Shown: positions 1 through 64,000 of the stretch, one piece after another
Layout: the number at the start of each line of letters is the position of its first letter
How positions within the stretch are numbered: the stretch's first letter is position 1
IMG/VR virus record: IMGVR_UViG_3300033145_003233
Coordinates: 124,001-188,000 of that record
Strand: one strand, 5' to 3'
Length of the DNA stretch: 64,000 bases
Position numbers and translations under genes: made by a program
Notes under the pieces: generated by a model
Told to the model about the DNA's origin: nothing
Databases searched by the model: none
What the model saw: the letters and a program-made list of their open reading frames with translations, nothing else

Positions 1-144
1 CAAACTGAAGTGCTCCAGCCTGATGCTTTCCGGAGGGGAGAAAACTCTTTCACTAATAATATACAAAGAATCCCCCGAAAAGTCAAGAGAAAAATAAAAA
101 ATATTTAAAATTTTAAGTGCCTATAGAATAAAGAGTTATAAAAA

Positions 145-627
145 TCACAATATTAATATTTCCCATCTATTATGAATCATACTATTTTCAACACATTTTG
201 AGCAAGCATATGCCTTAGGAAAGTTATAGTGATTTTCAATCATTTCCTCGATTAAAAAATACTTTTTACAACTATTACAGAGATCATGATCGGGAGAAAA
301 TTTTTCTGGGTTTAAACCAACACAGGTTTCACAATAATAACCATCATAATCAATCATTTCTTCAATTAAAAATCTCTCTATACAGCTATTACAATACTGG
401 TAATCTGAAGATGATTTTTCTGGCATTAAATGGACACAATCCGAACAATAATAATAACCGTCACAATGATCATAATATAAATATTCTTTATATATTATTG
501 TTCCTCAATTTGAGCAGTCTCCATAATCCTCTATCATAAAAGAGCATCTAAGACAACCATCATCTTTACAATGCCTAATATGTAGTATGTCATCTTCTTC
601 TGAAAGATATCTATCAGGTACTTCCAT
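145..627 (-). CDS. Cys-rich zinc-ribbon repeat protein with in-frame TGA at 505-507 (track ORF 145..426 is its 3' part)
   Basis: ATG 627 preceded by AGGA; frame continues past TGA into 145..426; three CxxC..CxxC repeats; C-terminus HNRWEILIL. Confidence 0.6.
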
Positions 628-952
628 AAGCTTTCATCCTATATATAGCATCATACGTTAATTGATCCTTTATATATTGTCCACAATCCTCCCACTTTGC
701 AACAGAAAAATTGTCAAAATTCTTAATATGATAAAAAGGGTCTACATCGCATTTCATCTCTCCACAAGCTATTTTTATACAAAAAGCATATCCCATGCTA
801 TTATCAAGCAACTCAAAATATATATAAAGAAGAGTTTTATCTTCAACCTGATATACCTCCCACTCTTGCCCTTCGATAAAGAAGCTTGTAAGATATTGAT
901 CTGAAGAAATAAGTTTCAATTCTTCTAAATGCTTTTTAACTAAATTTTCCAT
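614..952 (-). CDS. hypothetical protein
   Basis: 112 aa ORF coupled to neighbours. Confidence 0.7.
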   Translation of the reverse strand: MENLVKKHLEELKLISSDQYLTSFFIEGQEWEVYQVEDKTLLYIYFELLDNSMGYAFCIKIACGEMKCDVDPFYHIKNFDNFSVAKWEDCGQYIKDQLTYDAIYRMKAYGST

Positions 953-1730
953 TTATAAAAGGATTGTCCCTCCATATAACATGATTTTTATCAACTCTAT
1001 CTTTGAAATTTTTAGCCATCTTTTTGTAATCTCCTGGTAATATTTTTTTGGGAAGAATATATGTAATGGGATCACTCACAAAATGGGACCAGACATATTT
1101 GAAATTATCTTTATCTATTTGTTGCAAAAAAGATTCTTTCCATATCTTAGAAAAATATTTATTACAACTAATTCTATCATAATGACCATGATATTTGTTC
1201 ACAAATCCTATTTTATCAACATGTAAGGTATACATGTAAAAAGCATAAAAAAAAGTTAGCATGTGACAAGTTTCTGTCCACCACCATGAAACACGGTCAA
1301 AATTAGTATATACCGGGAAGCACACTTTAAAAGCATCAGAATGAAAAGCTAATAAAATAGTGGTTTGATGTTCTATTTTATTAATAAAGTTATAGTAAAC
1401 AGTTCCAATAGCAGGTTGGTACTCTAATAAAAAATCATCAAATATTTGCCATGGATTCTTTCCCTCATCTTCAGGATATTTATCTTTTCTAATACGTAAT
1501 TCAAGGTCATTCTCCAAACAAACATAATATAAATATTTCTTAGGAACTATCTCTGCTAATTTATTTTTACCTTCCCAGCATGTGCTATTAGGAAAAAATA
1601 TACTATTTTTATACTCTACTGGCTTCTTCCACGATAAAATATATACGTCCCTTCCCATCTCTTCTAATGTTTTAACATATTTAGGGATATAGTCTGAAGT
1701 CTGAACTAGATATGCTATTTCTTTAGCCAT
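936..1730 (-). CDS. GT-A fold (GT2-like) glycosyltransferase paralog 12
   Basis: GKNKL helix, DxD position degenerate (LEND), WRDNPFIN end. Confidence 0.65.
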   Translation of the reverse strand: MAKEIAYLVQTSDYIPKYVKTLEEMGRDVYILSWKKPVEYKNSIFFPNSTCWEGKNKLAEIVPKKYLYYVCLENDLELRIRKDKYPEDEGKNPWQIFDDFLLEYQPAIGTVYYNFINKIEHQTTILLAFHSDAFKVCFPVYTNFDRVSWWWTETCHMLTFFYAFYMYTLHVDKIGFVNKYHGHYDRISCNKYFSKIWKESFLQQIDKDNFKYVWSHFVSDPITYILPKKILPGDYKKMAKNFKDRVDKNHVIWRDNPFINGKFS

Positions 1731-2532
1731 TTATAAAAGGGTTATTCTTCCAAATATTATGATCTTTTTTTACTCTTTTTTTGAAATCCTCTGCTAATTC
1801 CAAATATTCTCCAGGATAAGGTTTTTTATATTTAATACCAGTAGAGGATCTACCATTCCTACATTTAAATCCTTCATCTATTTTTTTCTTATCTTCTTCA
1901 TATAATAAAGAAGTTTTATAGAACTTATCCCAGAAATATCTTCTACGATATTTAACTCTTCCACCTCTATGAAGCCCATTCTCCCAACAGATATCAAAAA
2001 AGCTAAGAATATATTTTTCAAAAGCTAGTCTAAAAGTAACCCAATTTATTTGTTCAGTCCAATCCATATTAATTATATCTAGACGATAGTACATGGGGTA
2101 ACATATTTTCATTGCGTCTCTATGAAAAGCCATACAACCAGTGTCTGGCATCCATGTTGTTTCTATTTCTCCCTTTTTTATTTTCTTTTTGTTAGAACAA
2201 TTAGGAAAACTAGGAGAACCAATAGCTGGTTCATATTCTAATAATAAATTCTCGAATTTCTCCAACGCATTAAGATGAGACAAAGATGGATCTCTCATAA
2301 ATACCTCTCCATCCTCATCCATAAATAAATAATATTTATATTTTCTAGAGACAATCTCCGCTAACTTATTTTTGCCTTCTCCATAGGTACATGGAAAGAA
2401 TATACTATTCTTATATTTTACTGGTTTTTTATAAGATAAGAGATATACATCTCTTCCCATTTTATCCAGTATTTCCATATACTTAGGAAGATAATCTGGA
2501 GTATGAATTAAATATACTATTTCTTTATTCAT
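1723..2532 (-). CDS. GT-A fold glycosyltransferase paralog 11
   Basis: GKNKL, YYLFMDED, EYEPAIG. Confidence 0.7.
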   Translation of the reverse strand: MNKEIVYLIHTPDYLPKYMEILDKMGRDVYLLSYKKPVKYKNSIFFPCTYGEGKNKLAEIVSRKYKYYLFMDEDGEVFMRDPSLSHLNALEKFENLLLEYEPAIGSPSFPNCSNKKKIKKGEIETTWMPDTGCMAFHRDAMKICYPMYYRLDIINMDWTEQINWVTFRLAFEKYILSFFDICWENGLHRGGRVKYRRRYFWDKFYKTSLLYEEDKKKIDEGFKCRNGRSSTGIKYKKPYPGEYLELAEDFKKRVKKDHNIWKNNPFING

Positions 2533-3289
2533 TTATAAAGCGATTTTTCCAAATAACGTGTTCTTTGTCTATCCTATTTTTAAAATTGTCTGACATTTCT
2601 TGATATTTTCCTGGACAAGACATTTTAGAAGAAGGCCTATAATGATGAACCATAAAATTAAAATTATCAATATCTTTTTTCTCTAAAAGAAATCTCTTCC
2701 ATATTTTTTTAAAATATCTATTAAGAGGACGTCTTGGATATTCCCCATCACGCTTATTTATAAACATTAATTTATCACATTGTAATATATACGGTTTAAA
2801 AGCATATGTAATAGTCATTAAATATGAGATACAACTCCAAAACCGAGAAACTTTTTCAAAACCTGTATATGCTGGGAACGATATCTCCATCGCATCACTA
2901 TGAATAGCAAATATAATTGGATCATACACTTCTCTATTAACGCCGTATTTAGAAGAAACTGTTCCTATAGCTGGCGTATTATCTAATAAAAATTCCTCAA
3001 ATATCTCCCAAGGATTTTTATTAATATCTTTAGGGTATTTTTCTTTCTTAATAAATAATCCTAGATCATCATCTAACATGACATAATATAAATACTTTTT
3101 AGGAACTATCTCTGCTAATTTATTCCTACCTTCCCATAGAGTGCTATCGGGAAAAAATATGTTATTCTTGTGAGCTAACGGCTCCTTCCAAGAATGTATA
3201 TAAACATCACTCTCCATATCCTCTAGTACTTTAACATAGTCAGGGATATAATCTGGAGTTTGAACTAAATATACAATTTCTTTACTCAT
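2525..3289 (-). CDS. GT-A fold glycosyltransferase paralog 10
   Basis: GRNKL, YYVMLDDD. Confidence 0.72.
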   Translation of the reverse strand: MSKEIVYLVQTPDYIPDYVKVLEDMESDVYIHSWKEPLAHKNNIFFPDSTLWEGRNKLAEIVPKKYLYYVMLDDDLGLFIKKEKYPKDINKNPWEIFEEFLLDNTPAIGTVSSKYGVNREVYDPIIFAIHSDAMEISFPAYTGFEKVSRFWSCISYLMTITYAFKPYILQCDKLMFINKRDGEYPRRPLNRYFKKIWKRFLLEKKDIDNFNFMVHHYRPSSKMSCPGKYQEMSDNFKNRIDKEHVIWKNRFINE

Positions 3290-4127
3290 TTAATAAAGGA
3301 TGATCCTTCCATATAATATGATTCTTATTTATTCTATTCTTAAAATCCTCTACCATTTCTTTATATTTCCCAGGATAAGGCTTTTTATAGCGACCGTCCA
3401 GGGAATGAACCCAGAAAGGGACTCCTATCAATCTGGCTCTTTCCTTATCTTTTTCATATAACAAAGAAGATTTATATAGTTTATGGAAAAACTGCCTAGG
3501 TTTCCTTTTGGTATATTTTCCTGTCCACCTATGCAATTTATTCTGTAATATTATTTTATTACATTGCAAGACACAAGATTTAAAAGCAAGAGCCACATGT
3601 TCCAAATACAACATTGTAGTCCACCACCAACCAGTCTCGTCAAAACCCGTATATAATGGAGAGAATAATTTTAGAGCATCTTTATGAATAGCAGATATAA
3701 TAGGATCATGTATTTTAATAGTATTAGCATCTTTAGTGTCGTCCACATATAGCTCTATAATTTCTTGCTCTTCAAATATTGGCCAAATATAAATAGCCGT
3801 TCCTATAGCCGGTTCATACTCTAATAAAAAATCTTCAAATATCTTCCAAGGATTCTTGCCGACTTCTTCTGGATATCTTTCATCTCTAATATGTAATTCC
3901 ACATCTTCATCTAAAAATACATAATATAAATACTCTTTAGGGACCATTTCTGCCTGCTTATTTCTACCTTCCCAAACAGTGCTATCCGGCAAAAAGATAT
4001 TATTCTTATGTTCTAATGGCTTTTTCCACGAAAGTATATATACATCTCTTCCCATGTCCTCTATGATTTTAACAAAATCAGGGATATAGTCTGGAGTCTG
4101 AACTAAATATGCTATATCTTTATTCAT
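3282..4127 (-). CDS. GT-A fold glycosyltransferase paralog 9
   Basis: GRNKQ, YYVFLDED. Confidence 0.72.
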   Translation of the reverse strand: MNKDIAYLVQTPDYIPDFVKIIEDMGRDVYILSWKKPLEHKNNIFLPDSTVWEGRNKQAEMVPKEYLYYVFLDEDVELHIRDERYPEEVGKNPWKIFEDFLLEYEPAIGTAIYIWPIFEEQEIIELYVDDTKDANTIKIHDPIISAIHKDALKLFSPLYTGFDETGWWWTTMLYLEHVALAFKSCVLQCNKIILQNKLHRWTGKYTKRKPRQFFHKLYKSSLLYEKDKERARLIGVPFWVHSLDGRYKKPYPGKYKEMVEDFKNRINKNHIIWKDHPLLNE

Positions 4128-4899
4128 TGATAAAAGGATTATCTTTCCAAAAAATATGATTTTTATTTACTCTTTTTTTAAAATCTTCTGCCATTTCTTT
4201 GTATCCATTGGGGCAAATTTTATTATAATATCTCGGAATAATAAAAATGCTATGAACAAGAGAAAATATATAATCTATCGTATTTCTATCTTCTTCTCTT
4301 AATAAAGCATTTTTAAATAATTTACATAAAAATCTAAACTTACCTTTGCGAGGATATTCTCTATGATATTTATTTATCGTTAATAATTCATCACACGATA
4401 ATATGTATGGCTCAAAAGCAAGTATTGTAATAATTAGATGAAAAATAGTAGCCCAAAGCCAGGAAGTTTGATCAAAATCTGTGTACACAGGAAAACAAAT
4501 ATCAATAGTGTCTTTATGCATGCCCATAATAATAGTATCATAGAATTTTTTTACTTTCTTGTCGTGATCGCGAAAAAAAACTGCACCTATAGCAGGTTTA
4601 TATTCCAACAAAAAGTTATCAAATATCTCCCAAGGATTCTTGTTTGTATTCTCGTCCTTGATTCTTAACTCTAAATCATCCTCTGTAAATACGCAATATA
4701 AATACTTCTTTGGAACTATTTCTGCCAATTTATTCCTGCCCGTCCAGCATGTGCCGTTAGGAAAAAATATACTATTTTTATGCTCTACTGGCTTCTCCCA
4801 CGATAAAATATATACGTCCCTTCCCATCTCTTCTAAAGTTCTAACATAATCAGGGATATAGTCTGGTGTTTGAATTAAATATGCTATTTCTTTATTCAT
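4120..4899 (-). CDS. GT-A fold glycosyltransferase paralog 8
   Basis: GRNKL, YCVFTEDD. Confidence 0.68.
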   Translation of the reverse strand: MNKEIAYLIQTPDYIPDYVRTLEEMGRDVYILSWEKPVEHKNSIFFPNGTCWTGRNKLAEIVPKKYLYCVFTEDDLELRIKDENTNKNPWEIFDNFLLEYKPAIGAVFFRDHDKKVKKFYDTIIMGMHKDTIDICFPVYTDFDQTSWLWATIFHLIITILAFEPYILSCDELLTINKYHREYPRKGKFRFLCKLFKNALLREEDRNTIDYIFSLVHSIFIIPRYYNKICPNGYKEMAEDFKKRVNKNHIFWKDNPFINE

Positions 4900-5716
4900 T
4901 TATAAAAGGATGATCTTTCCAAATAACATGATTTTTATCAATTCTATTTTTAAAGTCTTCAGCCATTTTTTTATACTTGCCAGGATAAGGTTTTTCATAT
5001 TCTCCGGCAGGTTCTCGATTAACCCATAACACATAAGCATTATCTTTATCCTCTTGACATAACAAAGATTTTTTACATATATCATACAGAAGCTTATTAG
5101 ATCTGATATGCTGAGATGTTTCTCCTCTGTGAAATTTATTTAGTAATAACAATTTATTACATTGCAATAACGATGATTTTGAAATTGCCGCCATAAAGAG
5201 CAGATGACTAGTACATGTCCAAAACCAAGAAGAATCATCAAATCCAGTATACATTGGAAAACATATGTTCATAATATCTTTATGAATAGCCATTATGATT
5301 ACCTCGAATTCTTTTAAGGTATTTGTTTCTTCATCACTTAAATATGTCAACATAGGGCTATTAGATGTCCCCCTGCCGCAATAAGCTGTCCCTATGGCAG
5401 GCTCATATTCCAATAAGAAATCATCAAATATTTTCCATGGATTCTTTCCCTCATCTTCAGGATATCTCTCTTCCCTAACCAATAAATTTACATCATCATC
5501 TAAAAACACATAATACAAATAGTCCTTTGGAACTATCCCTGCTAATTTATTCCTGCCTGTCGCAAAAGTGCTATTAGGAAAGAAAATGCTATTCTCATGC
5601 TTCACTGGTTCTTTATAAGAAAGTATATATACATCTCTTCCCATATCCTCTAACACTTTAACATAATCAGGGATATAATCAGAAGTCTGGACTAAATATA
5701 CTATTTTTTTATTCAT
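4892..5716 (-). CDS. GT-A fold glycosyltransferase paralog 7
   Basis: GRNKL, YYVFLDDD. Confidence 0.72.
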   Translation of the reverse strand: MNKKIVYLVQTSDYIPDYVKVLEDMGRDVYILSYKEPVKHENSIFFPNSTFATGRNKLAGIVPKDYLYYVFLDDDVNLLVREERYPEDEGKNPWKIFDDFLLEYEPAIGTAYCGRGTSNSPMLTYLSDEETNTLKEFEVIIMAIHKDIMNICFPMYTGFDDSSWFWTCTSHLLFMAAISKSSLLQCNKLLLLNKFHRGETSQHIRSNKLLYDICKKSLLCQEDKDNAYVLWVNREPAGEYEKPYPGKYKKMAEDFKNRIDKNHVIWKDHPFINE

Positions 5717-6590
5717 CTTTTAATAAAGGATGATCTTTCCAAAAAATATGTTTCTTATTTATTCTGTTCTTAAAATTATTAACTATTTTTTTATATTTTC
5801 CTGGATATGGTTTTTTATATACTCCATCACAATACCCTTTTTCGAAAAAACGCCCTTCAGGTCCATATCTAATATTTCCATTATAATCGGGAGGAGGGGG
5901 ATCATTTTGATAAGGGTCTAAAAAGGCACGATCTTGGTCTTCTTTATATAATAAAGATTTCTTATAGATGGCAGAATAAAAACGGGGGGCACGATGCCTG
6001 TCACAATTTATTCTACGACCCTTATTTATAAATGTTAAATTATTATCTTGTAATACACAAGATTGAAATGCTATTTTATGTGTAATTCTGGCAATTGCCT
6101 CTGTCCACCATATCGAAATGTGGTCAAAACCAGTAAACATGGGAAAACATATGTCAAGAGCATCTATATGATATGCCAACATAGCACATTCAGTGCGATA
6201 TGTGGTTTCAGTTTGTTCTTCTATTTCTCTTATCTTTTTATATTTGAGTCTTCCCTCATAATAAACGCATCCTATAGCTGGCTCATACTTTAATAAAAAG
6301 TCATCAAATGTCTTCCACGGTTTTTTTTTAATTAATAGTTTATTTCTTACATATAATTCAACATCATCATCTATCTGAACATAATATAAGTATTTTTTAG
6401 GAACTATTTCTATTAATTTATTTCTGCCAGTAGACCATGTGCTATCAGGAAAAAATATATTGTTTTTATGCTCTACTGGTTTTTTATAAGAAAGGATATA
6501 AACATCTCTTCCCATATCCTCTAATACTTTAACATAATCAGGAATAGTATCTGTTGTTTGAGCTAAATATACTATGTCTTTATCCATCAT
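5709..6590 (-). CDS. GT-A fold glycosyltransferase paralog 6
   Basis: GRNKL, YYVQIDDD. Confidence 0.72.
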   Translation of the reverse strand: MMDKDIVYLAQTTDTIPDYVKVLEDMGRDVYILSYKKPVEHKNNIFFPDSTWSTGRNKLIEIVPKKYLYYVQIDDDVELYVRNKLLIKKKPWKTFDDFLLKYEPAIGCVYYEGRLKYKKIREIEEQTETTYRTECAMLAYHIDALDICFPMFTGFDHISIWWTEAIARITHKIAFQSCVLQDNNLTFINKGRRINCDRHRAPRFYSAIYKKSLLYKEDQDRAFLDPYQNDPPPPDYNGNIRYGPEGRFFEKGYCDGVYKKPYPGKYKKIVNNFKNRINKKHIFWKDHPLLKDE

Positions 6591-7404
6591 TCAATAAAGG
6601 ATGATCTTTCCATATAACATGTTTTTTATTTACTTTATTCTTAAATCCTTTTACCATCTTTTTGTATTTTCCTAGATAAGGTTTTTTATATTCTTTCTCT
6701 GAAAAACGATTCTCCCATGATACATACGCTTCTTTTTTGTCTGCCTCCAATAATAAAGAATCTTGAAACATCTTATATAAGAAGTTAAAATCTACTATTC
6801 TTTTATATTTTTTATGATGCCTGTGAAACCTATTATTTATTATGAGCCTATTACATTGTAATATATAAGGATAAAAAGCTAACATTCTAGTAAGTAAAAG
6901 GGTCCCACCTGTCCAATACCATGTAACCTCATTAAATCCTCCAAATATGGGAAAACATAAATCTAAAGTATCTTTATGAAGGCCAGAAATAATACACTCA
7001 TATTCTTTAACTGTGTTAATTTCCTTGTTATCGTCTAAATATGAGACAAACCCACCATAAGAGCTATTATCACAAGAAACCGTTCCGATAGCGGGCAGAT
7101 GCTCTAATAAAAAATTCTCATATACTTTCCAAGGATGTTTATCATTAGGATATTTATCTTTCCTAATTAATAACTCTAAATCATCATCTAAAAACACATA
7201 ATATAAATATTTCTTAGGAACTATCTCTGCCAATTTATTCCTGCCTTCTGACCATGCACAATCAAACAAGAAGGTGTTATTCTTATGGTTAACTGGTTTT
7301 TTATAAGAAAGAATATAAACGTCTCTACCCATATCTTCTAATACCTGAACGTAATCGGGAATGTAGTCGGGTGTTTGAACTAAATATGCTATTTCTTTAC
7401 TCAT
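6580..7404 (-). CDS. GT-A fold glycosyltransferase paralog 5
   Basis: GRNKL, YYVFLDDD. Confidence 0.72.
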   Translation of the reverse strand: MSKEIAYLVQTPDYIPDYVQVLEDMGRDVYILSYKKPVNHKNNTFLFDCAWSEGRNKLAEIVPKKYLYYVFLDDDLELLIRKDKYPNDKHPWKVYENFLLEHLPAIGTVSCDNSSYGGFVSYLDDNKEINTVKEYECIISGLHKDTLDLCFPIFGGFNEVTWYWTGGTLLLTRMLAFYPYILQCNRLIINNRFHRHHKKYKRIVDFNFLYKMFQDSLLLEADKKEAYVSWENRFSEKEYKKPYLGKYKKMVKGFKNKVNKKHVIWKDHPLLNDG

Positions 7405-8221
7405 TAATAAAAGGATGTCCTCTCCATAAAATGTGCGACTTGTCTATTCTATTTATAAAATTCTTCGCCATTTTTTTATATCTACCATTGCTAGGTTTTT
7501 TATATTCTTTATGAAGACAAGAATTACGAAAATGGAATGCATATGCTAATTTCTCCTTGTCCCCATCCTCCAATAAAGAGTCCTGATATATCTCAATAAG
7601 ATCATGATAATTAATTTCTCTAGGATATTCCCTATGCAATCTATCATTAAAGGTTAATTTATTACATTGTAAGACAAATGGAGATAAAAAAAACATACTA
7701 GTTGTTGAATATATCCATCCAGGCCACCACCAAGAAAAACTATCATAATGAGAACAAATGGGATAACAAACATCTATGACATCTTTATGAGCAGCAGAGA
7801 TAATAGAATTATGGAACCTGACAACATTTATCTCTTTAGTATCATCTATATACGTTGCTGCTCCGCTATTTGAAGCCTTCCCACAATAAACACTCCCAAT
7901 AGCAGGCATATGCTTTAATAAAAAATCTTCAAATATCTCCCATGGATTTTTGTCTATTTCTTCTGGATATCTCTCCTCTCTTACAAATAATTCTACATCA
8001 TCATCTAACAGAACATAATATAGATATTTCTTCGGGACTATCTCTACTAATTTATTTCTACCTTCGGCCCATGTACTATTAGGAAAAAATATATTGTTCT
8101 TGTGATCTATAGGTTTTTTATAAGACAATAAATAAACATCTCTTCCCATATCCTCTAATGTTTGAACGTAATCTGGAATATAATCTGGTGTCTGAACTAA
8201 ATATACTATTTCTTTACTCAT
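7397..8221 (-). CDS. GT-A fold glycosyltransferase paralog 4
   Basis: GRNKL, YYVLLDDD. Confidence 0.72.
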   Translation of the reverse strand: MSKEIVYLVQTPDYIPDYVQTLEDMGRDVYLLSYKKPIDHKNNIFFPNSTWAEGRNKLVEIVPKKYLYYVLLDDDVELFVREERYPEEIDKNPWEIFEDFLLKHMPAIGSVYCGKASNSGAATYIDDTKEINVVRFHNSIISAAHKDVIDVCYPICSHYDSFSWWWPGWIYSTTSMFFLSPFVLQCNKLTFNDRLHREYPREINYHDLIEIYQDSLLEDGDKEKLAYAFHFRNSCLHKEYKKPSNGRYKKMAKNFINRIDKSHILWRGHPFINE

Positions 8222-9044
8222 TTATAAAGGGATGGTCCTTCCAAAGAATATGATCCTTTTTTACCTTATTTTTAAATTCTTCCATTAAATTTTTATATTT
8301 GCCAGGATAAGGTTTTTTGTATTCTCCTGGAATAGGGTCCTTTTTATAAACAAATTCTAAATACACCTCATCCTTATCTTTTTTATTTATTATAGAAGAA
8401 CCAAAAAACCAGAACAAGGTGACTTTAGGAAAAACCCCATATTCAGGCCTGTGAAGATTATTTTTTAATATCAACTTATTACATTGCAATATAGAATTAG
8501 AAGCAAAAGCTATTTTAGTAGTTAAGATATAACAACATGCAGGCCATACCATACTAAATCTATCAAAACCTAAAAATAGAGGAAAGCATAAATCTAAAAC
8601 ATCCTTGTGAATAGCAGATAATATAGGCTCATGTTCTTTAAGAGTATTTATTTCTTTGTCGTCATCCAAATAATGTTTAAACTTGGCTTCAGTTAGCTCG
8701 TTAGAACAATAAACCGTTCCTATAGCAGGTTCGTATTTTATGAGAAAATCCCCAAATATTTTCCAAGGATTTTTATCAACATCTTCTGGATATTTTTTCT
8801 CTCTTACAAATAATTCCACATCATCGTCTATCATAACATAATATAGATATTTCTTAGGGACTATCTCTGCTAATTTATTTCTGCCTGAAGACCATGTGCT
8901 ATCAGGAAAGAATATACTATTCTTATATTCTACAGGCTTTTTCCATGAGAGGATATAAACATCTCCTCCCGCAGCCTCTAACATTTTAACATAGTTGGGA
9001 ATATAATCTGGAGTTTGAACTAAATATGCTATTTCTTTATTCAT
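8214..9044 (-). CDS. GT-A fold glycosyltransferase paralog 3
   Basis: GRNKL, YYVMIDDD. Confidence 0.72.
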   Translation of the reverse strand: MNKEIAYLVQTPDYIPNYVKMLEAAGGDVYILSWKKPVEYKNSIFFPDSTWSSGRNKLAEIVPKKYLYYVMIDDDVELFVREKKYPEDVDKNPWKIFGDFLIKYEPAIGTVYCSNELTEAKFKHYLDDDKEINTLKEHEPILSAIHKDVLDLCFPLFLGFDRFSMVWPACCYILTTKIAFASNSILQCNKLILKNNLHRPEYGVFPKVTLFWFFGSSIINKKDKDEVYLEFVYKKDPIPGEYKKPYPGKYKNLMEEFKNKVKKDHILWKDHPFINE

Positions 9045-9876
9045 TAATAAAAGGATGGTCCTTCCACAAAAAATGATCTTTATCTACTTCGTTTTTGAAT
9101 CTATCTATCATCTTTTTATATTTGTATGGATAAGGTTTCTCATAGTCATCTGGAACAGAATCATTTTCATAACTAAACTCTAAATATGTTTCTTTTTTAT
9201 CTCCTTTATTCAATAGAGAATTAGCAAACATCCAAAAAAGGATATTAGTATCTAACCCTCCTCTATGTCTCTCCCTGTGGAGGCTATTCTCTAATGCCAA
9301 TTTATTACATTGTAATATAGATGCATGAATACCAAAAGCTATCTTTGTAATTAATATGTATAAACTGGCCGTCCAGCACCATGGTTTATGGGCCTCATCG
9401 AACTTTAAACAGACAGGGAAACATAAATCTAAAGCTTCTCTATGGACAGCAGAAATAATAGGCTCATGCTCCTTAATAGTATTGATCTTTTTACTATCAT
9501 CTAAATAATGTCTAAAACGAGCTTTGGGGTGAGTGGAATTACAATAGACTCCCCCTATAGCTGGCTCATGCTTCAATAAGAAATCATCAAATATCTTCCA
9601 AGGATTACTGCTCTCGTTAGGATACCTTTCTTTTCTTATATGTAATTTTATATCATCATCTAGAAAGACATAATATAAATATTTCTTAGGGACTATCTCT
9701 GCCAATTTATTCCTACCAGAATAACATGTACTATCAGGAAAGAATATATTATTCTTATGAGCTATTGGCTTTTTATAAGACAATAAATAAACGTCTCTTT
9801 CCATATCTTCTAATGTTTGAACAAAATCTGGGATATAATCGGAAGTTTGAACTAAATATGCAATGTTATTATTCAT
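9037..9876 (-). CDS. GT-A fold glycosyltransferase paralog 2
   Basis: GRNKL, YYVFLDDD. Confidence 0.72.
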   Translation of the reverse strand: MNNNIAYLVQTSDYIPDFVQTLEDMERDVYLLSYKKPIAHKNNIFFPDSTCYSGRNKLAEIVPKKYLYYVFLDDDIKLHIRKERYPNESSNPWKIFDDFLLKHEPAIGGVYCNSTHPKARFRHYLDDSKKINTIKEHEPIISAVHREALDLCFPVCLKFDEAHKPWCWTASLYILITKIAFGIHASILQCNKLALENSLHRERHRGGLDTNILFWMFANSLLNKGDKKETYLEFSYENDSVPDDYEKPYPYKYKKMIDRFKNEVDKDHFLWKDHPFINE

Positions 9877-10708
9877 TGATAAAAGGATGATTTCTCCAAA
9901 GAATATGTTTCTTATTCACTCTCGTTTTAAAGTCTTCTACCATTTCTTTATATTTGTACGGATAAGGTCTTTTATATTCTTTATCGGGAGAATAGAGCCA
10001 AGAAGGAGAAGACATTAATGTTATTATATCTTTATCTGTTTCTTTTAAAAAAGAAGATTTATATAACTCATGAAAAAACTTTCCAGGATATAATAAATAT
10101 TTTCCAGTATGTCTTAATCTATCTGTGTTTTTTAATACTATTTTATTACATTGTAAAATACAGGACTTAAAAGCAAGTATAATATTTCTGGTGTATATGC
10201 CAGAAGCCCAATATATAGAAATTTTGTCAAAACCAGTATATATAGGAAAACATAGTTTCATAGCATCTTTATGGACAGCAGATAATATGGGTTCATGTTC
10301 CTTAACGGTCATTATGTCCATAGCATCATCTAAATACTTTGGTACAAGATTACCTTTTAATACAGGGTAGAAACAGAAACAGCTTCCTATGGCCGGTTTA
10401 TGCTCTAATAAGAAGTTCTCAAATATTTTCCAAGGATTTTTATTAGCATCTTCTGGATAATTTTTTATCTGGATGTTTAAATCTACATCGTCATCTAAAA
10501 ATACATAATATAGATATTTCTTAGGGACTATTTCAGCTAATTTATTTCTTCCTTCTGTCCATGTGCTATCTGGAAAAAATATATTGTTTTTGTGTTTTAC
10601 CGGCTTCTTCCATGAGAGAATATAAACTTCTCTTCCGATGTCCTCGATCATTTGAACATGATCGGGGATATAATCGGGGGCCTGAATTAAATATACTATC
10701 TCCTCCAT
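9869..10708 (-). CDS. GT-A fold glycosyltransferase paralog 1
   Basis: GRNKL, YYVFLDDD; first gene of array, GGTGGGG RBS. Confidence 0.72.
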   Translation of the reverse strand: MEEIVYLIQAPDYIPDHVQMIEDIGREVYILSWKKPVKHKNNIFFPDSTWTEGRNKLAEIVPKKYLYYVFLDDDVDLNIQIKNYPEDANKNPWKIFENFLLEHKPAIGSCFCFYPVLKGNLVPKYLDDAMDIMTVKEHEPILSAVHKDAMKLCFPIYTGFDKISIYWASGIYTRNIILAFKSCILQCNKIVLKNTDRLRHTGKYLLYPGKFFHELYKSSFLKETDKDIITLMSSPSWLYSPDKEYKRPYPYKYKEMVEDFKTRVNKKHILWRNHPFINE

Positions 10709-10841
10709 ACCCCACCTATTCTTTTAAACTAATAGCTGAATAGTATCTTGAATCGCAGGAAATAAGGAACATAAAGTAGTTGTGTCTAAATTAGTGCTAT
10801 AAATAAGATTGTTGATCTTTATAGCAATAAATGTAAAAAAA

Positions 10842-11144
10842 TTAATCATCGTTTTTCTCTTTCTCTATTTTAGAAATCACTTCGTTTATATCTTCTTTTA
10901 TTCTATCCTCTTGGGGAGATAAATCAGCAGCCCTAATAGCTTCAACTAACATCTCTAGATGTTCTACTGCCTCTTTAGAAGTATCAAACTTCCCCTTGTC
11001 AATGCTAACGATAGGAGTATTAATCTCTTCGTCTTTTAACATATATACAACTCCACCATATTTACCATCTTCAAATGGTCCCATAGAGACGCACTTAACA
11101 TCGTTTCCCCTAATCATTAGTGCTGATATTAGGCTCATTGCCAT
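10842..11144 (-). CDS. hypothetical protein
   Basis: 100 aa ORF, co-oriented. Confidence 0.7.
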   Translation of the reverse strand: MAMSLISALMIRGNDVKCVSMGPFEDGKYGGVVYMLKDEEINTPIVSIDKGKFDTSKEAVEHLEMLVEAIRAADLSPQEDRIKEDINEVISKIEKEKNDD

Positions 11145-11529
11145 AGTCTCTCCTAGCAGAAATTAATTCTAACTTTTTCTTTTTCTTTTCTTCCATATGA
11201 AATTTGGCATGACAATTTAGACACAAAACATCACACTTATCAATTTCATTTTGAAGCCTCTTTAACCCATATCCTCTGTTCACCATATCTGAGATATTGC
11301 CCTCTTTATCTCCGTCTCTATGATGAAAAGACAAACAACAAGTTGTTGTTACTCCACATGGACAAGGGTGATTAATTTTATATGCTTCAACATATTTGCG
11401 ATTTCTTTTAACTACCCTTTTTCTACTTCTTTTAGCCTGTTCTTTTTTCTTCTTTTTATTCTTAGCATACCATTTTTTACTATACTCAGAATTATAATCG
11501 CGTCTTGCCGTTTTGTTTTTTCTTGGCAA
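11110..11529 (-). CDS. HNH endonuclease
   Basis: CxC..LSFHH..KCDVLCLNCHAKFH; TTG start after GAGGGG. Confidence 0.85.
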   Translation of the reverse strand: MPRKNKTARRDYNSEYSKKWYAKNKKKKKEQAKRSRKRVVKRNRKYVEAYKINHPCPCGVTTTCCLSFHHRDGDKEGNISDMVNRGYGLKRLQNEIDKCDVLCLNCHAKFHMEEKKKKKLELISARRDYGNEPNISTND

Positions 11530-11602
11530 AACCTTCCCCTCGTTATTAATATTTCATATTATCTATTTTATCGTCTTATTTATCACTTTTCAATTAGTTT
11601 TT

Positions 11603-11636
11603 AAAAAAAAACCCAGGCTTCCGAAGAAGACTGGGG
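11603..11636 (-). terminator. intrinsic terminator
   Basis: CCCAG-CTTC-TTCG-GAAG-CTGGG hairpin then T run on minus strand. Confidence 0.75.
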
Positions 11637-11745
11637 CCTGATGGCATACCATCAGGGCGGTATCTATATTATACCACATATACTTTCACTTTCCTCTATG
11701 TTTTTAAAAAAGGTAAATTTATTTTTTAATAGAAATAAAACTATT

Positions 11746-11979
11746 ATGGGATGGACATGGGGAGATAATGTAAAGAAGCCAGTAGTGAAGCTCAATGGGG
11801 AATGTATAAACAGATCCCAATGGAAATATTGCCCGTACTGGACTGCAAAACATAGGGTTGACTCAAAAAGAGTTACTGGTTTTCGTTGTTTATTGTTTGA
11901 TGTAGATAAGAATAACGGAATGTTGTCTTTACCACAATGTAATGCACGATATGGCACAACTTATGATGGTGATCCATAA
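11746..11979 (+). CDS. Cys-containing hypothetical protein (start MGWTWGDN)
   Basis: plus-strand ORF between two terminators; start trimmed from track ORF 11641. Confidence 0.6.
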   Translation: MGWTWGDNVKKPVVKLNGECINRSQWKYCPYWTAKHRVDSKRVTGFRCLLFDVDKNNGMLSLPQCNARYGTTYDGDP

Positions 11980-12008
11980 AAAAGACCTCCTATTACAAGA
12001 ATAGGAGG
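11978..12008 (-). terminator. intrinsic terminator, possibly bidirectional
   Basis: CCTCCTATT/AATAGGAGG stem next to A run. Confidence 0.65.
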
Positions 12009-12073
12009 CCTTCGGTTCAGGACTCGATGTTAATCGAATCAGGACAAGATATAAGCATTATACCAGAAATCTT

Positions 12074-12472
12074 TCACTTTTCAAGTGTTTTTATTTTTTC
12101 TTTATTCGGAGTATATATTCCGCCCCCTATTCCAAATCTTTCTTTTAAAACAATTGCCATTTGTTTTGAATCTTCAATAAAACTATCCCAATAATCTTCT
12201 CCAGAAGGAGAAGGAAGCTCTCCTCTTAATCTTCTTATATATCCGAATAATTTACCTATTCTTCCGCTCCCCCATATAAGGCCAGTTATTCTAGTGCTTG
12301 CCAAAAAGTAAATATTATTAAGGTTCCACATCATTTCTATTGAAGTCATTAATCTAAATCTATCTGGGTGTTTAGTTATTCCTATTCTCGTTTCTAATAT
12401 TATCGTAAATAAGATAAGAGGTATTGATATAATTATTAACATAAACATAAGAATGTATTTGAATATTTTCAT
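12074..12472 (-). CDS. hypothetical membrane protein
   Basis: N-terminal hydrophobic helix. Confidence 0.7.
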   Translation of the reverse strand: MKIFKYILMFMLIIISIPLILFTIILETRIGITKHPDRFRLMTSIEMMWNLNNIYFLASTRITGLIWGSGRIGKLFGYIRRLRGELPSPSGEDYWDSFIEDSKQMAIVLKERFGIGGGIYTPNKEKIKTLEK

Positions 12473-12696
12473 AAATCTAAAATGTCAAACCTATTATCTA
12501 TTGGATTATTTATTTTATAATCTAGTATATTACCTTCTTCATCTCTTTCAAATTTATTGAAACAAGATAAACAATATTTAAACTCACATTTTGACTGATC
12601 CTCTGGAGGAAAAAGATCTATTCTTACAGCATATTTATTCCCATCTAAAAGGTTGCCACAATGATCACAATAATATTTTTGTTCTTTTTCAATCAT
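12469..12696 (-). CDS. CxxC protein, tag NRFDILDL
   Basis: CDHC/CLSC; C-terminal tag. Confidence 0.8.
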   Translation of the reverse strand: MIEKEQKYYCDHCGNLLDGNKYAVRIDLFPPEDQSKCEFKYCLSCFNKFERDEEGNILDYKINNPIDNRFDILDL

Positions 12697-13031
12697 AAAT
12701 CTAAAATCTCAAAACGATTATTAATAGGGTCAGGATTAACAATAGTGTTTTTCCCAACCCATATCTGATGTCCAATCGCAGCTTCTTCCCATGTAGAATA
12801 TCTTTCCTGCTCTCCATCGAGGGGGCCTCCAAATACCATAGTTTCAAAAACTATGGGAGGATCACTCTTATAATAATTATGATTCAAACCCAGAAACACA
12901 GTTGAAATCTCAATATCTCCTATCTTAGTTTGCGCAAGTACCCTATCAGCCTTAGCAAACCATTTGCCCCATTCATTAATGTCTTCACACATGACAGGTT
13001 TATGACCTTCTAATATATAATGCTCAGCCAT
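12693..13031 (-). CDS. phage hypothetical protein, tag NRFEILDL
   Basis: ISTVFLGLNH..FETMVFGG; tag. Confidence 0.8.
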   Translation of the reverse strand: MAEHYILEGHKPVMCEDINEWGKWFAKADRVLAQTKIGDIEISTVFLGLNHNYYKSDPPIVFETMVFGGPLDGEQERYSTWEEAAIGHQIWVGKNTIVNPDPINNRFEILDL

Positions 13032-13038
13032 TTCTTAC

Positions 13039-13227
13039 CTATAAATCCAAAATTTCAAATCTACTCTCTATAGGAATAGGAAGTATTCCTTTCATTATTT
13101 CCTCTGTAGGCCAATATTCATCTTTATCATAACAAGTTTGGCAATAAGATGTGGCATGACCCTCAACATAAATAATTGTTTTGTAATACCCACATCGAGG
13201 ACAACGCATTTCATCTATAAAACTCAT
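13039..13227 (-). CDS. CxxC protein, tag SRFEILDL
   Basis: CPRC/CQTC; tag. Confidence 0.8.
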   Translation of the reverse strand: MSFIDEMRCPRCGYYKTIIYVEGHATSYCQTCYDKDEYWPTEEIMKGILPIPIESRFEILDL

Positions 13228-13442
13228 ATATCCAAAATCTCAAATCTATCATTAATTTTAACAATTTTATTTTTGTCTATGTTCTCCGAGACATTCTCTA
13301 AGGGGCAATCCGGAGAAATAAATGAAGAGACATAACTAGAATCAAATCTCTTCTGAGTTTTTTGGCAAACAAAAAAATAAACAACTTTTTCAAGAAAAGG
13401 ACACTCATCACAATATTCGATTAATAAATCTAATTTCTTCAT
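13224..13442 (-). CDS. Cys-rich protein, tag DRFEILDI
   Basis: CDECP..C..CP; tag. Confidence 0.8.
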   Translation of the reverse strand: MKKLDLLIEYCDECPFLEKVVYFFVCQKTQKRFDSSYVSSFISPDCPLENVSENIDKNKIVKINDRFEILDI

Positions 13443-13624
13443 ATATCTAAGATCTCAAATCTGCTATATATTGGCTCTGGAGGAATGTGCCTTCTAGCAC
13501 AAGTTGCACATGCTATAAATACTTTTCCTTCATCATCAGCGGATTCCCATTCCCATACTTCTTTAGCAACAGCAAATCTCTCATAACCTAGCATTATTTT
13601 TCTATTACAAAAAGCGCAATACAC
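13439..13624 (-). CDS. CxxC protein, tag SRFEILDI
   Basis: CAFC/CATC; tag. Confidence 0.8.
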   Translation of the reverse strand: MYCAFCNRKIMLGYERFAVAKEVWEWESADDEGKVFIACATCARRHIPPEPIYSRFEILDI

Positions 13625-13863
13625 TATATATCCAATATTTCAAATCTACTATATATGCCTTCCGGCAATACATATTTACACTCATACCATCCACCATATG
13701 GCATTACATCATTTCTTTCACAACAAATAGAACAATATATTTTCGCTCTTTCATATTTGCCTTTAATCCCGATAGCCCACATCTTTTTATTTAAACGATA
13801 TTCTTTAATAGTTAAATATTTTTCACCTACCCATATCTCCTCACAACAAATATCACAATACAT
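13624..13863 (-). CDS. CxxC protein, tag SRFEILDI
   Basis: CDIC/CSIC; tag. Confidence 0.8.
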   Translation of the reverse strand: MYCDICCEEIWVGEKYLTIKEYRLNKKMWAIGIKGKYERAKIYCSICCERNDVMPYGGWYECKYVLPEGIYSRFEILDI

Positions 13864-14210
13864 TATATGTCCATTATCTCAAATCTATTTTCTATAATAG
13901 TATCTTTTTCTATAACTGTATTGCCTTTTGTAGGAAGAGGAGGTATGGGCATCCAATGAGTTACTGACCAAAATTTCTTTGATAAAGGGTTAAAAAAACC
14001 ATAGAACCTCTTATTTACATCAAACATAAACATTGAGGTGTCTCCTTTGTGAGATAAATGTTCAGGACAAATCCTCAATAGGGCAGAAAAGATTGTGCTG
14101 TCGGGAACTCCATTCTCCATTTTACCACGAACTGGGTCTATATCACAACAGAGAACCGTTTTCCCTATTGGGGGCAATCTCTTTTTAACATTATGCCATT
14201 GTCTTCTCAT
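13863..14210 (-). CDS. DUF551-like protein, tag NRFEIMDI
   Basis: WHNVKKRLP...VTHWMPIPPLP; tag. Confidence 0.75.
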   Translation of the reverse strand: MRRQWHNVKKRLPPIGKTVLCCDIDPVRGKMENGVPDSTIFSALLRICPEHLSHKGDTSMFMFDVNKRFYGFFNPLSKKFWSVTHWMPIPPLPTKGNTVIEKDTIIENRFEIMDI

Positions 14211-14446
14211 TATAAATCCATAATTTCAAATCTACTCTTTATTGGTGATGGTCTAGGAGCTTTTTTTGTCGTATCTATAGAACCATTTACTGCTCTGGCA
14301 TTCATCGAACATCTTCTATGATAACAATATAAACGATGTATCGGTTTCGACATATCAGTTAATCTTGCACTTTCTTCTGATGCCCAGATTTTTTTACCAC
14401 AATAATGACAAATTGTATAAGGAACTTTTATAGATGATGATCCCAA
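14210..14446 (-). CDS. CxxC protein, tag SRFEIMDL
   Basis: CHYC/HRRC; tag. Confidence 0.8.
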   Translation of the reverse strand: MGSSSIKVPYTICHYCGKKIWASEESARLTDMSKPIHRLYCYHRRCSMNARAVNGSIDTTKKAPRPSPIKSRFEIMDL

Positions 14447-14778
14447 TTCTCCCCTGGCCCCTCTCTTCTAAAGCAAGATTTATCTCTTAACATATCTGAA
14501 ATACGAACTGTTGTTCTTTTTGATGTTACCCACTCCTCACCCTCGACTAAATAAAGATCGGTCCATTCAAGTTCTACCTGTGTTCCGTCCTGTTCAGTAT
14601 CTTTTATTATATGTCCGTTAATTGGTATGCTATGTGTCTTTTTAAATTCCTTACACTTTTCATTTAATTCTCTTAATGCCGTGTGGATCTTCTCTCTTGC
14701 TTCATATTGTTTTCTTTTAAGATCCAGTAATTTCTTTTCTAATTGTTCTCTTTGTGTTTTAAGTGTTTTCTTTTTCAT
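14428..14778 (-). CDS. coiled-coil hypothetical protein (untagged)
   Basis: start trimmed to MKKKT after GGAG. Confidence 0.7.
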   Translation of the reverse strand: MKKKTLKTQREQLEKKLLDLKRKQYEAREKIHTALRELNEKCKEFKKTHSIPINGHIIKDTEQDGTQVELEWTDLYLVEGEEWVTSKRTTVRISDMLRDKSCFRREGPGENWDHHL

Positions 14779-14797
14779 TTGTTCTCTCCTATCTTTA

Positions 14798-15067
14798 TTA
14801 TAAATCCATAATCTCAAATCTATTATCTATGGAATCTGATACCTCTTCTATTATTTTTGCAAACTCTTTTATTTCTCTTTCTGACCAATTATAGCCAATC
14901 TCTTCCATCTTATAAATTCTAAACATTTCATGCCCATTTGCGCTCTTTTCTCGAGTAAAATCTTTTATTGTAAATATGTTTTTATGTTTTTTTAATGCTT
15001 CTCGTATGTCTGTATTATAATTATCATGAGCTATTATCTCTACCTTATCTCCTATTTTATATTTCAT
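14798..15067 (-). CDS. MKYKxGD (SH3/KOW-like) protein, tag NRFEIMDL
   Basis: paralog of 22933-24105 genes; tag. Confidence 0.8.
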   Translation of the reverse strand: MKYKIGDKVEIIAHDNYNTDIREALKKHKNIFTIKDFTREKSANGHEMFRIYKMEEIGYNWSEREIKEFAKIIEEVSDSIDNRFEIMDL

Positions 15068-15252
15068 ATATCTAAAATCTCAAATCTACTATATATTGGC
15101 ACAGGTATCGGGAGAGGCTTTGGAACCTGTGGATAACTATATTCGTGCTCACCAGGACATGTCTCACAATAATAGATCACAGCATAATCATCAGGACAAG
15201 TAACAATAGTTTTTAATTTTCCACAACAAGAACAAATTCTTAACACAGCCAT
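15064..15252 (-). CDS. CxxC protein, tag SRFEILDI
   Basis: CSCC/CETC; tag. Confidence 0.8.
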   Translation of the reverse strand: MAVLRICSCCGKLKTIVTCPDDYAVIYYCETCPGEHEYSYPQVPKPLPIPVPIYSRFEILDI

Positions 15253-15254
15253 GA

Positions 15255-15467
15255 TTACAAATCCAGAATATCGAACCTACTAACCACTGATTCTCCTTTT
15301 TCTCCTCCACGTCTTACCCACCAATAACAAGCTGTACAGTAATATTCATAAGAAGATCCCCAAGCAGGATAGACATAATGATATTCTCCAAATGGTTTGC
15401 CCATTAAAGATTTCTCACAACGAAAACATTTTACCGGGTCATCCATACGATAAGTCCAATATCTCAA
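15255..15467 (-). CDS. CxxC protein, tag SRFDILDL
   Basis: CFRC/CTAC; tag. Confidence 0.8.
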   Translation of the reverse strand: MRYWTYRMDDPVKCFRCEKSLMGKPFGEYHYVYPAWGSSYEYYCTACYWWVRRGGEKGESVVSRFDILDL

Positions 15468-15810
15468 ACCGACTTATTATAGGATCAAAAACTTCTTCTT
15501 CTGGTTCTTCTGTTTCTTCTTTATAATTTAATATAAACTGTTTTAATGCACTCTTATTGCAAGAATCATTTGAATCGATATTAAGGTCGAACAAACCCAT
15601 TCTATTTTTCATCAACTTAACTTTTTTATTGCCGCTATTATCAATATACCTATGTGCAATAACGCTCGCCGTGTGTCTCTCTCTCATCCCTAAAACACCG
15701 AATAGAGGACTTTTTAACCTTACTTCCTCCGTAAAAATTTTATTCTTGGCCATATCATCGTCATCAAGAATTATAATTTTTCCATATGTTACATGGTCTA
15801 AAGTTATCAT
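15439..15810 (-). CDS. hypothetical protein, tag SRFEILDLSYG
   Basis: start trimmed to MITLD; KLMKNRMG resembles a DnaB-type C-terminal motif (weak). Confidence 0.7.
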   Translation of the reverse strand: MITLDHVTYGKIIILDDDDMAKNKIFTEEVRLKSPLFGVLGMRERHTASVIAHRYIDNSGNKKVKLMKNRMGLFDLNIDSNDSCNKSALKQFILNYKEETEEPEEEVFDPIISRFEILDLSYG

Positions 15811-16004
15811 ATTCCCTCCCGCTTTATTGCTAACATAATTAATGTTGTTTGAGTACAATTAAACCATCTTTGCACAAAATCTAATGCCAAGTCGTCCTCT
15901 TTATATTTATCTAAAAAATAGAACAATACTTTCTTGTCATAATCTGTAAATTCTTGAGAAGTTCTCTTTTTCTGATCTCCTAATTGTGTTCTCAAGGAAG
16001 TCAT
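15807..16004 (-). CDS. hypothetical protein (untagged)
   Basis: coupled ORF. Confidence 0.65.
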   Translation of the reverse strand: MTSLRTQLGDQKKRTSQEFTDYDKKVLFYFLDKYKEDDLALDFVQRWFNCTQTTLIMLAIKREGI

Positions 16005-16210
16005 AGGTCTAATATCTCGAATCTACTAAATATTGGATCAAAAATTGGTTCCTCATCGAAAATATACACAGAAGGCGAAGAAGATCTTTTTTCGGTACAG
16101 CTATTACAATAAAAATTTTGTGCATTAACCGTATGATTAACAATAGTAAGAGGACCTCCTCCAGGGATAATTATTTTACTACAACTATTACACATATATC
16201 CAGTTGCCAT
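16001..16210 (-). CDS. CxxC protein, tag SRFEILDL
   Basis: start trimmed to MATGY; CNSC x2; tag. Confidence 0.78.
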   Translation of the reverse strand: MATGYMCNSCSKIIIPGGGPLTIVNHTVNAQNFYCNSCTEKRSSSPSVYIFDEEPIFDPIFSRFEILDL

Positions 16211-16211
16211 A

Positions 16212-16388
16212 TTATAAATCCAAAATCTCAAATCTATCATATATAGGAGTTGGAACTAAAACTGCCATACTTCTTTTACATTTTTTCTGAATAACACAGT
16301 CTGTGCAATGAAAATTAGCATCAAAGAAAACAATCTCTTCATTATCTTCTATCTTTTTGCGACAAGCATGACACTTCATTTCTACCAT
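16212..16388 (-). CDS. 58 aa CxxC protein missing from track, tag DRFEILDL
   Basis: translated by hand: MVEMKCHACRKK...CTDC...PIYDRFEILDL*. Confidence 0.8.
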   Translation of the reverse strand: MVEMKCHACRKKIEDNEEIVFFDANFHCTDCVIQKKCKRSMAVLVPTPIYDRFEILDL

Positions 16389-16657
16389 TACAAATCCATC
16401 ATCTCAAATCTATCTATATTTTCTCTTTTCTCTACCTCCTTTTTTAAGGGCCTTCTTACTATATGATCTCCCTTCTGTCTTCCCCAACCAACCACTATCT
16501 CCCATCCATCTGCAAGAAGATAATATATAGATTCCATATTTTGCCCCATATCACCATATCTGCCATAGTCATACTTGTCAAAAAATCCATATTCATAATT
16601 ATCTATTTCCATTCTTTTCGTAATAACATATTTATCTTTATATTTATCTCTAGCCAT
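16388..16657 (-). CDS. LADGWE-family protein, tag DRFEMMDL
   Basis: paralog of 18490 and 18696; tag. Confidence 0.8.
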   Translation of the reverse strand: MARDKYKDKYVITKRMEIDNYEYGFFDKYDYGRYGDMGQNMESIYYLLADGWEIVVGWGRQKGDHIVRRPLKKEVEKRENIDRFEMMDL

Positions 16658-16911
16658 TACAAATCTAATATTTCAAATCTGCTCCCTATCGGAATAAAGA
16701 AAGATTTATTTTCCAAAATCTCAAAATAGCTACTTGATTTAACAGAATCTCCTTCAAAATAAGAGAGAAAACAAATTTCCATTATTTCTGGAATCTCTAG
16801 AATTTCTTCTCCATTAAAAATAAGACGATAACAAGCAGTATGGGTTCCGGAGCAAGCAAATCCAGCACAAGCGAAAGAACGTTGAAAACGATCTTTATTT
16901 CTAACTCTCAT
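16657..16911 (-). CDS. hypothetical protein, tag SRFEILDL
   Basis: tag. Confidence 0.75.
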   Translation of the reverse strand: MRVRNKDRFQRSFACAGFACSGTHTACYRLIFNGEEILEIPEIMEICFLSYFEGDSVKSSSYFEILENKSFFIPIGSRFEILDL

Positions 16912-17348
16912 AAATCCATCATCCCAAAGCGACCGTCCTCAGCATTTATTGGTTTGGGGGTTTTTCTTTCAGGAGGACGAGGATCTAATTCATATCCAGC
17001 ACGTTCTGACTCTCCTATTCTTTTTATTTTTTTCCATTGTCTTCTAGATATTTGAGAAATACTTTTTTTCATACAAGATTGACAAGCACACGTCCATCCC
17101 CAAAAAGAAACTTGTAGAACTACACTGCTTGTAGTCTTGTTCCCAAATTTATCCTTCGTTTTAATTGGGGCCAAGCAAAAACTATGTTTTTCTCTGACAT
17201 CCATACCATGCTCTACATCATAACCAATACTCTGCCATGAATATTTTCCCTCTTCTTTGGTGCTTGTTGTAATCGTTTCTTTTTTCCCGCAAAAATCACA
17301 AATATATGTGCTTGTATGTTTATGACTTTCTTCTTTTTTTACTCCCAT
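16908..17348 (-). CDS. CxxC protein, tag GRFGMMDL
   Basis: CDFC/CQSC; divergent tag. Confidence 0.78.
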   Translation of the reverse strand: MGVKKEESHKHTSTYICDFCGKKETITTSTKEEGKYSWQSIGYDVEHGMDVREKHSFCLAPIKTKDKFGNKTTSSVVLQVSFWGWTCACQSCMKKSISQISRRQWKKIKRIGESERAGYELDPRPPERKTPKPINAEDGRFGMMDL

Positions 17349-17350
17349 AA

Positions 17351-17545
17351 TTATTTCTTCTTCAATTTTTTCAGAGCTTTTTTCGAAGCCACATCAATTC
17401 TTTTAATAATAAAAAATGGTCCCATCTCAGGATATTCAGAAACTATTTCTTCTTCAAAAGGACATTCAGAACAACATACAACTCTGTCTGATGCCAAATT
17501 CTTCTTACATAGTTTGACATGCTTTTTTAGCTTTTTCTTATCCAC
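17351..17545 (-). CDS. basic Cys-containing hypothetical protein
   Basis: coupled ORF. Confidence 0.65.
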   Translation of the reverse strand: MDKKKLKKHVKLCKKNLASDRVVCCSECPFEEEIVSEYPEMGPFFIIKRIDVASKKALKKLKKK

Positions 17546-17754
17546 TATCTCTTTTCCAATTTTGGAGTTTTAAATGATTCTTCATGACACTGTGTTAAAA
17601 TAGTTTTTAAAAGCCTACCAGAACCTTTGCACTTTTTACACGTTTCAGTCCAATGATCATAATGACCATTATGATAATCTGTTAATTCACTTTGATGAAT
17701 TACCCCTTCTCCTTCACATTTGGTGCATAAAATTATTTGCTTTTCTTTATCCAT
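17545..17754 (-). CDS. DnaJ-type zinc-finger-like protein
   Basis: CTKCEGEG and CKKCKGSG (CxxCxGxG x2). Confidence 0.7.
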   Translation of the reverse strand: MDKEKQIILCTKCEGEGVIHQSELTDYHNGHYDHWTETCKKCKGSGRLLKTILTQCHEESFKTPKLEKR

Positions 17755-17959
17755 ATTTATGATCCTCCTTTACTTCTTGAATGCTCCCCACATGATCTCC
17801 ATGGAAATGGACAACACTAAATATGTTCATTAAAGGGTATTTCATAATCAACCCATTCTTGAGTTGAAAACAACAAAACCCACCCTTTGTGTAGATTGCC
17901 TCAACATCTTTTCTCACTAATGGCGTAGACGCTGAGTGAAAAATTATTTCAACTTCCAT
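17747..17959 (-). CDS. hypothetical protein
   Basis: coupled ORF with GGGGG RBS. Confidence 0.7.
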   Translation of the reverse strand: MEVEIIFHSASTPLVRKDVEAIYTKGGFCCFQLKNGLIMKYPLMNIFSVVHFHGDHVGSIQEVKEDHKYG

Positions 17960-17981
17960 TATTTACCCCCCACAATAATTT

Positions 17982-18245
17982 CTACAAATCTATGTCTCTA
18001 TCCCATTGCTGTCCAGGATGAACCCTTGTATATCTCCTGCTAGCACAGCCAGGAGTACTTAAAACATTCTTCCAAGACCAAAGTGCAAAGATCCCCAACA
18101 ACACAGCAGATAGGAGATTCCAAAAAGAAACATAAAACCACAAACAATATAAAGCCCTCAAAAAGAAAGCGCTAAATATTAAGGCCACGACACCTCTCAA
18201 GCTTTTAAACTTAGAGGCATTTCTTTTAATTAGAAACCAACTCAT
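17982..18245 (-). CDS. hypothetical membrane protein
   Basis: two hydrophobic helices. Confidence 0.7.
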   Translation of the reverse strand: MSWFLIKRNASKFKSLRGVVALIFSAFFLRALYCLWFYVSFWNLLSAVLLGIFALWSWKNVLSTPGCASRRYTRVHPGQQWDRDIDL

Positions 18246-18259
18246 CTTTTTAACTCCTT

Positions 18260-18433
18260 CTAAATTTCAAATTCATCTGCTAAATCTAACCACTTAACAA
18301 AAGCTTTAGCAATTTTAACACATCTTCCACATTTTTCAGCTTCTATATCACATAATTCCAGATGACACTTAGAACAAAGCCCATCTGGAGACTCCAACTC
18401 AAGCTCATTTTCACACATTCTACAATTTTTCAT
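18260..18433 (-). CDS. 57 aa Cys-rich protein missing from track
   Basis: hand translation MKNCRMC...CSKC...CGRC; GGGAGGG RBS. Confidence 0.65.
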   Translation of the reverse strand: MKNCRMCENELELESPDGLCSKCHLELCDIEAEKCGRCVKIAKAFVKWLDLADEFEI

Positions 18434-18489
18434 TCTTCCCTCCCATTCCTATATTATACCCGTTTTACTTTCACTTTCTAACTATTTTT

Positions 18490-18696
18490 TTAAACTTGTC
18501 TTCTTACGATGTGGTCATACCCGTATTTTCCCATACAAGCAACAATTTCCCACCCATCTGCAAGAAGGTAGTACCTACTATCTATCAGGCAATTATCACA
18601 TTCATCTTCGTTCTCATCATCTGAAAAATAACCATATTCATACCCTTTGATTATTTTTTTATCAATTATTCTATATTTCTCTTTTTTTTTAGCCAT
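18490..18696 (-). CDS. LADGWE-family protein (untagged paralog)
   Basis: aligns by eye with 16388..16657 but stops before linker and tag. Confidence 0.75.
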   Translation of the reverse strand: MAKKKEKYRIIDKKIIKGYEYGYFSDDENEDECDNCLIDSRYYLLADGWEIVACMGKYGYDHIVRRQV

Positions 18697-18947
18697 TATA
18701 TATCCATCATCTCAAATCTGCTAACTTGTGTCTTATCTTGTCTTATGAGAGGTCTTTTTAAATAAAAATCATCCTTATCTCCAGCAGAAGTGTTAGTAAT
18801 AACTTCCCAACCATCTGCAACAGCACAAAATAATGCTGGTGGTTTATCATTATTAGCAAGAAAACTGTAAAGAACACTATATTCATAGTCATCTATTACG
18901 ATAAAATCTGCCAAAACATATTTTGATTTATTTTTATCTTTATACAT
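18696..18947 (-). CDS. LADGWE-family protein, tag SRFEMMDI
   Basis: VADGWEV; tag. Confidence 0.78.
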   Translation of the reverse strand: MYKDKNKSKYVLADFIVIDDYEYSVLYSFLANNDKPPALFCAVADGWEVITNTSAGDKDDFYLKRPLIRQDKTQVSRFEMMDI

Positions 18948-19262
18948 CTATTTTGTTTCATTTTTACATTCTTTTAAACATATTTTTCCACAATGTCCTT
19001 TATCACCACTCCATAATATATCTAAAGCATTTTGAGCTTCTATCTCTATCATTTGTAAATGACATCTTGAACAAGGACATGGGTCTTTTGTGCAATCTCC
19101 AAAATGAACATCTGCCCCCTCTAAAAACTGTTGGTATCCGAAATAAGAGGTACAAGCTTTTAAATTATCTATTTCAGACAATTTGCAAAACATAATAAAT
19201 TTTAAGTACTCATACATCTCTTCTCTTGTAAATTTTTTAGTCTTCATTATCATCCCTCTCAA
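18948..19262 (-). CDS. Cys-rich hypothetical protein
   Basis: DVHFGDCTKDPCPCSRC. Confidence 0.7.
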   Translation of the reverse strand: MRGMIMKTKKFTREEMYEYLKFIMFCKLSEIDNLKACTSYFGYQQFLEGADVHFGDCTKDPCPCSRCHLQMIEIEAQNALDILWSGDKGHCGKICLKECKNETK

Positions 19263-19461
19263 TTTCTTCTATTTCTATTATCTTTCCTATTGAGAAATGC
19301 CCCATAGCACAATAACAAGTGGTAGGATCACTTTCTGGAAAATAAAATGCCGCACAATTTTCCCTGCATGTCGCAGTTCTATTATAACAACAAATATCTT
19401 TGTTCTCAGCAACTCCATATACGCCGCCATTGTCTCTATCTATCATTACTCTTCTTGCCAT
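19237..19461 (-). CDS. Cys-rich hypothetical protein
   Basis: CCYNRTATCRENCAAF. Confidence 0.7.
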   Translation of the reverse strand: MARRVMIDRDNGGVYGVAENKDICCYNRTATCRENCAAFYFPESDPTTCYCAMGHFSIGKIIEIEEIERDDNED

Positions 19462-19485
19462 TTTTATTTACTCCTGACTTTGTTT

Positions 19486-19731
19486 TCATATATCCATTAT
19501 CTCAAATCTACTAATCTTTTCTATTTTATCTTGTTCTTCATGAAATATTTTACTTATTGCTTTTTCTATCTCTTTCTTAGATTCTCTATATACAGTAGTA
19601 TCATCAGAGTGCATGAAACTAATCTGAATATGAGCCTCATAATCTTGTATCTCAGCTATATTATTAATATTAATCCAGATCTTATTCTCTCCCCAGTCTG
19701 TCAATTCTATAAAAAATCCCATTCTTCTCAT
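19486..19731 (-). CDS. hypothetical protein, tag SRFEIMDI
   Basis: tag. Confidence 0.78.
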   Translation of the reverse strand: MRRMGFFIELTDWGENKIWININNIAEIQDYEAHIQISFMHSDDTTVYRESKKEIEKAISKIFHEEQDKIEKISRFEIMDI

Positions 19732-20042
19732 GATAAATCCAAAATTTCAAATCTATTAATAATTCCTCTTTTAAGCCGCTTTGCACTTGTCCTTCCTTTA
19801 GCTGGCCCAGCGAGACCCAATATAAAAATTATCTCTTCTTCTATTGCTTCGGCATATTTAGGAATTCTTGTTATATTTTCTAAATGTTCCTCAACCTCTA
19901 AAAAAGAACCTTTGTTATCTTTTTGATAATATAGTTCTCTTTCTACGCTTTCTCTAAGAGCTTTAGCATATAATGCTCTTCCTTTAGCAGTTTTTAATCC
20001 TTCTCTTATTGTATCTCTTTGTTTCTTCGTTAATTTTTTCAT
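19728..20042 (-). CDS. hypothetical protein, tag NRFEILDLS
   Basis: tag. Confidence 0.78.
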   Translation of the reverse strand: MKKLTKKQRDTIREGLKTAKGRALYAKALRESVERELYYQKDNKGSFLEVEEHLENITRIPKYAEAIEEEIIFILGLAGPAKGRTSAKRLKRGIINRFEILDLS

Positions 20043-20260
20043 AAATCCATAATGTCAAATCTATCAATTATTGGTTTAGCATTTTTTTCTGATATATCAT
20101 GTTCTTTCCATAAACCACCTATCAATGCTGCAAGCTCATTATTAATTTTTCTTATCTTTTCTTCGGAGTCGGCATAATTGCAACTAAGAGAAGGATCATT
20201 GTTTATAGCATGTATCATGCTAATATGATTATTTAGTAATTTGCGTTCATCTGGTGTCAT
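20039..20260 (-). CDS. hypothetical protein, tag DRFDIMDL
   Basis: tag. Confidence 0.78.
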   Translation of the reverse strand: MTPDERKLLNNHISMIHAINNDPSLSCNYADSEEKIRKINNELAALIGGLWKEHDISEKNAKPIIDRFDIMDL

Positions 20261-20718
20261 TCTATAACTATATCCAGTTCATTGCCTAAATTTGTATCGT
20301 CCATACTTATATCTAATATATCTGATCTATTTGAGATTTCTTCTGATGGCCCTACTGGAGGCGAAAGCAAGTTATCATTTATCTCTTCTATTGCTTCTTC
20401 TGGAGCAATTGAAAATTGAATCCTTCGTGCAGAATAACTATACGAAATACGCCATTTACTATATATCTCAGCAAGTTTTTCTAATAATATCTTTCTGATT
20501 AAACATGGAATAATATCACAATCTTTAATCTTTTTAGTTGATCTTAATACTGATTTGCTTAATTCTCTTTCTGAGATAGAAACTTTACCATCTTGAATTA
20601 AAGTCAAATAATTTTCTCTTAAGTACTCATCTATAAATGATTCAGACCTCGAGACATATTCTTCTGCTATTTTATTAAACTGATTTTCTTCTAAAAGATC
20701 ATTCGGGGTCAATGACAT
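20257..20718 (-). CDS. ITPxD-family paralog, tag NRSDILDI plus tail
   Basis: MSLTPND..LY..W..F.P; tag. Confidence 0.78.
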   Translation of the reverse strand: MSLTPNDLLEENQFNKIAEEYVSRSESFIDEYLRENYLTLIQDGKVSISERELSKSVLRSTKKIKDCDIIPCLIRKILLEKLAEIYSKWRISYSYSARRIQFSIAPEEAIEEINDNLLSPPVGPSEEISNRSDILDISMDDTNLGNELDIVIE

Positions 20719-21115
20719 TACTATCTCCTAAATCCAATATGTCAGCCCTATTAGTTATTTCACTATCTTTTTTAGTCTCCGATGTAGTTTTTTCGAATTT
20801 TTTTATGGGAGAAAACTCTAATACATATTTAGAACTACCTGGCCCACCATATGTAGGACTTGCTTTTTCCTTTACAACCCAAGCAGGATATAGTTTGCCA
20901 AGAGCATCAATAAATTGTTCCCTAATTAGAACGGGGAATCTAGTATCATATGTACCCAATGTATGACCAATCAAATCTTCTTCCTTGATACGTACAAAAC
21001 CTTCCCTCATAAGTTGACTTGTATGGGTTCTTATATAATTATCTATATATGGCTCCGCCAATATAAGAGCACTATTTAATTTCTCTGATAAAATTTGATC
21101 AGGATCAACCGACAA
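20699..21115 (-). CDS. ITPxD-family paralog, tag NRADILDL
   Basis: family motifs; tag. Confidence 0.78.
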   Translation of the reverse strand: MSVDPDQILSEKLNSALILAEPYIDNYIRTHTSQLMREGFVRIKEEDLIGHTLGTYDTRFPVLIREQFIDALGKLYPAWVVKEKASPTYGGPGSSKYVLEFSPIKKFEKTTSETKKDSEITNRADILDLGDSNVIDPE

Positions 21116-21530
21116 TTCCTTCTCCTAAATCTAATATCTCTGACCTATGCTCTATCTGCTCTTCAGGTTGTAACACTTGCTTTTTCTTCTTAAAATTTTT
21201 GCGGGGAATAAAATCTAATGTATAATCAGGCCCATCACTTATTTTGTTAGTATAATTAGTCACTGTTCCCCTCTTTATCTCCCAATCAGGATATAACCTA
21301 ATAAGCTCCGCTATTAACTCCTCCCTAATTAATACGGGAAGTGAGCGACCATAAGTATCATTGTTAGTATGGAATATATGATGATTAAACGAAACTTCTC
21401 TAAAACGTATAAAGCCTGAGGTTAAAAGAGCAATCTCACAAGAAAGCAATGAATTGTCTATATAAGAGACTACACTATCAAGAGCATCTGAAAATCTTCT
21501 CTTTATAATATCATTAGAAGATACAGGCAT
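21105..21530 (-). CDS. ITPxD-family paralog, tag HRSEILDL
   Basis: start trimmed to MPVSSND; tag. Confidence 0.78.
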   Translation of the reverse strand: MPVSSNDIIKRRFSDALDSVVSYIDNSLLSCEIALLTSGFIRFREVSFNHHIFHTNNDTYGRSLPVLIREELIAELIRLYPDWEIKRGTVTNYTNKISDGPDYTLDFIPRKNFKKKKQVLQPEEQIEHRSEILDLGEGIVG

Positions 21531-21732
21531 TCCCACCACCCATGAAATAAAGAAACTCCACCACATCCCCATCATTAAGGTTTGTAGTATCAAAGCCATC
21601 CCTACGAAGTATCTCTCCATTTAACTCAACAGAGACCATATCAGGCATCTTGACCTTCTGCTCAGTTAATAAACCACTTACACTAATACCATCCTTGCTC
21701 TCTATGTATTCACCATTTACAATAAGATTCAT
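21514..21732 (-). CDS. thiS: ThiS/MoaD-family ubiquitin-like sulfur carrier with extension after GG
   Basis: VNGE...VSVELNGEI...GDVVEFLYFMGGG then NACIF. Confidence 0.85.
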   Translation of the reverse strand: MNLIVNGEYIESKDGISVSGLLTEQKVKMPDMVSVELNGEILRRDGFDTTNLNDGDVVEFLYFMGGGNACIF

Positions 21733-22091
21733 GATAAGTCCAAAATTTCAAATCTGCTGATTATAGGTTCCATATAAGTTGCTGTTATAGCATCCACTCT
21801 AGTATCCATTTCTCTAAAATCAAGAATAAGTATGATGTCATTAACATTATTTATTTGACGAAGAGAACAGGCGTAAAATTTACTGTCAATAATAAACCAT
21901 GCTGTACCTAATTCTAATTTAAATATTTCTGAATCCCTTCCAATCCCATAAAATTTATAATATCTTCCTGCACCACCATCGGTTATTAGCCATGGATCTC
22001 CCCTCTCCATATCAAATGTATTGACATTATCTCCCTGATAAACTTTGAGCCGTTGTTGAAGAATTCGTTCTATAATTATCTCATGAGTCAT
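21729..22091 (-). CDS. hypothetical protein, tag SRFEILDLS
   Basis: tag. Confidence 0.78.
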   Translation of the reverse strand: MTHEIIIERILQQRLKVYQGDNVNTFDMERGDPWLITDGGAGRYYKFYGIGRDSEIFKLELGTAWFIIDSKFYACSLRQINNVNDIILILDFREMDTRVDAITATYMEPIISRFEILDLS

Positions 22092-22094
22092 TAC

Positions 22095-22511
22095 TTACCA
22101 TTCTCCATCTGAATCTTCTAAATCTAACAATTCCGACCTATTCTCTACAGGAGCTACAGTCTCCTCTACAGAAGCAACTTCTTCAACTACTTGCTCCCTT
22201 GCTTGAGGATAAAATGCAAAAAAGCATTCACAGTTGCTTGATTGCATTTCTTCTACTATTTTCCAATCGGGATATAAAGGACTAAGACCTGAGAGCACAC
22301 CCAACCTAATAACTTTTGGAAAGTTTTTTTTCTGGCGGAATAAATGAGCATTTAACTTGTGCTCAGAAATCTTTACATATCCCTTCTCTAAAAAACTGTC
22401 ATATCTCGATAGCAATTGAGCATCTATATATATCTCTAACTTTTTGATATACTCATCCATCTTCTTTTGAAATCCATTCCTTTTCATAATCTCTTGTGGG
22501 GAAACTCCCAT
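22095..22511 (-). CDS. ITPxD-family paralog, tag NRSELLDL
   Basis: LYPDW; tag. Confidence 0.78.
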   Translation of the reverse strand: MGVSPQEIMKRNGFQKKMDEYIKKLEIYIDAQLLSRYDSFLEKGYVKISEHKLNAHLFRQKKNFPKVIRLGVLSGLSPLYPDWKIVEEMQSSNCECFFAFYPQAREQVVEEVASVEETVAPVENRSELLDLEDSDGEW

Positions 22512-22933
22512 TATTTATCTCCTAAATCTAATATCTCAGACCTATTCTCTATCTCAGACTCTCCTATATCTACGGTAGTAGGGGGAACAGGAGCAACAGG
22601 TGCTTCTATAACTACTTCTGCTCCCGCATTAGGAGTAAACTTTACCCAAGGTTCTGCTCTGTCAATCTCCCAATATATCGTCCAATCAAAATATAAATTA
22701 CTAATAATGGGGAATAAAGAGTTCCTAAGCAATGCAGGAATCTTTTTCCCCTTCTCTAAAAATTTCTTAGGTAGAAAATCTTTCTCAGATATAGCTATAT
22801 TTCCATCATTAATAAGTTCCTGATAATGAGAACTTATATAAGAGTCGATGCCTTGCTCGGCCGCTATAGCACACTCTTGTACTAAAGCTTCAAAATTATT
22901 ATCTATTAAAACTTGACCTGGAGAAATAGCCAT
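22511..22933 (-). CDS. ITPxD-family paralog, tag NRSEILDL
   Basis: LYFDW; tag. Confidence 0.78.
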   Translation of the reverse strand: MAISPGQVLIDNNFEALVQECAIAAEQGIDSYISSHYQELINDGNIAISEKDFLPKKFLEKGKKIPALLRNSLFPIISNLYFDWTIYWEIDRAEPWVKFTPNAGAEVVIEAPVAPVPPTTVDIGESEIENRSEILDLGDK

Positions 22934-23235
22934 TATTCATTTCCTAAATCTAAAATTTCAAATCTGTTATCTATTGAATTAAATATTGCTTCTTCTACTA
23001 ATTCTTCTATCATCTCATCACTCCAAATCCAACCAATCTCTACCATAGAATAACGAACACCCTCATTGCAAATACCTTTTATTGTAAGAATTCTATTAGA
23101 AATTGATTTTAATGCTTCTTCCATATCAGTTACAAAACGCCCTGGAATTGCAATAGCAAGGCCTGTACTGTCAAACTCCTTTGCCATGTCTACCCATGTC
23201 TTTATCTTTACTCTATCTCCTACTTTATATTTCAT
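22933..23235 (-). CDS. MKYKVGD (SH3/KOW-like) paralog, tag NRFEILDL
   Basis: KVGDRVKIKTW..RILTI..WSDEMIE. Confidence 0.8.
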   Translation of the reverse strand: MKYKVGDRVKIKTWVDMAKEFDSTGLAIAIPGRFVTDMEEALKSISNRILTIKGICNEGVRYSMVEIGWIWSDEMIEELVEEAIFNSIDNRFEILDLGNE

Positions 23236-23519
23236 ATATCTAAGATCTCAAATCTGTTATCTATTTCTTCTGCTAATCCCTCTCCTTCAAATCCTTCTAT
23301 CATCTCATCACCCCATTCATTGTCAGTTCCTTCCATGCGATAAGAATGATCCCCAATATATTGTATTGTAAGAATTCTATCAGGGAGGGATTCTAATAAT
23401 ATTTCCATACAAGTTGTAAAGGATAATGGCACTGCAATAGAAGAACCTTTAAGACCAAATTCTTTCTTCATGTCTACCCATGTTTTTATTTTTACTCTAT
23501 CTCCTATTTTATATCTCAT
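23232..23519 (-). CDS. MKYKVGD paralog, tag NRFEILDI
   Basis: same motifs. Confidence 0.8.
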   Translation of the reverse strand: MRYKIGDRVKIKTWVDMKKEFGLKGSSIAVPLSFTTCMEILLESLPDRILTIQYIGDHSYRMEGTDNEWGDEMIEGFEGEGLAEEIDNRFEILDI

Positions 23520-23815
23520 ATGTCTAAGATCTCAAATCTGTTACCTATTGGTTCGGGCATCTTTATTTCTTTTGCTAATCCCTCTATCATATCGTCAGTC
23601 CATCTCCAATCAATATCTTCCATATAATAATATCCTTTTTCAATGCTTTTTATTATAAGAATCCTGTCAGAATTTAAGTCGCTTTCCATTCTGCTTGTAA
23701 AATTGCCTGATGTTGCAAGAACCCAATCATCTGGCCTGTCCCACCTGTGCCCGAACTCTGCCAGCATCGCTTCCCATGCTTTTATCTTTACCTCGTCTCC
23801 TACTTTGTATTTCAT
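23516..23815 (-). CDS. MKYKVGD paralog, tag NRFEILDI
   Basis: same motifs. Confidence 0.8.
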   Translation of the reverse strand: MKYKVGDEVKIKAWEAMLAEFGHRWDRPDDWVLATSGNFTSRMESDLNSDRILIIKSIEKGYYYMEDIDWRWTDDMIEGLAKEIKMPEPIGNRFEILDI

Positions 23816-24105
23816 ATGTCTAAGATCTCAAATCTGTTATCTATTGGTTCTATTGTCTTTATGTCTTTTGCTAATCCCTCTATCATATCATCAGTCCAAG
23901 ACCAACGAACATTTTCCATCTCATAAAAATCTTCTTTAACTTTTCGTATTATAAGAATCCTGTCAGAATTTAATGATTTTTCCATGTCAGTTATAAAAGT
24001 TTTTGATACTTTAAGAACCCGATCTTCTCCTGGCTGACACCCAAACTCTGCTTTCATCTCTTTCCATGTTTTTATCTTTACCTCGTCTTCTACTTTGTAT
24101 TTCAT
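23812..24105 (-). CDS. MKYKVGD paralog, tag NRFEILDI
   Basis: same motifs. Confidence 0.8.
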   Translation of the reverse strand: MKYKVEDEVKIKTWKEMKAEFGCQPGEDRVLKVSKTFITDMEKSLNSDRILIIRKVKEDFYEMENVRWSWTDDMIEGLAKDIKTIEPIDNRFEILDI

Positions 24106-24326
24106 ATGTCTAAGATCTCAAATCTACTTTCAATTATATCTTCAGAATTTAATCTCTTTGGATTATCATAATCTAAATGACCATACTCCCTATAAAACGA
24201 GGCAGCAGTACATTGCCATTTATTATAATAGTTACATTCAGGCAATCCATCATGGCCAGGTAATTTACAAAGTGTTTTTTTCTCAAATTCACACTCTCTA
24301 CTCATTTTGCCATAAGATTCCTTCAT
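24102..24326 (-). CDS. Cys-rich protein, tag SRFEILDI
   Basis: tag. Confidence 0.78.
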   Translation of the reverse strand: MKESYGKMSRECEFEKKTLCKLPGHDGLPECNYYNKWQCTAASFYREYGHLDYDNPKRLNSEDIIESRFEILDI

Positions 24327-24730
24327 TGCTCATCACCTAAATCCAATATCTCTGCTCTATTCGTGATAACCTCATCAGGAGTTATTTCTTTCTGAACTCC
24401 CTCACCCACACTAGTACCTAATTCTTCTCTATAATTTATCTTAACTTTAGGAGATAATGCCAAATATTGAGAACCAACCGCGAATTTTAAATTCCAGCTT
24501 TTATATATTTTTCGCAATGGAACCATAAGATCATTTTCTGCAAAACCATGACTAGATTCAGTAAGTAGTTTCCATGGAATCCATACATAATTTAATTTAC
24601 ATATCTGCTCTTGTTCATCTACTATGTACCCGTTGATTATTGTTATACATGCACCAACAGCAGCTTCTAACCTTTTTTTCTGCTTACCGATATAAGCTAT
24701 CTTAATATCTTCTGGAGTTATCTCTTCCAC
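24323..24730 (-). CDS. ITPxD-family paralog, tag NRAEILDL
   Basis: MEEITPEDI; tag. Confidence 0.8.
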   Translation of the reverse strand: MEEITPEDIKIAYIGKQKKRLEAAVGACITIINGYIVDEQEQICKLNYVWIPWKLLTESSHGFAENDLMVPLRKIYKSWNLKFAVGSQYLALSPKVKINYREELGTSVGEGVQKEITPDEVITNRAEILDLGDEQ

Positions 24731-24731
24731 A

Positions 24732-25127
24732 CTAATCCTCTAAATCCAATATCTCTGCCCTATGCTCTATCACTTCATTAGGAGCAACAGACTTATTTTT
24801 CTTCTTAATCTGACCAATATTTAAACTAAGCTCATCACTTATTTTTTTGCGGGAAGAAAAACGAATGTGTAATCCATCTTTTCTAATCTCCCAAGCAGTA
24901 TATATCTCTTTTAAGTATTTAAGTATGTCATCATATTCCCTGTTGTTTTCATAATTGATATGGTCACTAGTGATAAAATAGATATATCCATCTCTACATA
25001 TTTGTTCACATCTTTCTAATAATGCATCGTTAAGAGATTCTATAGCTGATTCTATCTTTATTTTTAGTTGCTCTCCATATGTCTCTATATATTTTTTTCT
25101 TACATCATCTGGTGTTATGCCATCCAT
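24732..25127 (-). CDS. ITPxD-family paralog, tag HRAEILDL
   Basis: MDGITPDDV; tag. Confidence 0.8.
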   Translation of the reverse strand: MDGITPDDVRKKYIETYGEQLKIKIESAIESLNDALLERCEQICRDGYIYFITSDHINYENNREYDDILKYLKEIYTAWEIRKDGLHIRFSSRKKISDELSLNIGQIKKKNKSVAPNEVIEHRAEILDLED

Positions 25128-25128
25128 G

Positions 25129-25590
25129 CTATTCCCCTAAATCCAATAACTCAGATCTATTCTCTACTGGACTATCCCTAACAACAATCTCAACCTCACT
25201 ACAATTAGGTTCTTTTTCTTCTTCCGATTTTTCTTCTAAAGTATTATCAAAAGGAGTCTTTGGCCTAAATCTAAAATAATAGTTAGATCCATAATTAGAT
25301 TCAACTATCCAACTAGTAAAAGTATCTTGTACGGCTTTTTTTATGAATTTCCAATTATAACCTAAATTTATCTCTTCTTTTATAAAGGACCGTTTAGGAA
25401 AAATAGATGATTGGTATATATCAATATAACCATCTAATATTAATTGACTCTTATCTTTTGATAATGTTTTATTAATTATCTGTATAGCATGGTTAATAAG
25501 ATTCTCTATTTTTGTCTTATTTACTTTTATATATTGATTTCTAATCATATCAGGTGTTATTTCTTCTTTATTATCACTCCAAACTTTCAT
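25129..25590 (-). CDS. ITPxD-family paralog, tag NRSELLDL
   Basis: start trimmed to MKVWS; EEITPDMI; tag. Confidence 0.78.
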   Translation of the reverse strand: MKVWSDNKEEITPDMIRNQYIKVNKTKIENLINHAIQIINKTLSKDKSQLILDGYIDIYQSSIFPKRSFIKEEINLGYNWKFIKKAVQDTFTSWIVESNYGSNYYFRFRPKTPFDNTLEEKSEEEKEPNCSEVEIVVRDSPVENRSELLDLGE

Positions 25591-25591
25591 A

Positions 25592-25777
25592 TCAACTTTC
25601 CAAAACCTTCTTAATCTTCTCTGCCATGTCCATACCAAGCTCTCTAGTCGCATAGTCTATTATTGCAATATTACATATTGCATTCTTAGAGGAATCTTTA
25701 CATACAACCCATATAGGACGGTCTTTTAACATTCCCGAACCTTTCCATGGCTCTATTTCAACTTTTTCTGTTTTCAT
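25592..25777 (-). CDS. hypothetical protein (untagged)
   Basis: coupled ORF. Confidence 0.65.
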   Translation of the reverse strand: MKTEKVEIEPWKGSGMLKDRPIWVVCKDSSKNAICNIAIIDYATRELGMDMAEKIKKVLES

Positions 25778-26145
25778 TCTCTTAAATCCAATATTTCTGA
25801 CCTATTTTGAACTTTCTCAATTTCTTCTTCTATATCTGAAGAACTGACAGGTTTATCGTCTCTCATAACTTCATTTAAATGAATTTTTAACCCTTCTTTT
25901 AATGTAAAGAGGAGTTTTCCATCATCTTTTGTAACTTCCCAATCTTCATATATTGCATTTAAAGCCTTTATAAGAATTTCAAGATCATTATCATATTTAT
26001 AAGAAATATGACAGCGACCTGTTTGACCTACCTTTTTATAATTAGCCAATAATGTTTTATTAATAACTGTCATGGCCTTTTGTACTTCTTGACCTATAAA
26101 TTCTGTAAATTTTTCTTTAATATCATCTGATGTTACGGGTTTCAT
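25774..26145 (-). CDS. ITPxD-family paralog, tag NRSEILDL
   Basis: PVTSDDI; tag. Confidence 0.8.
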   Translation of the reverse strand: MKPVTSDDIKEKFTEFIGQEVQKAMTVINKTLLANYKKVGQTGRCHISYKYDNDLEILIKALNAIYEDWEVTKDDGKLLFTLKEGLKIHLNEVMRDDKPVSSSDIEEEIEKVQNRSEILDLRE

Positions 26146-26146
26146 A

Positions 26147-26524
26147 CTAAGTCCCTAAATCCAAAATTTCTGCTCTATTATCTATAATATCGTCAGTACT
26201 TACCGGCTTATTTTCTCCTTTAATCTTAACTGAATCTAATTTAATCTCATCTATAGAATCCTTAGCAGAAAAAGTCATAGAAAGACCATTCTTAGTGATA
26301 TTCCAATCAGCATATATCTTTTGTAAATATTCAATAATAGTGTAAATTTCTGTGCTATTAGCATATTCCATTCCACTAATAGGAATATTAACATAACCTT
26401 TCTGACAGATTAATCTATAATTAGCTAATAATGCCTTATTGAAATAAGCTACTGCTATACCAACCTTCTTCTCTAAATCAGCTTTATATGTATCTTTGAT
26501 AGTTTTAATAGTCATACCTTCCAT
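26147..26524 (-). CDS. ITPxD-family paralog, tag NRAEILDL
   Basis: IYADW; tag. Confidence 0.8.
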   Translation of the reverse strand: MEGMTIKTIKDTYKADLEKKVGIAVAYFNKALLANYRLICQKGYVNIPISGMEYANSTEIYTIIEYLQKIYADWNITKNGLSMTFSAKDSIDEIKLDSVKIKGENKPVSTDDIIDNRAEILDLGT

Positions 26525-26979
26525 TATATATCCAATATCTCTGACCTATTATCTATTGAACTATCAACAACAACTTCTTCTTTTTTCTTTTTTTCCGATT
26601 TTTTATCTAATTTCATAGTGAAATCAGAGCCAGGATGAAATCTAAAGTAATATTCTCCACCAGCTCTATTAGATTCTATATTCCAACTTGTAAAAATATC
26701 CTGTACAGCTTTATTTATAAATTGCCAAGTATTTTTTAAATCTAATCTTTTTCCATCAAAGGATTTATTTGGGAAAATATGTTTTTGGCCTACATCAATA
26801 CTGCCACTCTCTATTAATTCTTTAGTTCCTGCTGATAGCTTTCCATTAATTATTTGTACAGTGTGACGAATAAGATTTTGTATCTTTATATCGTTTTTAT
26901 TTATATACTTATTTCTAAGCATATCGGGAGTTATCTCTTCTTCACTATCACTCCATGTTTCTTGAGGTTCACATCTCAT
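26524..26979 (-). CDS. ITPxD-family paralog, tag NRSEILDI
   Basis: EEITPDML; tag. Confidence 0.8.
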   Translation of the reverse strand: MRCEPQETWSDSEEEITPDMLRNKYINKNDIKIQNLIRHTVQIINGKLSAGTKELIESGSIDVGQKHIFPNKSFDGKRLDLKNTWQFINKAVQDIFTSWNIESNRAGGEYYFRFHPGSDFTMKLDKKSEKKKKEEVVVDSSIDNRSEILDI

Positions 26980-26980
26980 C

Positions 26981-27432
26981 TTATTTCTCTAAATCTAACA
27001 ACTCTGACCTACTATCTATCGAAATATCAATAACATCAACTTTTTTTCTTTTGATTTTTTATCCAATGTTGTATCAAGAGGGGTTCTTGCTCTAAAGTTT
27101 AAAGATCTAGTCCGATCAACAATAGATTCAACATTCCAATTTGTAAAAGTGTTCTGTACGGCTCTAACTATAAATACCCAAGTACTGATTAAATCTATTT
27201 CATCTTTTTTAAACATAGGTTCAGGAAAAATAAATTCTTGATTTATTTTAATGCTGTTATTTTTCATTAGGTCTACAGACCCCTGTGATAAACCTTTATT
27301 AACCATTTGTATAGTATGACTAATAAGCTTTTTTATTTTTTCTGAGTTACGCTTTAAATACTCATCTCTGAGCATCTCAGGTATTATCTCTTCTTTATTT
27401 TTACTCCATGTGTTTTGAGGTTCACATCTCAT
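26981..27432 (-). pseudogene. ITPxD-family paralog frameshifted in an A7 run before tag SRSELLDLEK
   Basis: one extra A at 27041-27047 restores VDVIDISIDSRSELLDLEK*. Confidence 0.75.
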
Positions 27433-27433
27433 C

Positions 27434-27895
27434 TTATTTCTCTAAATCTAACAACTCTGACCTGTTCTCTATTGCCTCTCCAGGGACTATTGCCTCTTCT
27501 TTCGCTTCTAATTCTATTTTTATGTTTTTATCAATAAGTTCTTTGGGAGAAAATTTAAAATGAGGGTTTGCTTTATTCTTAACCAGCTTTACGTCCCATT
27601 CTGTGAAAACTCCATAAATAGTTACATAAATAAAATCTATTCTTTCAGATTTTTTCGAAAAATTCCAATTCTTTCCATTTATAGTGATTCTATCAATAAA
27701 AACCTCGTCCCATAAAGAAGCAAAAGTATCTTTATATACTATGATAATAGTGCCATCTTTAACAATAGAATCACTATGATATTTTAAATCTTCATTAACG
27801 ATTTTTATAGTTGAAGAAATAACCTTCTCTATTACAGAAATATGTTTATCCTTATATCCATTCAGGATGTTCTCTGGAGTTATAGGCTCTTCCAT
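27434..27895 (-). CDS. ITPxD-family paralog, tag NRSELLDL
   Basis: EPITPENI; tag. Confidence 0.8.
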   Translation of the reverse strand: MEEPITPENILNGYKDKHISVIEKVISSTIKIVNEDLKYHSDSIVKDGTIIIVYKDTFASLWDEVFIDRITINGKNWNFSKKSERIDFIYVTIYGVFTEWDVKLVKNKANPHFKFSPKELIDKNIKIELEAKEEAIVPGEAIENRSELLDLEK

Positions 27896-28071
27896 TAGTT
27901 ACTCTTCCGCAAATGGAAGGTTCATCCATTCTTCAAAACATTTTGCTTTGCAAAAATCTTTCTTATGGAATCTATCAGGCAATGTTATTCCACTCCTATT
28001 ACCAAGATATCCTTCTAATTTTATTCTTTCTTCCCCACAAATTTCTCCACAAAAATCACATTTTATAATAA

Positions 28072-28275
28072 TCATTTTTCTCCTCCTAAATCTAAAATAT
28101 CTATTCTACTCTCTATCCCTTCATCGAGAATTTCTTCTATTTTCTCTAATTGAGAAAACTGAACGACTTGGAACTTTTTTTGACAATGATCACAAATCTG
28201 TTCACCTGAGATGTCTTTTACCATTTTAAGTTTCTTATCACAATGAGGGCATATCTTACTATATAAATATTCCAT
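28072..28275 (-). CDS. CxxC protein, tag SRIDILDL
   Basis: CPHC/CDHC; tag. Confidence 0.78.
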   Translation of the reverse strand: MEYLYSKICPHCDKKLKMVKDISGEQICDHCQKKFQVVQFSQLEKIEEILDEGIESRIDILDLGGEK

Positions 28276-28697
28276 TACTTTTCTCCCAAATCTAAAATCT
28301 CTGCTCTGTTATTTATAATATCGTTAAGAGTTACTTCTTTCTTCTGTTTCTTGTTAAAATCTACTCGTATTTCTATATCAATAGGAGTTTTAGGTCTAAA
28401 ACAAAAATAGTGACCTCCAGAATAGAAATAAGAACTTACTTTCCAATTCTTATAAAATTTACGTACGTTGTCCGCCAAAACCGTCCATCTACTTTCAATA
28501 GCTTTTGCACAGAATCCATCATTATCAAGATCTCCTCTGGCCTTCACATAAACAAAGCCATCATCTACTATCGCTTGATATCTCTCTTTTAATAATTTGT
28601 TTATAATATCTATAGAATAGGAAACGAGATTTTCCATTATCGGGGTTTCTTTGTCTATATATAATTCTTTAATATTTTCTGGTGTTACTTCTTCCAT
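28275..28697 (-). CDS. ITPxD-family paralog, tag NRAEILDL
   Basis: EEVTPENI; tag. Confidence 0.8.
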   Translation of the reverse strand: MEEVTPENIKELYIDKETPIMENLVSYSIDIINKLLKERYQAIVDDGFVYVKARGDLDNDGFCAKAIESRWTVLADNVRKFYKNWKVSSYFYSGGHYFCFRPKTPIDIEIRVDFNKKQKKEVTLNDIINNRAEILDLGEK

Positions 28698-29110
28698 TAT
28701 ATATCCAATATATCAAATCTGCTCTCTACTGGTTCAGTAGTAATTAAAGGAATATCTTTTTTCTGTTCGGCAGTAGGGGCCATCTCTATTACAATAGGTT
28801 CTTTCGGCATAAATTGAAAATACCGTCCCTTATTTTCACAACCTGAAGCTATATCCCAACTTTTAAAAAATTTGCCTAAACAATCTCCCAAGAGTTCCCA
28901 ACTGGTATCTGTTGCTCTGAAGCCTTTAGGAAGATTTAAATCTGAACGAAGTATGTTAAGATATCCAGATGAGATAATAACTTTATACTTATCTACTAAT
29001 ATCTGATTAATAGTTTCTATACATGGAGACACTAATCCATCTAATAATGGAATCTCTTTTTCCATAAATATATTTTTGATATCTTCGGGAGTTACTTCTT
29101 TCATATCCAT
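28697..29110 (-). CDS. ITPxD-family paralog, tag SRFDILDI
   Basis: KEVTPEDI; tag. Confidence 0.8.
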   Translation of the reverse strand: MDMKEVTPEDIKNIFMEKEIPLLDGLVSPCIETINQILVDKYKVIISSGYLNILRSDLNLPKGFRATDTSWELLGDCLGKFFKSWDIASGCENKGRYFQFMPKEPIVIEMAPTAEQKKDIPLITTEPVESRFDILDI

Positions 29111-29178
29111 TCCCCATAAAATTATCCAAACTTATTATATACTAAATGTTTTCACTTTCAAATGTTTAATTGAGAAAC

Positions 29179-30417
29179 CTAGAGAAGAAATGCTAATTTA
29201 TAGTATTTAGATATGTTGTAGTCTATGTAGGGTAGATAGCTGTTTATGTCTATTTTGAGTGGGGTTATTTTTTTACCTATGTAAGATTCTAGGTGATATT
29301 GAGTAGTTTTAGTCCCGTATGAGTAGTGAAAATCTTCATGACAATTATGGCATAAACAGACAGTTTTTGATAATTCTTTGCTAATTTTACCGCGGCCTTC
29401 TTTGTGCATTATGCTTATTTTTTTATACTTTAAATCACTTTCTACGTGATGGAATAATAAGATAGCAGGATCGTTAATTTTACAATTTATACAAAATAGC
29501 GATTTTTTGAATTCCCAAATCATTAGATGGTTTCTGCATAAAGTTTTCTTATTAGTAGGAGAACGAAGATACCGTTTTATTAAAATATCTTCTCTCTCTT
29601 TAGAAGTTCCTATATGTATAATGGTATGACAATTCTTGCATTTAACCACCCCTTTTTTGAATTCTTTATTTATTCGCTCAATGCTGTGGCTACACATTTT
29701 TCTAATCGAATTATCTTTTTCTAAAGGATTTAAATGGTGGAAAGATAATTTGGTTATTTTTTTTTCTCCACAATCACATCCCTGAGTAGTCATGCGTTTT
29801 TTTATATCTTCCCATTTTATTGCCATTTTTGCTCTTTGGAGAGGCTTCTGTTTGTCCCACCATCTTTTTTTTATGAGTTTACTAACCTTTTCTTCTATTT
29901 GATCAGGAAAAGGAATGATGAAATATCTATATACCTTCTCTCTAGTTTTTTGGTGAATATGACATAAGTATTCTGCTTTCTGGCAAATATCATATGATCG
30001 TATTTTTAAGTATATGGAAGAATATTTTTCCATCCGTATATTATGTTGTTTTTTATTACGATTTTCTACAATTCTTTTTAATATCTTATTATGCTGAGTT
30101 AGATCTGAAGAGTACCAATGCTTGTAATATTTACTTCGTAAATCTCTTTTCTTATTGCAAATTTTTTCTTCTATTTGATCAGAAAAAGGAATGATAAAAT
30201 ATCTATATATTTTCTTTCTAGTTTTTTTATTAACTTCATAAAGAATTTCTGCTTTTACATCTATGTTATAAGATTTTATCTTATTATAAAATGGAGAATA
30301 TTGTTTTAACCATCTTTTGTCATTAGCTTTTTTTATGCTGTTCTTATACTTCTCGGGGTTTTCTTGTTGCCATTTTTTTTTATGTTGTAGTTGTTTTGAC
30401 TTATCTTTATATGCCAT
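29179..30417 (-). CDS. endonuclease with two HNH domains
   Basis: LSFHHL..VKCKNCHTIIH and LLFHHV..CLCHNCHEDFH; duplicated N-terminal segment. Confidence 0.82.
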   Translation of the reverse strand: MAYKDKSKQLQHKKKWQQENPEKYKNSIKKANDKRWLKQYSPFYNKIKSYNIDVKAEILYEVNKKTRKKIYRYFIIPFSDQIEEKICNKKRDLRSKYYKHWYSSDLTQHNKILKRIVENRNKKQHNIRMEKYSSIYLKIRSYDICQKAEYLCHIHQKTREKVYRYFIIPFPDQIEEKVSKLIKKRWWDKQKPLQRAKMAIKWEDIKKRMTTQGCDCGEKKITKLSFHHLNPLEKDNSIRKMCSHSIERINKEFKKGVVKCKNCHTIIHIGTSKEREDILIKRYLRSPTNKKTLCRNHLMIWEFKKSLFCINCKINDPAILLFHHVESDLKYKKISIMHKEGRGKISKELSKTVCLCHNCHEDFHYSYGTKTTQYHLESYIGKKITPLKIDINSYLPYIDYNISKYYKLAFLL

Positions 30418-30630
30418 ATAAATATATCGACATATAGATAAAAAATCTATTAATTATAGAGTGAAAAAATAGGTGGTTGGCAAAATAGGGTCCCAGGAAA
30501 GGATGTTAAGGGTAAGTATAAGTGTTCTCTGAAACTGGACGCCCACGGCACGGGGTAACGTAAAATGATTTTTCTGAGGAGTAATACTCCATTGTTCTAT
30601 CGAAAGTTTCGATTGAGTATATTATCCGTC

Positions 30631-31092
30631 TTATATGAGCATCTCCTGTAACTGCTGTAACCGTAAGTAGAACCCCCTGCAATGTATGGAGTCTATACCG
30701 AACCATGCCGTGTCAAGGTGGTGCATAATCTCATGGAGTAGAGTAGATATAGCCCCTTTGGGAGTTCTTACCTGTCGTCTCTTAGCTGTGAGTCTATATA
30801 CTTCTATCCATGACCTTTTACCCCTTATCCCTCTACTATGATAGACACCTTGAGTTTTTTCTCTCATAGTCTCTTTGCCTCTCTGTTTTTTGTGAGGCTG
30901 TATTCCCTGAAACTTGATAGGAATAGGTAATAAATCAAACCTGTCAAGGATACGGTCGCCCAGGATTTGCAACTGCTCTTCAGTAATAACAGATAGATTC
31001 CTAAATTCGTTATATAATCTCTTAACCAATTCAGAAAATTCTATCTTATCAGGAAGAGTCAATCTATTCGATTTTGTGTAGTTCGTTTCCAT
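30631..31092 (-). CDS. SprT-like zinc metalloprotease-domain protein
   Basis: TLLHEIMHH (HExxH) and downstream HCRGFY. Confidence 0.7.
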   Translation of the reverse strand: METNYTKSNRLTLPDKIEFSELVKRLYNEFRNLSVITEEQLQILGDRILDRFDLLPIPIKFQGIQPHKKQRGKETMREKTQGVYHSRGIRGKRSWIEVYRLTAKRRQVRTPKGAISTLLHEIMHHLDTAWFGIDSIHCRGFYLRLQQLQEMLI

Positions 31093-31230
31093 AATTTATA
31101 GAACCAAAAAACTGCTGGTCTGGAAAATTAAAAGGCTTTTAATTTTCTCCCCCTTATCAGACTACCTATTATCTGTTTTATCTCAACCTGAGCTAATCTG
31201 AGCCGTTCTGAGGCAAATTATAGCAGGTAT

Positions 31231-31527
31231 CTAATCACTTTTCAATATGTCTTTAAGATAAGCAAGGAGGATTTCTCTTGCTGCCTCATGGTCAAAGACT
31301 TCACAATCATTTTCTCCTGCTACAGAGATAACAAAGCAATTTTCATCATCAACGCCGCCTGAGTCGTCTGGAAACGGACGATGGATATGTTTTGCTTTGA
31401 CAGTTCCATAAATTAGAAGTTCATCAGTAGTAGAGATCGAAGTTCCTGTCGCAAAAGACGCTGCTATAGCTGCCTTTTTTAACTCTCCTGCCAATGTCTT
31501 TATTGCTTCTTTTGCTGTTTTGTTCAT
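31231..31527 (-). CDS. hypothetical protein
   Basis: co-oriented ORF. Confidence 0.7.
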   Translation of the reverse strand: MNKTAKEAIKTLAGELKKAAIAASFATGTSISTTDELLIYGTVKAKHIHRPFPDDSGGVDDENCFVISVAGENDCEVFDHEAAREILLAYLKDILKSD

Positions 31528-31736
31528 TTTTTGATTCCCTGTTTTTTCTTTTGTTTGTTTTTAATCCTTCTCATATCAATCGCAAACCGTATTTCGATAT
31601 AAAGATAACAAGCCACCCAAGCTATAATAGTAGCTATAGCAGGCAATGACTTTATGATTATCATGGTTGCAATTACTGTTAATACTACTTCTGAAAAACT
31701 CATTTTTTGATTCCTTATTAGGTTTTCACTTAACAA
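31524..31736 (-). CDS. hypothetical membrane protein
   Basis: hydrophobic segment. Confidence 0.65.
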   Translation of the reverse strand: MLSENLIRNQKMSFSEVVLTVIATMIIIKSLPAIATIIAWVACYLYIEIRFAIDMRRIKNKQKKKQGIKK

Positions 31737-31773
31737 TCTATAGGAAAGAAAAAACGTTGGTCTGGAAAAATAG

Positions 31774-31809
31774 AAAATAGCCTTGCAAGCTGTTTACCTG
31801 CAAGGCTAT
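31774..31809 (-). terminator. intrinsic terminator
   Basis: ATAGCCTTGCA/TGCAAGGCTAT stem then T run. Confidence 0.7.
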
Positions 31810-31824
31810 AGTTCCGTGAAAACC

Positions 31825-32502
31825 TTAGCCCATTTTGTATTGAGCCGTGTTTAGATGTATTCGGGTTATATTGCCGAGCAAATAATCTCTGACAATAATC
31901 GGTTTTTTCAAGCCTTGACGTTCGCCCTCTTTTTTCTTAGGGATAAACGACTTCGCAATTGCAAGGTCTGCGGCTGTGAGTTCGTCGCCCGTATCTTTGT
32001 AACGATAAACGGCGGGTTTCGTTCCCAATATAGCCACTTGCAAATAGTAATTGTGCTGATTGTCTTTGTTGGTATGTTCAACCAAAATTCTTGACAATTT
32101 GCCCGAATAAGGGTCTCTGACATGAGTTCCCCACTGTCGGCTTTTTGCCTTAAACGTCGCGGCTGAGTTTTCTGTCATTTCTTTGACTTCGCCCTCAAAC
32201 TGAGCAAGAATTTCCTCTGACACTCCTGCCTCTAAGCAAGCCTCTCTGACTTCGGCTGTGAGTTCCCTGCCTCTTGCATTGTTGACCATATTGGTATAGG
32301 AAAAACCAACAATACAATTCGTGATGGAGTCTTTGACAACCTGCTTGTGTAGAGGATTTCCCCTTTTGTTCATTTTGAGTTCGGTTGTTGATGACAACTG
32401 AATAAATGTTGTCCCGTTCACTCTGAGCAACCGTTCTCTCAAATCTGCCTGATTGATAACGATTGCAGAGTCTTTTGTTTTTACTGCTGTGATTTCTGCC
32501 AT
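31825..32502 (-). CDS. phage hypothetical protein
   Basis: 225 aa ORF with AAGGA RBS. Confidence 0.8.
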   Translation of the reverse strand: MAEITAVKTKDSAIVINQADLRERLLRVNGTTFIQLSSTTELKMNKRGNPLHKQVVKDSITNCIVGFSYTNMVNNARGRELTAEVREACLEAGVSEEILAQFEGEVKEMTENSAATFKAKSRQWGTHVRDPYSGKLSRILVEHTNKDNQHNYYLQVAILGTKPAVYRYKDTGDELTAADLAIAKSFIPKKKEGERQGLKKPIIVRDYLLGNITRIHLNTAQYKMG

Positions 32503-32758
32503 TTTTTCATTCCTTAAAAGGTTTTCACTTGGTTCTCACTTACTAATCTATAGAAGCTGAAAATCAAAGGTCTGGAAAATTAAATGATAGTATAATTACT
32601 CATTTTCTTCTTCTTGTTCTTTTCTTCCATATTCTGTCAATATGTTTGTTTATTGCTCTGTTTATCCTATTATCACAGAAAATAGGTATTGGAAAACCTT
32701 TTACACATTGCCAAGCATAGAATTTTATTTGTCCGAATGTTAATTTCATTTCTCTATT

Positions 32759-33238
32759 TTACACTTTTTCATTCATTATGTCAAGCCCTAAATTGGGATA
32801 TTTTGCCTCAAGATACTTTTTCACTCCTGCACTATATACAGTGGTTACTATTCTATAACTACCTTCCTTATCCCCTTTTAGACGATAGACGGTTTGAGTT
32901 TTGCACCATCTTTTCACTTGTGCCTTTTGTTTTTTCCTTGCTTGGTCTTGTTCTACTGCTTCTACAAGGTTTGTAACGAATATATCACAATCCGTATCTA
33001 TTCCTTTGGGCATCATTGTTGACGGTTTTCTTGCTTGTGATAATGTTCTGCAATGGGCATCAAGTTTTTCTTTTTCCCCTTGATTGAGATAGAAGTCAAC
33101 CATGCCACCACCTGCCGTATCTGTTACTGTTCCGATTCTTTTACCATCTAACCACAAAGAGCAGGAAAAGCCATAGCCTTCTCTACCTACGAAACTTTTA
33201 ACTGCTTTTACTGTATATCCCATTATTTTTTTACCCAT
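32759..33238 (-). CDS. hypothetical protein
   Basis: downstream of repeat copy 33279. Confidence 0.8.
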   Translation of the reverse strand: MGKKIMGYTVKAVKSFVGREGYGFSCSLWLDGKRIGTVTDTAGGGMVDFYLNQGEKEKLDAHCRTLSQARKPSTMMPKGIDTDCDIFVTNLVEAVEQDQARKKQKAQVKRWCKTQTVYRLKGDKEGSYRIVTTVYSAGVKKYLEAKYPNLGLDIMNEKV

Positions 33239-33288
33239 TGTCTTATCCTTTTTATTCTATCCCGCAGAAAAATCGTTGGTCTGGAAAA

Positions 33289-33483
33289 TTAGGCATCTAC
33301 CACTTCGACATCGCCAGGGTCAGTACCTAAATCTTCGAGTTCTTCGAGTTCGTCAACTATGATAACCGGGTTTCCTTCTGAGGCAAACTGATGGATATTT
33401 TCAGCATCATCTTCTATAGCTGAGGCATCGTCTGCTAGTTTCATCGCATAATAATTGCCGCTCATTCTTGTTACTCTAAACAT
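33289..33483 (-). CDS. acidic hypothetical protein
   Basis: stop TAA is first triplet of repeat. Confidence 0.7.
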   Translation of the reverse strand: MFRVTRMSGNYYAMKLADDASAIEDDAENIHQFASEGNPVIIVDELEELEDLGTDPGDVEVVDA

Positions 33484-33486
33484 TTT

Positions 33487-33741
33487 TTACTCCATTTCTT
33501 TTTTTAACCTGTTAAAAACTCTTACTGAAATATGACTCCAATGCTCTCCGTTCTCTTCTAGGTCGAATAAAATAGCCACATAGTCTGGATATAACGGTTT
33601 GAATTCAGGATCTAGACAATATCCTACAACATTATGTCGTTTTATCCAAGCTAATAATTTATCATCATCTACAAATACTCCGTTAGGTATATCAGCATTA
33701 TAATTTCCATATCTGAAAGCATTTGGTGGTAATTCTTGCAT
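33487..33741 (-). CDS. hypothetical protein (leaderless-type start)
   Basis: ATG 25 nt after CCAGAC. Confidence 0.75.
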   Translation of the reverse strand: MQELPPNAFRYGNYNADIPNGVFVDDDKLLAWIKRHNVVGYCLDPEFKPLYPDYVAILFDLEENGEHWSHISVRVFNRLKKEME

Positions 33742-33776
33742 AATCTATACAAGCTGTTTTTTGTTTGTCTGGAAAG

Positions 33777-34064
33777 TTAAAACCCACTTTTTCTCCAATC
33801 AACAGTAGGTATTGTAATGCTAGTTATTTTCTTTTCAAAATCGAGGTTTATTTCTAAATCATATAATTCTGACCAATAAGATACATATATGCTTTGTCCA
33901 GATGGAAGAGCTGCTTCAGAATAATGGACCATCTGGAAAACTATTCCTGACATATAAAGAAAGTCTCCATTCTTATATTTTTCTTCTAGTTCTTCTGGAG
34001 TTAAAGCCCTGATATGCTTTATAAAATGTGAGGCTAGTTGTCTGGTTTCAATTATCTTTGCCAT
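33777..34064 (-). CDS. hypothetical protein
   Basis: start trimmed to MAKII; stop in repeat. Confidence 0.7.
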   Translation of the reverse strand: MAKIIETRQLASHFIKHIRALTPEELEEKYKNGDFLYMSGIVFQMVHYSEAALPSGQSIYVSYWSELYDLEINLDFEKKITSITIPTVDWRKSGF

Positions 34065-34300
34065 TAGTTTTCCCTTTGCAACCAATGTTGTCTAGGTCGT
34101 CCTTCTTCTGGTAAATCTCCAAATCCCATTCCTTCTGCTGCTGCTCCGATAAGATTACTATTAACTACTGACCTATCTTTCATTTCTTTTGTAAAACGAG
34201 GTGGAGCACTTCGTCTGCATTGCCAGCATAATTCCGAGACAGAAGTAGTGTCTCTTCCACAACCTAAGCAACAAAATATTGGATCTGGTTTCTTACTCAT
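34064..34300 (-). CDS. CxxC hypothetical protein
   Basis: CLGC/CWQC; ATG 25 nt after repeat. Confidence 0.72.
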   Translation of the reverse strand: MSKKPDPIFCCLGCGRDTTSVSELCWQCRRSAPPRFTKEMKDRSVVNSNLIGAAAEGMGFGDLPEEGRPRQHWLQREN

Positions 34301-34335
34301 AATTTATACCAGTTGAAAATTATTTGTCTGGAAAG

Positions 34336-34704
34336 TTAGCTTCCTACATTCGGCATTGGAAATTGTGTATCCCATTTTCTCTTTCTCACAATATCTAACG
34401 GGTCTAAAAGAACATTGCCATTTTGTGTCCAGACATCAATATCACAAAAAGCAGAAGAGGTTACAAGACCTGCTAATCCTACCCCTTCTAGATGATTAGT
34501 TTCTAATACTACATGAGGTCTGAAAAAACAGTCTCCCCAGACAAACTGATGAATCATCTTCGATCCATATTTGATTTTCGTATCCCTTATTGCCCCAACA
34601 AAAGATACTACTCCTTCATCAGCCTTTTGGACAATCATTCTCAGGGGAATATGTATCCCATTTTCCCCTACCATCATTCTAGTTGCTACATCACTTCCAA
34701 GCAT
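34336..34704 (-). CDS. hypothetical protein
   Basis: between two repeat copies. Confidence 0.75.
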   Translation of the reverse strand: MLGSDVATRMMVGENGIHIPLRMIVQKADEGVVSFVGAIRDTKIKYGSKMIHQFVWGDCFFRPHVVLETNHLEGVGLAGLVTSSAFCDIDVWTQNGNVLLDPLDIVRKRKWDTQFPMPNVGS

Positions 34705-34852
34705 TTTTATTCCCTTTTTATTCTATACTTTTAATTTTTCATTTGTCTGGAAATTTGATGAATTAGGTAATATTACTGGTTCTTCTCTATCTTTTCTAGC
34801 TTGTTGTTCTATTTGTTGTTGAGCTAGTTGTATTTCTTCTTCTGGGGTTAAA

Positions 34853-35110
34853 TTATTCATTTGGAAATTTCTTCTTAACTAGTTTATCTTTGTAACAATC
34901 TTCACAAACAGCCACATGACCTTTTTTAACTAGTTCTTGTGCTCTTTTATCATCATAAAAGCCCTCTTGGTCTATCCATAGGAGTTTCTCAGACTGTTCT
35001 ATCTCACCGCATATATCGCAGCAATTAAGACCCATATCTCCCAGGGCATTTCTTTCCTCATCTGTTATATCTTTAATATTAAGATAGATTAGTTCTTTTC
35101 TAGTTCTCAT
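34853..35110 (-). CDS. CxxC hypothetical protein
   Basis: CDIC/CEDC. Confidence 0.72.
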   Translation of the reverse strand: MRTRKELIYLNIKDITDEERNALGDMGLNCCDICGEIEQSEKLLWIDQEGFYDDKRAQELVKKGHVAVCEDCYKDKLVKKKFPNE

Positions 35111-35113
35111 TAG

Positions 35114-35329
35114 TTACCCCGGATGAATTATTATATCGCTTGTGTGTAATACATATTGGAAAGTAAAATCACAACCACAATTTTCACAATACCCTGATAA
35201 ATACAACATTGTCCTATTGTGTTGTAAAGTAGGACGATTTAAGTGTAGGTGTTTATCTTCTGATTTACAAGAGGGACAATTTCTATCGCCTCTTTCGTCT
35301 CTATAAATTTTTATTTCTCTTAATGCCAT
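35114..35329 (-). CDS. zinc-ribbon hypothetical protein
   Basis: CPSC/CENC; ATG 25 nt after repeat. Confidence 0.72.
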   Translation of the reverse strand: MALREIKIYRDERGDRNCPSCKSEDKHLHLNRPTLQHNRTMLYLSGYCENCGCDFTFQYVLHTSDIIIHPG

Positions 35330-35364
35330 AATCTATAGAAAAGATTTTTCATCTGTCTGGAAAT

Positions 35365-35811
35365 TTAGCCAAACTCATAACAGCCATCATCAATCCATCT
35401 TTTTTTAGGAATTTTCCACTTAATATCAGGATTGCCCATAAAAGCAATTACCATCCAAAACCTAACCCACATTCCCACATACATAGCAACCTCTTGTTGT
35501 TTACTGTCTGGATTAAGCCACAAATCCTCCTGAAAGTGTTCATAGGTATAATTTGTTGAGCCATACCATTTCGGCGCAGTGGGTAAATCTAACACTTCTT
35601 TGATTTTCTCCCAAGGGTATCTGACATCACCTATTTCTTTGATAAAGAATTTAGTAGGATCAAAGCCAATTATTTCTTTACCTGCTTTATAGGCTTTTGT
35701 TAACTCGTGTTCATCTACGTTGGATAGAACAACGATAGTTTCATACCTACCATGTCCATCTCCCCATCTATCGCCAACTGTAAATGATATGATAAAGTCA
35801 TCCGTTTTCAT
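35365..35811 (-). CDS. hypothetical protein
   Basis: stop in repeat. Confidence 0.78.
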   Translation of the reverse strand: MKTDDFIISFTVGDRWGDGHGRYETIVVLSNVDEHELTKAYKAGKEIIGFDPTKFFIKEIGDVRYPWEKIKEVLDLPTAPKWYGSTNYTYEHFQEDLWLNPDSKQQEVAMYVGMWVRFWMVIAFMGNPDIKWKIPKKRWIDDGCYEFG

Positions 35812-36166
35812 AATGGTCTATTGCTCCTTCATCACACTTCTGATTACGAATACAGTCTGAGCATTTCGTGATAGGTGCTTTCCCATAATAAATACAATCT
35901 TCCCAAGTGCAAGTAAACCTCATAGCTTTGTGGATAGACTGAACATCTTTTCTCATCTGTTTTATGTCTTTTTCTATTGTTGATACTCTATCTATGTATT
36001 TATCATAGAATACAAATAGTGTAACAACAAAAACTATTGACCCGCAGAGAGAGACATATAAAAATACGTCTACAGGAATAAATGCGATAGGTAATTCTGG
36101 ACATGAGAAAATAGCTAATAAAAGAACAATAGCAAACCACCATTTATATATTTTATCTAAGCTCAT
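35798..36166 (-). CDS. membrane protein with Cys-rich C-terminus
   Basis: two TM helices; C..C..C..C. Confidence 0.75.
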   Translation of the reverse strand: MSLDKIYKWWFAIVLLLAIFSCPELPIAFIPVDVFLYVSLCGSIVFVVTLFVFYDKYIDRVSTIEKDIKQMRKDVQSIHKAMRFTCTWEDCIYYGKAPITKCSDCIRNQKCDEGAIDHYENG

Positions 36167-36206
36167 ATTTTATCTTATTAAAAAACCTTTTGTCTGGAAA
36201 AATAAT

Positions 36207-36480
36207 GCCGGTTGGTGCCCGTTCTCTTAAGGGAGCGCCAGTTACCCCCGAAAAAGCCACTAGCAAGCACCAACCGGCTCTCTAATCGCGGGAGCATTGC
36301 CCCAGCGAGGTTACAATACGACTCTCCCTGCCGACCCATGCCAGCAGGGAGAGTTTCAACTACCTTACGTTTCCAAACGTTTCCGACATTGCTAAGAAGA
36401 GATTATATCGAAGGCCGATTTAATTGACTACAGCTTGTCAGGGGAAATCGACTAAAAAACCATCAAGCCTGCCGAATCTC
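36207..36480. ncRNA. candidate structured non-coding RNA
   Basis: GC-enriched island with perfect 12-bp (36207-18/36267-78) and 11-bp (36321-31/36344-54) stems. Confidence 0.45.
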
Positions 36481-36618
36481 TAATAATATTCTCTAATCAG
36501 TGTAAGAATTTTCGTTTACCGCATCATAGCCTCCTTTCGAGTCCGTTTGAAGTTTCGATATTAACTTGTTATTTGTTCTCTACTCTTTATTGGGTAAAGA
36601 AATTGATTGTCTGGAAAA

Positions 36619-36786
36619 TTATAAATCTTCTCTGATAACTTCTTCTACTTCTTCTTCAGTGTAACCTGTTGCCTGTGCTATAGCTTCTATATACATTGAA
36701 GCAGAATCAGGTATAGACTTTAACATCCACTTTGCTTGTTTATAATCTTTGTGATCTCTTATTTTTTCTTTGTCAAATTTATCCAT
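36619..36786 (-). CDS. 55 aa hypothetical protein missing from track
   Basis: MDKFDKEK..; GGA RBS; stop in repeat. Confidence 0.65.
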   Translation of the reverse strand: MDKFDKEKIRDHKDYKQAKWMLKSIPDSASMYIEAIAQATGYTEEEVEEVIREDL

Positions 36787-36788
36787 TT

Positions 36789-37109
36789 TTAATCCTTCTC
36801 TCTAGGTTTTCCACGACTTATACCTGCTCCTAACATAGCAGCTTCTTTTTGTGGAGAAGTGCCAAAATCCCAACATGCTCTTGAATCACATTCTTTGATG
36901 AGTTTCTTTATTTGTTCCAAGTTAGATACATTATACTCAACATTAAGCCCTCCCTCAGTAATGTTCGCATATATGTTTAACTTGTCCAGTTTTTTCTGGA
37001 GTTTGACAGCATTAAGATATTTTATTCTAGAGACAAAGATTCTCCTTTGTCTCGCCTCTTCCAATATCTCTATTGCTTTGGGATTGATTTTCTTATCTTT
37101 ATCACTCAT
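36789..37109 (-). CDS. hypothetical protein
   Basis: ATG 25 nt after repeat. Confidence 0.72.
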   Translation of the reverse strand: MSDKDKKINPKAIEILEEARQRRIFVSRIKYLNAVKLQKKLDKLNIYANITEGGLNVEYNVSNLEQIKKLIKECDSRACWDFGTSPQKEAAMLGAGISRGKPREKD

Positions 37110-37287
37110 ATTCTATCCCAGTAATTTTTCTTTTGTCTGGAAAATTAGCAGAGGGGCAAGTTTGAGGGCATAAATAAGAGGTTATTCCTTCTTCTGATAT
37201 TAACACTATCATATACCAGCCTCTTTTACATTTTCCATCTTTGATCTCTTTATATCGGCATTCTTTTTCGGTGTCAAAGGTCTCCAT
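37102..37287 (-). CDS. Cys-containing hypothetical protein
   Basis: reads through repeat copy 37135. Confidence 0.6.
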   Translation of the reverse strand: METFDTEKECRYKEIKDGKCKRGWYMIVLISEEGITSYLCPQTCPSANFPDKRKITGIEYE

Positions 37288-37320
37288 AACCTTTGATTTA
37301 ACTTTTTATTTTATATCCCT

Positions 37321-37575
37321 CTAAATTACTTCAAACCAACTACAAAGAACATTAAAAGAACAATGTCCGCTTGTAAATTCCATACATTCAATGAACATTC
37401 CATTACCTGAACACATCTTTTTAACTAATGTCGATGTCTCATCACTGATATAAACTTTTTCGGTGTGGCCTGCTTTTACTACTTCGGTGTAAGGTGCGGT
37501 GGTATCATCGGCTGATTCATAGATGGTCAGTGTTACATCTTGTCTCCATCTTATTCGCATTTTTCTACCTCCCAA
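37321..37575 (-). CDS. hypothetical protein
   Basis: co-oriented ORF. Confidence 0.7.
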   Translation of the reverse strand: MGGRKMRIRWRQDVTLTIYESADDTTAPYTEVVKAGHTEKVYISDETSTLVKKMCSGNGMFIECMEFTSGHCSFNVLCSWFEVI

Positions 37576-37787
37576 TGATTGATTGCCCCGGAAAATTCTC
37601 TATTCATCATATTACAGATTTCACGGGCAAACTCATAAGAGAATTTTGTAGTTCCGTAATCTTTGAACCCTGTCAATTTTGATTCCCAGTATATCCTATA
37701 CATGGGAGGTTTATTCTCTTTCGCCACCCCGATATTAGTCAACATCAGAACAAATATTACTACAAATATTGCTATAAGCCTTTTCAT
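37551..37787 (-). CDS. hypothetical exported protein
   Basis: signal-peptide-like N-terminus. Confidence 0.7.
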   Translation of the reverse strand: MKRLIAIFVVIFVLMLTNIGVAKENKPPMYRIYWESKLTGFKDYGTTKFSYEFAREICNMMNREFSGAINHWEVEKCE

Positions 37788-37822
37788 ATTCTATCCAATC
37801 ATTTTTTTGTTTGTCTGGAAAA

Positions 37823-38029
37823 TTAATCAGGTTCGACTGTTTCTACAAAACTATACTGCTTGCCACCCTTGTAGGTGTCATTACGAGAGGATATAAGAAC
37901 ATGATGTCCTACATATCTTTTATCCAGAGGATTTATAACCTCATAGATATTATATGGAACATCCATTGCATTAGCATAGGTCTGTGCTCTTTTTCTGGTA
38001 GCTGCTAAGGTAGATATAGTAATACTCAT
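37823..38029 (-). CDS. hypothetical protein
   Basis: stop in repeat. Confidence 0.7.
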   Translation of the reverse strand: MSITISTLAATRKRAQTYANAMDVPYNIYEVINPLDKRYVGHHVLISSRNDTYKGGKQYSFVETVEPD

Positions 38030-38124
38030 TTTTTAACTCCCTTTTCTATTTTCTGAAAAATTTTCATGAATATAAAGACCGTAAGGGGCAACCATATATC
38101 TATATCTTTGATTAACATAATTCA

Positions 38125-38535
38125 TCAAAAGTTTTGTTCTATGTCCTTTTCATGGCAGATATGCTGTATATGGTTATAAATTTCATCAGCTATATCATTT
38201 CCCTGTGCAGGGATAAAATCTTGTTTGAAAACTGTTTTGACAATGACTTCAATAGTTGCAAATATTTCTGTTGAAAGTTCTTCCCAAAAATCGTAATGCT
38301 CTCCACCCTCTCCTTCAATAGTAATATCTTTTTCTGCCTTTATTATTGCATAGTCTAAAACTCTGCTTTTCTTCTCACTATCCGACATAGATTCTTTGTA
38401 GAAGATATGAATAGTCATATCATAAGTGGTTTCTTCTCCAGAACCCTGTATTTCAAATGTAAACTGCTGCTCACACTCTCTAAAAACCGAGTGAACTACA
38501 GCATTACATGTACCTTTTGACAATATTTCTAACAT
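38125..38535 (-). CDS. acidic hypothetical protein
   Basis: GGAG RBS. Confidence 0.75.
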   Translation of the reverse strand: MLEILSKGTCNAVVHSVFRECEQQFTFEIQGSGEETTYDMTIHIFYKESMSDSEKKSRVLDYAIIKAEKDITIEGEGGEHYDFWEELSTEIFATIEVIVKTVFKQDFIPAQGNDIADEIYNHIQHICHEKDIEQNF

Positions 38536-38621
38536 TCTTTTTTCTCCATAATCGAATCACTTGCACACATTATAACATTTTTCTACAATGTATGCAAGTG
38601 ATTTTTCATTTGTCTGGAAAA

Positions 38622-38792
38622 TTAGTTTTTGGGGAGAAACGACTTAATAGCTCTCCAGATGACAAACACCTGTAAGGTAACTATGGGCCAGAGAACCATC
38701 CATTTGGCAGTAAAAACTACCGAGTCAAAAGACACCTGTAAACTCAACAGGTTCTTGAGTAATCCTGCTAATGTAGCTTCTGTTCCGTTCAT
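38622..38792 (-). CDS. 56 aa membrane protein missing from track
   Basis: MNGTEATLAGLL..; stop in repeat. Confidence 0.6.
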   Translation of the reverse strand: MNGTEATLAGLLKNLLSLQVSFDSVVFTAKWMVLWPIVTLQVFVIWRAIKSFLPKN

Positions 38793-38846
38793 TTCATATC
38801 TCCAATATTATATTAAGGTTGACAAGTTAAAAAAGGGAGAGGGGGT

Positions 38847-39077
38847 TCAACCCCCCTTGTTTCCCTTAGCGTTTCCCCAAGTCCACACGCTGTTACCATG
38901 ACCGCCTGTGTAACTGGGACCGGCTGCTCTGCTTTTCCACACTTCATTGTTGTTTTCATCTTTGTAGAAAGACTTCGCACTTGCTCCACCATGAAGGTCC
39001 ACTTGACAACCCGAAAATAGACCTATCAGGAGGAACACACAAATCACTACTGCTACTTCCCATAATCTACTACGCAT
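38847..39077 (-). CDS. putative lipoprotein
   Basis: lipobox-like LFSGC. Confidence 0.65.
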   Translation of the reverse strand: MRSRLWEVAVVICVFLLIGLFSGCQVDLHGGASAKSFYKDENNNEVWKSRAAGPSYTGGHGNSVWTWGNAKGNKGG

Positions 39078-39312
39078 TGTTCTAACTCCTAACTGAGTTA
39101 TTTACTTCCCTGTTATTGCTTTAAGAGCAACAATCTTTGTTACTCAACAGGGGATAGGAAGGAAAAACGACTTGTCTGGAAATATAAATGTAAGTTCCGA
39201 TAAGATAAGGACTTATGTATTTTTGGGGTTAAAGAGAGATTATTATGGGACAAAAAAAGAGAGAGGCCATATCCTTATGGACTCTCTGGGGGGGAGAAAA
39301 AAATAGGTTCTC

Positions 39313-39534
39313 TTACTTAATTAACCAGTTTTCTCTTCTACTTATAGTAATGTCATTCGGTGTTGCAGACATAATAATAAAACCTATTGCATCAGTTTTG
39401 ATCAGTTTTTTCTCCACGTGCTCTTTACCACTCTTATCAAGGATAGTCCAGACAGTTTTCCCTTGCTCTTCTGCAATTTTAGCTTTCTCATACTCCGTTA
39501 TTATATCACACTCTATTGAGAGTTTTGCTTTCAT
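39313..39534 (-). CDS. hypothetical protein
   Basis: co-oriented ORF. Confidence 0.65.
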   Translation of the reverse strand: MKAKLSIECDIITEYEKAKIAEEQGKTVWTILDKSGKEHVEKKLIKTDAIGFIIMSATPNDITISRRENWLIK

Positions 39535-39552
39535 CCCACCTTATTTTTAGCT

Positions 39553-39789
39553 TTATCCCTTCTTTACATTATCATTGGCCCACGAAGGTTCAATCCAACT
39601 TAGTTCTTCACAAGCCCTCTTAACAGACCGACCATCTCGTATGTCTGTAAATGTATCATCCATAATACGTTGTGCCATTTTTTTAAGGAGTTTCTTAGAA
39701 GTTCCAGCGGGCACACGGGTGCAATAAGAAGCATCTTCAACTTGTTCGAAAATTCCATCGGGTTCTGTATATACAGTAAATCTTAACAA
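39553..39789 (-). CDS. hypothetical protein
   Basis: co-oriented ORF. Confidence 0.65.
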   Translation of the reverse strand: MLRFTVYTEPDGIFEQVEDASYCTRVPAGTSKKLLKKMAQRIMDDTFTDIRDGRSVKRACEELSWIEPSWANDNVKKG

Positions 39790-39799
39790 CTTGTCTTTG

Positions 39800-40126
39800 T
39801 CATTGTTTTCCCTCTAATAATATATCCGCATCAATTATATTAGTAAAAAGCACTTCTCCGATTTCAGGAGTAATGATTTCTTTTCTCTCAAAACTAATAT
39901 CAGGAATCATATTGGTGCAATATATATTATAACTCTCATCAGCTTCTGCGTTCAAGTTCATAAAATCGCCACGTTCAACTTTTCTAAATATATCATAGGG
40001 AGAATCTGGACCATAGAAAGTGTTGAGACAATGAATAAAAACATCTTGCGGGGATAAAGAATCATTTATAAAATGATGCCCTATCTCATTATGACCATCC
40101 CAAATTGTAATATACCATACGTTCAT
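39800..40126 (-). CDS. hypothetical protein
   Basis: ATG 25 nt after repeat. Confidence 0.72.
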   Translation of the reverse strand: MNVWYITIWDGHNEIGHHFINDSLSPQDVFIHCLNTFYGPDSPYDIFRKVERGDFMNLNAEADESYNIYCTNMIPDISFERKEIITPEIGEVLFTNIIDADILLEGKQ

Positions 40127-40145
40127 AATCTATCCTAATAAAAAA

Positions 40146-40436
40146 TCACTTGTCTGGAAATAAGTGTTTTATTTCTTCCCAATCATAGAAAGTATCGTTG
40201 ATAGTGATACCTTTTTTATGTTCTCTCATAAAATCTAAGAGGTTAGCAATATCTTCTGAATCATCAGGACGATTTATGAGATGTTGGAGTGTGTCCATAT
40301 CATTTTGTGGGATTTCTTCTTCGGAGATATTTATACTGCCATACTCATAACTATCGAATATATCGACCTCATAATATATTTCACCACTACGAAGATTCTC
40401 AACTTTATTGGCATTAGCATATATTCTATTACTCAT
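40146..40436 (-). CDS. acidic hypothetical protein
   Basis: ends FPDK* inside repeat. Confidence 0.75.
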   Translation of the reverse strand: MSNRIYANANKVENLRSGEIYYEVDIFDSYEYGSINISEEEIPQNDMDTLQHLINRPDDSEDIANLLDFMREHKKGITINDTFYDWEEIKHLFPDK

Positions 40437-40639
40437 TAAATCTCCACATCTGCACCCTTATTAGCATCTAAACAATGGATAGTATCTCTCTCTTCTCTAT
40501 CATTCCCATCATCTTGAAACTTTCTAAGTGCTACGTCTCTTATTTCTTCGGTATCGTACGGGCCATATAAGTTTGGTTCTACACAACCCCACATATGTAA
40601 AAAATAGTATTCTCTTTCTTTTTTCTCTTGTTCTGCCAT
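40436..40639 (-). CDS. hypothetical protein
   Basis: AAGGA RBS after repeat. Confidence 0.72.
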   Translation of the reverse strand: MAEQEKKEREYYFLHMWGCVEPNLYGPYDTEEIRDVALRKFQDDGNDREERDTIHCLDANKGADVEI

Positions 40640-40688
40640 TTTTATATCCTTTTTATTCTATACTAACTATTTTTCATTTATCTGGAAA

Positions 40689-41213
40689 TTAGTCAGGCAA
40701 ATATCCTGCAAGTTCCATTCCGGGTTCATTATATAACCAAGAGATAGAAATGTTAGGAAACAACTCTACCAACTTATTATATATACCAGTTGGAGGACTC
40801 CACGGAGTCATAAAGGAAAAATCAACATCACAATCGTATGCTTTACAGACTACATCACTTGCAGACCATTTTACTCCCCAATTATTTACACACCAGTCAT
40901 ACCAATTAGTAGCTCCATAGTCAGCCAAGAAACGCTTCTCCATTTTTTTAGTCATACCTCTTATAAACCAACTGCCGAGTTTTTTTTCCTCTCTTTCCTC
41001 TTTTGAAGCATTTTTCCACACTTCATATCTTTTTTCTTGTTCCTTAAATTGTGCCTCAGTGATAATATCAACAGGACGAGTAAATCCTTTTAACTCTGGA
41101 GGCAAAGAAAGAATCTTATCGAAGTCAAACTCATCAGTAATTAACTCCATAAGTTTCTTAATATCTTCTTCTGAGCCACTAATTCTTACTGTATTCTCAC
41201 ACCAATTAGGCAA
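40689..41213 (-). CDS. YubB/DUF1281-like ferredoxin-fold protein
   Basis: (M)PNWCEN..WYDWCVNNWGVKW..FMTPWSPP; TTG start. Confidence 0.75.
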   Translation of the reverse strand: MPNWCENTVRISGSEEDIKKLMELITDEFDFDKILSLPPELKGFTRPVDIITEAQFKEQEKRYEVWKNASKEEREEKKLGSWFIRGMTKKMEKRFLADYGATNWYDWCVNNWGVKWSASDVVCKAYDCDVDFSFMTPWSPPTGIYNKLVELFPNISISWLYNEPGMELAGYLPD

Positions 41214-41320
41214 AGCACACCTCACTTTCTTTTTCACTTATATTGGGCATTTTATTAAAAGAAAATAGCATAATAATTAGAATAATATGTAATATAAATT
41301 AACTAATAAGGAATATATCT

Positions 41321-41725
41321 ATGAATAAAAAAGACTTAATTTACTCAGCAGGTTTTATTGACGGAGAAGGCTGTCTTACAACAGGGCATAAATTTGCTTT
41401 TCGTCTTACTATTTCCAGTACGGATAAAAGTATTTTAGAATGGTTACAAAGCAAATTCAAGGGTAACATCAATAATCAATGGCTTCCTAAAAACCCTAAC
41501 CATAATATGGCTTGGAAATGGGTTTTATGTAAGAAATCCGATTTACTCACTTTCTTATTAGCAATTATACCATATCTTAAATTGAAAAAGAGCCAAGCTC
41601 AACTTATAATCAATTATATGAAAACCTATCCTAATCGAAGAAAGAAAAATGAAATCTCTAATCGAGAAATAGATTTTCTAAAAATTAAAGAGCTATTGCG
41701 TTATTTGAAAAATGTTCATTCTTAA
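41321..41725 (+). CDS. single-motif LAGLIDADG homing endonuclease
   Basis: YSAGFIDGEGCL..PYLKLKKSQA; opposite strand to neighbours. Confidence 0.88.
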   Translation: MNKKDLIYSAGFIDGEGCLTTGHKFAFRLTISSTDKSILEWLQSKFKGNINNQWLPKNPNHNMAWKWVLCKKSDLLTFLLAIIPYLKLKKSQAQLIINYMKTYPNRRKKNEISNREIDFLKIKELLRYLKNVHS

Positions 41726-41758
41726 ATTATAGAACTAAAAAATCATTTGTCTGGAAAA

Positions 41759-42190
41759 TTATTCCCAAGTGATGGTTGCAGGTATTTCCTGGCAGGTTTT
41801 ACCATCAAAAATCCATCTCCATAAATAACCATCTTCGCCGCTCATCTCAATAAAACTATCCTTTTTAACAAAGAGTGCAATAGCCTCAAAGAGATGTTCA
41901 TCATTTCCCAACTTTTCTCCCTCAAAGTAGATAGAAGTGATATTGCCATCGCCATCGGTTTCAGGATGCCATCGAAAAGCATCTAAAATATCTTCGATAT
42001 TTTGAGCATTATCAAGTTCTGAGTTATCTACCCAAGAATATGACCTAATACATATATCAAACCCAGATCTACCGCCGCCTACTTTGTCTCTTTCGTCAAG
42101 TAATTTTTTATGAACGTGCTTGAATGCCTCTACCTTTTTATCAGCAGAGAGAAAAAAGTCTTGATCTTTTTGTTCCATACAATAACCCAT
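41759..42190 (-). CDS. phage hypothetical protein
   Basis: start trimmed to MGYC; FEGEKLG..GEDGYLWRW. Confidence 0.78.
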   Translation of the reverse strand: MGYCMEQKDQDFFLSADKKVEAFKHVHKKLLDERDKVGGGRSGFDICIRSYSWVDNSELDNAQNIEDILDAFRWHPETDGDGNITSIYFEGEKLGNDEHLFEAIALFVKKDSFIEMSGEDGYLWRWIFDGKTCQEIPATITWE

Positions 42191-42247
42191 TTTGATATTT
42201 CTCCTTTTTATTCTATAAAAGGAATTTTTCATTTGTCTGGAAAATTC

Positions 42248-42760
42248 TTATTTCGGTGGAACATACTCATAAACTACAACATCAATACCATTCTCAAGCC
42301 ATATTTCCCTGATGAGTTCAAGGATGAAGTCCCAGTTGCCCTTTGCCAAATCACTGCCGAATTTAGGACAATGTATGACAGGTTTCGCATCATTTTGGCC
42401 ATAATTATCCTCGCAAAAGAAACGGACTCTTAACATTGCTTCTGATAAAGCCCAATATTTGACGGGTTTAGGATTATCCTGGTGAACTGTTCCGTGTTGA
42501 CCTATCATATTAACTACAACAATCTGATCCTCATTATTCATTTCTTGAACATGAGCAAAAGAAACAAACCCAAGAGTCAAAGATTGCATTTTATAAACAT
42601 CTTCTACTAAAGGCCATTTCTCTTTCAGTGCAAGTGCTACTCCCTTTCCCATAATCCCGAGATCATTACAGCAATGAGGAATGATTACTACTTCATTCTT
42701 ATTTGTGATCCAGGGGTTTGTTACATCACCCTGTACTACTTTTAGTTTTCCTTGTTCCAT
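42248..42760 (-). CDS. macrodomain protein (ADP-ribose binding/hydrolase)
   Basis: VQGDV..IPHCCNDLGIMGKGVALAL..CPKFGSDLAKGNW. Confidence 0.88.
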   Translation of the reverse strand: MEQGKLKVVQGDVTNPWITNKNEVVIIPHCCNDLGIMGKGVALALKEKWPLVEDVYKMQSLTLGFVSFAHVQEMNNEDQIVVVNMIGQHGTVHQDNPKPVKYWALSEAMLRVRFFCEDNYGQNDAKPVIHCPKFGSDLAKGNWDFILELIREIWLENGIDVVVYEYVPPK

Positions 42761-42929
42761 CTTTTTTCTCCTTTTTCATAAGATAACCATAAGACAATGA
42801 CTTACATCACAATCTTCTTCACAGGTTTCACAATCTTCTGTTGTAGAAACCACTTCATTAGAAAGAACTTCATCTTCATAGATATGAAAAAGACTCATTG
42901 GATAACCACAACGAACTCTTTTGCCTTTT

Positions 42930-43127
42930 TTAGTAATTTATCCTACCCCCACAATTAAGACAATATATGCTATGTAAGCCATGACAAATAACATTGGAAA
43001 AATCGAACATAACAGGTTCTTTACAAACACACATATCTTTATGATTACCAAGTTCTACTCTCTTTTTATGAAGTTCAGCAGTTCTTTGGTTTATTTCTTC
43101 TGCAAATTGTCTTATTCTTACTTTCAT
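42930..43127 (-). CDS. Cys-containing hypothetical protein
   Basis: ATG 25 nt after repeat. Confidence 0.68.
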   Translation of the reverse strand: MKVRIRQFAEEINQRTAELHKKRVELGNHKDMCVCKEPVMFDFSNVICHGLHSIYCLNCGGRINY

Positions 43128-43164
43128 ATTCTACACCACCTAAAAATTATTTGTCTGGAAAAAT

Positions 43165-43194
43165 AAAAAAGAGAGTAGAATTGCTCCTACTCTC
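43165..43194 (-). terminator. intrinsic terminator
   Basis: GAGAGTAG/CTACTCTC stem then T6. Confidence 0.7.
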
Positions 43195-43218
43195 TTAGTT
43201 ACTAAATCGGGGGGTCTC

Positions 43219-43812
43219 TTAGACCGCTTCGAGGGTGATTTTGTTAGCCGATACATCGACTGTTACCCGAACCTTCTTAGAGGATATACCTCTTTGAGCG
43301 ACACCGAGTCGGACTCGACCGTCTTTTTCGGGTTTACGGCAATGCAATGTGCCGTTGATTTCGATGTCATAGCTCCCACCTGTAGCATCGACCTTATCCA
43401 ACAGGGTCTTAGCGATGTTTATGCGACCGCCAGCCGCAATAGTATAAACATCGGAGTCGGTGCTGCCTGAGCCGACTGCATCTTCCAACTCATCATCATC
43501 GTCAGCATCGAGTGCGGGTGCGGCAGGTTTGATAGCAAGGGGATGGTCATAAGGGCTTTTGCCATGAGGGTAATACACCAAAACGACAGGGTTATTCGTA
43601 ACGTCCAACTCTACCGGGTCCCTGTTATAATTGCCCATTGCTCCGGTGCGGAACTCATTGACAACTATATCGCGAACGTCTTTGAGCAATACGGTTTCTG
43701 AGGTCGCTTTGCGAGCTGCTAACGTAACATCGAAAGCTGTAAAAATCTCAGAATTAGAGACCTTTACCCCCAAACAATCCAAAGTTTCTTGAGCTACTGT
43801 CACTGTACACAT
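43219..43812 (-). CDS. hypothetical protein
   Basis: 197 aa, GGAG RBS, followed by terminator. Confidence 0.8.
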   Translation of the reverse strand: MCTVTVAQETLDCLGVKVSNSEIFTAFDVTLAARKATSETVLLKDVRDIVVNEFRTGAMGNYNRDPVELDVTNNPVVLVYYPHGKSPYDHPLAIKPAAPALDADDDDELEDAVGSGSTDSDVYTIAAGGRINIAKTLLDKVDATGGSYDIEINGTLHCRKPEKDGRVRLGVAQRGISSKKVRVTVDVSANKITLEAV

Positions 43813-43892
43813 CTGTCTTTTCTCCTAATTTATTAGTTTTTATTCTTTTTTAACGACATTGTATAGTAATGAAAAAACATTTGTCTGGAAAA

Positions 43893-44219
43893 TTAGCCCC
43901 AATATGGGCCTTCAAAAATTTTCAACAACTTTTCATTACCACCACTAGTTAAAACTATTTTAGTATAAGTAGGCTCTAACTTACAATAAAGAGGCCAATC
44001 TTCTGAAAGAACATCTTCAAAATATGTTTTATATTTTATAATAGCTCCATTAGATTGTAACGATGAATGACATTTACAAGGAGGTCTGAAATAACCATCT
44101 TCTAAAGGAGGATCATATAATGGATTAGCTCTTGGATCTGCATATACCTTTTCCTTCTTTTTGCGGAGAAAAAGATAACAAATAAAAACAATTGCTAAGA
44201 TTGCCAGAATCTTAATCAT
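43893..44219 (-). CDS. membrane-anchored hypothetical protein
   Basis: N-terminal TM; stop in repeat. Confidence 0.72.
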   Translation of the reverse strand: MIKILAILAIVFICYLFLRKKKEKVYADPRANPLYDPPLEDGYFRPPCKCHSSLQSNGAIIKYKTYFEDVLSEDWPLYCKLEPTYTKIVLTSGGNEKLLKIFEGPYWG

Positions 44220-44310
44220 CTACATCCTTTTTAGAAATTAACCGATTTAAGGAACAAATAAAGAAGTGTCGGCACTATACAATAACCTATAGTCCCACCT
44301 ATTATACTAC

Positions 44311-44601
44311 TTACACTACGATCTCCTTCGAAAGCATTATAATATTAACTAATAATTTTAAAATCCAAACAATTATTCTTGCTAAAAACTTAAAAACTGA
44401 CTTCCACCATTTTTTACTACCAAATCTTTTGTTACATCCTTCTATAACCTTTTCTCCAATTTCATCTAATATTTCTAACCAATTTTCTTCTTCGATCTCT
44501 TCAGGTTCCTCATCCTCTTTATCCTCTTCTATAAACCAATATCTAAACCACTTTTTTATTGACTCTCCATCCATTCCTGCTCTCTTCTGTATTAATTGCA
44601 T
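44311..44601 (-). CDS. hypothetical membrane protein
   Basis: acidic run and C-terminal TM. Confidence 0.6.
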   Translation of the reverse strand: MQLIQKRAGMDGESIKKWFRYWFIEEDKEDEEPEEIEEENWLEILDEIGEKVIEGCNKRFGSKKWWKSVFKFLARIIVWILKLLVNIIMLSKEIVV

Positions 44602-44654
44602 TAACTTATTTCTCCTTTTTATTCTATATTATCTATTTTCATTTGTCTGGAAAA

Positions 44655-46058
44655 TTATAATTTCCATTTGTATTCCATAGAAGGAACAGGACAACTACCT
44701 ATAATATCATAGAAAAGAGAGGATTGAGATTGATAAACTCTTATTCTATGTCTTTTGTAATATTCTCCCTTATATTTGTAACTATAAGGGAATACTTTAC
44801 ATATTTTACCATATTCTTTATCAATTTTTTCAACAATCATCTGTTGATTATCTTTTGTGAAACATTCACTACATAGAATTATTACAACCTGTTTGGTGCT
44901 ACTATTTTTTCTTCTCTGATAACTCGTTCCATCATCCATAAACCAATTCAACAAAGAAACAGGAGAAATATCTATATCTTCTGGAATCACTTTTTTATAA
45001 TTGTTCCATTCGGGATACCATTTTCTATATAACGGTTTTAATTCTTTATGAGACAAGCTCCTGATAGAGTATGCAGTATAAAATTCTTTTTTAAATCCCC
45101 ATTTTTTACTAGGAAAAGAAATCTCTTTTTTAATCTTCATTCTATTTTTATTAAAAATTTGTTTATAAACATACTCTATATGATCTTTACCAATATTCTT
45201 TTTATAAAAACGAGGATTAGATATATTACTCTTTCTATTATATACCCCTAAACCTGCATCCCCCAATAAAGAACCTTCTATTACAGGAATATTAAAAATA
45301 AAGCCATCTTCTTCTCTATTGCAAGTTAGCCCCTCACTGATATTCCTTACATTAATATTATGACGTAGAAGAGACTGTCTAGCAGAGTTAGGAGTCTTTG
45401 CCCCGCATAACTTTGTTATATTTCTGGTGCTACATTTTTCTTCAACATATTTTTGTTCTAACCATTCTTTATCATTCAATAATTCATAATAAAAAGATTT
45501 AGAAACTACATAGCGACGAGCTTCTCTATTATCTCTGATTTTTATATCAAATTTTCTTAATGCCCTTATTACGTTTCCACTATCACAACCTATCAATTTT
45601 GCCATCTGTTTAGATGATTGAGTCTCTTCAATATATTTTTGACATAACCATTCTCTACTTTCTAGCTCCTTATATTTAGATTTATATTCTTTTAATTTCC
45701 CAGCTTCGCTAATAGTTCTTGTAGAAATATTATGTCTTTTAAGTGCTGTAAATACTGATTTTTGATTAGAATTAGCTAACTCTGCTACTTGATAAGAGGT
45801 AAGTTGCTCTGTTATGTATTTCTGATAAAGCCAGTCTTTGTTATTTAGTTTTTCTGCTTTAAATTTTTTCTTGCCTTTTCTTTTTTTCGCAGCAGAAGAA
45901 CAATTACGAACTTTTATATCAAATTTTCTCAAACATCTTAAAACACTGCTAGGATTAACTCCTATTTCTTTGCCAATATCAACGGTGGATAATTGATCTG
46001 TTGTATACTTTCGAAAGAGCCAATCTTTATCATTTAAATACTTATTTGGTAATGCCAT
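44655..46058 (-). CDS. double-motif LAGLIDADG endonuclease with N-terminal HTH-like repeats
   Basis: IEGSLLGDAGL and LLNWFMDDGT; four LN/ExxxWLxxKY repeats. Confidence 0.85.
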   Translation of the reverse strand: MALPNKYLNDKDWLFRKYTTDQLSTVDIGKEIGVNPSSVLRCLRKFDIKVRNCSSAAKKRKGKKKFKAEKLNNKDWLYQKYITEQLTSYQVAELANSNQKSVFTALKRHNISTRTISEAGKLKEYKSKYKELESREWLCQKYIEETQSSKQMAKLIGCDSGNVIRALRKFDIKIRDNREARRYVVSKSFYYELLNDKEWLEQKYVEEKCSTRNITKLCGAKTPNSARQSLLRHNINVRNISEGLTCNREEDGFIFNIPVIEGSLLGDAGLGVYNRKSNISNPRFYKKNIGKDHIEYVYKQIFNKNRMKIKKEISFPSKKWGFKKEFYTAYSIRSLSHKELKPLYRKWYPEWNNYKKVIPEDIDISPVSLLNWFMDDGTSYQRRKNSSTKQVVIILCSECFTKDNQQMIVEKIDKEYGKICKVFPYSYKYKGEYYKRHRIRVYQSQSSLFYDIIGSCPVPSMEYKWKL

Positions 46059-46125
46059 AATATATATTCCATAAAAATAATGTTTATAGAATATACTTTC
46101 GACATATATTTAGAAAATCCTTTAA

Positions 46126-47430
46126 TTATTTCCCAAATTCTAATAAATATTTAAAATTAGACTGAGAAGGTCTATATACAATAAACTCATCATTTAATAT
46201 CCCACTAACACTAGCTTTAGCCCAAGTGCTATCGTAACCATTTTTAGGAAAGCTTCCCCATCTATCAGTAGGGGTATAGCATTTCCCCATAGCTACATCT
46301 GTAATAAATAAAAAACATCTATTATTATGAGAACCGTCCCAATATCCATAACTATAATTTAAACTTTTAGTTGAAGATGAGGCAAAATAACATCCTCTAC
46401 CAAAAAGGGATCCAGTAACATGGACAGAAGCAGCGGGAGGAATTATTAATCCCTGACGAAGTATACTCAAAATATGATGGCTGCGTGTTCCATGATAAAG
46501 ACTTTTAATATTCCCAACATTTTTCCCATCTCTTTCAAATGCCTCTTCCATTATATTTATAGAAACAGTATAAACAGTTTTTAGTTTTAAATGATTGCAG
46601 GAATGAGATCTTCTACGAGTTTTATTTATTTTTTCACTTATTTTGTCAATAACTTTTTTGTCAGTAACTATTTTCATTCCAACATTAAAAATTTGTGGAG
46701 TATCATCTTTTTTAGTTTTTTTCTTTTTCTTTTTAGGAGCAGCAGCGGTTGTAACTCCTACAAAAGAGGCGTCCAACCCATCTAATAAATCATTCTCTTG
46801 TTGAACAGTTGAAAGGTCAGGGAGTATATCTTCCGGAGACATTCTACTCCTGCCAAAATCTCTTGGAATAAGAGAAAGATACTCATTAAGTGCTTCCTCA
46901 ATATCCCAATTATCATCTGCTATTTCATCGGATATACTGCTTAAAAGACTTCGTGCTCTTGCCACTTGTGCAGGAACAACTACGCCCTGTGTAGTTCTAA
47001 ATTGTGCGGTGCTTGTATCATAAGTAATCCTCCCTTTTGTTGCTGTTAATATATTATGAGCATTAACATCAACTAAGTAATCAACCAGTTTTTGAACAAG
47101 AGGGTTTGAGTGCTTAATCTGCTTGCGTGCTATGGCTTTTATATCACCATTTCTTACTGAGGCTGTAGTAGCTGCTCCTGTTACTGTCCCGCTTCCTTCT
47201 ACAACTTCATTTTCTATGTAACCCTTTTTCTCTTTTGACCTAATCTTAGTCTCCATAAAAGAGCGACCTTCTCCATACCATGTTTTGCTTTGGGTGCTTG
47301 CTGAATGCCCCTGTCTCCCCCACTCACTCATTACATCGTCATTATCATAGAGAGTAACATTCCAATACTTGTTAGCGTTATTCCCTAAATTGGTAAGGCT
47401 AAATTTTTTGTGTTCAACTACTGTCGGCAT
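46126..47430 (-). CDS. WGR-domain poly/mono(ADP-ribose) polymerase (PARP family)
   Basis: NKYW..WGRQG; LYHGT, FGRGCYFA, SLNY, NDEFIVY (H-Y-E triad). Confidence 0.9.
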   Translation of the reverse strand: MPTVVEHKKFSLTNLGNNANKYWNVTLYDNDDVMSEWGRQGHSASTQSKTWYGEGRSFMETKIRSKEKKGYIENEVVEGSGTVTGAATTASVRNGDIKAIARKQIKHSNPLVQKLVDYLVDVNAHNILTATKGRITYDTSTAQFRTTQGVVVPAQVARARSLLSSISDEIADDNWDIEEALNEYLSLIPRDFGRSRMSPEDILPDLSTVQQENDLLDGLDASFVGVTTAAAPKKKKKKTKKDDTPQIFNVGMKIVTDKKVIDKISEKINKTRRRSHSCNHLKLKTVYTVSINIMEEAFERDGKNVGNIKSLYHGTRSHHILSILRQGLIIPPAASVHVTGSLFGRGCYFASSSTKSLNYSYGYWDGSHNNRCFLFITDVAMGKCYTPTDRWGSFPKNGYDSTWAKASVSGILNDEFIVYRPSQSNFKYLLEFGK

Positions 47431-47687
47431 TCTCTGCGTCCTTTAATCTTTGGTTTTCTGTCATATGAGATATTGCTTTTATACAAATTTCATCTGTATC
47501 GGCTGGTAATCCTAAATCTTCGAGCATCGCTGCCCAAATTACCTTACTCTTACAATCTTCTTTATATATTGTTCCATTCATTCCACTTTTCCTTATTATA
47601 ACCTATTTTCTACCTTACGTCAAGAAAAAATTACTTGTCTGGAAATTAATAACTTAATCCTTCTTTCACTTTCAAGTGTTATTTAAC

Positions 47688-47757
47688 AGGTCGCTAGGGG
47701 TACGATCCCTAAACTGAACTTTTGGAGAGTCCTGTGATGCCAATTTCACCAACGACC
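47688..47757 (-). tRNA. tRNA-Trp(CCA)
   Basis: cloverleaf, GGACT-CTCCAAA-AGTTC. Confidence 0.85.
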
Positions 47758-47763
47758 TATAAT

Positions 47764-47836
47764 ATCCCCGGAAGGACTTGAACCCTCACAAACCCAGATT
47801 CGTAGTCTGGTGCTCTGTCCATTTGAGCTACGGGGA
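47764..47836 (-). tRNA. tRNA-Arg(ACG)
   Basis: CCAGA-CTACGAA-TCTGG. Confidence 0.9.
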
Positions 47837-47843
47837 CAATAAA

Positions 47844-47917
47844 CGCCCATAGTAGGACTCGGACCTACATTTTTCGCCTTAGGAGGGCGATACCTTATCC
47901 ATTTAGGCTATATGGGC
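47844..47917 (-). tRNA. tRNA-Arg(CCT)
   Basis: TCGCC-CTCCTAA-GGCGA. Confidence 0.85.
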
Positions 47918-47925
47918 ATATAAAC

Positions 47926-47953
47926 AAAACGCTTCTAGTGACAAACTAGAAGC
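47926..47953 (-). terminator. intrinsic terminator-like hairpin
   Basis: GCTTCTAGT/ACTAGAAGC. Confidence 0.55.
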
Positions 47954-48018
47954 ACATCGTTTGTAGAAGTCCTAATCTCAACCAAAAGGTTGCAAATTAG
48001 CAAATTTTATTAAAAAAC

Positions 48019-48246
48019 CTAGTTACAGGTCTCATCCCCAAATAGTTCTCGATCTTCTGATTCGTCTAAAGTAGCTTTTTGCAAAAAAGCAAAAGCAGCT
48101 AAAATTATAATTGATATCTCTTCATCATTCTTAGCTCCATCTATCAAGATATTTTCTAATCTATCAAGATATTTTCTTGCTTCAGCCCAACTTTCATTGA
48201 CAACTCTTTCACATCTGATCCTATATAAATCTTCTTTTTTAGCCAT
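48019..48246 (-). CDS. hypothetical protein
   Basis: co-oriented ORF. Confidence 0.65.
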   Translation of the reverse strand: MAKKEDLYRIRCERVVNESWAEARKYLDRLENILIDGAKNDEEISIIILAAFAFLQKATLDESEDRELFGDETCN

Positions 48247-48369
48247 CCTTAGATCCCCACAAATAATATAAAAGAACTAGTCAAATATGTAACTATTAAA
48301 AATATAACAACTAATTAAACACTTTCAAGAAAAATCTTATAAATATTATATTTTTTTATATTAGGCCAT

Positions 48370-48403
48370 AAAAAATGCCCAACCTATAAAAAGCTGGGCA
48401 TTT
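48370..48403 (-). terminator. intrinsic terminator
   Basis: AAATGCCCA/TGGGCATTT stem, T run. Confidence 0.65.
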
Positions 48404-48421
48404 GATAGCTCTTAACTAGAG

Positions 48422-48862
48422 CTAAGCAGCGGAGGCAGGGATCTTCCTGCGCTTCCTTTGCCCGCTTTTTTGGAGAACAAAAACTCCTCGACTGGTTTTT
48501 TGTATCTTCCTGTCTCTATTGAGCTTGTTGTTCACCATGGTGTAAAATAGTCGGCTATTCGTGTGGTACAAATCCTGTTTCCGTATTGAAGATAGGACAT
48601 CCTGCATCGTCATCTTCTTACCAGGAACCATACTTTTTCGAATTGCGTCTCTCAAAATGACTGTATTATGCATCCTCGGCACATAACTCTTTATCCCCGC
48701 TGACTTAGAATTACGAGCTAAATAACGGGAAAGCCTTCTTTGCACCTTAGAGATCTGACGATCCATCTGTTCTTTCTGCCTTAGCAAGTCCTGTAAAGTT
48801 TGATAGTAGGCCTCTTCAGTTCTTACCGAGGCGTCCTTTCCCACTTTCTTCGTCTTCGGCAT
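48422..48862 (-). CDS. basic coiled-coil plus winged-helix-like DNA-binding protein
   Basis: start trimmed to MPKTKK; C-terminal MTMQDVL..SRGVFVL. Confidence 0.65.
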   Translation of the reverse strand: MPKTKKVGKDASVRTEEAYYQTLQDLLRQKEQMDRQISKVQRRLSRYLARNSKSAGIKSYVPRMHNTVILRDAIRKSMVPGKKMTMQDVLSSIRKQDLYHTNSRLFYTMVNNKLNRDRKIQKTSRGVFVLQKSGQRKRRKIPASAA

Positions 48863-49122
48863 TTTAAAAACTCCCAAAAAAGAAACTAATTTAGTTAAAC
48901 TATACGATAGTCTAGACAAGTATTAATATAACAGATTCTTGTTAGTAGTTCAACTCTTTTCTCTATTTTTCTATCATAGATTATGGATAGGAAATAAAGA
49001 AAATAGATATAACTTGTTAGTCTATAGGAAGTTATGTAAAATGATAAAAGTGGAAATATATTTTATTTTTTGCTAAAGTTTCTTGACAATAGATCCGAAG
49101 AATAATAAGTTCTAATTAAATA

Positions 49123-49163
49123 TCCCCGGTAGGACTCGAACCTACAACATCCAGCTTAGGAAG
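49123..49163 (-). pseudogene. 3' half of tRNA-Arg(CCT)
   Basis: CCTAA-GCTGG..GTAGG-TTCGAGT-CCTAC-CGGGGA; 5' half replaced by ORF end. Confidence 0.7.
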
Positions 49164-49368
49164 ACATTCTAGTAAGTTTCCATTTTTGAATTTTTTTCTC
49201 CATTTTTTCTTCAGCTTCTTCTTTATCTCGACCCCAAGTTTCTCCGAAATCATCTTCTATTTTAGCATCATTACAATACATAGATTGGACTTTGGTAACA
49301 TAATAATATCTATTGCCAATTGGTGGTAACAATTCTCGACTATCTATATAATATTCATACTTATTCAT
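49156..49368 (-). CDS. hypothetical protein
   Basis: GGGAG RBS; stop lies in tRNA-half anticodon loop. Confidence 0.7.
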   Translation of the reverse strand: MNKYEYYIDSRELLPPIGNRYYYVTKVQSMYCNDAKIEDDFGETWGRDKEEAEEKMEKKIQKWKLTRMSS

Positions 49369-49397
49369 TATGTTCTCCCTTGATTATACAAATGAAA

Positions 49398-49474
49398 CAC
49401 CTCAGGTAGGGATCGAACCCACATGTGTCCATTTACCCTTTCATCTGCTTAGAAGGCAGAGGGGATACTGAGGC
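49398..49474 (-). tRNA. atypical tRNA-Arg(TCT) lacking a normal D-arm
   Basis: acceptor GCCTCAG/CTGAGGT, TCTGC-CTTCTAA-GCAGA directly after a 7-nt connector, T-arm GTGGG-TTCGATC-CCTAC. Confidence 0.75.
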
Positions 49475-49479
49475 AAAAC

Positions 49480-50172
49480 CTAACTTTTTACCCATTTTCT
49501 TATTGAGTTATCAGAAACACCATATTTCCTACCAACAGCACAATAGTTAGTTTCTTCTATTTCTTGTAACAACCGTTCTTTAGACGGTCTATTTTTAACT
49601 TTTCTTTGTTCTATATCGACACAGTTTTTACACATATCTAATATAGAATATTTTTTTATTTCTTTTCCACATTTTTTACAATTATGCTTTTTTCTATTTT
49701 TTCTTCCAGCAAAAGTTTCTTGTTGACTATTGCAATTAGGACATAATAATCTTAAATTTTCTAATCTATGATCATTATTAACTCCATTTATATGATCTAA
49801 AACCATTACTAAATTTTGATTGTTATGAATTGGTAATTGATTACAAATAACACATCTATTTTCTAACATCCCATTTTGTAATAATCTTTTTTTAAGATTT
49901 CCTCTATCATAAGTAGAATTCTCTATCATAGCCTCTTTCAAAGGAAGAGATCTTTCTGGAAATTTTCTGTTTTTATTACTATTTAAACCTAGAGATATAT
50001 GAGAATAATCGATACTTTCTTCATCCAGTCTTTTTTTTAAAGCCTTATAATTACTACCTGCTATAACTAAATCAAAATACCTAATAATGGCAGCAATGCT
50101 ATCACTTTTAGCAACTATATTCTTTAATTCTTCGGTAGATATGCCCCAGATTATACTTGTTCTTTTTCTCAT
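49480..50172 (-). CDS. HNH endonuclease
   Basis: LDHINGVNNDHRLENLRLLCPNCNSQ; C-terminal HTH. Confidence 0.9.
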   Translation of the reverse strand: MRKRTSIIWGISTEELKNIVAKSDSIAAIIRYFDLVIAGSNYKALKKRLDEESIDYSHISLGLNSNKNRKFPERSLPLKEAMIENSTYDRGNLKKRLLQNGMLENRCVICNQLPIHNNQNLVMVLDHINGVNNDHRLENLRLLCPNCNSQQETFAGRKNRKKHNCKKCGKEIKKYSILDMCKNCVDIEQRKVKNRPSKERLLQEIEETNYCAVGRKYGVSDNSIRKWVKS

Positions 50173-50278
50173 CTCATTTTCTCCTATATAAATAACTTCT
50201 ATCTATATATTCGAGATAAAAGCCAGGACTCCTTTAATAAAATATTATATCCTCCTAATAAATAATAGAAATAAAAAA

Positions 50279-50350
50279 TACTCCTACAGAGAATCGAACT
50301 CTGATCTTCAGGGCGAAAACCTAATATCCTAACCGTTAGACGACAGGAGC
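50279..50350 (-). tRNA. tRNA-Glu(TTC)
   Basis: TTAGG-TTTTCGC-CCTGA. Confidence 0.85.
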
Positions 50351-50354
50351 AAAA

Positions 50355-50436
50355 TGCGGCTGAGAGGAGTCGAACCTCCACGCCTTGCGGCACAAGATTC
50401 TAAATCTTGCGTGTCTGCCAGTTTCACCACAACCGC
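50355..50436 (-). tRNA. tRNA-Leu(TAG)
   Basis: CAAGA-TTTAGAA-TCTTG, variable arm. Confidence 0.92.
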
Positions 50437-50441
50437 TTAAA

Positions 50442-50513
50442 TACGGGATACCGGACTCGAACCGATAGCTCCGACTTGGAAGGACGGCATGTTACCAATT
50501 ACACCAATCCCGC
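50442..50513 (-). tRNA. tRNA-Gly(TCC)
   Basis: CCGTC-CTTCCAA-GTCGG. Confidence 0.88.
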
Positions 50514-50520
50514 TTAATTT

Positions 50521-50643
50521 ACAGATAGGTAAGGATTTGCACCTTACAATTCTAATTTAGGGATGTTAGAATCTAACACGGGCAGGATAAATTAACTACC
50601 CCTTAGCACCCACATAATATTTACCTATTTCACCACTACCTGT
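50521..50643 (-). ncRNA. expanded tRNA-like RNA
   Basis: acceptor ACAGGTAG/CTATCTGT, D-like TGGTGAAATAGGTAAA, T-arm TAAGG-TGCAAAT-CCTTA; about 45 extra nt centrally. Confidence 0.6.
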
Positions 50644-50647
50644 CTAA

Positions 50648-50718
50648 AGGCCGATGAGGGAATCGAACCCTCTTACACACTTTTGCAGAGTGCGACCTTG
50701 CCAATCGGACAATCGGCC
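50648..50718 (-). tRNA. tRNA-Cys(GCA)
   Basis: GCACT-CTGCAAA-AGTGT. Confidence 0.88.
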
Positions 50719-50719
50719 A

Positions 50720-50793
50720 TGGGGTGATCGAGGGAATTCGAATCCCTACTCGCAGGATCACAACCTGCTGTGCTGCCATTACACCACGACCAC
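50720..50793 (-). tRNA. tRNA-His(GTG)
   Basis: G-1 and CCA encoded; GCAGG-TTGTGAT-CCTGC. Confidence 0.92.
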
Positions 50794-50795
50794 AA

Positions 50796-50876
50796 TGCCA
50801 GAAGGTGGATTTGCACCACCAAGACCTCTCGGCCACAGTTTTACAGACTGCTTGGCTCACTAATGCCTGCCCTGAC
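50796..50876 (-). tRNA. tRNA-Tyr(GTA)
   Basis: GCAGT-CTGTAAA-ACTGT, variable arm. Confidence 0.85.
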
Positions 50877-50880
50877 GGAA

Positions 50881-50952
50881 TACCCCCACCTGGAATCGAA
50901 CCAGGAACTCAAGGTTAAGAGCCTAGTATTTTCCCAATTAAACTATAGAGGC
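50881..50952 (-). tRNA. tRNA-Lys(CTT)
   Basis: CTAGG-CTCTTAA-CCTTG. Confidence 0.85.
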
Positions 50953-50955
50953 GCA

Positions 50956-51462
50956 TTAAAAGTTAAATAGATTCCTATAATAATTAGGATCCTTCATTTT
51001 TATCTCATCTTCTATTTCTATATGGCAATTTGAACAATACATATCACATTTATTAAATTCTTCAAGTATTGTCTCCCATTTTTTCGACCAAAGATTATTA
51101 ATTGTTAATCCAAAATTCTTTTGAGAAGGATCTCGATGATGAAATACCAATGCTTTAACATTCTTTTTATATCCACATCTTTTACAAGAGCCTCCCGCTT
51201 TTGCTACTAATTCTTGCTTTTTATTCCATCCTCTTTTATATATATTCCCTCTATGTTTTTGTTTAGATTCTTCACTCCAACAATAATAAGGCCCTTTTTT
51301 CTTAGCAGGACGACTAGGATCATCAGATTTTGTATTATGACCTCTATAGGGAGAACATTTTAAACAAAATTTTCTATTTCCAAGGTTCTTATTTTTTCCA
51401 TCAATTTTTGTCCAGTGAGGGATATATTCCCCACATTTTCTGCAATCTCTTTTATTACTCAT
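50956..51462 (-). CDS. HNH endonuclease
   Basis: CKRCGY..ALVFHH..KCDMYCSNCHIE. Confidence 0.88.
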   Translation of the reverse strand: MSNKRDCRKCGEYIPHWTKIDGKNKNLGNRKFCLKCSPYRGHNTKSDDPSRPAKKKGPYYCWSEESKQKHRGNIYKRGWNKKQELVAKAGGSCKRCGYKKNVKALVFHHRDPSQKNFGLTINNLWSKKWETILEEFNKCDMYCSNCHIEIEDEIKMKDPNYYRNLFNF

Positions 51463-51554
51463 TGCATATCTCCTATAAAATAACTCTTATAGAAGATATA
51501 TTCTGTAACTTAATTAAAACTCCTCTTTCTATTTACTTTTTAAGTTACAATGAA

Positions 51555-51639
51555 TGAGGGTAGGAGGATTCGAACCTCCAGCGTCCTTACGGATCCGGGT
51601 TAAAAGCCCGGTGCAGCCTACCGTATCTGCAACACCCCC
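51555..51639 (-). tRNA. tRNA-Lys(TTT) with long variable arm
   Basis: CCGGG-CTTTTAA-CCCGG; 15-nt variable region with TCC-GTAA-GGA hairpin. Confidence 0.85.
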
Positions 51640-51776
51640 TATATTTTACCTGATTTCTCTTGTTTTCGTTTCATGAGAATTTTCCTTTCTATTCTCTTTA
51701 AGAAGAATAATTAAATTTGAACAACTAACTCCTCCAGCCGCAAAACCCATACTAAACCAAAAGAGAGGATGAATTA

Positions 51777-52190
51777 GTCAATTACCTCCACCATAAAGGT
51801 GGAGGCTTGTAATTAGCGTCAGGATGACGCTACTACAATAGGCTGATTGACATCAGCCTTACTAAGGTAACATATAGTATCTTAGTAATGTTCTTTAACT
51901 AATTATAAGGATTCACTAATTACAACCGTTAACTCTAATTTAGAGTGTCTTACCTGCCGTAGGCAGGAAAGTGACTTATAAGGGCCTGTGAGTTTTACTT
52001 TAACAAGATTTGTTAAAAACTCCATACTCTTAACTTTAAAAAGAACTATTATATAATTCGTCAGAAAGTAGTTAAAACCTTTAAGAAAATGATAATTTTA
52101 GAAAAAATAAGTTTTGAGATACTTCGTCAGCCTTTGGCTGACTTAATGTCTCATTCCTCCCCTCCCACAAGAGAAGGGGTTTCCTGAGAC
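51777..52190 (+). mobile_element. non-autonomous IS200/IS605-family (IscB/TnpB-type) remnant
   Basis: starts GTCAATTA-CCTCCACC-ATAAA-GGTGGAGG-CTTG; ends CATTCCTCCCCTCCCACAAGAGAAGGGGTTTCCTG; no ORF inside. Confidence 0.6.
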
Positions 52191-52292
52191 CCGATTAATG
52201 AAGACACAAAAATAGCTGTAACTCCTATTGTAATAAGACTACTAAACATAACAGTACTTATAAATAAAGAAATAATTCGTTTCCGTTCCATA

Positions 52293-52580
52293 CTAATCTC
52301 CTTTCTTCCATAATTTTTGTAAAAATCTTATTATTTTATTAGAAGGTTTTTGAGCTTTTATCACCTCTACTATATCTGTTATATTCTTTTTTTGTCTAAA
52401 AATCTTATCACATTCTGGACAATATCTTTCGTGCAAATGAGTTTTCATTCCCCAACAAGATATAGGGATTTTTGTATGCATAGTATTTTTATTACCACAT
52501 AAAGGAATATTCCCCTCAGCAACATGATAGAAAAAACTGCTATGAATACTTTCTCTTATAACTAAATCTTTTTCACTCAT
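52293..52580 (-). CDS. hypothetical protein
   Basis: H..C..C..C motif. Confidence 0.7.
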   Translation of the reverse strand: MSEKDLVIRESIHSSFFYHVAEGNIPLCGNKNTMHTKIPISCWGMKTHLHERYCPECDKIFRQKKNITDIVEVIKAQKPSNKIIRFLQKLWKKGD

Positions 52581-52759
52581 AGATCTTCTTCTTTAATTTC
52601 TTTGCCTTTACAAGTAAAAATAATTACATCAGTTAATAATGGACAATCAGGAGGAAGATCATTATAGCTAGATGCTGTTTTTGTAATATTACATCTTGGA
52701 CCAGAAACCCCATATCCTTCTAAGAAACATTCTCCACAATTTTCTACTTCTATTTTCAT
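52577..52759 (-). CDS. Cys-rich hypothetical protein
   Basis: CGEC..C..CP. Confidence 0.68.
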   Translation of the reverse strand: MKIEVENCGECFLEGYGVSGPRCNITKTASSYNDLPPDCPLLTDVIIFTCKGKEIKEEDL

Positions 52760-53269
52760 TTATTCTAATCCTTTCTTTACTACATCCCAATCTATATGAC
52801 TCCATTTCTGATCTTTTGATTGTTCTAATAATGACTCAGCTCTTTTATTCCCATATGATAAGATTCTTTCAGCATGTTCTTCCGGTGTTATCTTCTTAGG
52901 TGCTTTATAAGGAGGAAGGCCTAAAGCCCTATTTATCTCAGGTTCTTTTTTGAGAGGTGCTCGTGCCTTTTTTAAGATCTTCTCTTTCTCTTCCTTTTCA
53001 TCTTTTTCTTTTTTCGCCGAAACAAAATCAAAACCACACCCTGGGCATTTCTTTGTAACTCCTCCTATAATGATGTTACATTCTGGGCATTTCTTTCTTC
53101 CTTGTCCCAAAGATGTATAAATTTTAGGGGCTACTACCTTATTCTTTTCTTTTAAAAGATCTTCTCTTATCTGTTTTGTGGGGAAATGATATCCACAACT
53201 ACAAAGAGAACTTCTTGCTCCTAATTCGGTGTGACAATTAGGACAATCTTTTTTACCTCTACCTGACAT
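52760..53269 (-). CDS. double zinc-ribbon protein
   Basis: GRGKKDCPNC..CSCG and GQGRKKCPEC..CPGCG. Confidence 0.8.
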   Translation of the reverse strand: MSGRGKKDCPNCHTELGARSSLCSCGYHFPTKQIREDLLKEKNKVVAPKIYTSLGQGRKKCPECNIIIGGVTKKCPGCGFDFVSAKKEKDEKEEKEKILKKARAPLKKEPEINRALGLPPYKAPKKITPEEHAERILSYGNKRAESLLEQSKDQKWSHIDWDVVKKGLE

Positions 53270-53414
53270 TGTTAATCTCCATTATTATTCGGTGCTAATA
53301 AGATAGATATTAGTCCCTACAGGAATGGTAGTTCATCCTAATATCTACACTATTTCCATTATAACTTGATTGATAGGGGCTATAAGTCCCTAGGTCATAA
53401 TGACCATCTTCAAT

Positions 53415-53924
53415 CTAATATAATGAAAAAACAGTTGTCTGGAAAATAAATGGAAATTCTGCTTTTAAATCGTTTCTAAAAACAGTATTATATTTAAAAT
53501 TAGTGGTAAGAATGATAACAGGTATTATTATGTATATGGATACAAATAGAATAAGAGGAAAAAAGTTGTCTCCTTTCTTTTTTTTATTATCATAACAATT
53601 ATCTCGAAAACATATTATATTCCATAATAATAAAAATACACAAAATATTGTATATAAAACCCAGGCTGTCTCATCGTCCATAGGCAAATCCCCCGGAGAA
53701 TCGATCCAGCTAATAACAGGCAACCAACTCCCACATAAAAAAGATACTATTATAGCTCCTATAATAGATCCCTTAAATAAGCTATAATAGTATTTCATTT
53801 CTCCTTTTACTTCATTAGCCATTATTCTTCTACGTTTGATTTTCTCCGCTTCTTTAAGGATCTTTGCTTCTTTAAGGATCTTTCTAACTTCTCTTACATT
53901 TTTTTCCCACCAGCTCTCACTCAT
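53415..53924 (-). CDS. multi-pass membrane protein
   Basis: three hydrophobic helices; reads through repeat copy 53437. Confidence 0.7.
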   Translation of the reverse strand: MSESWWEKNVREVRKILKEAKILKEAEKIKRRRIMANEVKGEMKYYYSLFKGSIIGAIIVSFLCGSWLPVISWIDSPGDLPMDDETAWVLYTIFCVFLLLWNIICFRDNCYDNKKKKGDNFFPLILFVSIYIIIPVIILTTNFKYNTVFRNDLKAEFPFIFQTTVFSLY

Positions 53925-54011
53925 GCTCTTATCCCCATTAAATTATTATTTCATAAATAGTTATTCATCCTATATAGTTATTATAGAAAAACAATTGTCT
54001 GGAAAATTAAA

Positions 54012-54087
54012 TGGGTCCTCTTGGATTTGAACCAAGGATATCCAAGTTATGAGCTTGGTGCTTTAGGCCAGGCTAAGCTAAGAACCC
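54012..54087 (-). tRNA. tRNA-Met/Ile2(CAT)
   Basis: CCAAG-CTCATAA-CTTGG. Confidence 0.88.
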
Positions 54088-54094
54088 AAAGAAG

Positions 54095-54167
54095 TGGTAC
54101 TCCCCGGAGTCGAACCGGGTCCTCAAGATTTTCAGTCTTGCGCTAAATCCACATCAGCTAGAGCACC
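54095..54167 (-). tRNA. tRNA-Phe(GAA)
   Basis: CAAGA-CTGAAAA-TCTTG. Confidence 0.9.
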
Positions 54168-54630
54168 TTTTTTGTAGATAATGAACTTCTGCATGACAAT
54201 TCTTACAGAGTAAATCACACTTTTTAGCTTCTTTCTCGAGTCTCTCCCATTTCAATAACAAACCCGAATTGCTAATTGACATCTCTTTTTCTTCTGGATC
54301 TCTATGATGAAAATCCATACTAGCAATACATTTATTATATCCACATTTTATACATTTACTTCCCTGTAACTCTATTAGAGCTTTTTTTCTTTCTTCTCTT
54401 TTATTTTTTTGATAAGACCAATATTTTTTTCTATTGTTATCTTTTTTTCTTCTGTTTTTATTGATCTCGAATTCTTGGAAAGTTTCTCCATATCTACACA
54501 GCTTAGCATGATTCCCACTCCCAAAAGGAGAACAATTAAGACAATATTTTCTCCTTTGCATATTCCTTTGTTTTCCATCAATCTTGACTTTAGTTTTAAA
54601 TTCTTCTCCGCATAATTTACATGTTTTCAT
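54154..54630 (-). CDS. HNH endonuclease
   Basis: CIKCGYNKC..MDFHH..KCDLLCKNCHAEVH; stop overlaps tRNA-Phe 5' end. Confidence 0.88.
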   Translation of the reverse strand: MKTCKLCGEEFKTKVKIDGKQRNMQRRKYCLNCSPFGSGNHAKLCRYGETFQEFEINKNRRKKDNNRKKYWSYQKNKREERKKALIELQGSKCIKCGYNKCIASMDFHHRDPEEKEMSISNSGLLLKWERLEKEAKKCDLLCKNCHAEVHYLQKRCSS

Positions 54631-54710
54631 TTTTATACCTAGATTAACAGTCGCTCTAGATATATTCGATATAATAGCTCAAAAACCTTTAATTAATAAA
54701 AACTGTTTTA

Positions 54711-54782
54711 AGCTCCCTGCCGGAATCGAACCGACTTTTCTGGAGTACGAAACCAGTAGATCACCATTTATCCTTAGGAAGC
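54711..54782 (-). tRNA. tRNA-Thr(CGT)
   Basis: CTGGT-TTCGTAC-TCCAG (one mismatch). Confidence 0.75.
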
Positions 54783-54784
54783 AA

Positions 54785-54856
54785 AGCCGATGAGAGGAGT
54801 CGAACCCCCATTCCCTGATTACAAAACAGGTGTCTTAGCCATTAGACGACAGCGGC
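54785..54856 (-). tRNA. tRNA-Thr(TGT)
   Basis: CCTGT-TTTGTAA-TCAGG. Confidence 0.82.
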
Positions 54857-54888
54857 ATGATTAAAAACTTTTACCTTCAGCATATCTT

Positions 54889-55458
54889 TTATAATTTATC
54901 TAGCATTTCTCTTGGAGTTAAATGAAAAAAAGAAAAAACCCATTTTCCATTTTTTAAATATAAATGTCTTTTTACATGACAATTCTTACAAATTATTTCA
55001 AAATTTTCCATAACATTATTTGTTCTATCTTTATCTTTATGATGAACTTCCAAAAGATACTCTTTATCTTCTGAACATCCTTCACAAACAGGATTTATAT
55101 GATTTTTTATTAACTTTCTATATATCTCCCTACCTTGAGATGTTCCATAATGAGAAGGTCTTATTTCAGGACAATTCCCTTTTAGACTTTGTGATTTTTC
55201 TTTACATTTCCTTGAGCAAAAATGGAAACCATATTTTGAATTTTTAAGCTTAGATGGAGGTCTTTCTATCTTATTATTACAATTATAACAATAAACCGTA
55301 ATCCTATTTTTACGACTTATATCATGACATTTTTTATTACAATATTTTTTAGGCTTAGAAGCATTTTTTCTTCTTAAAAATTCTTTTCTACAATATTTAC
55401 AACTATGTTTTTCTGCTCTTCTTTTTTCCCCAGATTCCATAATAAATAATTGTTCCAT
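54889..55458 (-). CDS. HNH endonuclease with CxxC repeats
   Basis: LEVHHKDKDRTNNVMENFEIICKNCHVKRH. Confidence 0.88.
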   Translation of the reverse strand: MEQLFIMESGEKRRAEKHSCKYCRKEFLRRKNASKPKKYCNKKCHDISRKNRITVYCYNCNNKIERPPSKLKNSKYGFHFCSRKCKEKSQSLKGNCPEIRPSHYGTSQGREIYRKLIKNHINPVCEGCSEDKEYLLEVHHKDKDRTNNVMENFEIICKNCHVKRHLYLKNGKWVFSFFHLTPREMLDKL

Positions 55459-55541
55459 TTAAATCTCCTATAAAATAGATATCTAACTATTATATATTCA
55501 ATATAAATGGGAGGAATCCTTCATTGCATTGCAAATTTTAA

Positions 55542-55614
55542 TGGAGACTGAGGGTTATGATCCCTCTACTGAACTTTGCAAGAGTTCTGTGATACCCGAT
55601 TTCACCAAGCCCCC
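55542..55614 (-). tRNA. tRNA-Ala(TGC)
   Basis: G3:U70; GAACT-CTTGCAA-AGTTC. Confidence 0.88.
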
Positions 55615-55645
55615 AAAGTAGCACCGCCTAAGCAGTGCTACGTTT

Positions 55646-55775
55646 GTAGATGTGTGTGAGCAAATAAGGATTTAGCGTGCTGCCATTACACTATAGGATT
55701 GATCTCTCAATCCTAGCAAGATTCGAACTTGCTCTGCTCGTTCCGTAGACGATAACTTATTCACATTCAACCTAC
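55646..55775 (-). ncRNA. circularly permuted tRNA-Arg(ACG)-like RNA
   Basis: order: anticodon arm, T-arm, acceptor 3' strand, GAGA loop, acceptor 5' strand, D-arm; termini complementary. Confidence 0.8.
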
Positions 55776-55779
55776 GTAA

Positions 55780-55854
55780 TCGGAGTATCCGGATTTGAAC
55801 CGAAATTATTCCTGGCCCCAAACCAGGTGCCATACCAAATTAGGCGATACTCCG
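55780..55854 (-). tRNA. tRNA-Pro(TGG)
   Basis: CCTGG-TTTGGGG-CCAGG. Confidence 0.88.
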
Positions 55855-55863
55855 TATAATTAA

Positions 55864-55936
55864 TCTGGGCGGAAGGATTTGAACCTTCACCCCCTGGCTC
55901 CAGACCAGGAATGCTGCCAAGTAACACTTCGCCCAG
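55864..55936 (-). tRNA. tRNA-Pro(TGG), second copy with atypical loop (C33, A37)
   Basis: CCTGG-TCTGGAG-CCAGG. Confidence 0.75.
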
Positions 55937-56002
55937 GACAGACAAAAACTCCATAGCTATGAAACTATGAAGTTTTGTCTAATATTAACATTTGTTTAAG
56001 AA

Positions 56003-56077
56003 TTGCGGGAGGTGGATTTGAACCACCGACCTTCAGGTTATGAGCCTGACAAGCTAACCAAACTGCTCTACCCCGCT
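56003..56077 (-). tRNA. initiator-type tRNA-Met(CAT)
   Basis: 1:72 mismatch, GCGGGGTAGAGCAG, TCAGG-CTCATAA-CCTGA. Confidence 0.9.
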
Positions 56078-56093
56078 ATGTTTTTAATAATAG

Positions 56094-56204
56094 TGTACAG
56101 GGTAGGATTTACACCTACATTTTTTCACAACAACGATAAATCACTACTGCAAAACGTCTTAAATAGAAAGGCGAACCAAACTACTTTATTAAGACCACCT
56201 GAAC
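56094..56204 (-). ncRNA. expanded tRNA-like RNA
   Basis: acceptor GTTCAGG/CCTGTAC, T-arm GTAGG-TGTAAAT-CCTAC, 7-bp D-position stem GTCTTAA/TTAAGAC, GU-rich long stem at anticodon position. Confidence 0.55.
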
Positions 56205-56205
56205 A

Positions 56206-56280
56206 TGGCATCGGGGCATGGACTTAAACCATAGCATCCCATCAGTTAAGCTGATGCGCTTTACATGTAAGCTACCCGAT
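56206..56280 (-). pseudogene. degenerate tRNA, apparent TTA anticodon (probably Asn-derived)
   Basis: CATCA-GCTTAAC-TGATG; G73 and CCA encoded; short acceptor 5' strand. Confidence 0.6.
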
Positions 56281-56286
56281 ATAAAA

Positions 56287-56358
56287 TAGTAGAAACTGGA
56301 GTTGAACCAGTATAATCCTTCTTATGAGAAAGGAGCATTCCCGTTATGCTATTCTACC
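56287..56358 (-). tRNA. tRNA-Met/Ile2(CAT)
   Basis: CCTTT-CTCATAA-GAAGG. Confidence 0.82.
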
Positions 56359-57014
56359 TAGAAAAGCCATTTATCAGAATTATCATTTACATATTCCTTT
56401 ATAGAACCAAAAATTTGTTGAGCAATCTGAGTATTTCCGATAGCAATAGAACAAATACCATAAGGATGTTTAATTTTAGAGGTGCTATAATATTTACTTT
56501 TTAAAGTGCATTTTCTTAAACAACTCTTTGGTAATTTTAATTGATTACACCAATAAGTCTGAATCTCTTCTAAAGTTAAACCATTATCAAGATAATATTG
56601 AAAAGTAAGAGCAACATCTTCATTAGCAACCGAAAAATACTTTCTAAGAAAATTAATAAAAAAAGACATCAGCTTAGGATCGCTATTTACTAACCTTACA
56701 TAATTCTTACATTTACTTCCTTCTCCCCAGAATAAAGCACATCCAAAAGCATAATATTGATCTTCTGTCCTAGCTTTTTCTCTTCCCTGTTGTTGATACT
56801 CTCTTCTTTTATTCCTAAAATTCTCAGAATGATTTATATATGCTTTATCTCTAAATTGTAATTTCTTTTTTTGCTTATTTGTAAGGTCAATATCTCTAAC
56901 CCATATACTAACAGAACCTTTAGATACTTTAATTTGTTTTGAAATATTTCTAAGCGACATTCCTTGTTTGCGAAGTTTCCTACATTCTGCTTTTTCTTTA
57001 ATTTTTGCTTTCAT
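56358..57014 (-). CDS. HTH plus LAGLIDADG-like endonuclease
   Basis: N-terminal HTH; YYAFGCALFWGEGSK..NSDP. Confidence 0.72.
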   Translation of the reverse strand: MKAKIKEKAECRKLRKQGMSLRNISKQIKVSKGSVSIWVRDIDLTNKQKKKLQFRDKAYINHSENFRNKRREYQQQGREKARTEDQYYAFGCALFWGEGSKCKNYVRLVNSDPKLMSFFINFLRKYFSVANEDVALTFQYYLDNGLTLEEIQTYWCNQLKLPKSCLRKCTLKSKYYSTSKIKHPYGICSIAIGNTQIAQQIFGSIKEYVNDNSDKWLF

Positions 57015-57372
57015 AATAGAACCCCTTATATATTCAAACTCTTATTAAGCATTCGAAATAAAAGGGTTCATATCCTTTATTTATTTAAAATATATGAAAG
57101 TTGCGTGATATCCCATTTCACTATATTGCTGTGAAATTATTAAAAATTACGGATGTGTTATTGCAAAAAAGCTGGTTTCGGTTTTGATATCGATAACTTT
57201 TTCACTTCAACCCGTATAAATGTCAATTAAACTTTTCATAGGTCAAGTCTATTTTTATTTTAAAGAACCATAAACTACAGTATATAGCATTATACCACAT
57301 CTGCTTTCACTTTCAAGGACTTTTTTATATTTTTCTGAAAAAAGTTATAAACTCTTTTAAAAAAATGACTTA

Positions 57373-57444
57373 TACCCCTACAGAGAGTCGAACTCTGGTC
57401 TTCAGTTAGAGAGACTGATATCCTATCCACTAGACGACAGGGGC
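57373..57444 (-). tRNA. tRNA-Glu(CTC)
   Basis: TCAGT-CTCTCTA-ACTGA. Confidence 0.85.
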
Positions 57445-57450
57445 AAATAA

Positions 57451-57536
57451 CGGAGAGTAATCGAATCGAACGATCAACCAGTAATAGGTTGGGCCAGTTT
57501 TCAAGACTGGGTGGGAACCATTTCCCCCTACACTCC
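57451..57536 (-). tRNA. tRNA-Ser(TGA)
   Basis: CCAGT-CTTGAAA-ACTGG, long variable arm. Confidence 0.85.
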
Positions 57537-57541
57537 ATAAG

Positions 57542-57627
57542 CGGAAAAGACAGGGAACGATCCTGCACTACCCGAAAGTAGGATAGTTTAGCAAACTACT
57601 TGGCACGCCAACCTTGCCAGCTTTTCC
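57542..57627 (-). tRNA. tRNA-Ser(GCT)
   Basis: GTAGT-TTGCTAA-ACTAT, long variable arm. Confidence 0.85.
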
Positions 57628-57691
57628 AAAAATAGGCAAGAGCCGTGTGTAACCCTTTTACTCCCTAACTCTCCTTGTTAGGGAAACCTAA

Positions 57692-57763
57692 CCCCCTCAC
57701 ACGGTTACGATCCGAGTATTTTTGCTCGACAAGCAAATGTGATAGCCAGTTCACTATAAGGGG
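57692..57763 (-). tRNA. tRNA-Asp(GTC)
   Basis: TTTGC-TTGTCGA-GCAAA. Confidence 0.82.
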
Positions 57764-57775
57764 TTAATGAGAACA

Positions 57776-57848
57776 ATATTCAAGGACGAGTCGAACACCC
57801 ATTTCCGGCTTGTTGGCCGGTGCCCTACCATTAGACGACTAAAGTATC
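57776..57848 (-). pseudogene. degenerate tRNA (Val-like)
   Basis: D and T arms recognisable; 6-nt loop CAACAA; broken acceptor stem. Confidence 0.5.
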
Positions 57849-57890
57849 CTCGATATCGTATCTAGAAAAATATATCGGATAGTTCTCAAA

Positions 57891-57965
57891 TGGGCGAGAG
57901 AGGATTTGAACCTCTGACTATTTCCGTGTAAAAGAAACACTCTATCCAGACTGAGTTACACGCCC
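57891..57965 (-). tRNA. tRNA-Val(TAC)
   Basis: TTTCT-TTTACAC-GGAAA. Confidence 0.88.
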
Positions 57966-58086
57966 TAAAAACTATTCGAACTATTATTTTATTTGATATG
58001 AACCATAAAATAATTTTGTATATAAATTAAAGGTTTTTATAAAAATAGTTCGAATATATAATAGAAACATTTATAGGAGAAATATT

Positions 58087-58707
58087 ATGAATAAAGGTCT
58101 TAAAGAAAAAATAATATCATTAAGAATAAAAGGGACTAGTTATCGTCAAATTGCTAAAAAACTAAATTGCTCTAGAGGAACAATTAGCTTACATTGTTCT
58201 AAATTAGAAGAGAATAAAACAATTGAACAATGTAATAGAAAAATGTTGGCTTTTCACCAAAATGAAAGTCTTAATTTTTCAAAAAAAACAATTAGAATCA
58301 TAAAAATACTTTATAATTACGGAATTCAAACTACTGAAATAGCAGATATCCTTAATATAGATATTAGACCAATTAGATCTTTTTGTATAAAACTTCCTAA
58401 AAAAGATTACTCCTTTTTATCAAACTATGAGAAAGTTAAGAGAAGAAGAAAGAAAATTAAAATATTAGGAGTTATCTATAAAGGAGGCAAATGCCAAAAA
58501 TGCGGTTATAATAAATATTTTGAAAATCTAGAATTTCATCATGTAGATCCTAACAAAAAAGAATTTACAATCGCTCAGAAATGTAACCATAGGTGGTTAA
58601 CTATTAAAAAAGAATTAGACAAATGTGTTTGTTTATGTTCAACTTGTCACAGAGAAGAACATATAAAAAAACATATTACAGATATAACACCCATAGATTT
58701 AGAATAG
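58087..58707 (+). CDS. HTH plus HNH endonuclease
   Basis: GGKCQKCGYNK..LEFHH..KCVCLCSTCHREEH. Confidence 0.88.
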   Translation: MNKGLKEKIISLRIKGTSYRQIAKKLNCSRGTISLHCSKLEENKTIEQCNRKMLAFHQNESLNFSKKTIRIIKILYNYGIQTTEIADILNIDIRPIRSFCIKLPKKDYSFLSNYEKVKRRRKKIKILGVIYKGGKCQKCGYNKYFENLEFHHVDPNKKEFTIAQKCNHRWLTIKKELDKCVCLCSTCHREEHIKKHITDITPIDLE

Positions 58708-58775
58708 GATTAATAGGAGTTGAACCTATATACCCGCCTTATCAGGACGGAGCTTTGCCATTAAGCTATAATCCT
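58705..58775 (-). tRNA. tRNA-Ile(GAT)
   Basis: CCGTC-CTGATAA-GGCGG. Confidence 0.88.
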
Positions 58776-58868
58776 AGAAATGGGGAGTAGGCAAACTCCC
58801 CATGGGAATTTACAAAACTTCATTTGTGGCCCTCTTGGACCCCCTATTAACTTTTTATAGATCATAAA

Positions 58869-58967
58869 TCGTAATATCTTACGACTTATATAATATTTCC
58901 TGCTTAAGTCGTAATATCTTACGACTTATATAATATTTCCTGCTTAAGTCGTAATATCTTACGACTT
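58869..58967. repeat. 40-bp tandem repeat (x2.5) containing palindrome AAGTCGTAA-TATC-TTACGACTT
   Basis: three palindromes separated by identical 18-nt linkers. Confidence 0.9.
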
Positions 58968-58969
58968 AG

Positions 58970-59040
58970 CTCCACCACCTAGATTCGAACTAGGACCGAA
59001 GCATTAACAGTGCTCTATGCTACCGTTACACCATGATGGA
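58970..59040 (-). tRNA. tRNA-Asn(GTT)
   Basis: GAGCA-CTGTTAA-TGCTT. Confidence 0.9.
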
Positions 59041-59047
59041 ATTATAT

Positions 59048-59380
59048 TTATTGGTTATAATCTTCTTTGTCATGTAATTCCATATGACATCTACAACATA
59101 ACAAATCACATTTATCTACTTCTTTTTTAAGCCTCTTAAGACTTTTATCATAACTCTTAGCTATTTGTAATTCTTTTTCTTTTTTATCACGATGATGAAA
59201 AGAATAAGCAGCTGGTATACCTTTATTATATCCGCATTCTTGACACTTACCACCCTTGTAAAGAACAAGCTTCCATTTAGTTCTTTTTCGACAATTAATT
59301 ACATTTCTGGATCTTCTTTGCTTTTGATATTCTTCCCACTTTTCTTCTCCCATCTCTGCTCTGCGTTTAGTGATCCTCAT
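59048..59380 (-). CDS. HNH endonuclease
   Basis: GGKCQECGYNK..YSFHH..KCDLLCCRCHMELH. Confidence 0.88.
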   Translation of the reverse strand: MRITKRRAEMGEEKWEEYQKQRRSRNVINCRKRTKWKLVLYKGGKCQECGYNKGIPAAYSFHHRDKKEKELQIAKSYDKSLKRLKKEVDKCDLLCCRCHMELHDKEDYNQ

Positions 59381-59478
59381 TTTTCTCTCCTATATAGATA
59401 ATTTACTATCTATATATTCGATATATAATGATAAACTCCTTTAGTTAACCAATAAATATTTACTTTTTAAAGATCTAA

Positions 59479-59549
59479 CAGCCCCATCAGGGTTCGAACC
59501 TGAGACGCGAGATTCAAAGTCTCGAATGTTACCGCTACACCACAGGGCT
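59479..59549 (-). tRNA. tRNA-Gln(TTG)
   Basis: CGAGA-CTTTGAA-TCTCG. Confidence 0.9.
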
Positions 59550-59703
59550 ATTCGGTGCTACTATCGTCTTTATTCAATTCTTCAAAAAGTTCTTCTACTG
59601 TATCACAAGTAAAAATATCTTTACCAAGATGAGCATCTTCAAAAGCTTGTATTGTCTCAGCATTCGGTACTAAAAATTTTCTTTTTCTTTTTATAGTTCC
59701 CAT
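59548..59703 (-). CDS. RelB/DinJ-like antitoxin C-terminal domain protein (51 aa)
   Basis: PNAETIQAFEDAHLGK..DTVEELFEELN; start trimmed to MGTIK. Confidence 0.65.
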   Translation of the reverse strand: MGTIKRKRKFLVPNAETIQAFEDAHLGKDIFTCDTVEELFEELNKDDSSTE

Positions 59704-59713
59704 ATCTACCAAT

Positions 59714-59743
59714 AAAAAAAGACGACTGAGTTTTTCAGTCGCC
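59714..59743 (-). terminator. intrinsic terminator-like hairpin
   Basis: CGACTGA/TCAGTCG stem then T7. Confidence 0.6.
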
Positions 59744-60336
59744 TTTGAACGAGAAAATATATATTCAAAAGCGACTATCCAGGGCTTCCTACTGTGAGGA
59801 TAAACCAATTATCCATGTAGGATTGGACTGACGGTTCCGCCGTAGCGGCCGATAAATCCTGCCTACATAGATTGCGTCTATGTTTAGTTATGGCTTCTGG
59901 ATATTTGATTGTGATAGTCATCTTCTGGGACTTTCCCTAATAAATAAATAACGAATTACTATATTATATCATATATAGTCGGCATTTCCTTCTTTTTTCT
60001 TTAATCTTTTCAACTTTTTTTTCAATACTTATAAAAGCTGGGTTAACTACCCAAAAAAGCGATACCCTCTTGAGTAGTTAAACCCAGTCGGAGGAGGCTG
60101 TTTAATTTAAAAAGCGGGAAAAAGGAAAACAGGCCCTTTTAGGTTTTGTCGGCAGACATCCTATCTTCCTATTCCCAATCTTCTTCATCAACTCCATATC
60201 AAAACACATTATACCAGAAATCTTTCACTTTTCAACTACTTTATAAAAAAAACATTTGTCTGGAAAAATAAGACTCCTATAGAAGCACATCTCACAAGCC
60301 CGCCAAAGTTTCTGATCCACACTATCCACAGGAGTC

Positions 60337-61263
60337 TTAGTAATTACCAAACAAACATCTACAAATGAAGCTACGCTCACTCGGTGCTACTTCTTCTTCT
60401 ACAAAGCCACTATAGTCAGGAAGGGAGTTATAATAAACCTCCATATCCCTAACAGAGATACCATGAGTGAGACACCATCTATCATCTTCCAAACTATAAT
60501 CTGAAATACACTCTACACCATTATCAGAATGCTCCCAGATACTATAAAACTCTTTACCAGTTCTACCATATCGGTGCTTGATACCTACACCCAAAACAAA
60601 CAAGTTGCCTCTTTGACCCTGTAGATGTTTGAGATTCAGTGCTATATCTACTAAGTGAGGCAAAGAAGTGCCACCCTTAATAGTACCATCCTGGTTTAAT
60701 TGAGAAAGTAGTATCACATGACACTTAACCTCTAAACAAGCATCCCTAAATCCTTTTTTAATACCACCACCCTCTATAATCAAACGGGCTTGTTTCTTAC
60801 TACCTGTCTCAAATTCTTCTATCTCATTGACACTATCAACAATAACTATGCTAGGATTAACATAGTAAATAGCCTCTATCATCTTTCCCAAGGTCTTAGC
60901 ATCACTACAAATAAAACTATCAAGTTGAGAGCCAGAGAGACCAGACGTTTGTTTTACCCAACCAGCAAAGGTTGAAACATCTACCTCATTTTGAAAATAA
61001 AGAACCTTTACGCCTGCTCTAGCATAACTACCTGCCAACTTTATAGCTGCTCTACTTTTACCTACACCACTCTCACCACTCCACAAGCTAATCTTACCTT
61101 GTGGAATTCCCCATTGGTAAGTTATTTGGCGTCTAGCATGAGTAGCATTAAAAGTGCTACAACCATAAATCCAATCTAACTCTTGGAATCCGGTAGGCGC
61201 TCTTAATACAGGTTTAGCCTCAACCTCTGAGATTTTAAAAATATTATCCATTCCTGTCTCCAT
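60337..61263 (-). CDS. RadA/Sms-like RecA-fold ATPase
   Basis: TGFQELD..GESGVGKS (Walker A), IVIVDS (Walker B), IKGGTSLPHLVD, KHRYG; no N-terminal Zn finger or Lon-like domain. Confidence 0.85.
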   Translation of the reverse strand: METGMDNIFKISEVEAKPVLRAPTGFQELDWIYGCSTFNATHARRQITYQWGIPQGKISLWSGESGVGKSRAAIKLAGSYARAGVKVLYFQNEVDVSTFAGWVKQTSGLSGSQLDSFICSDAKTLGKMIEAIYYVNPSIVIVDSVNEIEEFETGSKKQARLIIEGGGIKKGFRDACLEVKCHVILLSQLNQDGTIKGGTSLPHLVDIALNLKHLQGQRGNLFVLGVGIKHRYGRTGKEFYSIWEHSDNGVECISDYSLEDDRWCLTHGISVRDMEVYYNSLPDYSGFVEEEVAPSERSFICRCLFGNY

Positions 61264-61301
61264 TCTATTATATTGAAAGAGTTTTCCAATTGTCTGGAAA
61301 A

Positions 61302-61778
61302 TTATTTCTTATTTCCCGAAAAAAAGACACAAGCATATAAAATACATATTATAGCAGGACTCCAAAATAGACACGCAGGATGAAATATCCTGGGACTTAT
61401 ATATAAACAAGCTGCTGATTTGTCATGCATAGCAAAAACCCTATGATCTGTATGGTATCCATTAAGAGTATCACCACCAGGCCTCCACATCCTACCAGGT
61501 ATAGTAACACTCATCAAGCTCTTTAGATCTACAGAATGACCATCATTATTGTATACCCTATGAACTAATAGATCTGAACCATCTTCTGCTTTTAAAGGAT
61601 TAGGAGTAGCTACCTCCAGAACAAATAATCCCACTACTGCCAAGACAACAGCTATAAAAGAGCCATTAGGAGACCTAGCTGCCAATATAAAGCAGATTAT
61701 TAGATAAACTATGCCTACAGCACAAAAAGCTGATTTTATGCTCCACAAGCTCACTGGGATGTCAATTTCTGCTAACAT
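61302..61778 (-). CDS. membrane protein
   Basis: three hydrophobic helices; stop in repeat. Confidence 0.72.
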   Translation of the reverse strand: MLAEIDIPVSLWSIKSAFCAVGIVYLIICFILAARSPNGSFIAVVLAVVGLFVLEVATPNPLKAEDGSDLLVHRVYNNDGHSVDLKSLMSVTIPGRMWRPGGDTLNGYHTDHRVFAMHDKSAACLYISPRIFHPACLFWSPAIICILYACVFFSGNKK

Positions 61779-61837
61779 ATAGTTTCCTTTCTATATTAGT
61801 ATAGCATAAAATTGATTGTCTGGAAAATTATTCGGTG

Positions 61838-62449
61838 CTATAGGGTGAAATCCCTACCTTTACAGAAATCAGATATAGCCTGCATTATCTTCTTAATCTC
61901 AACCCTATAGGGACCACCAAACCAATAATTCTGAGTTTTTAGCTCAGTGAGTAGTTTTACTATTAATTCACATAGGTCGAATACATTGCTATAGTTCTTC
62001 TGATTCTTATCTGAAAACCTTTCTAGATTCTCATATTGAGTAGTAAGAGTTTTAAGGTCTTCTGTGATCTGCCCTAACTCTCCATCCATTTCTTTTTTCG
62101 CGGAAAGAAAAGTACTGACACTACTCATTTGTTGTTTCTCTTCAGTCCATCCTCTTACCCACCAATTAGAAGAATCTTGAGTTAAAGAACCACTACCATA
62201 AGGATTATCTTTAAGTTGCTTACCATCCATAAAAGCTATCTTACCTTCTGCATAAGCCTCTGACATATTAATATTGTAGAGAATAAGCTCTTCTGTAGAA
62301 GTTACTGTTTCAGATAGTTCTATTTCGGTGTTACAGTTACTACATTTTATACAACATTTACCATCTTCCCTAGACCCTATAAAAAGAGTATCATGGTAAC
62401 ATTTATTACATTTTAGCATTTTATATCCCCTGCTTAATAACATCGTCAC
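61838..62449 (-). CDS. zinc-ribbon/coiled-coil protein with RMF-like motif
   Basis: CNKC/CSNC; YAEGKIA..NPYG..WWVRGW. Confidence 0.65.
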   Translation of the reverse strand: MTMLLSRGYKMLKCNKCYHDTLFIGSREDGKCCIKCSNCNTEIELSETVTSTEELILYNINMSEAYAEGKIAFMDGKQLKDNPYGSGSLTQDSSNWWVRGWTEEKQQMSSVSTFLSAKKEMDGELGQITEDLKTLTTQYENLERFSDKNQKNYSNVFDLCELIVKLLTELKTQNYWFGGPYRVEIKKIMQAISDFCKGRDFTL

Positions 62450-63107
62450 TAGTTATAATAGTACCAATAAACTTATTACTTACATATTTATTACGGTGCT
62501 TGAGAAATTTAAACCGCTTATAATTTCTTATAGGAAAGGCCTTTGCGGTGTTAGAGTATGTAGATAATCTATAGAAGAAGATACCATTAGATATACCTCT
62601 CTTAGATACCCTCTTCATATCTATAGCAGCACCTACCTGCATTAGTTTGTAGGCATAAGGATGTCTCTCTCCTAGCCTTTGAAAGAATATGAAATTCTCT
62701 TGTATCCTACCAATGTGATCCTTACATTTTACAGCATGGTCTCTCTCTGATTTCCCCTTATATTTCTCCCAAGCATTGAAAAAACCTGGTCCCTTGGCTG
62801 GGATGGCAGACATGATTGCTTCTATCTTTTTAAGAACATCAGATAAACTATGCCATTGATTGCCACCTAACAAGAATAGAGATTGTATTTGATAATAGTA
62901 AATACCTTTTCTATAGGGGTTAAAAAATAACCTACCTGATTTTTTCCTAATTCTCTTATCTACTTTTCTAACATCTAATAACCAGCTTGTTCTAGTAGCT
63001 GTTTTCTCTTCCTCTGTCATGTGATATTTTCTTCTCAATACTAATTTTCCATTCTTACTGATGACTTGCTTCCCTGCTTCTTCCGGGTTGTAAATTATAT
63101 CGGACAT
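62421..63107 (-). CDS. basic hypothetical protein
   Basis: 228 aa ORF, AAGGA RBS. Confidence 0.78.
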   Translation of the reverse strand: MSDIIYNPEEAGKQVISKNGKLVLRRKYHMTEEEKTATRTSWLLDVRKVDKRIRKKSGRLFFNPYRKGIYYYQIQSLFLLGGNQWHSLSDVLKKIEAIMSAIPAKGPGFFNAWEKYKGKSERDHAVKCKDHIGRIQENFIFFQRLGERHPYAYKLMQVGAAIDMKRVSKRGISNGIFFYRLSTYSNTAKAFPIRNYKRFKFLKHRNKYVSNKFIGTIITSDDVIKQGI

Positions 63108-63140
63108 ATTTATATTTCCTTTCTAAAGAACCTATTTTTG

Positions 63141-63272
63141 TAGTCTGGAAAGTTATTTGATAGTTTAATTTTCCAGACTATCGATTTTCTATATCATACT
63201 ACTTTCTAACCAACTTGTCAAGCAAAAAACAGTTGTCTGGAAAGTTATTCGATAGTTTAATTTTCCAGACTA
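63141..63272. repeat. two palindromic copies of the CCAGAC repeat
   Basis: TAGTCTGGAAA-N18-TTTCCAGACTA at 63141-63180 and near-identical copy at 63233-63272. Confidence 0.85.
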
Positions 63273-63637
63273 TTAATTTTTAGATTTAAAATCTATTTTT
63301 ATTTCAAGACAAAAAAGATCCAGTTTATCCATTTCTGTCGATAAACCATTTTTTCTTCCTATTCACTACTCTCTAGTTTTTTTAATCTTTCATTTAAATT
63401 TTCAACATTTTTTCTATTAGTTTGAATGTTACGATCTATTGTGTACAACAATACACCTATTACAACTATCAAAGCAATTCCATAAAATTCCAGCATTTTT
63501 CTTTCTCCTATTGATCTTTCAATTCTCTTATTTTCTTTTGTACATCTCTATGTAATTTTCTCATAAGGAAGAGATGACCACTTATAGCCAACACACATAT
63601 CCCAAAGAACACAACAACTAATATTATCTCATCCTTA

Positions 63638-63850
63638 TTAATAATTAACCTCTTTGAAAGTTTCTACTTCTACTCTATCAAAACTATGATCTTGTCCTAC
63701 TATATCAAATCCCTTTGTTACTATAACTTCTGATTTTTCTTGTCCTTCTACCCCTATATCCGTAATCAACCTTTTTGGTATTAAGCATTTTATTATTTTT
63801 CTACTTGATGAAGTTAAACATAGCCATCGTGTTGCTCCCCCTCTATTCAC
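63638..63850 (-). CDS. hypothetical protein
   Basis: ORF near window edge; start uncertain. Confidence 0.5.
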   Translation of the reverse strand: MNRGGATRWLCLTSSSRKIIKCLIPKRLITDIGVEGQEKSEVIVTKGFDIVGQDHSFDRVEVETFKEVNY

Positions 63851-64000
63851 ATGTAAATGATAATAAGCTATATATGATGTCCATCCTCTTTTTGGAGTAT
63901 CGCACCATGTTATCTCTTTTTTGGAAGTATTACCTTCCCTAGGTTTTTGGAGTCTATTTTTTCTTTTATATGGTTTGCCATCATATATAGGTGGAGAGAA

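What the first reader, a model, noticed from the sequence alone, without database searches (positions are those of the whole stretch)
51555..51639. tRNA-Lys(UUU) carrying a class-II variable arm
Seen: perfect stems and a UUU anticodon, plus a 15-nt variable region with a TCC-GTAA-GGA hairpin. Known: in bacteria long variable arms are normally confined to Leu, Ser, Tyr and Sec tRNAs, and tRNA-Lys(UUU) is the target of PrrC and PARIS-type nucleases. Inference: a nuclease-resistant tRNA-Lys, or a tRNA charged with a different amino acid (missense recoding).
Basis: partly seen in the sequence, partly recalled or inferred. Interest (0 to 1): 0.6.

Follow-up and report, generated by a model that had tools for sequence, protein, structure and literature searches.

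The report
Phage lysine tRNA with extra arm
A 548-kb phage carries a well-formed tRNA that reads the lysine codon AAA but is built on the long-armed scaffold normally reserved for tyrosine, serine and leucine tRNAs; it is one of about a hundred such tRNAs found here in other phage contigs, and the arm may help them escape bacterial tRNA-cutting defences, though that is untested.

Summary
Window 51555-51639 (- strand) is an 85-nt tRNA gene (ARAGORN; Rfam 49.2 bits against a 29-bit cut-off). It has a 7/5 cloverleaf, anticodon UUU, discriminator A73, and a 15-nt variable region with a UCC/GUAA/GGA hairpin.

It is not a one-off. One truncated pattern scan of IMG/VR returned 91 distinct class-II-type tRNA(UUU) genes. 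All three pairs of the variable stem covary in them. The arm has the architecture of phage tRNA-Tyr, not of Ser or Leu.

Lysine identity is favoured over missense recoding:
- AAA makes up 6% of the phage's codons and interchanges with AAG between orthologues.
- This is the genome's only UUU tRNA.
- Sister tRNAs occur as UUU/CUU pairs on the same scaffold.
- Long-armed Asn, Trp, Thr and His tRNAs in these phages keep their own acceptor hallmarks.

Nuclease evasion is plausible but only circumstantially supported. Long arms are enriched in Lys, Thr(UGU) and Asn(GUU), the isotypes that published work names as AriB and P2-OLD targets. Class-II Lys tRNAs also keep the nuclease-sensitive anticodon-stem motif more often than class-I phage Lys tRNAs.

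A syntenic relative has an ordinary class-I Lys(UUU) in the same slot, and an HNH homing endonuclease gene abuts the tRNA, which suggests replacement. Expression and charging could not be tested.

The parts
51555..51639 (-). tRNA(UUU) gene, 85 nt, 7/5 cloverleaf with a class-II (Tyr-type) variable arm; A73 at 51555; no encoded CCA
   Evidence: ARAGORN; Rfam RF00005 49.2 bits; fold; sequence
51600..51606 (-). Anticodon loop CUUUUAA; anticodon UUU at 51602-51604
   Evidence: Sequence; ARAGORN
51595..51611 (-). Anticodon arm CCGGG/CCCGG. It has C39 and C41, and keeps the paired CNG motif (C28-G-G30 and C40-C-G42).
   Evidence: Sequence. The motif and cut sites come from PMC12445682. The T5 resistance positions 39 and 41 come from bioRxiv 10.1101/2025.02.04.636281.
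51580..51594 (-). Variable region, 15 nt: one unpaired nt, a 3-bp stem, a GUAA tetraloop, the returning stem, then 4 unpaired nt (CGCU). The hairpin lies at 51584-51593.
   Evidence: Fold; covariation of the same three columns in 28 sequences; architecture table
50956..51462 (-). HNH homing endonuclease gene (168 aa) starting 92 nt downstream of the tRNA; one of four HNH genes scattered through the tRNA array
   Evidence: PHROG phrog_2255, E 2.8e-26; ORF list
50881..50952 (-). Class-I tRNA-Lys(CUU), 72 nt; the only other Lys tRNA in the genome
   Evidence: ARAGORN
47686..59550 (-). Array of 27 tRNA genes in which the tRNA(UUU) sits. It is syntenic with the array of a related 351-kb phage contig, whose Lys(UUU) is class I.
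   Evidence: relative L254

Best explanation
This is a working elongator tRNA of a 548-kb phage that decodes AAA, most likely as lysine charged by the host LysRS. It is built on a class-II, tyrosine-tRNA-type scaffold.

It belongs to a widespread set of phage tRNAs in which isotypes that are normally class I carry a short GNRA-capped variable hairpin. The set includes Lys UUU/CUU, Thr UGU, Asn GUU, Trp and others.

In this phage the gene probably replaced an ordinary class-I tRNA-Lys(UUU) at the same array slot. The adjacent HNH homing endonuclease gene may have been involved.

The most likely benefit of the arm is a changed shape at the junction of the anticodon stem and the tRNA core. With that change, host tRNA nucleases that cut the anticodon arm of tRNA-Lys(UUU), such as OLD/AriB-type Toprim enzymes, would bind or cut it poorly.

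Shown: gene, structure, family, covariation, synteny, codon use. Inferred: lysine charging, acquisition route, nuclease evasion.
For: Gene and structure.

Family:
It yielded 104 tRNA(UUU) genes of 82-94 nt, 91 of them distinct.
- In 28 aligned members, 96.3% of cells pair against 64.8% in shuffles (0 of 500 shuffles reach the observed value). All three variable-stem pairs show compensatory changes.

Scaffold type:
- Architecture is given as (5' unpaired, stem, loop, 3' unpaired). Class-II Lys is (1, 3-4, 4, 3-4), as in phage tRNA-Tyr (1, 3, 3-4, 3-4).
- Leu is (0, 4-5, 4, 1) and Ser is (1, 5-7, 4, 1).
- BLAST of the window tRNA hits phage tRNA-Tyr genes. An unannotated tRNA-Tyr of Xanthomonas phage X1 has nearly the same anticodon arm and start of the arm.

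Lysine identity:
- The tRNA has U34, U35, U36 and A73.
- It is the only UUU tRNA among the genome's 29 tRNAs.
- No class-II aaRS core (PF00152) is found in the phage.
- AAA is 6.06% of codons.
- Own AAA aligns to AAA or AAG in 32 of 41 DnaE positions of a relative that has a canonical tRNA-Lys.
- Within loci, class-II Lys(UUU) is most similar to long Lys(CUU), at mean 0.71 and maximum 0.875 identity.
- Long-armed Asn, Trp, Thr and His tRNAs keep their own acceptor and discriminator hallmarks.

Replacement:
- The relative (DnaE 72% identical) has a syntenic array with a 76-nt class-I Lys(UUU) of unrelated sequence in that slot.
- The HNH gene starts 92 nt downstream of the tRNA.

Nuclease link:
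- AriB targets Lys(UUU), Thr(UGU) and Asn(GUU), cuts between positions 40 and 41, and contacts the D-loop.
- P2-OLD cuts after C28 and C40 and prefers Thr(UGU), then Lys and Asn.
- Long arms are enriched in Thr(UGU) 10/34, Asn 10/50 and Lys(CUU) 11/61, against 33/673 for the other isotypes (OR 5.3, p 3e-9).
- Class-II Lys keep the paired CNG motif in 68/90, against 19/39 for class-I phage Lys (p 0.004). They keep U39-C40 in 60/90 against 10/39 (p 2e-5).
- The phage has Rnl1-type and Rnl2-type RNA ligase genes.
Against: - No expression, CCA-addition or charging data: no sequencing run was listed.
- The host is unknown, so 'resistant relative to the host tRNA' cannot be judged.
- The arm is not conserved even in the nearest relative found. 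That relative also has Leu tRNAs without arms and an initiator-like Met with one, so arm gain and loss may be loosely constrained in these phages.
- In 68 loci sampled through ordinary Ser(UGA) tRNAs, 0 of 12 Lys(UUU) and 0 of 15 Thr(UGU) were long. The form is therefore a minority.
- Long arms also occur in Trp, Cys, Val, Met and Gly, which the two cited papers do not list as main AriB/OLD targets.
- From memory, class-II synthetases such as LysRS2 approach the tRNA from the variable-loop side, so a long arm could hinder charging.
- A73, U35 and a Tyr-type arm leave some room for TyrRS.
- U15/U48 and a G where A21 is usual are atypical.
- The enrichment statistics ignore relatedness among phages.
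Confidence: 0.55

Rival explanations
1. It is a functional tRNA-Lys, but the long arm has no dedicated role. Large-phage tRNAs tolerate gain and loss of variable arms, and this version drifted or hitch-hiked in with a homing-endonuclease cassette.
For: - The nearest relative has a class-I Lys(UUU), three Leu tRNAs of 73-74 nt without arms, and a 91-nt initiator-like Met with an arm.
- Long arms turn up in many isotypes.
- The form is a minority in an unbiased sample.
- HNH genes are scattered through the array.
Against: - The arm has a uniform architecture with GNRA-type loops and compensatory changes across 91 distinct genes. That indicates purifying selection on the hairpin.
- The isotype distribution is strongly non-random.
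- The arm correlates with retention of the nuclease-sensitive stem motif.
Confidence: 0.25
2. It is a missense or dual-identity tRNA. The Tyr-type body with A73 and U35 is charged, at least partly, by TyrRS (or by LeuRS or SerRS), so AAA is read as another amino acid.
For: - The arm is Tyr-type and the nearest BLAST hits are phage tRNA-Tyr genes.
- A73 and U35 are shared by the Tyr and Lys identity sets (my knowledge).
- The best pairwise match inside the genome is tRNA-Leu(UAG), with 58 identical positions.
- Acidobacterial Ser-like missense tRNAs are known (PMC5389517), and a 95-nt G73 example with UUU was seen in a Terracidiphilus MAG.
Against: - AAA is 6% of codons and is synonymous with AAG across orthologues.
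- G34 and A36 of the Tyr anticodon are both absent.
- The arm is unlike the Ser and Leu types, and the discriminator is not G73.
- UUU/CUU paralogue pairs occur on the same scaffold.
- Other long-armed isotypes keep their own acceptor hallmarks.
- The acceptor branch is 7/5, not 8/4 or 9/3.
Confidence: 0.08
3. It does not act in translation. It is a decoy that binds or occupies a tRNA nuclease, or a decaying gene copy.
For: - The AriB preprint raises competition by over-expressed viral tRNAs as a possibility.
- The tRNA has atypical U15/U48 and a G where A21 is usual.
- Other degenerate tRNA-like sequences lie in the same array.
Against: - All stems are intact, and U8, A14, G18G19, U33 and the UUCGAAU T-loop are present.
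- It is the only AAA reader in an otherwise near-complete tRNA set of an AT-rich phage.
- The acceptor stem covaries in the family as expected for a chargeable tRNA.
Confidence: 0.1

Closest known systems
Phage T5 tRNA-Lys(UUU), the PARIS/AriB-resistant viral tRNA (Nature 2024, PMC11464382; bioRxiv 10.1101/2025.02.04.636281)
   Same: Both are phage-encoded tRNAs with a UUU anticodon sitting in a tRNA array. The window tRNA also differs from the E. coli tRNA-Lys sequence quoted in the AriB preprint at positions 39 and 41, having C39 and C41.
   Different: According to the AriB preprint, T5 resistance comes from substitutions at positions 39, 41 and 16; the searched text never mentions the variable region. 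Here the distinguishing feature is a 15-nt variable arm, and resistance is untested.
Bacterial and phage tRNA-Tyr (class II)
   Same: Both have one unpaired nt, a 3-bp stem, a tetraloop and 3-4 unpaired nt in the variable region, plus A73 and U35. Xanthomonas phage X1 has a tRNA-Tyr with nearly the same anticodon arm and start of the arm.
   Different: The anticodon is UUU, not GUA. The D-arm has a 4-bp stem and a 10-nt loop, unlike the 3-bp stem and 11-nt loop of many family members. Within loci it is no closer to Tyr (mean 0.62) than to other tRNAs.
Long tRNA-Lys(CUU) genes annotated in cultured phages: Caulobacter CcrBL9 and CcrColossus, Ruegeria vB_RpoS-V10, Xanthomonas XacN1
   Same: These are 87-89 nt tRNA-Lys genes similar to members of the family, sitting in tRNA arrays.
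   Different: Their anticodon is CUU. They share 77-80% identity with other members of the IMG/VR set, not with the window tRNA. They are annotated simply as tRNA-Lys with no comment on the architecture.
allo-tRNAs and tRNA-Sec-like missense tRNAs (Mukai et al. 2017, PMC5389517)
   Same: Both combine a long variable arm with an anticodon outside Leu, Ser and Tyr.
   Different: allo-tRNAs have 8/4 or 9/3 acceptor/T branches, and Krahn et al. 2020 also describe longer variable arms and anticodon stems for them. I recall a Ser-type identity for them, but the text I read does not state it. This tRNA is 7/5 with A73 and a 3-bp arm.

Membership tests
tRNA (Rfam RF00005) | Cloverleaf scoring above the 29-bit gathering score, with the conserved core nucleotides | tested here: met
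   49.2 bits over model positions 1-71. U8, A14, G18G19, U33 and the UUCGAAU T-loop are present.
Class II tRNA | Variable region of 10 nt or more that forms its own stem-loop | tested here: met
   15 nt with a 3-bp stem and a GUAA loop. The stem covaries in the family. The definition is from PMC7609411.
tRNA-Lys (bacterial identity set) | U34, U35, U36 and A73 in the sequence | tested here: met
   Anticodon UUU and A73. The identity set is from my own knowledge of E. coli work.
tRNA-Lys (bacterial identity set) | Charged with lysine by LysRS | not testable with these tools
   Indirect support only: codon use, AAA/AAG interchange, and UUU/CUU paralogue pairs.
tRNA-Tyr (bacterial) | Anticodon G34-U35-A36 with A73 and a Tyr-type variable arm | tested here: not met
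   A73, U35 and the arm type match, but positions 34 and 36 are both U.
tRNA-Ser | G73 and a long variable stem (5-7 bp in these phages) with one unpaired nt on its 3' side | tested here: not met
   A73, a 3-bp stem and 4 unpaired nt on the 3' side.
tRNA-Leu | A73, a D-arm with a 3-bp stem and 11-nt loop, and a variable arm with no 5' and one 3' unpaired nt | tested here: not met
   Only A73 matches. The D-arm is 4 bp with a 10-nt loop and the arm is (1, 3, 4, 4). The T-arm does resemble the phage's own Leu(UAG).
allo-tRNA / tRNA-Sec-like | 8/4 or 9/3 acceptor/T branch | tested here: not met
   7/5.
Nuclease-resistant phage tRNA (T5 tRNA-Lys type) | Not cleaved by the host's tRNA nuclease while the host tRNA is cleaved | not testable with these tools
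   The host and its nuclease are unknown. The tRNA has C39 and C41 but keeps the paired CNG motif.

The most novel reading that the evidence does not exclude
A long, Tyr-type variable arm is a general, independently recruited countermeasure. Phages would use it to shield the anticodon-stem/core junction of the tRNAs most often attacked by Toprim (OLD/AriB-type) and related defence nucleases, namely Lys, Thr and Asn. This would be a second route to nuclease-proof tRNAs, beside the known anticodon-arm point substitutions.
Probability: 0.3. Interest if true: 0.8.

Novelty: new variant of a known kind. Interest (0 to 1): 0.6.

Why it matters
Textbook tRNA classification ties the long variable arm to Leu, Ser, Tyr and Sec. 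Here one scan shows about a hundred phage tRNAs that break this rule for lysine. Further ones break it for Thr, Asn, Trp and other isotypes, while keeping their own identity marks.

If the arm blocks defence nucleases, it would add a structural resistance mechanism to the arms race between phage tRNAs and bacterial tRNases. It would also explain why some phages carry both a class-I and a class-II tRNA-Lys.

If the arm does not block nucleases, these tRNAs are still a natural experiment on how much extra structure LysRS, ThrRS, AsnRS, EF-Tu and the ribosome tolerate. That is useful for tRNA engineering.

The test is simple: charging and cleavage assays with the arm removed or grafted.

Tried and rejected
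- Alternative genetic code. Coverage by long ORFs is 0.858 under code 11, and rises only to 0.897 with TAG read through and 0.896 with TGA read through, with no region rescued. I kept the standard code.
- Close DNA relatives in cultured phages. None was found for the tRNA with flanks or for neighbouring genes. No exact relative of the tRNA core was found in IMG/VR, and only three contigs share its anticodon arm.
- The PARP-like neighbour as a probe for related phages gave no relative. DnaE worked instead.
- Phage-encoded LysRS. No PF00152 match. Class-I LysRS (PF01921) was not searched.
- Terminase_6N and RtcB searches of the genome found nothing.
- Recent duplication of the phage's own Tyr, Ser or Leu tRNA. 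The best internal match is only 58 identical positions, to Leu(UAG), and across loci similarity to Tyr averages 0.62.
- The ARAGORN register for the variable stem (CGU/ACG) was rejected on covariation.
- Expression. No public run was listed.
- Bacterial genomes. Of 120 pattern hits, only 13 are ARAGORN calls of tRNA(UUU) of 82 nt or more. Five lie in dense tRNA arrays, three are actinobacterial singletons, two or three look like artefacts of intron-bearing or duplicated class-I tRNAs (L201, L208, L234), and the rest are singletons. Most other hits are chance or intron-bearing archaeal tRNAs.
- A negative-control scan with the Phe loop mostly returned ordinary tRNA-Ser(UGA).
- Ten literature searches found no paper on class-II-type tRNA-Lys in phages.
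- The big protein searches, structure prediction and complex prediction were not needed.

Full report

Yes. ARAGORN finds 27 tRNA genes on the - strand of the window, among them tRNA-Lys(ttt) at 51555-51639. Rfam's tRNA model scores it 49.2 bits against a 29-bit cut-off, over the full model, and places the extra bases as an insertion in the variable region. The minimum-energy fold is a cloverleaf with a fifth small hairpin.

Read from the sequence:
- The acceptor stem has 7 bp, with G2.U71 and G7.U66 wobbles.
- U8 is present. The D-stem has 4 bp and the D-loop has 10 nt, with G18G19.
- The anticodon stem is CCGGG/CCCGG and the loop is CUUUUAA.
- The variable region has 15 nt: A, UCC, GUAA, GGA, CGCU.
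- The T-stem has 5 bp with a UUCGAAU loop. The discriminator is A73 and no CCA is encoded.

**2. Where does it sit?**

The window is bases 124001-188000 of a 547,943-bp IMG/VR virus record that CheckV rates complete. The genome is 33.6% G+C and uses the standard code: reading TAG or TGA through rescues no region.

The genome has 29 tRNAs. This one is the only UUU tRNA, and the only other Lys tRNA is a class-I CUU 600 bp away. AAA is 6.06% of codons and AAG is 2.58%.

Other genes relevant to tRNA biology:
- No class-II aaRS core (PF00152) is found.
- The phage encodes an 842-aa protein with the domains of a CCA-adding enzyme, which fits tRNA genes without CCA.
- It encodes a Ro60/TROVE protein.
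- It encodes an Rnl1-type and an Rnl2-type RNA ligase.

The array is interrupted by four HNH homing endonuclease genes. One of them (50956-51462) starts 92 nt downstream of this tRNA.

**3. It belongs to a large family.**

I scanned IMG/VR for the UUU loop followed 22-32 nt later by a common T-arm motif. ARAGORN found 104 tRNA(UUU) genes of 82-94 nt in those loci, 91 of them distinct.

The commonest variable region, in 27 sequences, is exactly the window's design: one unpaired base, a 3-bp stem, a tetraloop (mostly GAAA, GCAA or GUAA), the returning stem, then four unpaired bases.

On an alignment of the window tRNA with these 27:
- 96.3% of cells form pairs, against 64.8% in shuffles (0 of 500 shuffles reach this).
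- Sliding the partners by one to three columns drops pairing to 35-50%.
- The three variable-stem pairs are 94% paired, and each shows double changes, for example GC, UA, AU and CG at one pair.

**4. What kind of arm is it?**

I measured arm architecture as (5' unpaired, stem, loop, 3' unpaired). In the same phage loci:
- Class-II Lys tRNAs are (1, 3-4, 4, 3-4).
- tRNA-Tyr is (1, 3, 3-4, 3-4).
- tRNA-Leu is (0, 4-5, 4, 1).
- tRNA-Ser is (1, 5-7, 4, 1).

The window tRNA is (1, 3, 4, 4), which is the Tyr type. Its best BLAST hits among cultured phages are tRNA-Tyr genes at weak E-values. An unannotated second tRNA-Tyr of Xanthomonas phage X1 has nearly the same anticodon arm and start of the arm.

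Within loci, however, class-II Lys tRNAs are not recent copies of the local Tyr gene (mean identity 0.62). Their closest partners are long tRNA-Lys(CUU) genes (mean 0.71, up to 0.875).

**5. Which amino acid?**

This cannot be measured here. Indirect evidence favours lysine.

(a) The sequence has the LysRS marks I know from E. coli work: U34, U35, U36 and A73. It lacks G34 and A36 of Tyr, G73 and the long stem of Ser, and the arm and D-arm type of Leu.

(b) AAA behaves as a lysine codon. In DnaE, own AAA aligns to AAA (28) or AAG (4) of 41 positions in a relative that has a canonical tRNA-Lys, and own AAG aligns to AAA (11) or AAG (8). There is no drift towards Tyr, Leu or Ser codons.

(c) UUU/CUU paralogue pairs on the same scaffold make sense only if the anticodon defines the meaning.

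(d) Other long-armed tRNAs in these phages keep isotype hallmarks:
- Asn has U1-A72 and G73.
- Trp has A1-U72 and G73.
- Thr has G1-C72 and C2-G71.
- His has C73.

The arm is therefore an add-on to the scaffold, not an identity switch. A tRNA that inserted something else at 6% of codons would damage every protein.

**6. How did it get here?**

A contig whose DnaE is 72% identical has the same tRNA order. At the slot between Phe and Lys(CUU) it carries a normal 76-nt tRNA-Lys(UUU) with an unrelated sequence.

The class-II version in the window is therefore a replacement, not an in-place insertion. The abutting HNH gene is a plausible vehicle, but this is inference.

The same relative has three Leu tRNAs of 73-74 nt without arms and a 91-nt initiator-like Met with one. 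Arm length is evidently labile in these phages.

**7. Why a long arm?**

Published work in the library shows the following:
- PARIS AriB cuts E. coli tRNA-Lys(UUU), Thr(UGU) and Asn(GUU) between positions 40 and 41 and contacts the D-loop. T5 tRNAs escape through substitutions at positions 39, 41 and 16.
- P2-OLD cuts after C28 and C40 in paired CNG motifs. It prefers Thr(UGU) and also cuts Lys(UUU) and Asn(GUU). Phage tRNAs escape through altered motifs and shorter stems.
- Neither paper mentions variable arms.

In my data:
- Among isotypes that should be class I, long arms are concentrated in Thr(UGU) 10/34, Trp 6/28, Asn(GUU) 10/50 and Lys(CUU) 11/61. The other isotypes total 33/673 (OR 5.3, p 3e-9).
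- A separate scan shows long Thr(UGU) to be abundant too: 79 of 119 hits.
- Class-II Lys tRNAs keep the paired CNG motif in 68/90 and U39-C40 in 60/90. Class-I phage Lys tRNAs in the same loci keep them in 19/39 and 10/39 (p 0.004 and 2e-5). This is as if the arm made stem substitutions unnecessary.
- The window tRNA itself keeps the CNG pair but has C39 and C41.

Together with the phage's RNA ligases, this fits an arms race over tRNA cleavage.

The caveats are substantial:
- The counts ignore relatedness between phages.
- The loci were selected for class-II Lys.
- Long arms also occur in Trp, Cys, Val, Met and Gly.
- In loci sampled through ordinary Ser(UGA) tRNAs, 0/12 Lys(UUU) and 0/15 Thr(UGU) were long.
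- The host is unknown.

**8. Is it known?**

Long tRNA-Lys(CUU) genes of 87-89 nt are present and auto-annotated as 'tRNA-Lys' in Caulobacter phages (CcrBL9, CcrColossus and relatives), Ruegeria phage vB_RpoS-V10 and Xanthomonas phage XacN1. Long Asn and Glu tRNAs occur in Klebsiella phage phi1_175008, and an unannotated one occurs in Pseudomonas phage Astolliot. The sequences are therefore in databases.

Ten full-text searches found nothing that describes or explains the architecture. I also read the tRNA-identity review, the Mukai allo-tRNA paper and the review of non-canonical tRNAs.

In bacterial and archaeal genomes the same pattern gave only 13 ARAGORN calls of tRNA(UUU) of 82 nt or more among 120 hits. 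Five lie in phage-like tRNA arrays, three are actinobacterial singletons, and two or three look like artefacts.

**9. Verdict.**

This is a real, well-formed phage tRNA(UUU) on a Tyr-type class-II scaffold. It is one member of a widespread and apparently undiscussed set.

My estimates:
- Lysine decoding of AAA: about 0.7.
- A role of the arm in escaping anticodon-arm nucleases is the best functional guess: about 0.3-0.4.
- Neutral lability of the arm is the main rival.
- Missense recoding is unlikely.

Noticed in passing
window 50797-50877 (-): A divergent 81-nt tRNA-Tyr(GUA) between tRNA-His and tRNA-Lys(CUU), missed by default ARAGORN. It has three G.U pairs in the acceptor stem, a UGCAAAU T-loop and a GGCC/GAGA/GGUC arm. 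It would complete the phage's set of 20 amino acids.
   Followed up: partly
window 49398-49474 (-) and 57777-57845 (-): Two sub-threshold tRNA-like sequences. The first scores 30 bits in Rfam, has an Arg(UCU)-like loop, an odd D region and a long variable region. The second scores 23 bits and has a 6-nt anticodon loop. They may be decaying or unusual tRNAs.
   Followed up: partly
window 46126-47430 (-): A 434-aa protein with WGR, PARP regulatory and PARP catalytic domains (E 1.8e-27), that is a eukaryote-style poly(ADP-ribose) polymerase architecture in a phage. No relative was found in IMG/VR by the word-based locus search.
   Followed up: partly
window 44655-46058, 49480-50172, 54154-54630, 54889-55458 (all -): One LAGLIDADG and three further HNH homing endonuclease genes in and beside the tRNA array. 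This recalls SegB in the T4 tRNA cluster.
   Followed up: partly
L254 (IMGVR_UViG_3300024259_002152, 326500-339500): The related phage has tRNA-Leu(UAG, UAA, CAA) of 73-74 nt with Leu-type D-arms but no long variable arm. It also has a 91-nt initiator-like tRNA-Met with a long arm, and a tRNA with a 6-nt anticodon loop.
   Followed up: partly
G000:C1 225.4-229.9 kb, 241.4-242.0 kb and 289118-291649 (outside the window): An Rnl1-type RNA ligase gene lies next to a Ro60/TROVE gene. The genome also has an Rnl2-type ligase and an 842-aa protein with PolyA_pol head and HD domains, like a CCA-adding enzyme. Together these look like an RNA repair and quality-control kit.
   Followed up: partly
L121 (Klebsiella phage phi1_175008) 1752-1836 and 2537-2625; L120 (Pseudomonas phage Astolliot) 1479-1565; L119 (Xanthomonas phage X1) 1476-1566: Cultured phages carry long-armed tRNA-Asn (85 and 87 nt) and tRNA-Glu(UUC) (89 nt, A73). 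The Astolliot Asn and the second X1 Tyr are not annotated in GenBank.
   Followed up: partly
L186, L199, L200 (Actinomycetota, Frankiales and Mycobacteriales MAGs); L162 (Thalassovita litoralis): Class-II-type tRNA(UUU) genes occur as singletons in cellular genomes. The Thalassovita one has a Leu-type D-arm. Whether they lie in prophages was not checked.
   Followed up: no
viral loci L373-L491: Long-armed tRNA-Thr(UGU) is also abundant in IMG/VR (79 of 119 pattern hits). Phages that have it often carry other long-armed tRNAs too: Asn 11/47, Lys(UUU) 6/28, Cys 7/24, Val(UAC) 7/25.
   Followed up: partly

What the first reader, a model, noticed from the sequence alone, without database searches (positions are those of the whole stretch)
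55646..55775. Circularly permuted tRNA-Arg(ACG) in a bacteriophage tRNA operon
Seen (minus strand): 5' stem GTGAATAAG; anticodon arm TCGT-CTACGGA-ACGA-G; T-arm GCAAG-TTCGAAT-CTTGC; TAGGATTGA-GAGA-TCAATCCTA (acceptor stem closed by a GNRA loop); TA; D-arm GTGT-AATGGCA-GCAC-GC; 3' stem CTTATTTGC. Joining C27 to T28 would rebuild a full cloverleaf with a 5-bp anticodon stem. Known: permuted tRNA genes occur in some algae and an archaeon and need splicing and ligation. Bacterial YrlA Y RNAs have a similar T-acceptor-D order with a closed acceptor, but a Ro60-binding stem replaces the anticodon arm. Inference: either a phage permuted tRNA matured by cleavage and ligation, or an unchargeable tRNA decoy that keeps a real anticodon arm. 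No Ro60/TROVE or RNA ligase gene is seen in the window.
Basis: partly seen in the sequence, partly recalled or inferred. Interest (0 to 1): 0.85.

Follow-up and report, generated by a model that had tools for sequence, protein, structure and literature searches.

The report
Phage Y-RNA-like tRNA mimic
The "permuted tRNA-Arg" is real sequence, but it is best read as a Y-RNA-like tRNA mimic with a sealed acceptor stem, a kind of RNA already known from bacteria and phages, here in an unusual orphan form inside a huge phage's tRNA array.

Summary
On the minus strand, 55775-55646 folds into a two-tier terminal stem that encloses four parts in order: an anticodon-arm-like hairpin (loop CUACGGA), a T arm, a 9-bp acceptor hairpin closed by GAGA, and a D arm. 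An identical copy occurs in a second sample's assembly.

It is not a lone oddity. Two covariance models built without it both recover it full-length, at 50.3 and 43.9 bits. One came from a phage RNA family next to DUF2828 genes. The other came from RNAs lying just upstream of phage Ro60 genes.

Un-permuting into a cloverleaf is not special. All 28 Ro60-adjacent phage Y RNAs tested the same way were also called tRNAs, with 18 different anticodons.

In a related 350-kb phage, the RNA at the same position (between tRNA-Pro and tRNA-Ala) has UUU instead of ACG and a CUCG-closed acceptor. The terminal stem covaries among relatives, and GGUUGA(A/U)U is conserved where Y RNAs carry the Ro60 motif GNCGAANG.

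Verdict: a YrlA-class Y-RNA-like tRNA mimic, not a decoding tRNA. It is atypical in three ways: no Ro60 gene in the 64-kb window, a variant motif, and a location inside a tRNA operon.

The parts
55770..55775 (-). Outer terminal stem, 5' strand (GUAGGU)
   Evidence: Pairs with AUCUAC at 55651-55646. Across 4 homologues it is 100% paired, and 3 of 6 pairs show compensatory changes. R2 aligns it to the outer helix of Ro60-adjacent Y RNAs.
55765..55769 (-). Internal-loop motif UGAAU. Together with the flanking bases it reads GGUUGAAUG.
   Evidence: Conserved as GGUUGA(A/U)(U/G) in L462 (3 copies), L543 (2 copies) and L544. It occupies the place of the Y RNA motif GNCGAAN0-1G (PMC4201824) and differs at one base (C to U).
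55756..55764 (-). Inner terminal stem, 5' strand (GUGAAUAAG)
   Evidence: Pairs with CUUAUUUGC at 55668-55660. 85% of cells are paired across the four sequences (window plus three L462 copies).
55753..55755 (-). Linker UUA. With the next base it reads UUAU, matching the YUAY of YrlA.
   Evidence: GUUAUCG is invariant in the homologues. A conserved YUAY before the V loop is described in PMC4201824.
55737..55752 (-). Anticodon-arm-like hairpin UCGU-CUACGGA-ACGA(G), equivalent to the 'V' stem-loop of YrlA
   Evidence: It is 15 of 17 identical to the hairpin of the Ro60-adjacent Y RNA in L370. The triplet and the stem are not conserved in the L543 orthologue.
55733..55736 (-). Variable-loop-like linker CAGA
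   Evidence: It aligns to the 4-5-nt linker in both models.
55716..55732 (-). T arm GCAAG-UUCGAAU-CUUGC
55694..55715 (-). Closed acceptor-like hairpin: 7 bp plus 2 extra bp, capped by a GAGA tetraloop
   Evidence: Searches show 9 consecutive pairs. Relatives also have closed acceptors, for example CUCG in L543 and UUCG in many Ro60-adjacent RNAs.
55675..55693 (-). UA, then D arm GUGU-AAUGGCA-GCAC, then GC
55669..55674 (-). 3' linker UAAAUC
   Evidence: GCUAAA(N) follows the D arm in relatives and in Ro60-adjacent Y RNAs.
55660..55668 (-). Inner terminal stem, 3' strand (CUUAUUUGC)
55652..55659 (-). Internal loop, 3' side (UCACACAC)
   Evidence: A similar CA-rich stretch, (C)ACA(U/C)A, lies before the outer stem in the homologues.
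55646..55651 (-). Outer terminal stem, 3' strand (AUCUAC)
55618..55641 (-). Downstream hairpin GUAGCAC-N10-GUGCUAC, followed by UUU and then tRNA-Ala. It is probably part of the primary transcript's 3' trailer.
   Evidence: The consensus scan does not flag it as a terminator. Whether it belongs to the element is uncertain.

Best explanation
The element is a roughly 130-nt non-coding RNA of the bacterial/phage Y RNA kind (YrlA-like).

**What it is.** It is a tRNA mimic whose 5' and 3' ends lie in a long bipartite stem, and whose acceptor stem is a sealed hairpin.

**How it is probably made (inferred).** It is transcribed with the tRNA operon. Processing of the flanking tRNA-Pro (3' end) and tRNA-Ala (5' end) then releases it.

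**Fold.** The T arm, closed acceptor and D arm would fold into the tRNA elbow and acceptor/T coaxial stack (inferred by analogy with the YrlA crystal structure). The extra hairpin copies an anticodon arm. The terminal stem with its conserved internal loop (GGUUGAAUG) is the counterpart of the Ro60-binding module (shown by alignment and conservation; binding is not shown).

**Most likely mode of action (inferred).** It acts as an adaptor. The stem module binds a Ro60-type ring protein, encoded either elsewhere in the 548-kb phage genome or by the host. The tRNA-like module recruits a tRNA-binding partner or an exoribonuclease, as in Ro60-Y RNA-PNPase complexes. It cannot be aminoacylated as transcribed, and it is not a decoder of Arg codons.
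For: - **Architecture confirmed**.
- **Model R1** was built from 18 phage RNAs and excludes the window. It scores the element at 50.3 bits, E = 3.5e-9, full length.
- **Ro60 adjacency of close relatives.** RNAs with the same D arm and no CAGCAA motif ('type 2') lie next to a 540-590-aa protein with TROVE and vWA_Ro60 domains.
- **Independent Ro60 set.** In 80 phage Ro60 loci chosen by the protein alone, R1 finds 55 matches in about 48 loci. Nearly all lie 50-600 nt upstream of Ro60 on the same strand.
- **Model R2** was built from 21 of those Ro60-adjacent RNAs. It finds the window element as the top hit: 43.9 bits, E = 5.6e-9, model positions 1-134, with both tiers of the terminal stem aligned as standard pairs.
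- **Un-permutation control.** 28 of 28 Ro60-adjacent Y RNAs un-permute into ARAGORN-callable tRNAs, with 18 different anticodons among them.
- **Close homologues in huge-phage tRNA arrays** (L462, 3 copies; L543; L544). They conserve GGUUGA(A/U)U, UAAGUUAUCG and the 3' CUUAUU...CA(U/C)AUC, while the outer stem covaries.
- **Positional orthologue.** The L543 tRNA order is syntenic with the window. Its RNA between tRNA-Pro and tRNA-Ala has a CUCG-closed acceptor and a non-matching 'anticodon'.
- **Literature.**
  - YrlA RNAs have T, closed AS, D and a less conserved V stem-loop, plus the GNCGAAN0-1G and YUAY motifs (PMC4201824).
  - The YrlA crystal structure is a close tRNA mimic without a free CCA end (bioRxiv 10.1101/312249).
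  - Phage phiLo Ro60 binds Yrl RNAs encoded upstream of its gene and assembles with host PNPase (PMC12135203).
Against: - No Ro60 or DUF2828 homologue is present in any frame of the 64-kb window (HMM search, stops read as X). None is present in the L543, L544 or L462 loci either.
- The canonical motif is not met exactly: GUUGAAUG versus GNCGAANG.
- R2's own alignment puts UGCGcAGG opposite UGAAUGUG, so the motif correspondence is my register, not the model's.
- Rfam YrlA gives no hit even at E <= 10.
- The last base of the variable linker is A, whereas a pyrimidine is conserved there in YrlA (10.1101/312249).
- Tandem tRNAs score up to 37 bits with R2, so part of the score is generic tRNA-likeness.
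- Expression, RNA ends and protein partners are untested.
Confidence: 0.7

Rival explanations
1. A Ro60-independent tRNA decoy. The sealed tRNA look-alike, with an authentic anticodon loop (U33-A34-C35-G36), soaks up or diverts a tRNA-directed enzyme. Candidates include a host anticodon nuclease used in anti-phage defence, or a tRNA-modifying enzyme such as the A34 deaminase. This would protect the phage's and the host's real tRNAs.
For: - No Ro60 gene lies in the window or in the loci of the closest relatives.
- The element sits in a tRNA array.
- Across the wider family, loop positions 32, 33, 37 and 38 are kept (CUNNNAA in 29 of 36 and in 27 of about 47). The triplet itself is hypervariable between otherwise near-identical scaffolds. 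That pattern would fit an arms race.
- The hairpin with ACG is identical in L462_Yb even though its T arm and acceptor differ. However, the search pattern fixed the stem.
Against: - In the nearest relatives (L543 both copies, L544, L462 Ya and Yc) the hairpin is degenerate or differs in sequence, while the terminal-stem module is what stays conserved.
- The same loop signature occurs in RNAs that are plainly coupled to Ro60 or DUF2828 genes.
- No nuclease or deaminase link was tested.
Confidence: 0.15
2. A genuine circularly permuted (or two-piece) tRNA-Arg(ACG) gene. RNase P and 3' trimming open the acceptor hairpin and CCA is added. The terminal stem is then either excised and ligated, or kept as an extra arm. 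The result is a chargeable tRNA.
For: - The un-permuted sequence is called tRNA-Arg(ACG).
- A 7-bp acceptor follows directly after the T arm, and U8, A14, G18G19, U33 and the T-loop consensus are present.
- M. smegmatis YrlA, which has a 7-bp stem, is cleaved by RNase P and receives CCA in vivo (PMC4201824).
- In the wider family, long acceptor loops often begin N-CCA.
Against: - All 28 Ro60-adjacent Y RNAs tested un-permute equally well.
- The positional orthologue reads UUU in a 3-bp hairpin without U33.
- The acceptor is extended to 9 bp and capped by GAGA.
- There is no bulge-helix-bulge motif, and bacteria lack the splicing endonuclease (my own knowledge).
- Position 20 is C rather than the ArgRS identity base A20, which the window's real tRNA-Arg(ACG) has (identity rules from my own knowledge).
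- It would be redundant with tRNA-Arg(ACG) at 47762-47838.
- No RNA ligase was seen among the 20 window proteins scanned.
Confidence: 0.06
3. A decaying remnant of two tandem tRNA genes: the 3' part of one followed by the 5' part of the next. It would have no function of its own.
For: - Dimeric tRNAs are the proposed evolutionary source of YrlA (10.1101/312249).
- They give partial hits with the same models (first scan).
Against: - The acceptor strands are perfectly complementary over 9 bp with a tetraloop.
- Both tiers of the terminal stem are intact.
- Homologues in at least three other phage contigs keep the structure, with compensatory changes and conserved loop motifs.
- The element is not close to any tRNA of its own array (at most 62% identity).
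Confidence: 0.05

Closest known systems
YrlA-type bacterial and phage Y RNAs (Chen et al. 2014, PMC4201824; Rfam RF02553; crystal structure 6CU1, bioRxiv 10.1101/312249)
   Same: - Same order of parts: 5' stem strand, YUAY, stem-loop upstream of T, T arm, closed acceptor-like stem, UA, D arm, 3' stem strand.
- tRNA-type T and D loops.
- No free CCA end.
- A terminal stem with an internal loop at the place of the Ro60 motif.
   Different: - The motif is GUUGAAUG, not GNCGAANG.
- No Ro60 gene lies within 64 kb, whereas YrlA genes usually lie within 4 kb of one.
- It is embedded in a tRNA operon of a 548-kb phage.
- The upstream stem-loop is a full anticodon-arm copy.
- There is no Rfam hit.
Yrl1/Yrl2 of Thermus phage phiLo with phage Ro60 (PMC12135203)
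   Same: Phage-encoded Y-like RNAs with a stem / internal-loop / stem module. They are proposed to bridge Ro60 and host PNPase.
   Different: - Those RNAs lie directly upstream of the Ro60 gene and carry CGAA.
- A tRNA-like domain is not described for them.
Circularly permuted tRNA genes of Cyanidioschyzon merolae, some green algae and Thermofilum pendens (my own knowledge; cited in PMC3400036 and PMC4238349 as permuted tRNA)
   Same: The 3' half lies upstream of the 5' half, and a cloverleaf can be rebuilt by joining them.
   Different: - Those genes use a bulge-helix-bulge junction, a splicing endonuclease, a ligase and a circular intermediate, and they yield functional tRNAs.
- None of these features is seen here.
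- Here the orthologue does not keep the anticodon.
M. smegmatis YrlA (PMC4201824)
   Same: [quoted passage not shown]
   Different: Here the stem is extended to 9 bp and capped by a GNRA tetraloop. Cleavage has not been tested.
Phage CAGCAA-type permuted tRNA-like RNAs next to DUF2828/DUF7788 genes
   Same: - The same tRNA-like core and anticodon-like hairpin.
- R1, built from them, scores the window element at 50 bits.
   Different: - Their terminal module is UUAGGNNNC-NNN-CAGCAA ... GNNNCCUGUU.
- They are coupled to a Ro60 paralogue.
- The window element lacks that motif.
T4 species 1 RNA (rnaC)
   Same: A stable tRNA-like RNA encoded in a phage tRNA cluster.
   Different: It has normal topology: the ends pair as the acceptor and the T arm lies near the 3' end. 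It is not permuted and not closed.

Membership tests
YrlA-type Y RNA | T-arm-like stem-loop with the tRNA T-loop consensus | tested here: met
   GCAAG-UUCGAAU-CUUGC. It aligns to the T arm in R1 and R2.
YrlA-type Y RNA | Closed acceptor-like stem-loop directly 3' of the T arm, with no free CCA end | tested here: met
   A 9-bp hairpin with a GAGA loop.
YrlA-type Y RNA | UA dinucleotide, then a D-arm-like stem-loop with GG | tested here: met
   UA, then GUGU-AAUGGCA-GCAC.
YrlA-type Y RNA | 5' and 3' ends pair in a stem interrupted by an internal loop (the Ro60 module) | tested here: met
   Two-tier stem in the minimum-energy fold. Standard pairs in the R2 alignment. Covariation of the outer stem.
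YrlA-type Y RNA | GNCGAAN0-1G motif near the 5' end | tested here: inconclusive
   - The window has GUUGAAUG, with U in place of C.
- It is conserved as GGUUGA(A/U)(U/G) in 6 related copies.
- UGAAG variants also occur next to Ro60 genes (L514; L347, L357, L358).
- R2 aligns a different register.
YrlA-type Y RNA | Conserved YUAY before the stem-loop upstream of T | tested here: met
   UUAU at 55755-55752. GUUAUCG is invariant in the homologues.
YrlA-type Y RNA | Encoded within a few kb of a Ro60 (TROVE) gene on the same strand | tested here: not met
   No Ro60 or DUF2828 HMM hit in the six-frame 64-kb window. The rest of the 548-kb contig could not be searched.
YrlA-type Y RNA | Reaches the Rfam RF02553 gathering score | tested here: not met
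   No hit at E <= 10. The same model also misses Ro60-adjacent phage Y RNAs in 18 loci, so the test has little weight.
YrlA-type Y RNA | Bound by Ro60 in vivo or in vitro | not testable with these tools
   Needs EMSA or immunoprecipitation.
Circularly permuted tRNA gene | 3' half upstream of 5' half, with the joined halves giving a cloverleaf | tested here: met
   ARAGORN calls tRNA-Arg(ACG) on the joined halves. The feature is not discriminating, because 28 of 28 Y RNAs do the same.
Circularly permuted tRNA gene | Bulge-helix-bulge motif at the leader/trailer junction | tested here: not met
   The junction is UUA opposite UAAAUC beside a 9-bp helix. There is no 3-nt bulge / 4-bp helix / 3-nt bulge arrangement.
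Circularly permuted tRNA gene | Anticodon and identity conserved in orthologues, with aminoacylation identity elements present | tested here: not met
   The L543 positional orthologue reads UUU in UCG-AAUUUAA-CGA. Position 20 is C, not A20 (identity rule from my own knowledge).
Circularly permuted tRNA gene | Mature tRNA with a new 5'/3' end at the acceptor and CCA | not testable with these tools
   Needs RNA-seq or RACE.
Two-piece (permuted) tmRNA | tRNA-like domain plus a tag reading frame; detected by ARAGORN | tested here: not met
   ARAGORN finds no tmRNA in the window. The element is only about 130 nt and has no reading frame.

The most novel reading that the evidence does not exclude
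Anticodon-bearing Y-like RNAs in huge-phage tRNA arrays may work without Ro60, in one of two ways.

- As programmable tRNA baits: the copied anticodon loop (here ACG) is aimed at a particular host tRNA-directed defence nuclease or modification enzyme.
- As chargeable two-piece tRNAs: RNase P opens the acceptor hairpin and CCA is added, giving a tRNA with an extra arm.

Either would be a new phage strategy at the level of translation.
Probability: 0.15. Interest if true: 0.8.

Novelty: new variant of a known kind. Interest (0 to 1): 0.5.

Why it matters
**Annotation.** Annotators should not call such loci permuted tRNA genes. The cloverleaf that appears on un-permutation is generic to this RNA class.

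**Biology.**
- Y-RNA-like tRNA mimics appear to be far more common in phages than Rfam captures.
- They often keep a faithful anticodon-loop copy with a free-running triplet.
- They occur as orphans inside the tRNA operons of 300-550-kb phages, without an adjacent Ro60 gene.

**Open questions this raises.**
- What do these RNAs bind in such phages?
- Does the anticodon copy have a role of its own?

**Side result.** A second, very abundant phage class (the CAGCAA type) is tied to a Ro60 paralogue (DUF2828). This gives a testable RNA partner for a protein family of unknown function.

Tried and rejected
**Searches that led nowhere**
- My first collection pattern had the T-loop-to-tetraloop spacing wrong by one base. 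It found only a tandem tRNA pair.
- Megablast and blastn against GenBank phages found no relative of the window. Only tRNA genes matched.
- Rfam at the gathering threshold and at E <= 10 gave only a 17-bit linear tRNA alignment that needs two mismatched acceptor pairs and overlaps tRNA-Pro. I rejected it in favour of the perfect 9-bp hairpin.

**Candidate identities checked and rejected**
- T4 rnaC and rnaD. rnaC is tRNA-like but has normal topology, and rnaD has no tRNA-like fold.
- The skipping-rope / tLRNA families of a 2026 preprint. These are different architectures, are already in Rfam, and were not hit.
- A two-piece tmRNA.
- A recent local origin from the window's own tRNAs. Identity is at most 62%, and tRNA-Arg(ACG) is not the closest.

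**Attempts to find Ro60 in the rest of the 548-kb contig**
- A 4-sequence alignment returned only the best 80 of 438 loci.
- The Ro60 of L370 returned 20 loci.
- The contig was in none of these, which settles nothing.

**Other**
- The metagenome scan for the hairpin sequence mostly returned ordinary bacterial tRNA genes. Eight Y-like elements were kept.
- Literature searches found no description of anticodon-bearing or tRNA-array Y-like RNAs, nor of the CAGCAA class.

Full report
**1. The observation**

The minus strand of 55775-55646 reads as follows:
- GUAGGU (outer stem)
- UGAAU
- GUGAAUAAG (inner stem)
- UUA
- UCGU-CUACGGA-ACGA-G
- CAGA
- GCAAG-UUCGAAU-CUUGC
- UAGGAUUGA-GAGA-UCAAUCCUA
- UA
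- GUGU-AAUGGCA-GCAC
- GC-UAAAUC
- CUUAUUUGC (inner stem)
- UCACACAC
- AUCUAC (outer stem)

The 132-nt RNA folds on its own into this five-branch structure. Joining the two halves in silico gives a sequence that ARAGORN calls tRNA-Arg(ACG).

ARAGORN and Rfam find 27 and 25 ordinary tRNA genes on the same strand between 47.6 and 59.6 kb. Neither reports the element.

The window is part of a 547,943-bp viral contig. The same 141 nt occur unchanged in a 22.6-kb contig from a different sample, so misassembly is unlikely.

**2. It belongs to a large class**

A pattern scan of IMG/VR, followed by a script that demands a T arm, an immediately following self-complementary 7-bp hairpin and a D arm, turned up many such elements in phage tRNA regions.

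Many of them share a terminal module: 5'-UUAGGNNNC-NNN-CAGCAA ... GNNNCCUGUU-3'. It gave 149 motif hits, 107 of them with a closed acceptor and 90 of those unique.

An alignment of 31 members shows compensatory changes in 16 of 24 predicted pairs, spread over the terminal stem, T arm, acceptor and D arm.

Thirty-six members carry a 5-bp hairpin 3-6 nt upstream of the T arm. In 29 of them the loop is CUNNNAA, with a hypervariable triplet.

Model R1 was built from 18 of these RNAs. It finds the window element at 50.3 bits, E = 3.5e-9, over the full length. Other window hits are at most 22 bits.

**3. Link to Ro60**

A scan keyed on the D arm, T loop and loop signature, but not on the terminal module, returned 104 loci. 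Among them were 17 closed-acceptor elements without CAGCAA ('type 2'), and the window's element is one of these.

I clustered all ORFs in the fetched loci.
- A 540-590-aa protein is present in 18 loci, most of them type-2 loci. It has TROVE and vWA_Ro60 domains.
- The largest cluster (65 loci) is a roughly 470-aa DUF2828+DUF7788 protein.
- That protein is homologous to Ro60 over its last 250 or so residues (hhalign probability 98.9%).
- In 53 of 53 loci holding both, the nearest CAGCAA element lies on the gene's strand. In about half of them it lies within 700 nt upstream.

As an independent test I fetched 80 phage Ro60 loci by protein similarity alone.
- R1 finds 55 matches in about 48 of them. 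Nearly all lie 50-600 nt upstream of Ro60 on the same strand.
- A script finds 78 T / closed-acceptor / D elements in 53 of the 80 loci.
- Their 5' consensus is CCCGGUGCG(C/A/U)AGG...GGUUAC and their 3' consensus is ...CCGACUUGAUCUCGGG.
- CUNNNAA loops occur in 27 of them.

These are the phage YrlA-type Y RNAs of Chen et al. 2014 (PMC4201824). That paper describes T, AS (closed), D and a 'less conserved' V stem-loop upstream of T, together with the GNCGAAN0-1G and YUAY motifs.

Rfam's YrlA model does not reach its threshold on any of 18 such loci. Its silence on the window therefore carries little weight.

Model R2 was built from 21 Ro60-adjacent RNAs. It ranks the window element first: 43.9 bits, E = 5.6e-9, positions 1-134, with both tiers of the terminal stem as standard pairs.

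The hairpin of the Ro60-adjacent RNA in L370 (UUCGU-CUAUGGA-ACGAG) is 15 of 17 identical to the window's.

**4. Why it is not a decoding tRNA**

- I un-permuted 28 Ro60-adjacent Y RNAs in the same way. ARAGORN called every one a tRNA, with 18 different anticodons. The cloverleaf is therefore generic to the class.
- The closest relatives come from huge-phage tRNA arrays.
  - L462 has three tandem copies.
  - L543 comes from a 350-kb contig whose tRNA order (Gln-Asn-Ile-...-Val-Asp-Ser-Ser-...-Pro-...-Ala-...-Thr-Phe-Lys-Lys-His-Cys) is syntenic with the window.
  - L544 comes from a 298-kb contig.
- L543 has a copy exactly between tRNA-Pro and tRNA-Ala, as in the window. Its hairpin is UCG-AAUUUAA-CGA and its acceptor is closed by CUCG.
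- Among these relatives the hairpin varies freely. What is conserved is GGUUGA(A/U)(U/G), UAAGUUAUCG and the 3' CUUAUU...CA(U/C)AUC. The outer stem changes by compensatory substitutions (GUAGGU/AUCUAC, GCAGGU/AUCUGC, ACGGGU/AUCCGU, AUGGGU/AUCCAU).
- The acceptor is a 9-bp GNRA-capped hairpin, and there is no bulge-helix-bulge motif.
- D-loop position 20 is C. The window's true tRNA-Arg(ACG) has the ArgRS identity base A20 (identity rule from my own knowledge).
- The array already has tRNA-Arg(ACG).

**5. What remains atypical**

- No Ro60 or DUF2828 homologue is detectable in any frame of the window, nor in the L462, L543 and L544 loci.
- I could not search the rest of the 548-kb contig.
- The motif at the Ro60-module position is GUUGAAUG rather than GNCGAANG.
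  - UGAAG variants do occur next to Ro60 genes.
  - The correspondence is my register, not R2's.
- The element is no closer to the window's own tRNAs (at most 62%) than to foreign Y RNAs.
- Twenty window proteins scanned with Pfam include HNH and LAGLIDADG endonucleases and a PARP-like protein, but no RNA ligase or TROVE protein.

**6. Mechanism**

Shown:
- the fold class;
- homology or strong similarity to Ro60-coupled phage Y RNAs;
- a conserved terminal module, contrasted with a variable hairpin.

Inferred:
- co-transcription with the tRNA operon and release by tRNA processing;
- an L-shaped tRNA-like domain, as in the YrlA crystal structure (10.1101/312249);
- binding of a Ro60-type protein through the terminal module;
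- recruitment of a tRNA-binding factor or exoribonuclease, as in Ro60-Y RNA-PNPase complexes, which a phage Ro60 also forms with host PNPase (PMC12135203).

A Ro60-independent decoy role for the anticodon copy cannot be excluded.

**7. Verdict**

The headline 'permuted tRNA-Arg' is the less likely reading. The feature is a new variant of a known kind: an orphan, anticodon-arm-bearing, YrlA-like Y RNA in a huge phage's tRNA operon.

Noticed in passing
L056:2095-2212 and 2344-2462, L082, L216, L222 and many other IMG/VR loci (L123-L234): A very abundant phage RNA class. It has a permuted tRNA-like core and a terminal module 5'-UUAGGNNNC-NNN-CAGCAA ... GNNNCCUGUU-3'. It lies just upstream, on the same strand, of a roughly 470-aa DUF2828+DUF7788 protein, which is a Ro60 paralogue (hhalign probability 98.9%). 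It is not in Rfam at threshold, and I found no paper on it.
   Followed up: partly
L056:2347-2394: The CAGCAA module (terminal stem, then CUUACAGCAA, with the 3' end ...CUG) matches the conserved motif and layout of Dictyostelium Class I RNAs (Rfam RF01414; weak hit at 17.6 bits, E = 1.4). DUF2828 proteins also occur in eukaryotes, so a shared protein partner is conceivable. This is speculative.
   Followed up: no
window 936-10708 (-): Twelve head-to-tail paralogous ORFs of 254-293 aa, each overlapping the next by a few bases. The one tested has no Pfam hit.
   Followed up: no
window 46126-47430 (-) and 44655-46058 (-): A WGR + PARP regulatory + PARP catalytic domain protein sits at the edge of the tRNA array, next to a LAGLIDADG endonuclease. 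Several HNH/HTH homing-endonuclease-like ORFs are scattered between the tRNA genes.
   Followed up: no
window 49398-49474 (-): A weak Rfam tRNA match (30 bits, just above threshold) that ARAGORN does not call. It may be a degenerate or unusual tRNA.
   Followed up: no
window 61838-62449 (-): A 203-aa ORF with a sub-threshold match to the ribosome modulation factor domain (PF04957, 23 bits).
   Followed up: no
window 55615-55641 (-): A hairpin GUAGCAC-N10-GUGCUAC followed by UUU, between the element and tRNA-Ala. In relatives the element is instead followed by a U run. It may be a processing or 3'-end signal.
   Followed up: no
L462:1852-2292 (-): Three Y-like elements lie in tandem between tRNA-Ile and tRNA-Val in a related phage fragment. 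Their hairpins differ from each other, but the terminal module is shared.
   Followed up: partly
Loci with long acceptor loops, e.g. L017:6369, L105:6634, L038:4744, L220, L195: When the acceptor hairpin loop is 8 nt or longer, it almost always begins N-CCA right after the 7-bp stem. This suggests that some family members are opened to a CCA end.
   Followed up: no
L296:13672-13752: An 81-nt stretch in a phage tRNA array reaches the Rfam tmRNA threshold (55 bits) while spanning the whole 374-position model. It is probably a minimal tRNA-like piece and not a full tmRNA.
   Followed up: no

What the first reader, a model, noticed from the sequence alone, without database searches (positions are those of the whole stretch)
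63141..63272. The boundary element occurs twice as a perfect inverted pair in a large intergenic region
Seen: TAGTCTGGAAA-N18-TTTCCAGACTA and a near-identical second copy 92 bp later. These are the only places in the window where the motif is on both strands. Inference: a dimer-binding master site, such as an operator, a recombination platform for the cassettes (attI-like), or part of an origin. This suggests the motif is a protein-binding half-site and not just a -35 box.
Basis: partly seen in the sequence, partly recalled or inferred. Interest (0 to 1): 0.6.

Follow-up and report, generated by a model that had tools for sequence, protein, structure and literature searches.

The report
Twin palindromic operators around phage promoter
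In a 548-kb phage, two copies of a 40-bp palindrome sit exactly 92 bp apart on either side of a strong promoter; they are most likely binding sites for a phage DNA-binding protein whose single half-sites also mark about 40 other promoter-like junctions, an arrangement kept in many uncultured relatives.

Summary
Window 63141-63180 (site A) and 63233-63272 (site B) are two near-identical 40-bp palindromes, 92 bp apart. They are the only inverted copies of the motif in the whole 547,943-bp phage record.

It points into a conserved 228-aa gene with no known family.

More than 50 metagenomic relatives keep the order palindrome, promoter, palindrome, gene. Dyad spacing is 91-93 bp, the arm-to-arm span is fixed and the centre sequence is free.

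The arm sequence differs between phages. Within one phage all four arms carry the same variant, and so do the single copies scattered downstream. That indicates a phage-encoded, genome-specific DNA-binding factor, not an RNA hairpin or a plain -35 box.

The best candidate is the adjacent 228-aa protein, which has a weak winged-helix-like fold and keeps this position even in distant relatives. No binding, transcript start or loop was shown.

The main rival is an origin-type site for an initiator, because a RecA/DnaB-like ATPase gene always follows. An attI-like platform, a GC-skew switch and divergent promoters are not supported.

The parts
63141..63180 (.). Site A: 40-bp palindrome, downstream of the promoter, about +7 to +46 from the inferred start (dyad about +26)
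   Evidence: homologous site in relatives
63233..63272 (.). Site B: second copy of the palindrome, upstream of the promoter, about -86 to -47 (dyad about -66)
63216..63221 (-). -35 hexamer TTGACA of the promoter between the two sites
   Evidence: 11 of 12 match to the sigma-70 consensus, spacer 17; kept in relatives
63193..63198 (-). -10 hexamer TATGAT
63185..63187 (-). Inferred transcription start, 6-8 nt after the -10; not measured
   Evidence: inference and the usual spacing of sigma-70 promoters
63117..63121 (-). Shine-Dalgarno-like AAGGA, 9 nt before the ATG
   Evidence: read; the GAAAGG block is kept in relatives
62421..63107 (-). 228-aa protein of an uncharacterised family; candidate binder of the sites
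   Evidence: no family; 193 homologues; confident model, weak winged-helix-like matches; family and its sites persist in distant relatives
60337..61263 (-). 308-aa RecA/DnaB/RadA-like ATPase, conserved partner gene of the 228-aa family
   Evidence: neighbourhood
63281..63343 (-). Conserved non-coding element just upstream of site B (ATCGAC ... TAATAGATTTT); function unknown
   Evidence: recurs in most relatives; no Rfam match
31118..61826 (-). Block of about 28 single, gene-sense half-sites (TTTCCAGAC on the - strand), one per gene junction

Best explanation
The two palindromes are paired operators for a phage-encoded, sequence-specific DNA-binding protein. They bracket a strong host-type promoter, with dyads at about -66 and +26 and 92 bp centre to centre. 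That promoter drives a conserved four-gene module.

The likeliest binder is the first product of the module, the 228-aa protein. Once made, it would occupy both sites. The promoter-proximal half-site of site A, at about +8 to +16, lies inside the RNA polymerase footprint. Occupancy, perhaps reinforced by a 92-bp loop between A and B, would then throttle its own promoter.

The same protein would bind single half-sites placed 19 nt upstream of a -10-like hexamer at about 40 gene junctions. There it would act as a promoter-specific factor and so link an early gene to a later regulon.

Shown: the anatomy, its uniqueness in the genome, its conservation, its rigid geometry, and the covariation of all copies within each phage. 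Inferred: which protein binds, that it represses here and activates elsewhere, the loop, and all transcript starts.
For: 1. A promoter matching 11 of 12 consensus positions lies between the sites.

2. Among 61 relatives, pairs of strong palindromes peak sharply at 92 bp. There are 17 pairs at 92 bp, 3 at 91 and 4 at 93, and no other distance exceeds 3. The -35 starts about 31 nt after dyad B, and dyad A lies 32.5-34 nt after the -10.

3. The arm-to-arm span is fixed at 31-32 nt while the centre sequence varies freely.

4. Thirteen different arm cores occur across phages. Within a phage, sites A and B agree at variable positions at 0.84, against 0.56 for shuffled pairings. None of 5000 shuffles reached the observed value, and the two sites were detected independently.

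5. In 92 kb downstream of the gene in 32 relatives, the phage's own 8-mer occurs 42 times in sense and once in antisense. That is 1.31 per locus, against 0.053 for other phages' 8-mers.

6. In this genome, 30 of 45 single copies have TAnnnT exactly 19 nt after GAC, and 41 have an A/T tract. None of the four arms has the hexamer at that offset. In three single copies, and at site B, the half-site lies upstream of a complete -35/-10 pair, so it is not itself the -35.

7. The 228-aa protein models confidently (pLDDT 86.5). Its best structural neighbours are almost all winged-helix DNA-binding domains.

8. Distant family members still carry paired palindromes upstream. L119 has them 93 bp apart. 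L120 has quite different arms. Both also carry own-type single sites downstream.
Against: No binding, footprint or transcript data exist; no sequencing run was listed.

The fold matches are weak: Z is at most 5.2, and Foldseek gave nothing at E of 0.001 or better.

The half-site centres within a palindrome are about 27 bp apart, roughly 2.6 helical turns. That is awkward for a compact dimer.

Protein-DNA covariation could not be separated from shared ancestry. Closely related proteins such as L077 and L104 go with different arm flanks.

A few relatives keep the gene without palindromes (L060, L063, L110, L116).

The constant RecA/DnaB-like neighbour fits an initiator as well as a regulator.
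Confidence: 0.55

Rival explanations
1. Origin-type site. The palindromes are binding sites of a replication initiator, the 228-aa protein, at or beside a phage origin. The promoter would supply transcriptional activation, and the downstream ATPase would be the helicase. This reading can coexist with autoregulation, as in iteron replicons.
For: The family gene is followed by an AAA_25 / RecA-DnaB-like ATPase in close and distant relatives.

The top weak fold matches include ORC/Cdc6 winged-helix domains. Language-model look-alikes are Rep_trans, Phage_CRI and RepD clusters at scores of 0.84-0.86.

Relatives have long A/T-rich gaps, short tandem repeats and frequent contig ends just upstream.
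Against: There is no GC-skew switch at this place. The switches lie at about 45-50 kb and 100-105 kb of the genome.

The dispersed copies sit at fixed offsets from -10-like hexamers and start codons, which fits gene expression rather than replication.

All protein leads are below the tools' own reliability marks.
Confidence: 0.2
2. RNA hairpins. Site B would be a terminator-like stem-loop ending the upstream operon. Site A would be a 5'-UTR stem-loop that stabilises the mRNA or serves as a nut/put-like element.
For: The arms pair: -11.9 and -13.9 kcal/mol on the gene strand, and -18.4 and -20.0 on the opposite strand, with z from -3.4 to -6.4. Site B is followed by a run of six T on the gene strand. 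One relative, L063, has an unrelated short hairpin in place of site A. Changes in the arms are compensatory.
Against: Hairpins need not share a sequence between A and B, nor with about 40 single arms that cannot pair.

Loops of 10-18 nt with a fixed span are atypical, and the terminator scan finds none here. Site A has an A-run, not a T-run, after it.

The more stable fold is on the strand that carries no genes. Site B lies upstream of the promoter it flanks.
Confidence: 0.1
3. Back-to-back promoter boxes. Each arm would be a -35-type element read by RNA polymerase carrying a phage sigma factor, giving divergent transcription or polymerase trapping around the early promoter.
For: Single copies look like promoters with a fixed -10-like partner. 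The phage encodes four or five sigma-70-family proteins and no recognisable polymerase of its own.
Against: None of the four arms has the hexamer at the canonical offset. In many relatives the distance from site A to the ATG leaves no room for a -10 and a leader. No + strand gene exists for at least 17 kb on the far side. The 92-bp phasing would be unexplained.
Confidence: 0.1
4. Recombination platform for gene cassettes, attI-like or PeSL-like.
For: Every small gene in the 31-63 kb block is bounded by the motif, and the palindromes sit at the head of the block.
Against: No recombinase family matches any of the four genes downstream. Cassette ends carry single arms, not hairpins. The site is tied to a conserved promoter and gene rather than to variable cargo.
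Confidence: 0.03

Closest known systems
lac operon O1-O3 auxiliary-operator pair (own knowledge)
   Same: Two dyad-symmetric copies of one site bracket a promoter, one upstream and one just after the start. Their centres are 92 bp apart, a spacing known to allow looping in vivo.
   Different: Here each palindrome spans 40 bp with half-sites about 27 bp apart, against 21 bp for lac. The protein is unrelated to LacI. Single half-sites also occur genome-wide.
Bacillus phage phi29 protein p4 sites (own knowledge)
   Same: Inverted repeats separated by a long spacer lie around early and late promoters. One phage protein represses early promoters and activates the late one.
   Different: No sequence or fold relation to p4 was seen. 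The phi29 sites are not copied at dozens of promoters.
T4 MotA box of middle promoters (own knowledge)
   Same: A phage-specific 9-bp box upstream of an ordinary -10 hexamer replaces a good -35. The activator gene is itself expressed early.
   Different: MotA boxes are not known as paired palindromes around the motA promoter. No MotA or AsiA homology was tested or seen. In several copies here the hexamer abuts the start codon.
Iteron-type initiators (RepE, RepA, pi) and lambda O (own knowledge)
   Same: These are winged-helix proteins. Dimers bind an inverted repeat at their own promoter, and monomers bind single copies elsewhere. A helicase gene lies nearby.
   Different: Single copies here are scattered over hundreds of kb at gene junctions, not stacked in an origin. 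None of these proteins appeared among the listed top-50 fold matches.
PeSL cassettes of T4-type phages (own knowledge)
   Same: A repeated promoter-bearing junction sequence lies between small genes of a variable region.
   Different: PeSLs combine an early promoter with a stem-loop at each junction. Here junctions hold one arm only, and the palindromes occur once.

Membership tests
Paired operators bracketing a promoter | Two copies of one dyad-symmetric site with a promoter between them | tested here: met
Paired operators bracketing a promoter | Spacing and position held fixed in evolution while non-contact sequence drifts | tested here: met
   91-93 bp between dyads; the promoter is fixed to within about 1.5 nt of each dyad in most of 24 genomes
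Paired operators bracketing a promoter | A protein binds the sites and changes promoter output | not testable with these tools
   no RNA or binding data; one search listed no runs
Intrinsic terminator | G+C-rich stem, loop of 3-8 nt, T-run directly after the stem | tested here: not met
   one search finds none at the sites. The centre is 10 nt between 15-nt arms, or 18 nt between the 11-nt perfect arms. Only site B has a T-run, and it is offset by 5 nt
Integron attI/attC platform | Adjacent tyrosine recombinase, and a hairpin-forming site at each cassette end | tested here: not met
   no recombinase family matches the four downstream genes; junctions carry single arms
Replication origin | Strand-composition switch at the site | tested here: not met
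Replication origin | Initiator and helicase genes adjacent, with A/T-rich and repeated DNA alongside | tested here: inconclusive
   a RecA/DnaB-like ATPase is always near, and relatives have A/T-rich repeat-bearing gaps. The initiator role is unproven
Sigma-70-type -35 box | A -10 hexamer at a fixed distance downstream | tested here: not met
   none of the four arms has it, although 30 of 45 single copies have TAnnnT exactly 19 nt after GAC
Winged-helix DNA-binding proteins (228-aa product) | Structural match to a winged-helix domain well above background | tested here: inconclusive
   best Z 5.2, nearly all rows are winged-helix domains but below the tool's mark; no Foldseek match. TM 0.61 by a Fur-domain row over 85 residues
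T4 MotA-dependent middle promoters | MotA/AsiA-type proteins encoded by the phage | not tested
   only the promoter architecture was compared

The most novel reading that the evidence does not exclude
An uncharacterised protein family, found in these searches only on uncultured phage contigs of up to about 550 kb, acts as a master switch with a private DNA code. Each phage lineage has its own 8-9-bp word. The protein reads that word as paired palindromes, looped over 92 bp to shut its own early promoter, and as single words that switch on about 40 junction promoters. Some of those promoters are set so close to the start codon that initiation must be unconventional. The drifting word would insulate co-infecting relatives from each other's regulators.
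Probability: 0.3. Interest if true: 0.75.

Novelty: new variant of a known kind. Interest (0 to 1): 0.6.

Why it matters
Very large phages are known almost only from metagenomes, and their gene-expression programmes are unknown.

This locus gives a concrete, testable entry point. It names a candidate regulator with no annotated relatives. It gives the exact binding word, a likely autoregulatory site with textbook-like geometry, and a list of target junctions. More than a dozen natural word variants can serve as ready-made specificity controls.

If the protein turns out to be an initiator instead, the locus would mark a replication origin in a clade where none has been mapped.

Tried and rejected
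Sequencing-run search for the locus: none was listed, so no read mapping was possible.

Exact-pattern scans of IMG/VR. The gapped palindrome gave 11 hits, which I estimate to be about the chance number, and no hit had extra motif copies. The 18-mer junction word gave one hit.

Megablast against deposited phages: no match.

A single-protein locus search in IMG/VR found nothing. A profile search found two long contigs. No relative was found in the species-representative prokaryote genomes.

Homodimer prediction for the 228-aa protein: no verdict, score 0.00. This is not evidence either way.

Mutual information between protein columns and arm positions: signals exist but follow clades, so it is inconclusive.

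Whole-record motif counts in relatives with variant arms: the metagenome records are not held, so only one IMG/VR relative could be searched. It shows 24 sense and 4 antisense copies, with the same single palindrome pair.

Rfam on the region: only a sub-threshold chance hit.

Pfam on ten longer family members: nothing.

The second gene of the module is a zinc-ribbon plus Rmf/CrpP-like protein, not an obvious DNA binder.

A literature search for the 9-mer and for promoters of huge phages found nothing relevant.

Full report
**Setting.** The window is bases 124001-188000 of a 547,943-bp IMG/VR phage record with 33.6% G+C. Nearly all genes here lie on the - strand. There are 27 tRNA genes. No recognisable phage RNA polymerase is encoded, but four or five sigma-70-family ORFs are.

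**The observation.** The text at 63141-63272 is as described.
- Each palindrome has 15-nt arms, 14 of 15 complementary, around a 10-nt centre. The two copies are a 49-nt direct repeat 92 bp apart.
- The motif is strongly over-represented: 31 hits against 1.84 expected.
- It is otherwise single-stranded in orientation. All real copies read TTTCCAGAC on the strand of the local genes.
- A genome-wide scan finds no second pair of this kind.

**What the dispersed motif is.** There are 45 single copies in the genome.
- 41 are followed by five bases and then an A- or T-tract.
- 30 have TAnnnT starting exactly 19 nt after GAC.
- 28 are prefixed by TAA. At the two junctions checked against the ORF table (33775 and 34334) that TAA is the stop codon of the gene before.
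- Three sit upstream of a complete -35/-10 pair.
- Several have a proper leader with AGGAG before the next ATG.

I read these as promoters of a phage-specific class: a genome-specific upstream word plus a generic -10.

One feature does not fit. Nine copies have the next gene's ATG exactly 25 nt after GAC, directly after the hexamer. The same spacing appears in relatives. A standard start 7 nt after the hexamer would miss that codon. This stays unexplained and needs 5'-end mapping.

**What lies at the finding.** On the gene strand a TTGACA-17-TATGAT promoter, matching 11 of 12 consensus positions, sits between the palindromes.
- With a start near 63186, site B spans about -86 to -47 and site A about +7 to +46.
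- A Shine-Dalgarno-like AAGGA and the ATG of a 228-aa ORF follow.
- There is no + strand gene on the far side for at least 17 kb.
- The cumulative GC skew runs straight through.

**Relatives.** The 228-aa protein has no Pfam, PHROG or NCBIfam match. It does have 193 homologues at 50-68% identity in metagenomes, and 273 cluster representatives in the exhaustive search. None is named or carries a known domain.

I fetched the upstream DNA of about 70 of them.
- Most show the same order: palindrome, promoter of TTGACA or TTGCAA type, palindrome, GAAAGG, ATG.
- A detection that used neither the expected distance nor similarity between the sites found 24 of 61 sequences with two strong palindromes 91-93 bp apart (17 at 92). 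No other distance was seen more than three times.
- The -35 begins about 31 nt after the upstream dyad. The downstream dyad lies 32.5-34 nt after the -10.
- The span from CTGG to CCAG is 31 or 32 nt, while the centre varies freely.

**Covariation.** The aligned half-site is a nearly invariant CTGG flanked by variable bases. Thirteen cores occur, for example GCCTGG, GACTGGTT, CTCTGGGA, TCTGGCA, TCTGGTA, GTCTAGAT and TGTGGA.
- In each phage all four arms carry the same variant. A-versus-B identity at variable positions is 0.84 against 0.56 for shuffled pairs, with none of 5000 shuffles as high.
- The single copies downstream carry it too. The phage's own 8-mer occurs 42 times in sense and once in antisense in 92 kb, about 25 times the rate of other phages' words.
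- One relative has a second pair, again 92 bp apart, ahead of strong promoters for unknown RNAs and a tRNA cluster.
- A distant family member, L119, has perfect 11-nt arms 93 bp apart, with own-type single sites downstream. Another, L120, has quite different arms (TTGCGAA) in two copies 62 bp apart.

**Inference.** A hairpin explains pairing inside one site. It does not explain why A and B share a sequence, why unpaired single arms share it too, or why span and phasing are fixed. A plain -35 box does not explain inverted arms that lack a -10 partner, nor half-sites that sit upstream of complete promoters. A phage-encoded protein with lineage-specific sequence preference explains all of this.

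The gene that keeps its place next to the sites across deep divergence is the 228-aa family.
- Its model is confident: pLDDT 86.5, pTM 0.84.
- Its weak structural neighbours are almost all winged-helix DNA-binding domains: ORC/Cdc6, linker histone, Fur, OmpR and forkhead, with Z up to 5.2. These values are below the tool's reliability mark, and Foldseek finds nothing.
- I therefore name it as the candidate binder, not as a shown binder.

**Mechanism proposed.** Early transcription would start from the consensus promoter. The product would bind both sites. The proximal half of site A overlaps the polymerase footprint, and the conserved 92-bp phasing matches the classic lac O1-O3 distance (own knowledge), so looping is plausible. 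The result would be autoregulation. At single sites the protein would act from about -36 as a promoter-specific factor. All of these steps are inferred.

**Rivals.**
- *Origin or initiator.* This is the strongest rival. The family gene is always followed, directly or after one or two small genes, by a RecA/DnaB/RadA-like ATPase. Weak protein leads point to ORC-type domains and Rep-type clusters. Relatives have A/T-rich, repeat-bearing gaps where many contigs end. Against it stand the absent skew switch and the gene-expression geometry of the dispersed copies. The two readings could both be true, as for iteron initiators that autoregulate.
- *RNA hairpins, back-to-back sigma boxes and an attI-like platform.* These are weaker, for the reasons listed under each.

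**Limits.** There is no expression or binding evidence. Transcript starts are predicted. The survey of relatives started from the protein, so sites unlinked to it would be missed. Some automated site calls in degenerate relatives are approximate.

Noticed in passing
window 31126, 33775, 34334, 35363, 36200, 37143, 37821, 40160, 43161 (- strand); also L035 and L119:3411: The next gene's ATG lies exactly 25 nt after GAC of the half-site, directly after the -10-like hexamer. Two of these ORFs begin with convincing membrane-protein N-termini. A normal sigma-70 start would fall inside the gene.
   Followed up: partly
window 63281-63343 and the homologous stretch in L032-L117: A conserved non-coding element (ATCGAC ... 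TAAAATGGA ... TAATAGATTTT) lies just upstream of site B. Many relatives' contigs begin at the same homologous point. Longer contigs carry short tandem repeats and a recurring AGCACCAAAT word upstream.
   Followed up: partly
site B centre, window 63248-63257, and relatives: The centre of the upstream palindrome often holds ACTATCGAA, and ATCGA(T/C) recurs around both sites. The centre of site A is not conserved, except that it holds AGCACC in several relatives.
   Followed up: no
L047:6188-6520 (same contig as L030): A second pair of palindromes with TCTGGTA arms, again 92 bp apart. It is followed by two TTGACA-17-TATAAT promoters whose -10 is preceded by TCTGG, then by terminator-ended unknown RNAs, then by tRNA-Gln, Asn, Ile and Thr. 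The window's counterpart is the single half-site plus promoter at 60266.
   Followed up: partly
window 936-10708 (- strand): Twelve head-to-tail paralogous ORFs of 254-293 aa with overlapping stops and starts. The one tested has no family match.
   Followed up: no
window 47686-59550: 27 tRNA genes, all on the - strand, interspersed with small ORFs and homing-endonuclease-like genes (HNH at 58087-58707 on the + strand; LAGLIDADG at 44655-46058).
   Followed up: no
window 46126-47430 (- strand): A protein with WGR, PARP regulatory and PARP catalytic domains.
   Followed up: no
G000 44.7-45.4 kb, 217.5 kb and 256.5-257.6 kb: Sigma-70-family ORFs. The first lies at the GC-skew and gene-orientation switch near 45-50 kb, back to back with a single half-site at 45573.
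   Followed up: no
window 61838-62449 (- strand) and homologues (alignment A2): The second gene of the module joins a CxxC...CxxC zinc ribbon to an Rmf/CrpP-like segment and a likely coiled coil.
   Followed up: partly
L012:807-842: An unrelated 193-kb viral contig has GTCTGGAAAACTA, 10 nt, then the inverted arm, directly after an HU-like gene. This is probably chance.
   Followed up: partly
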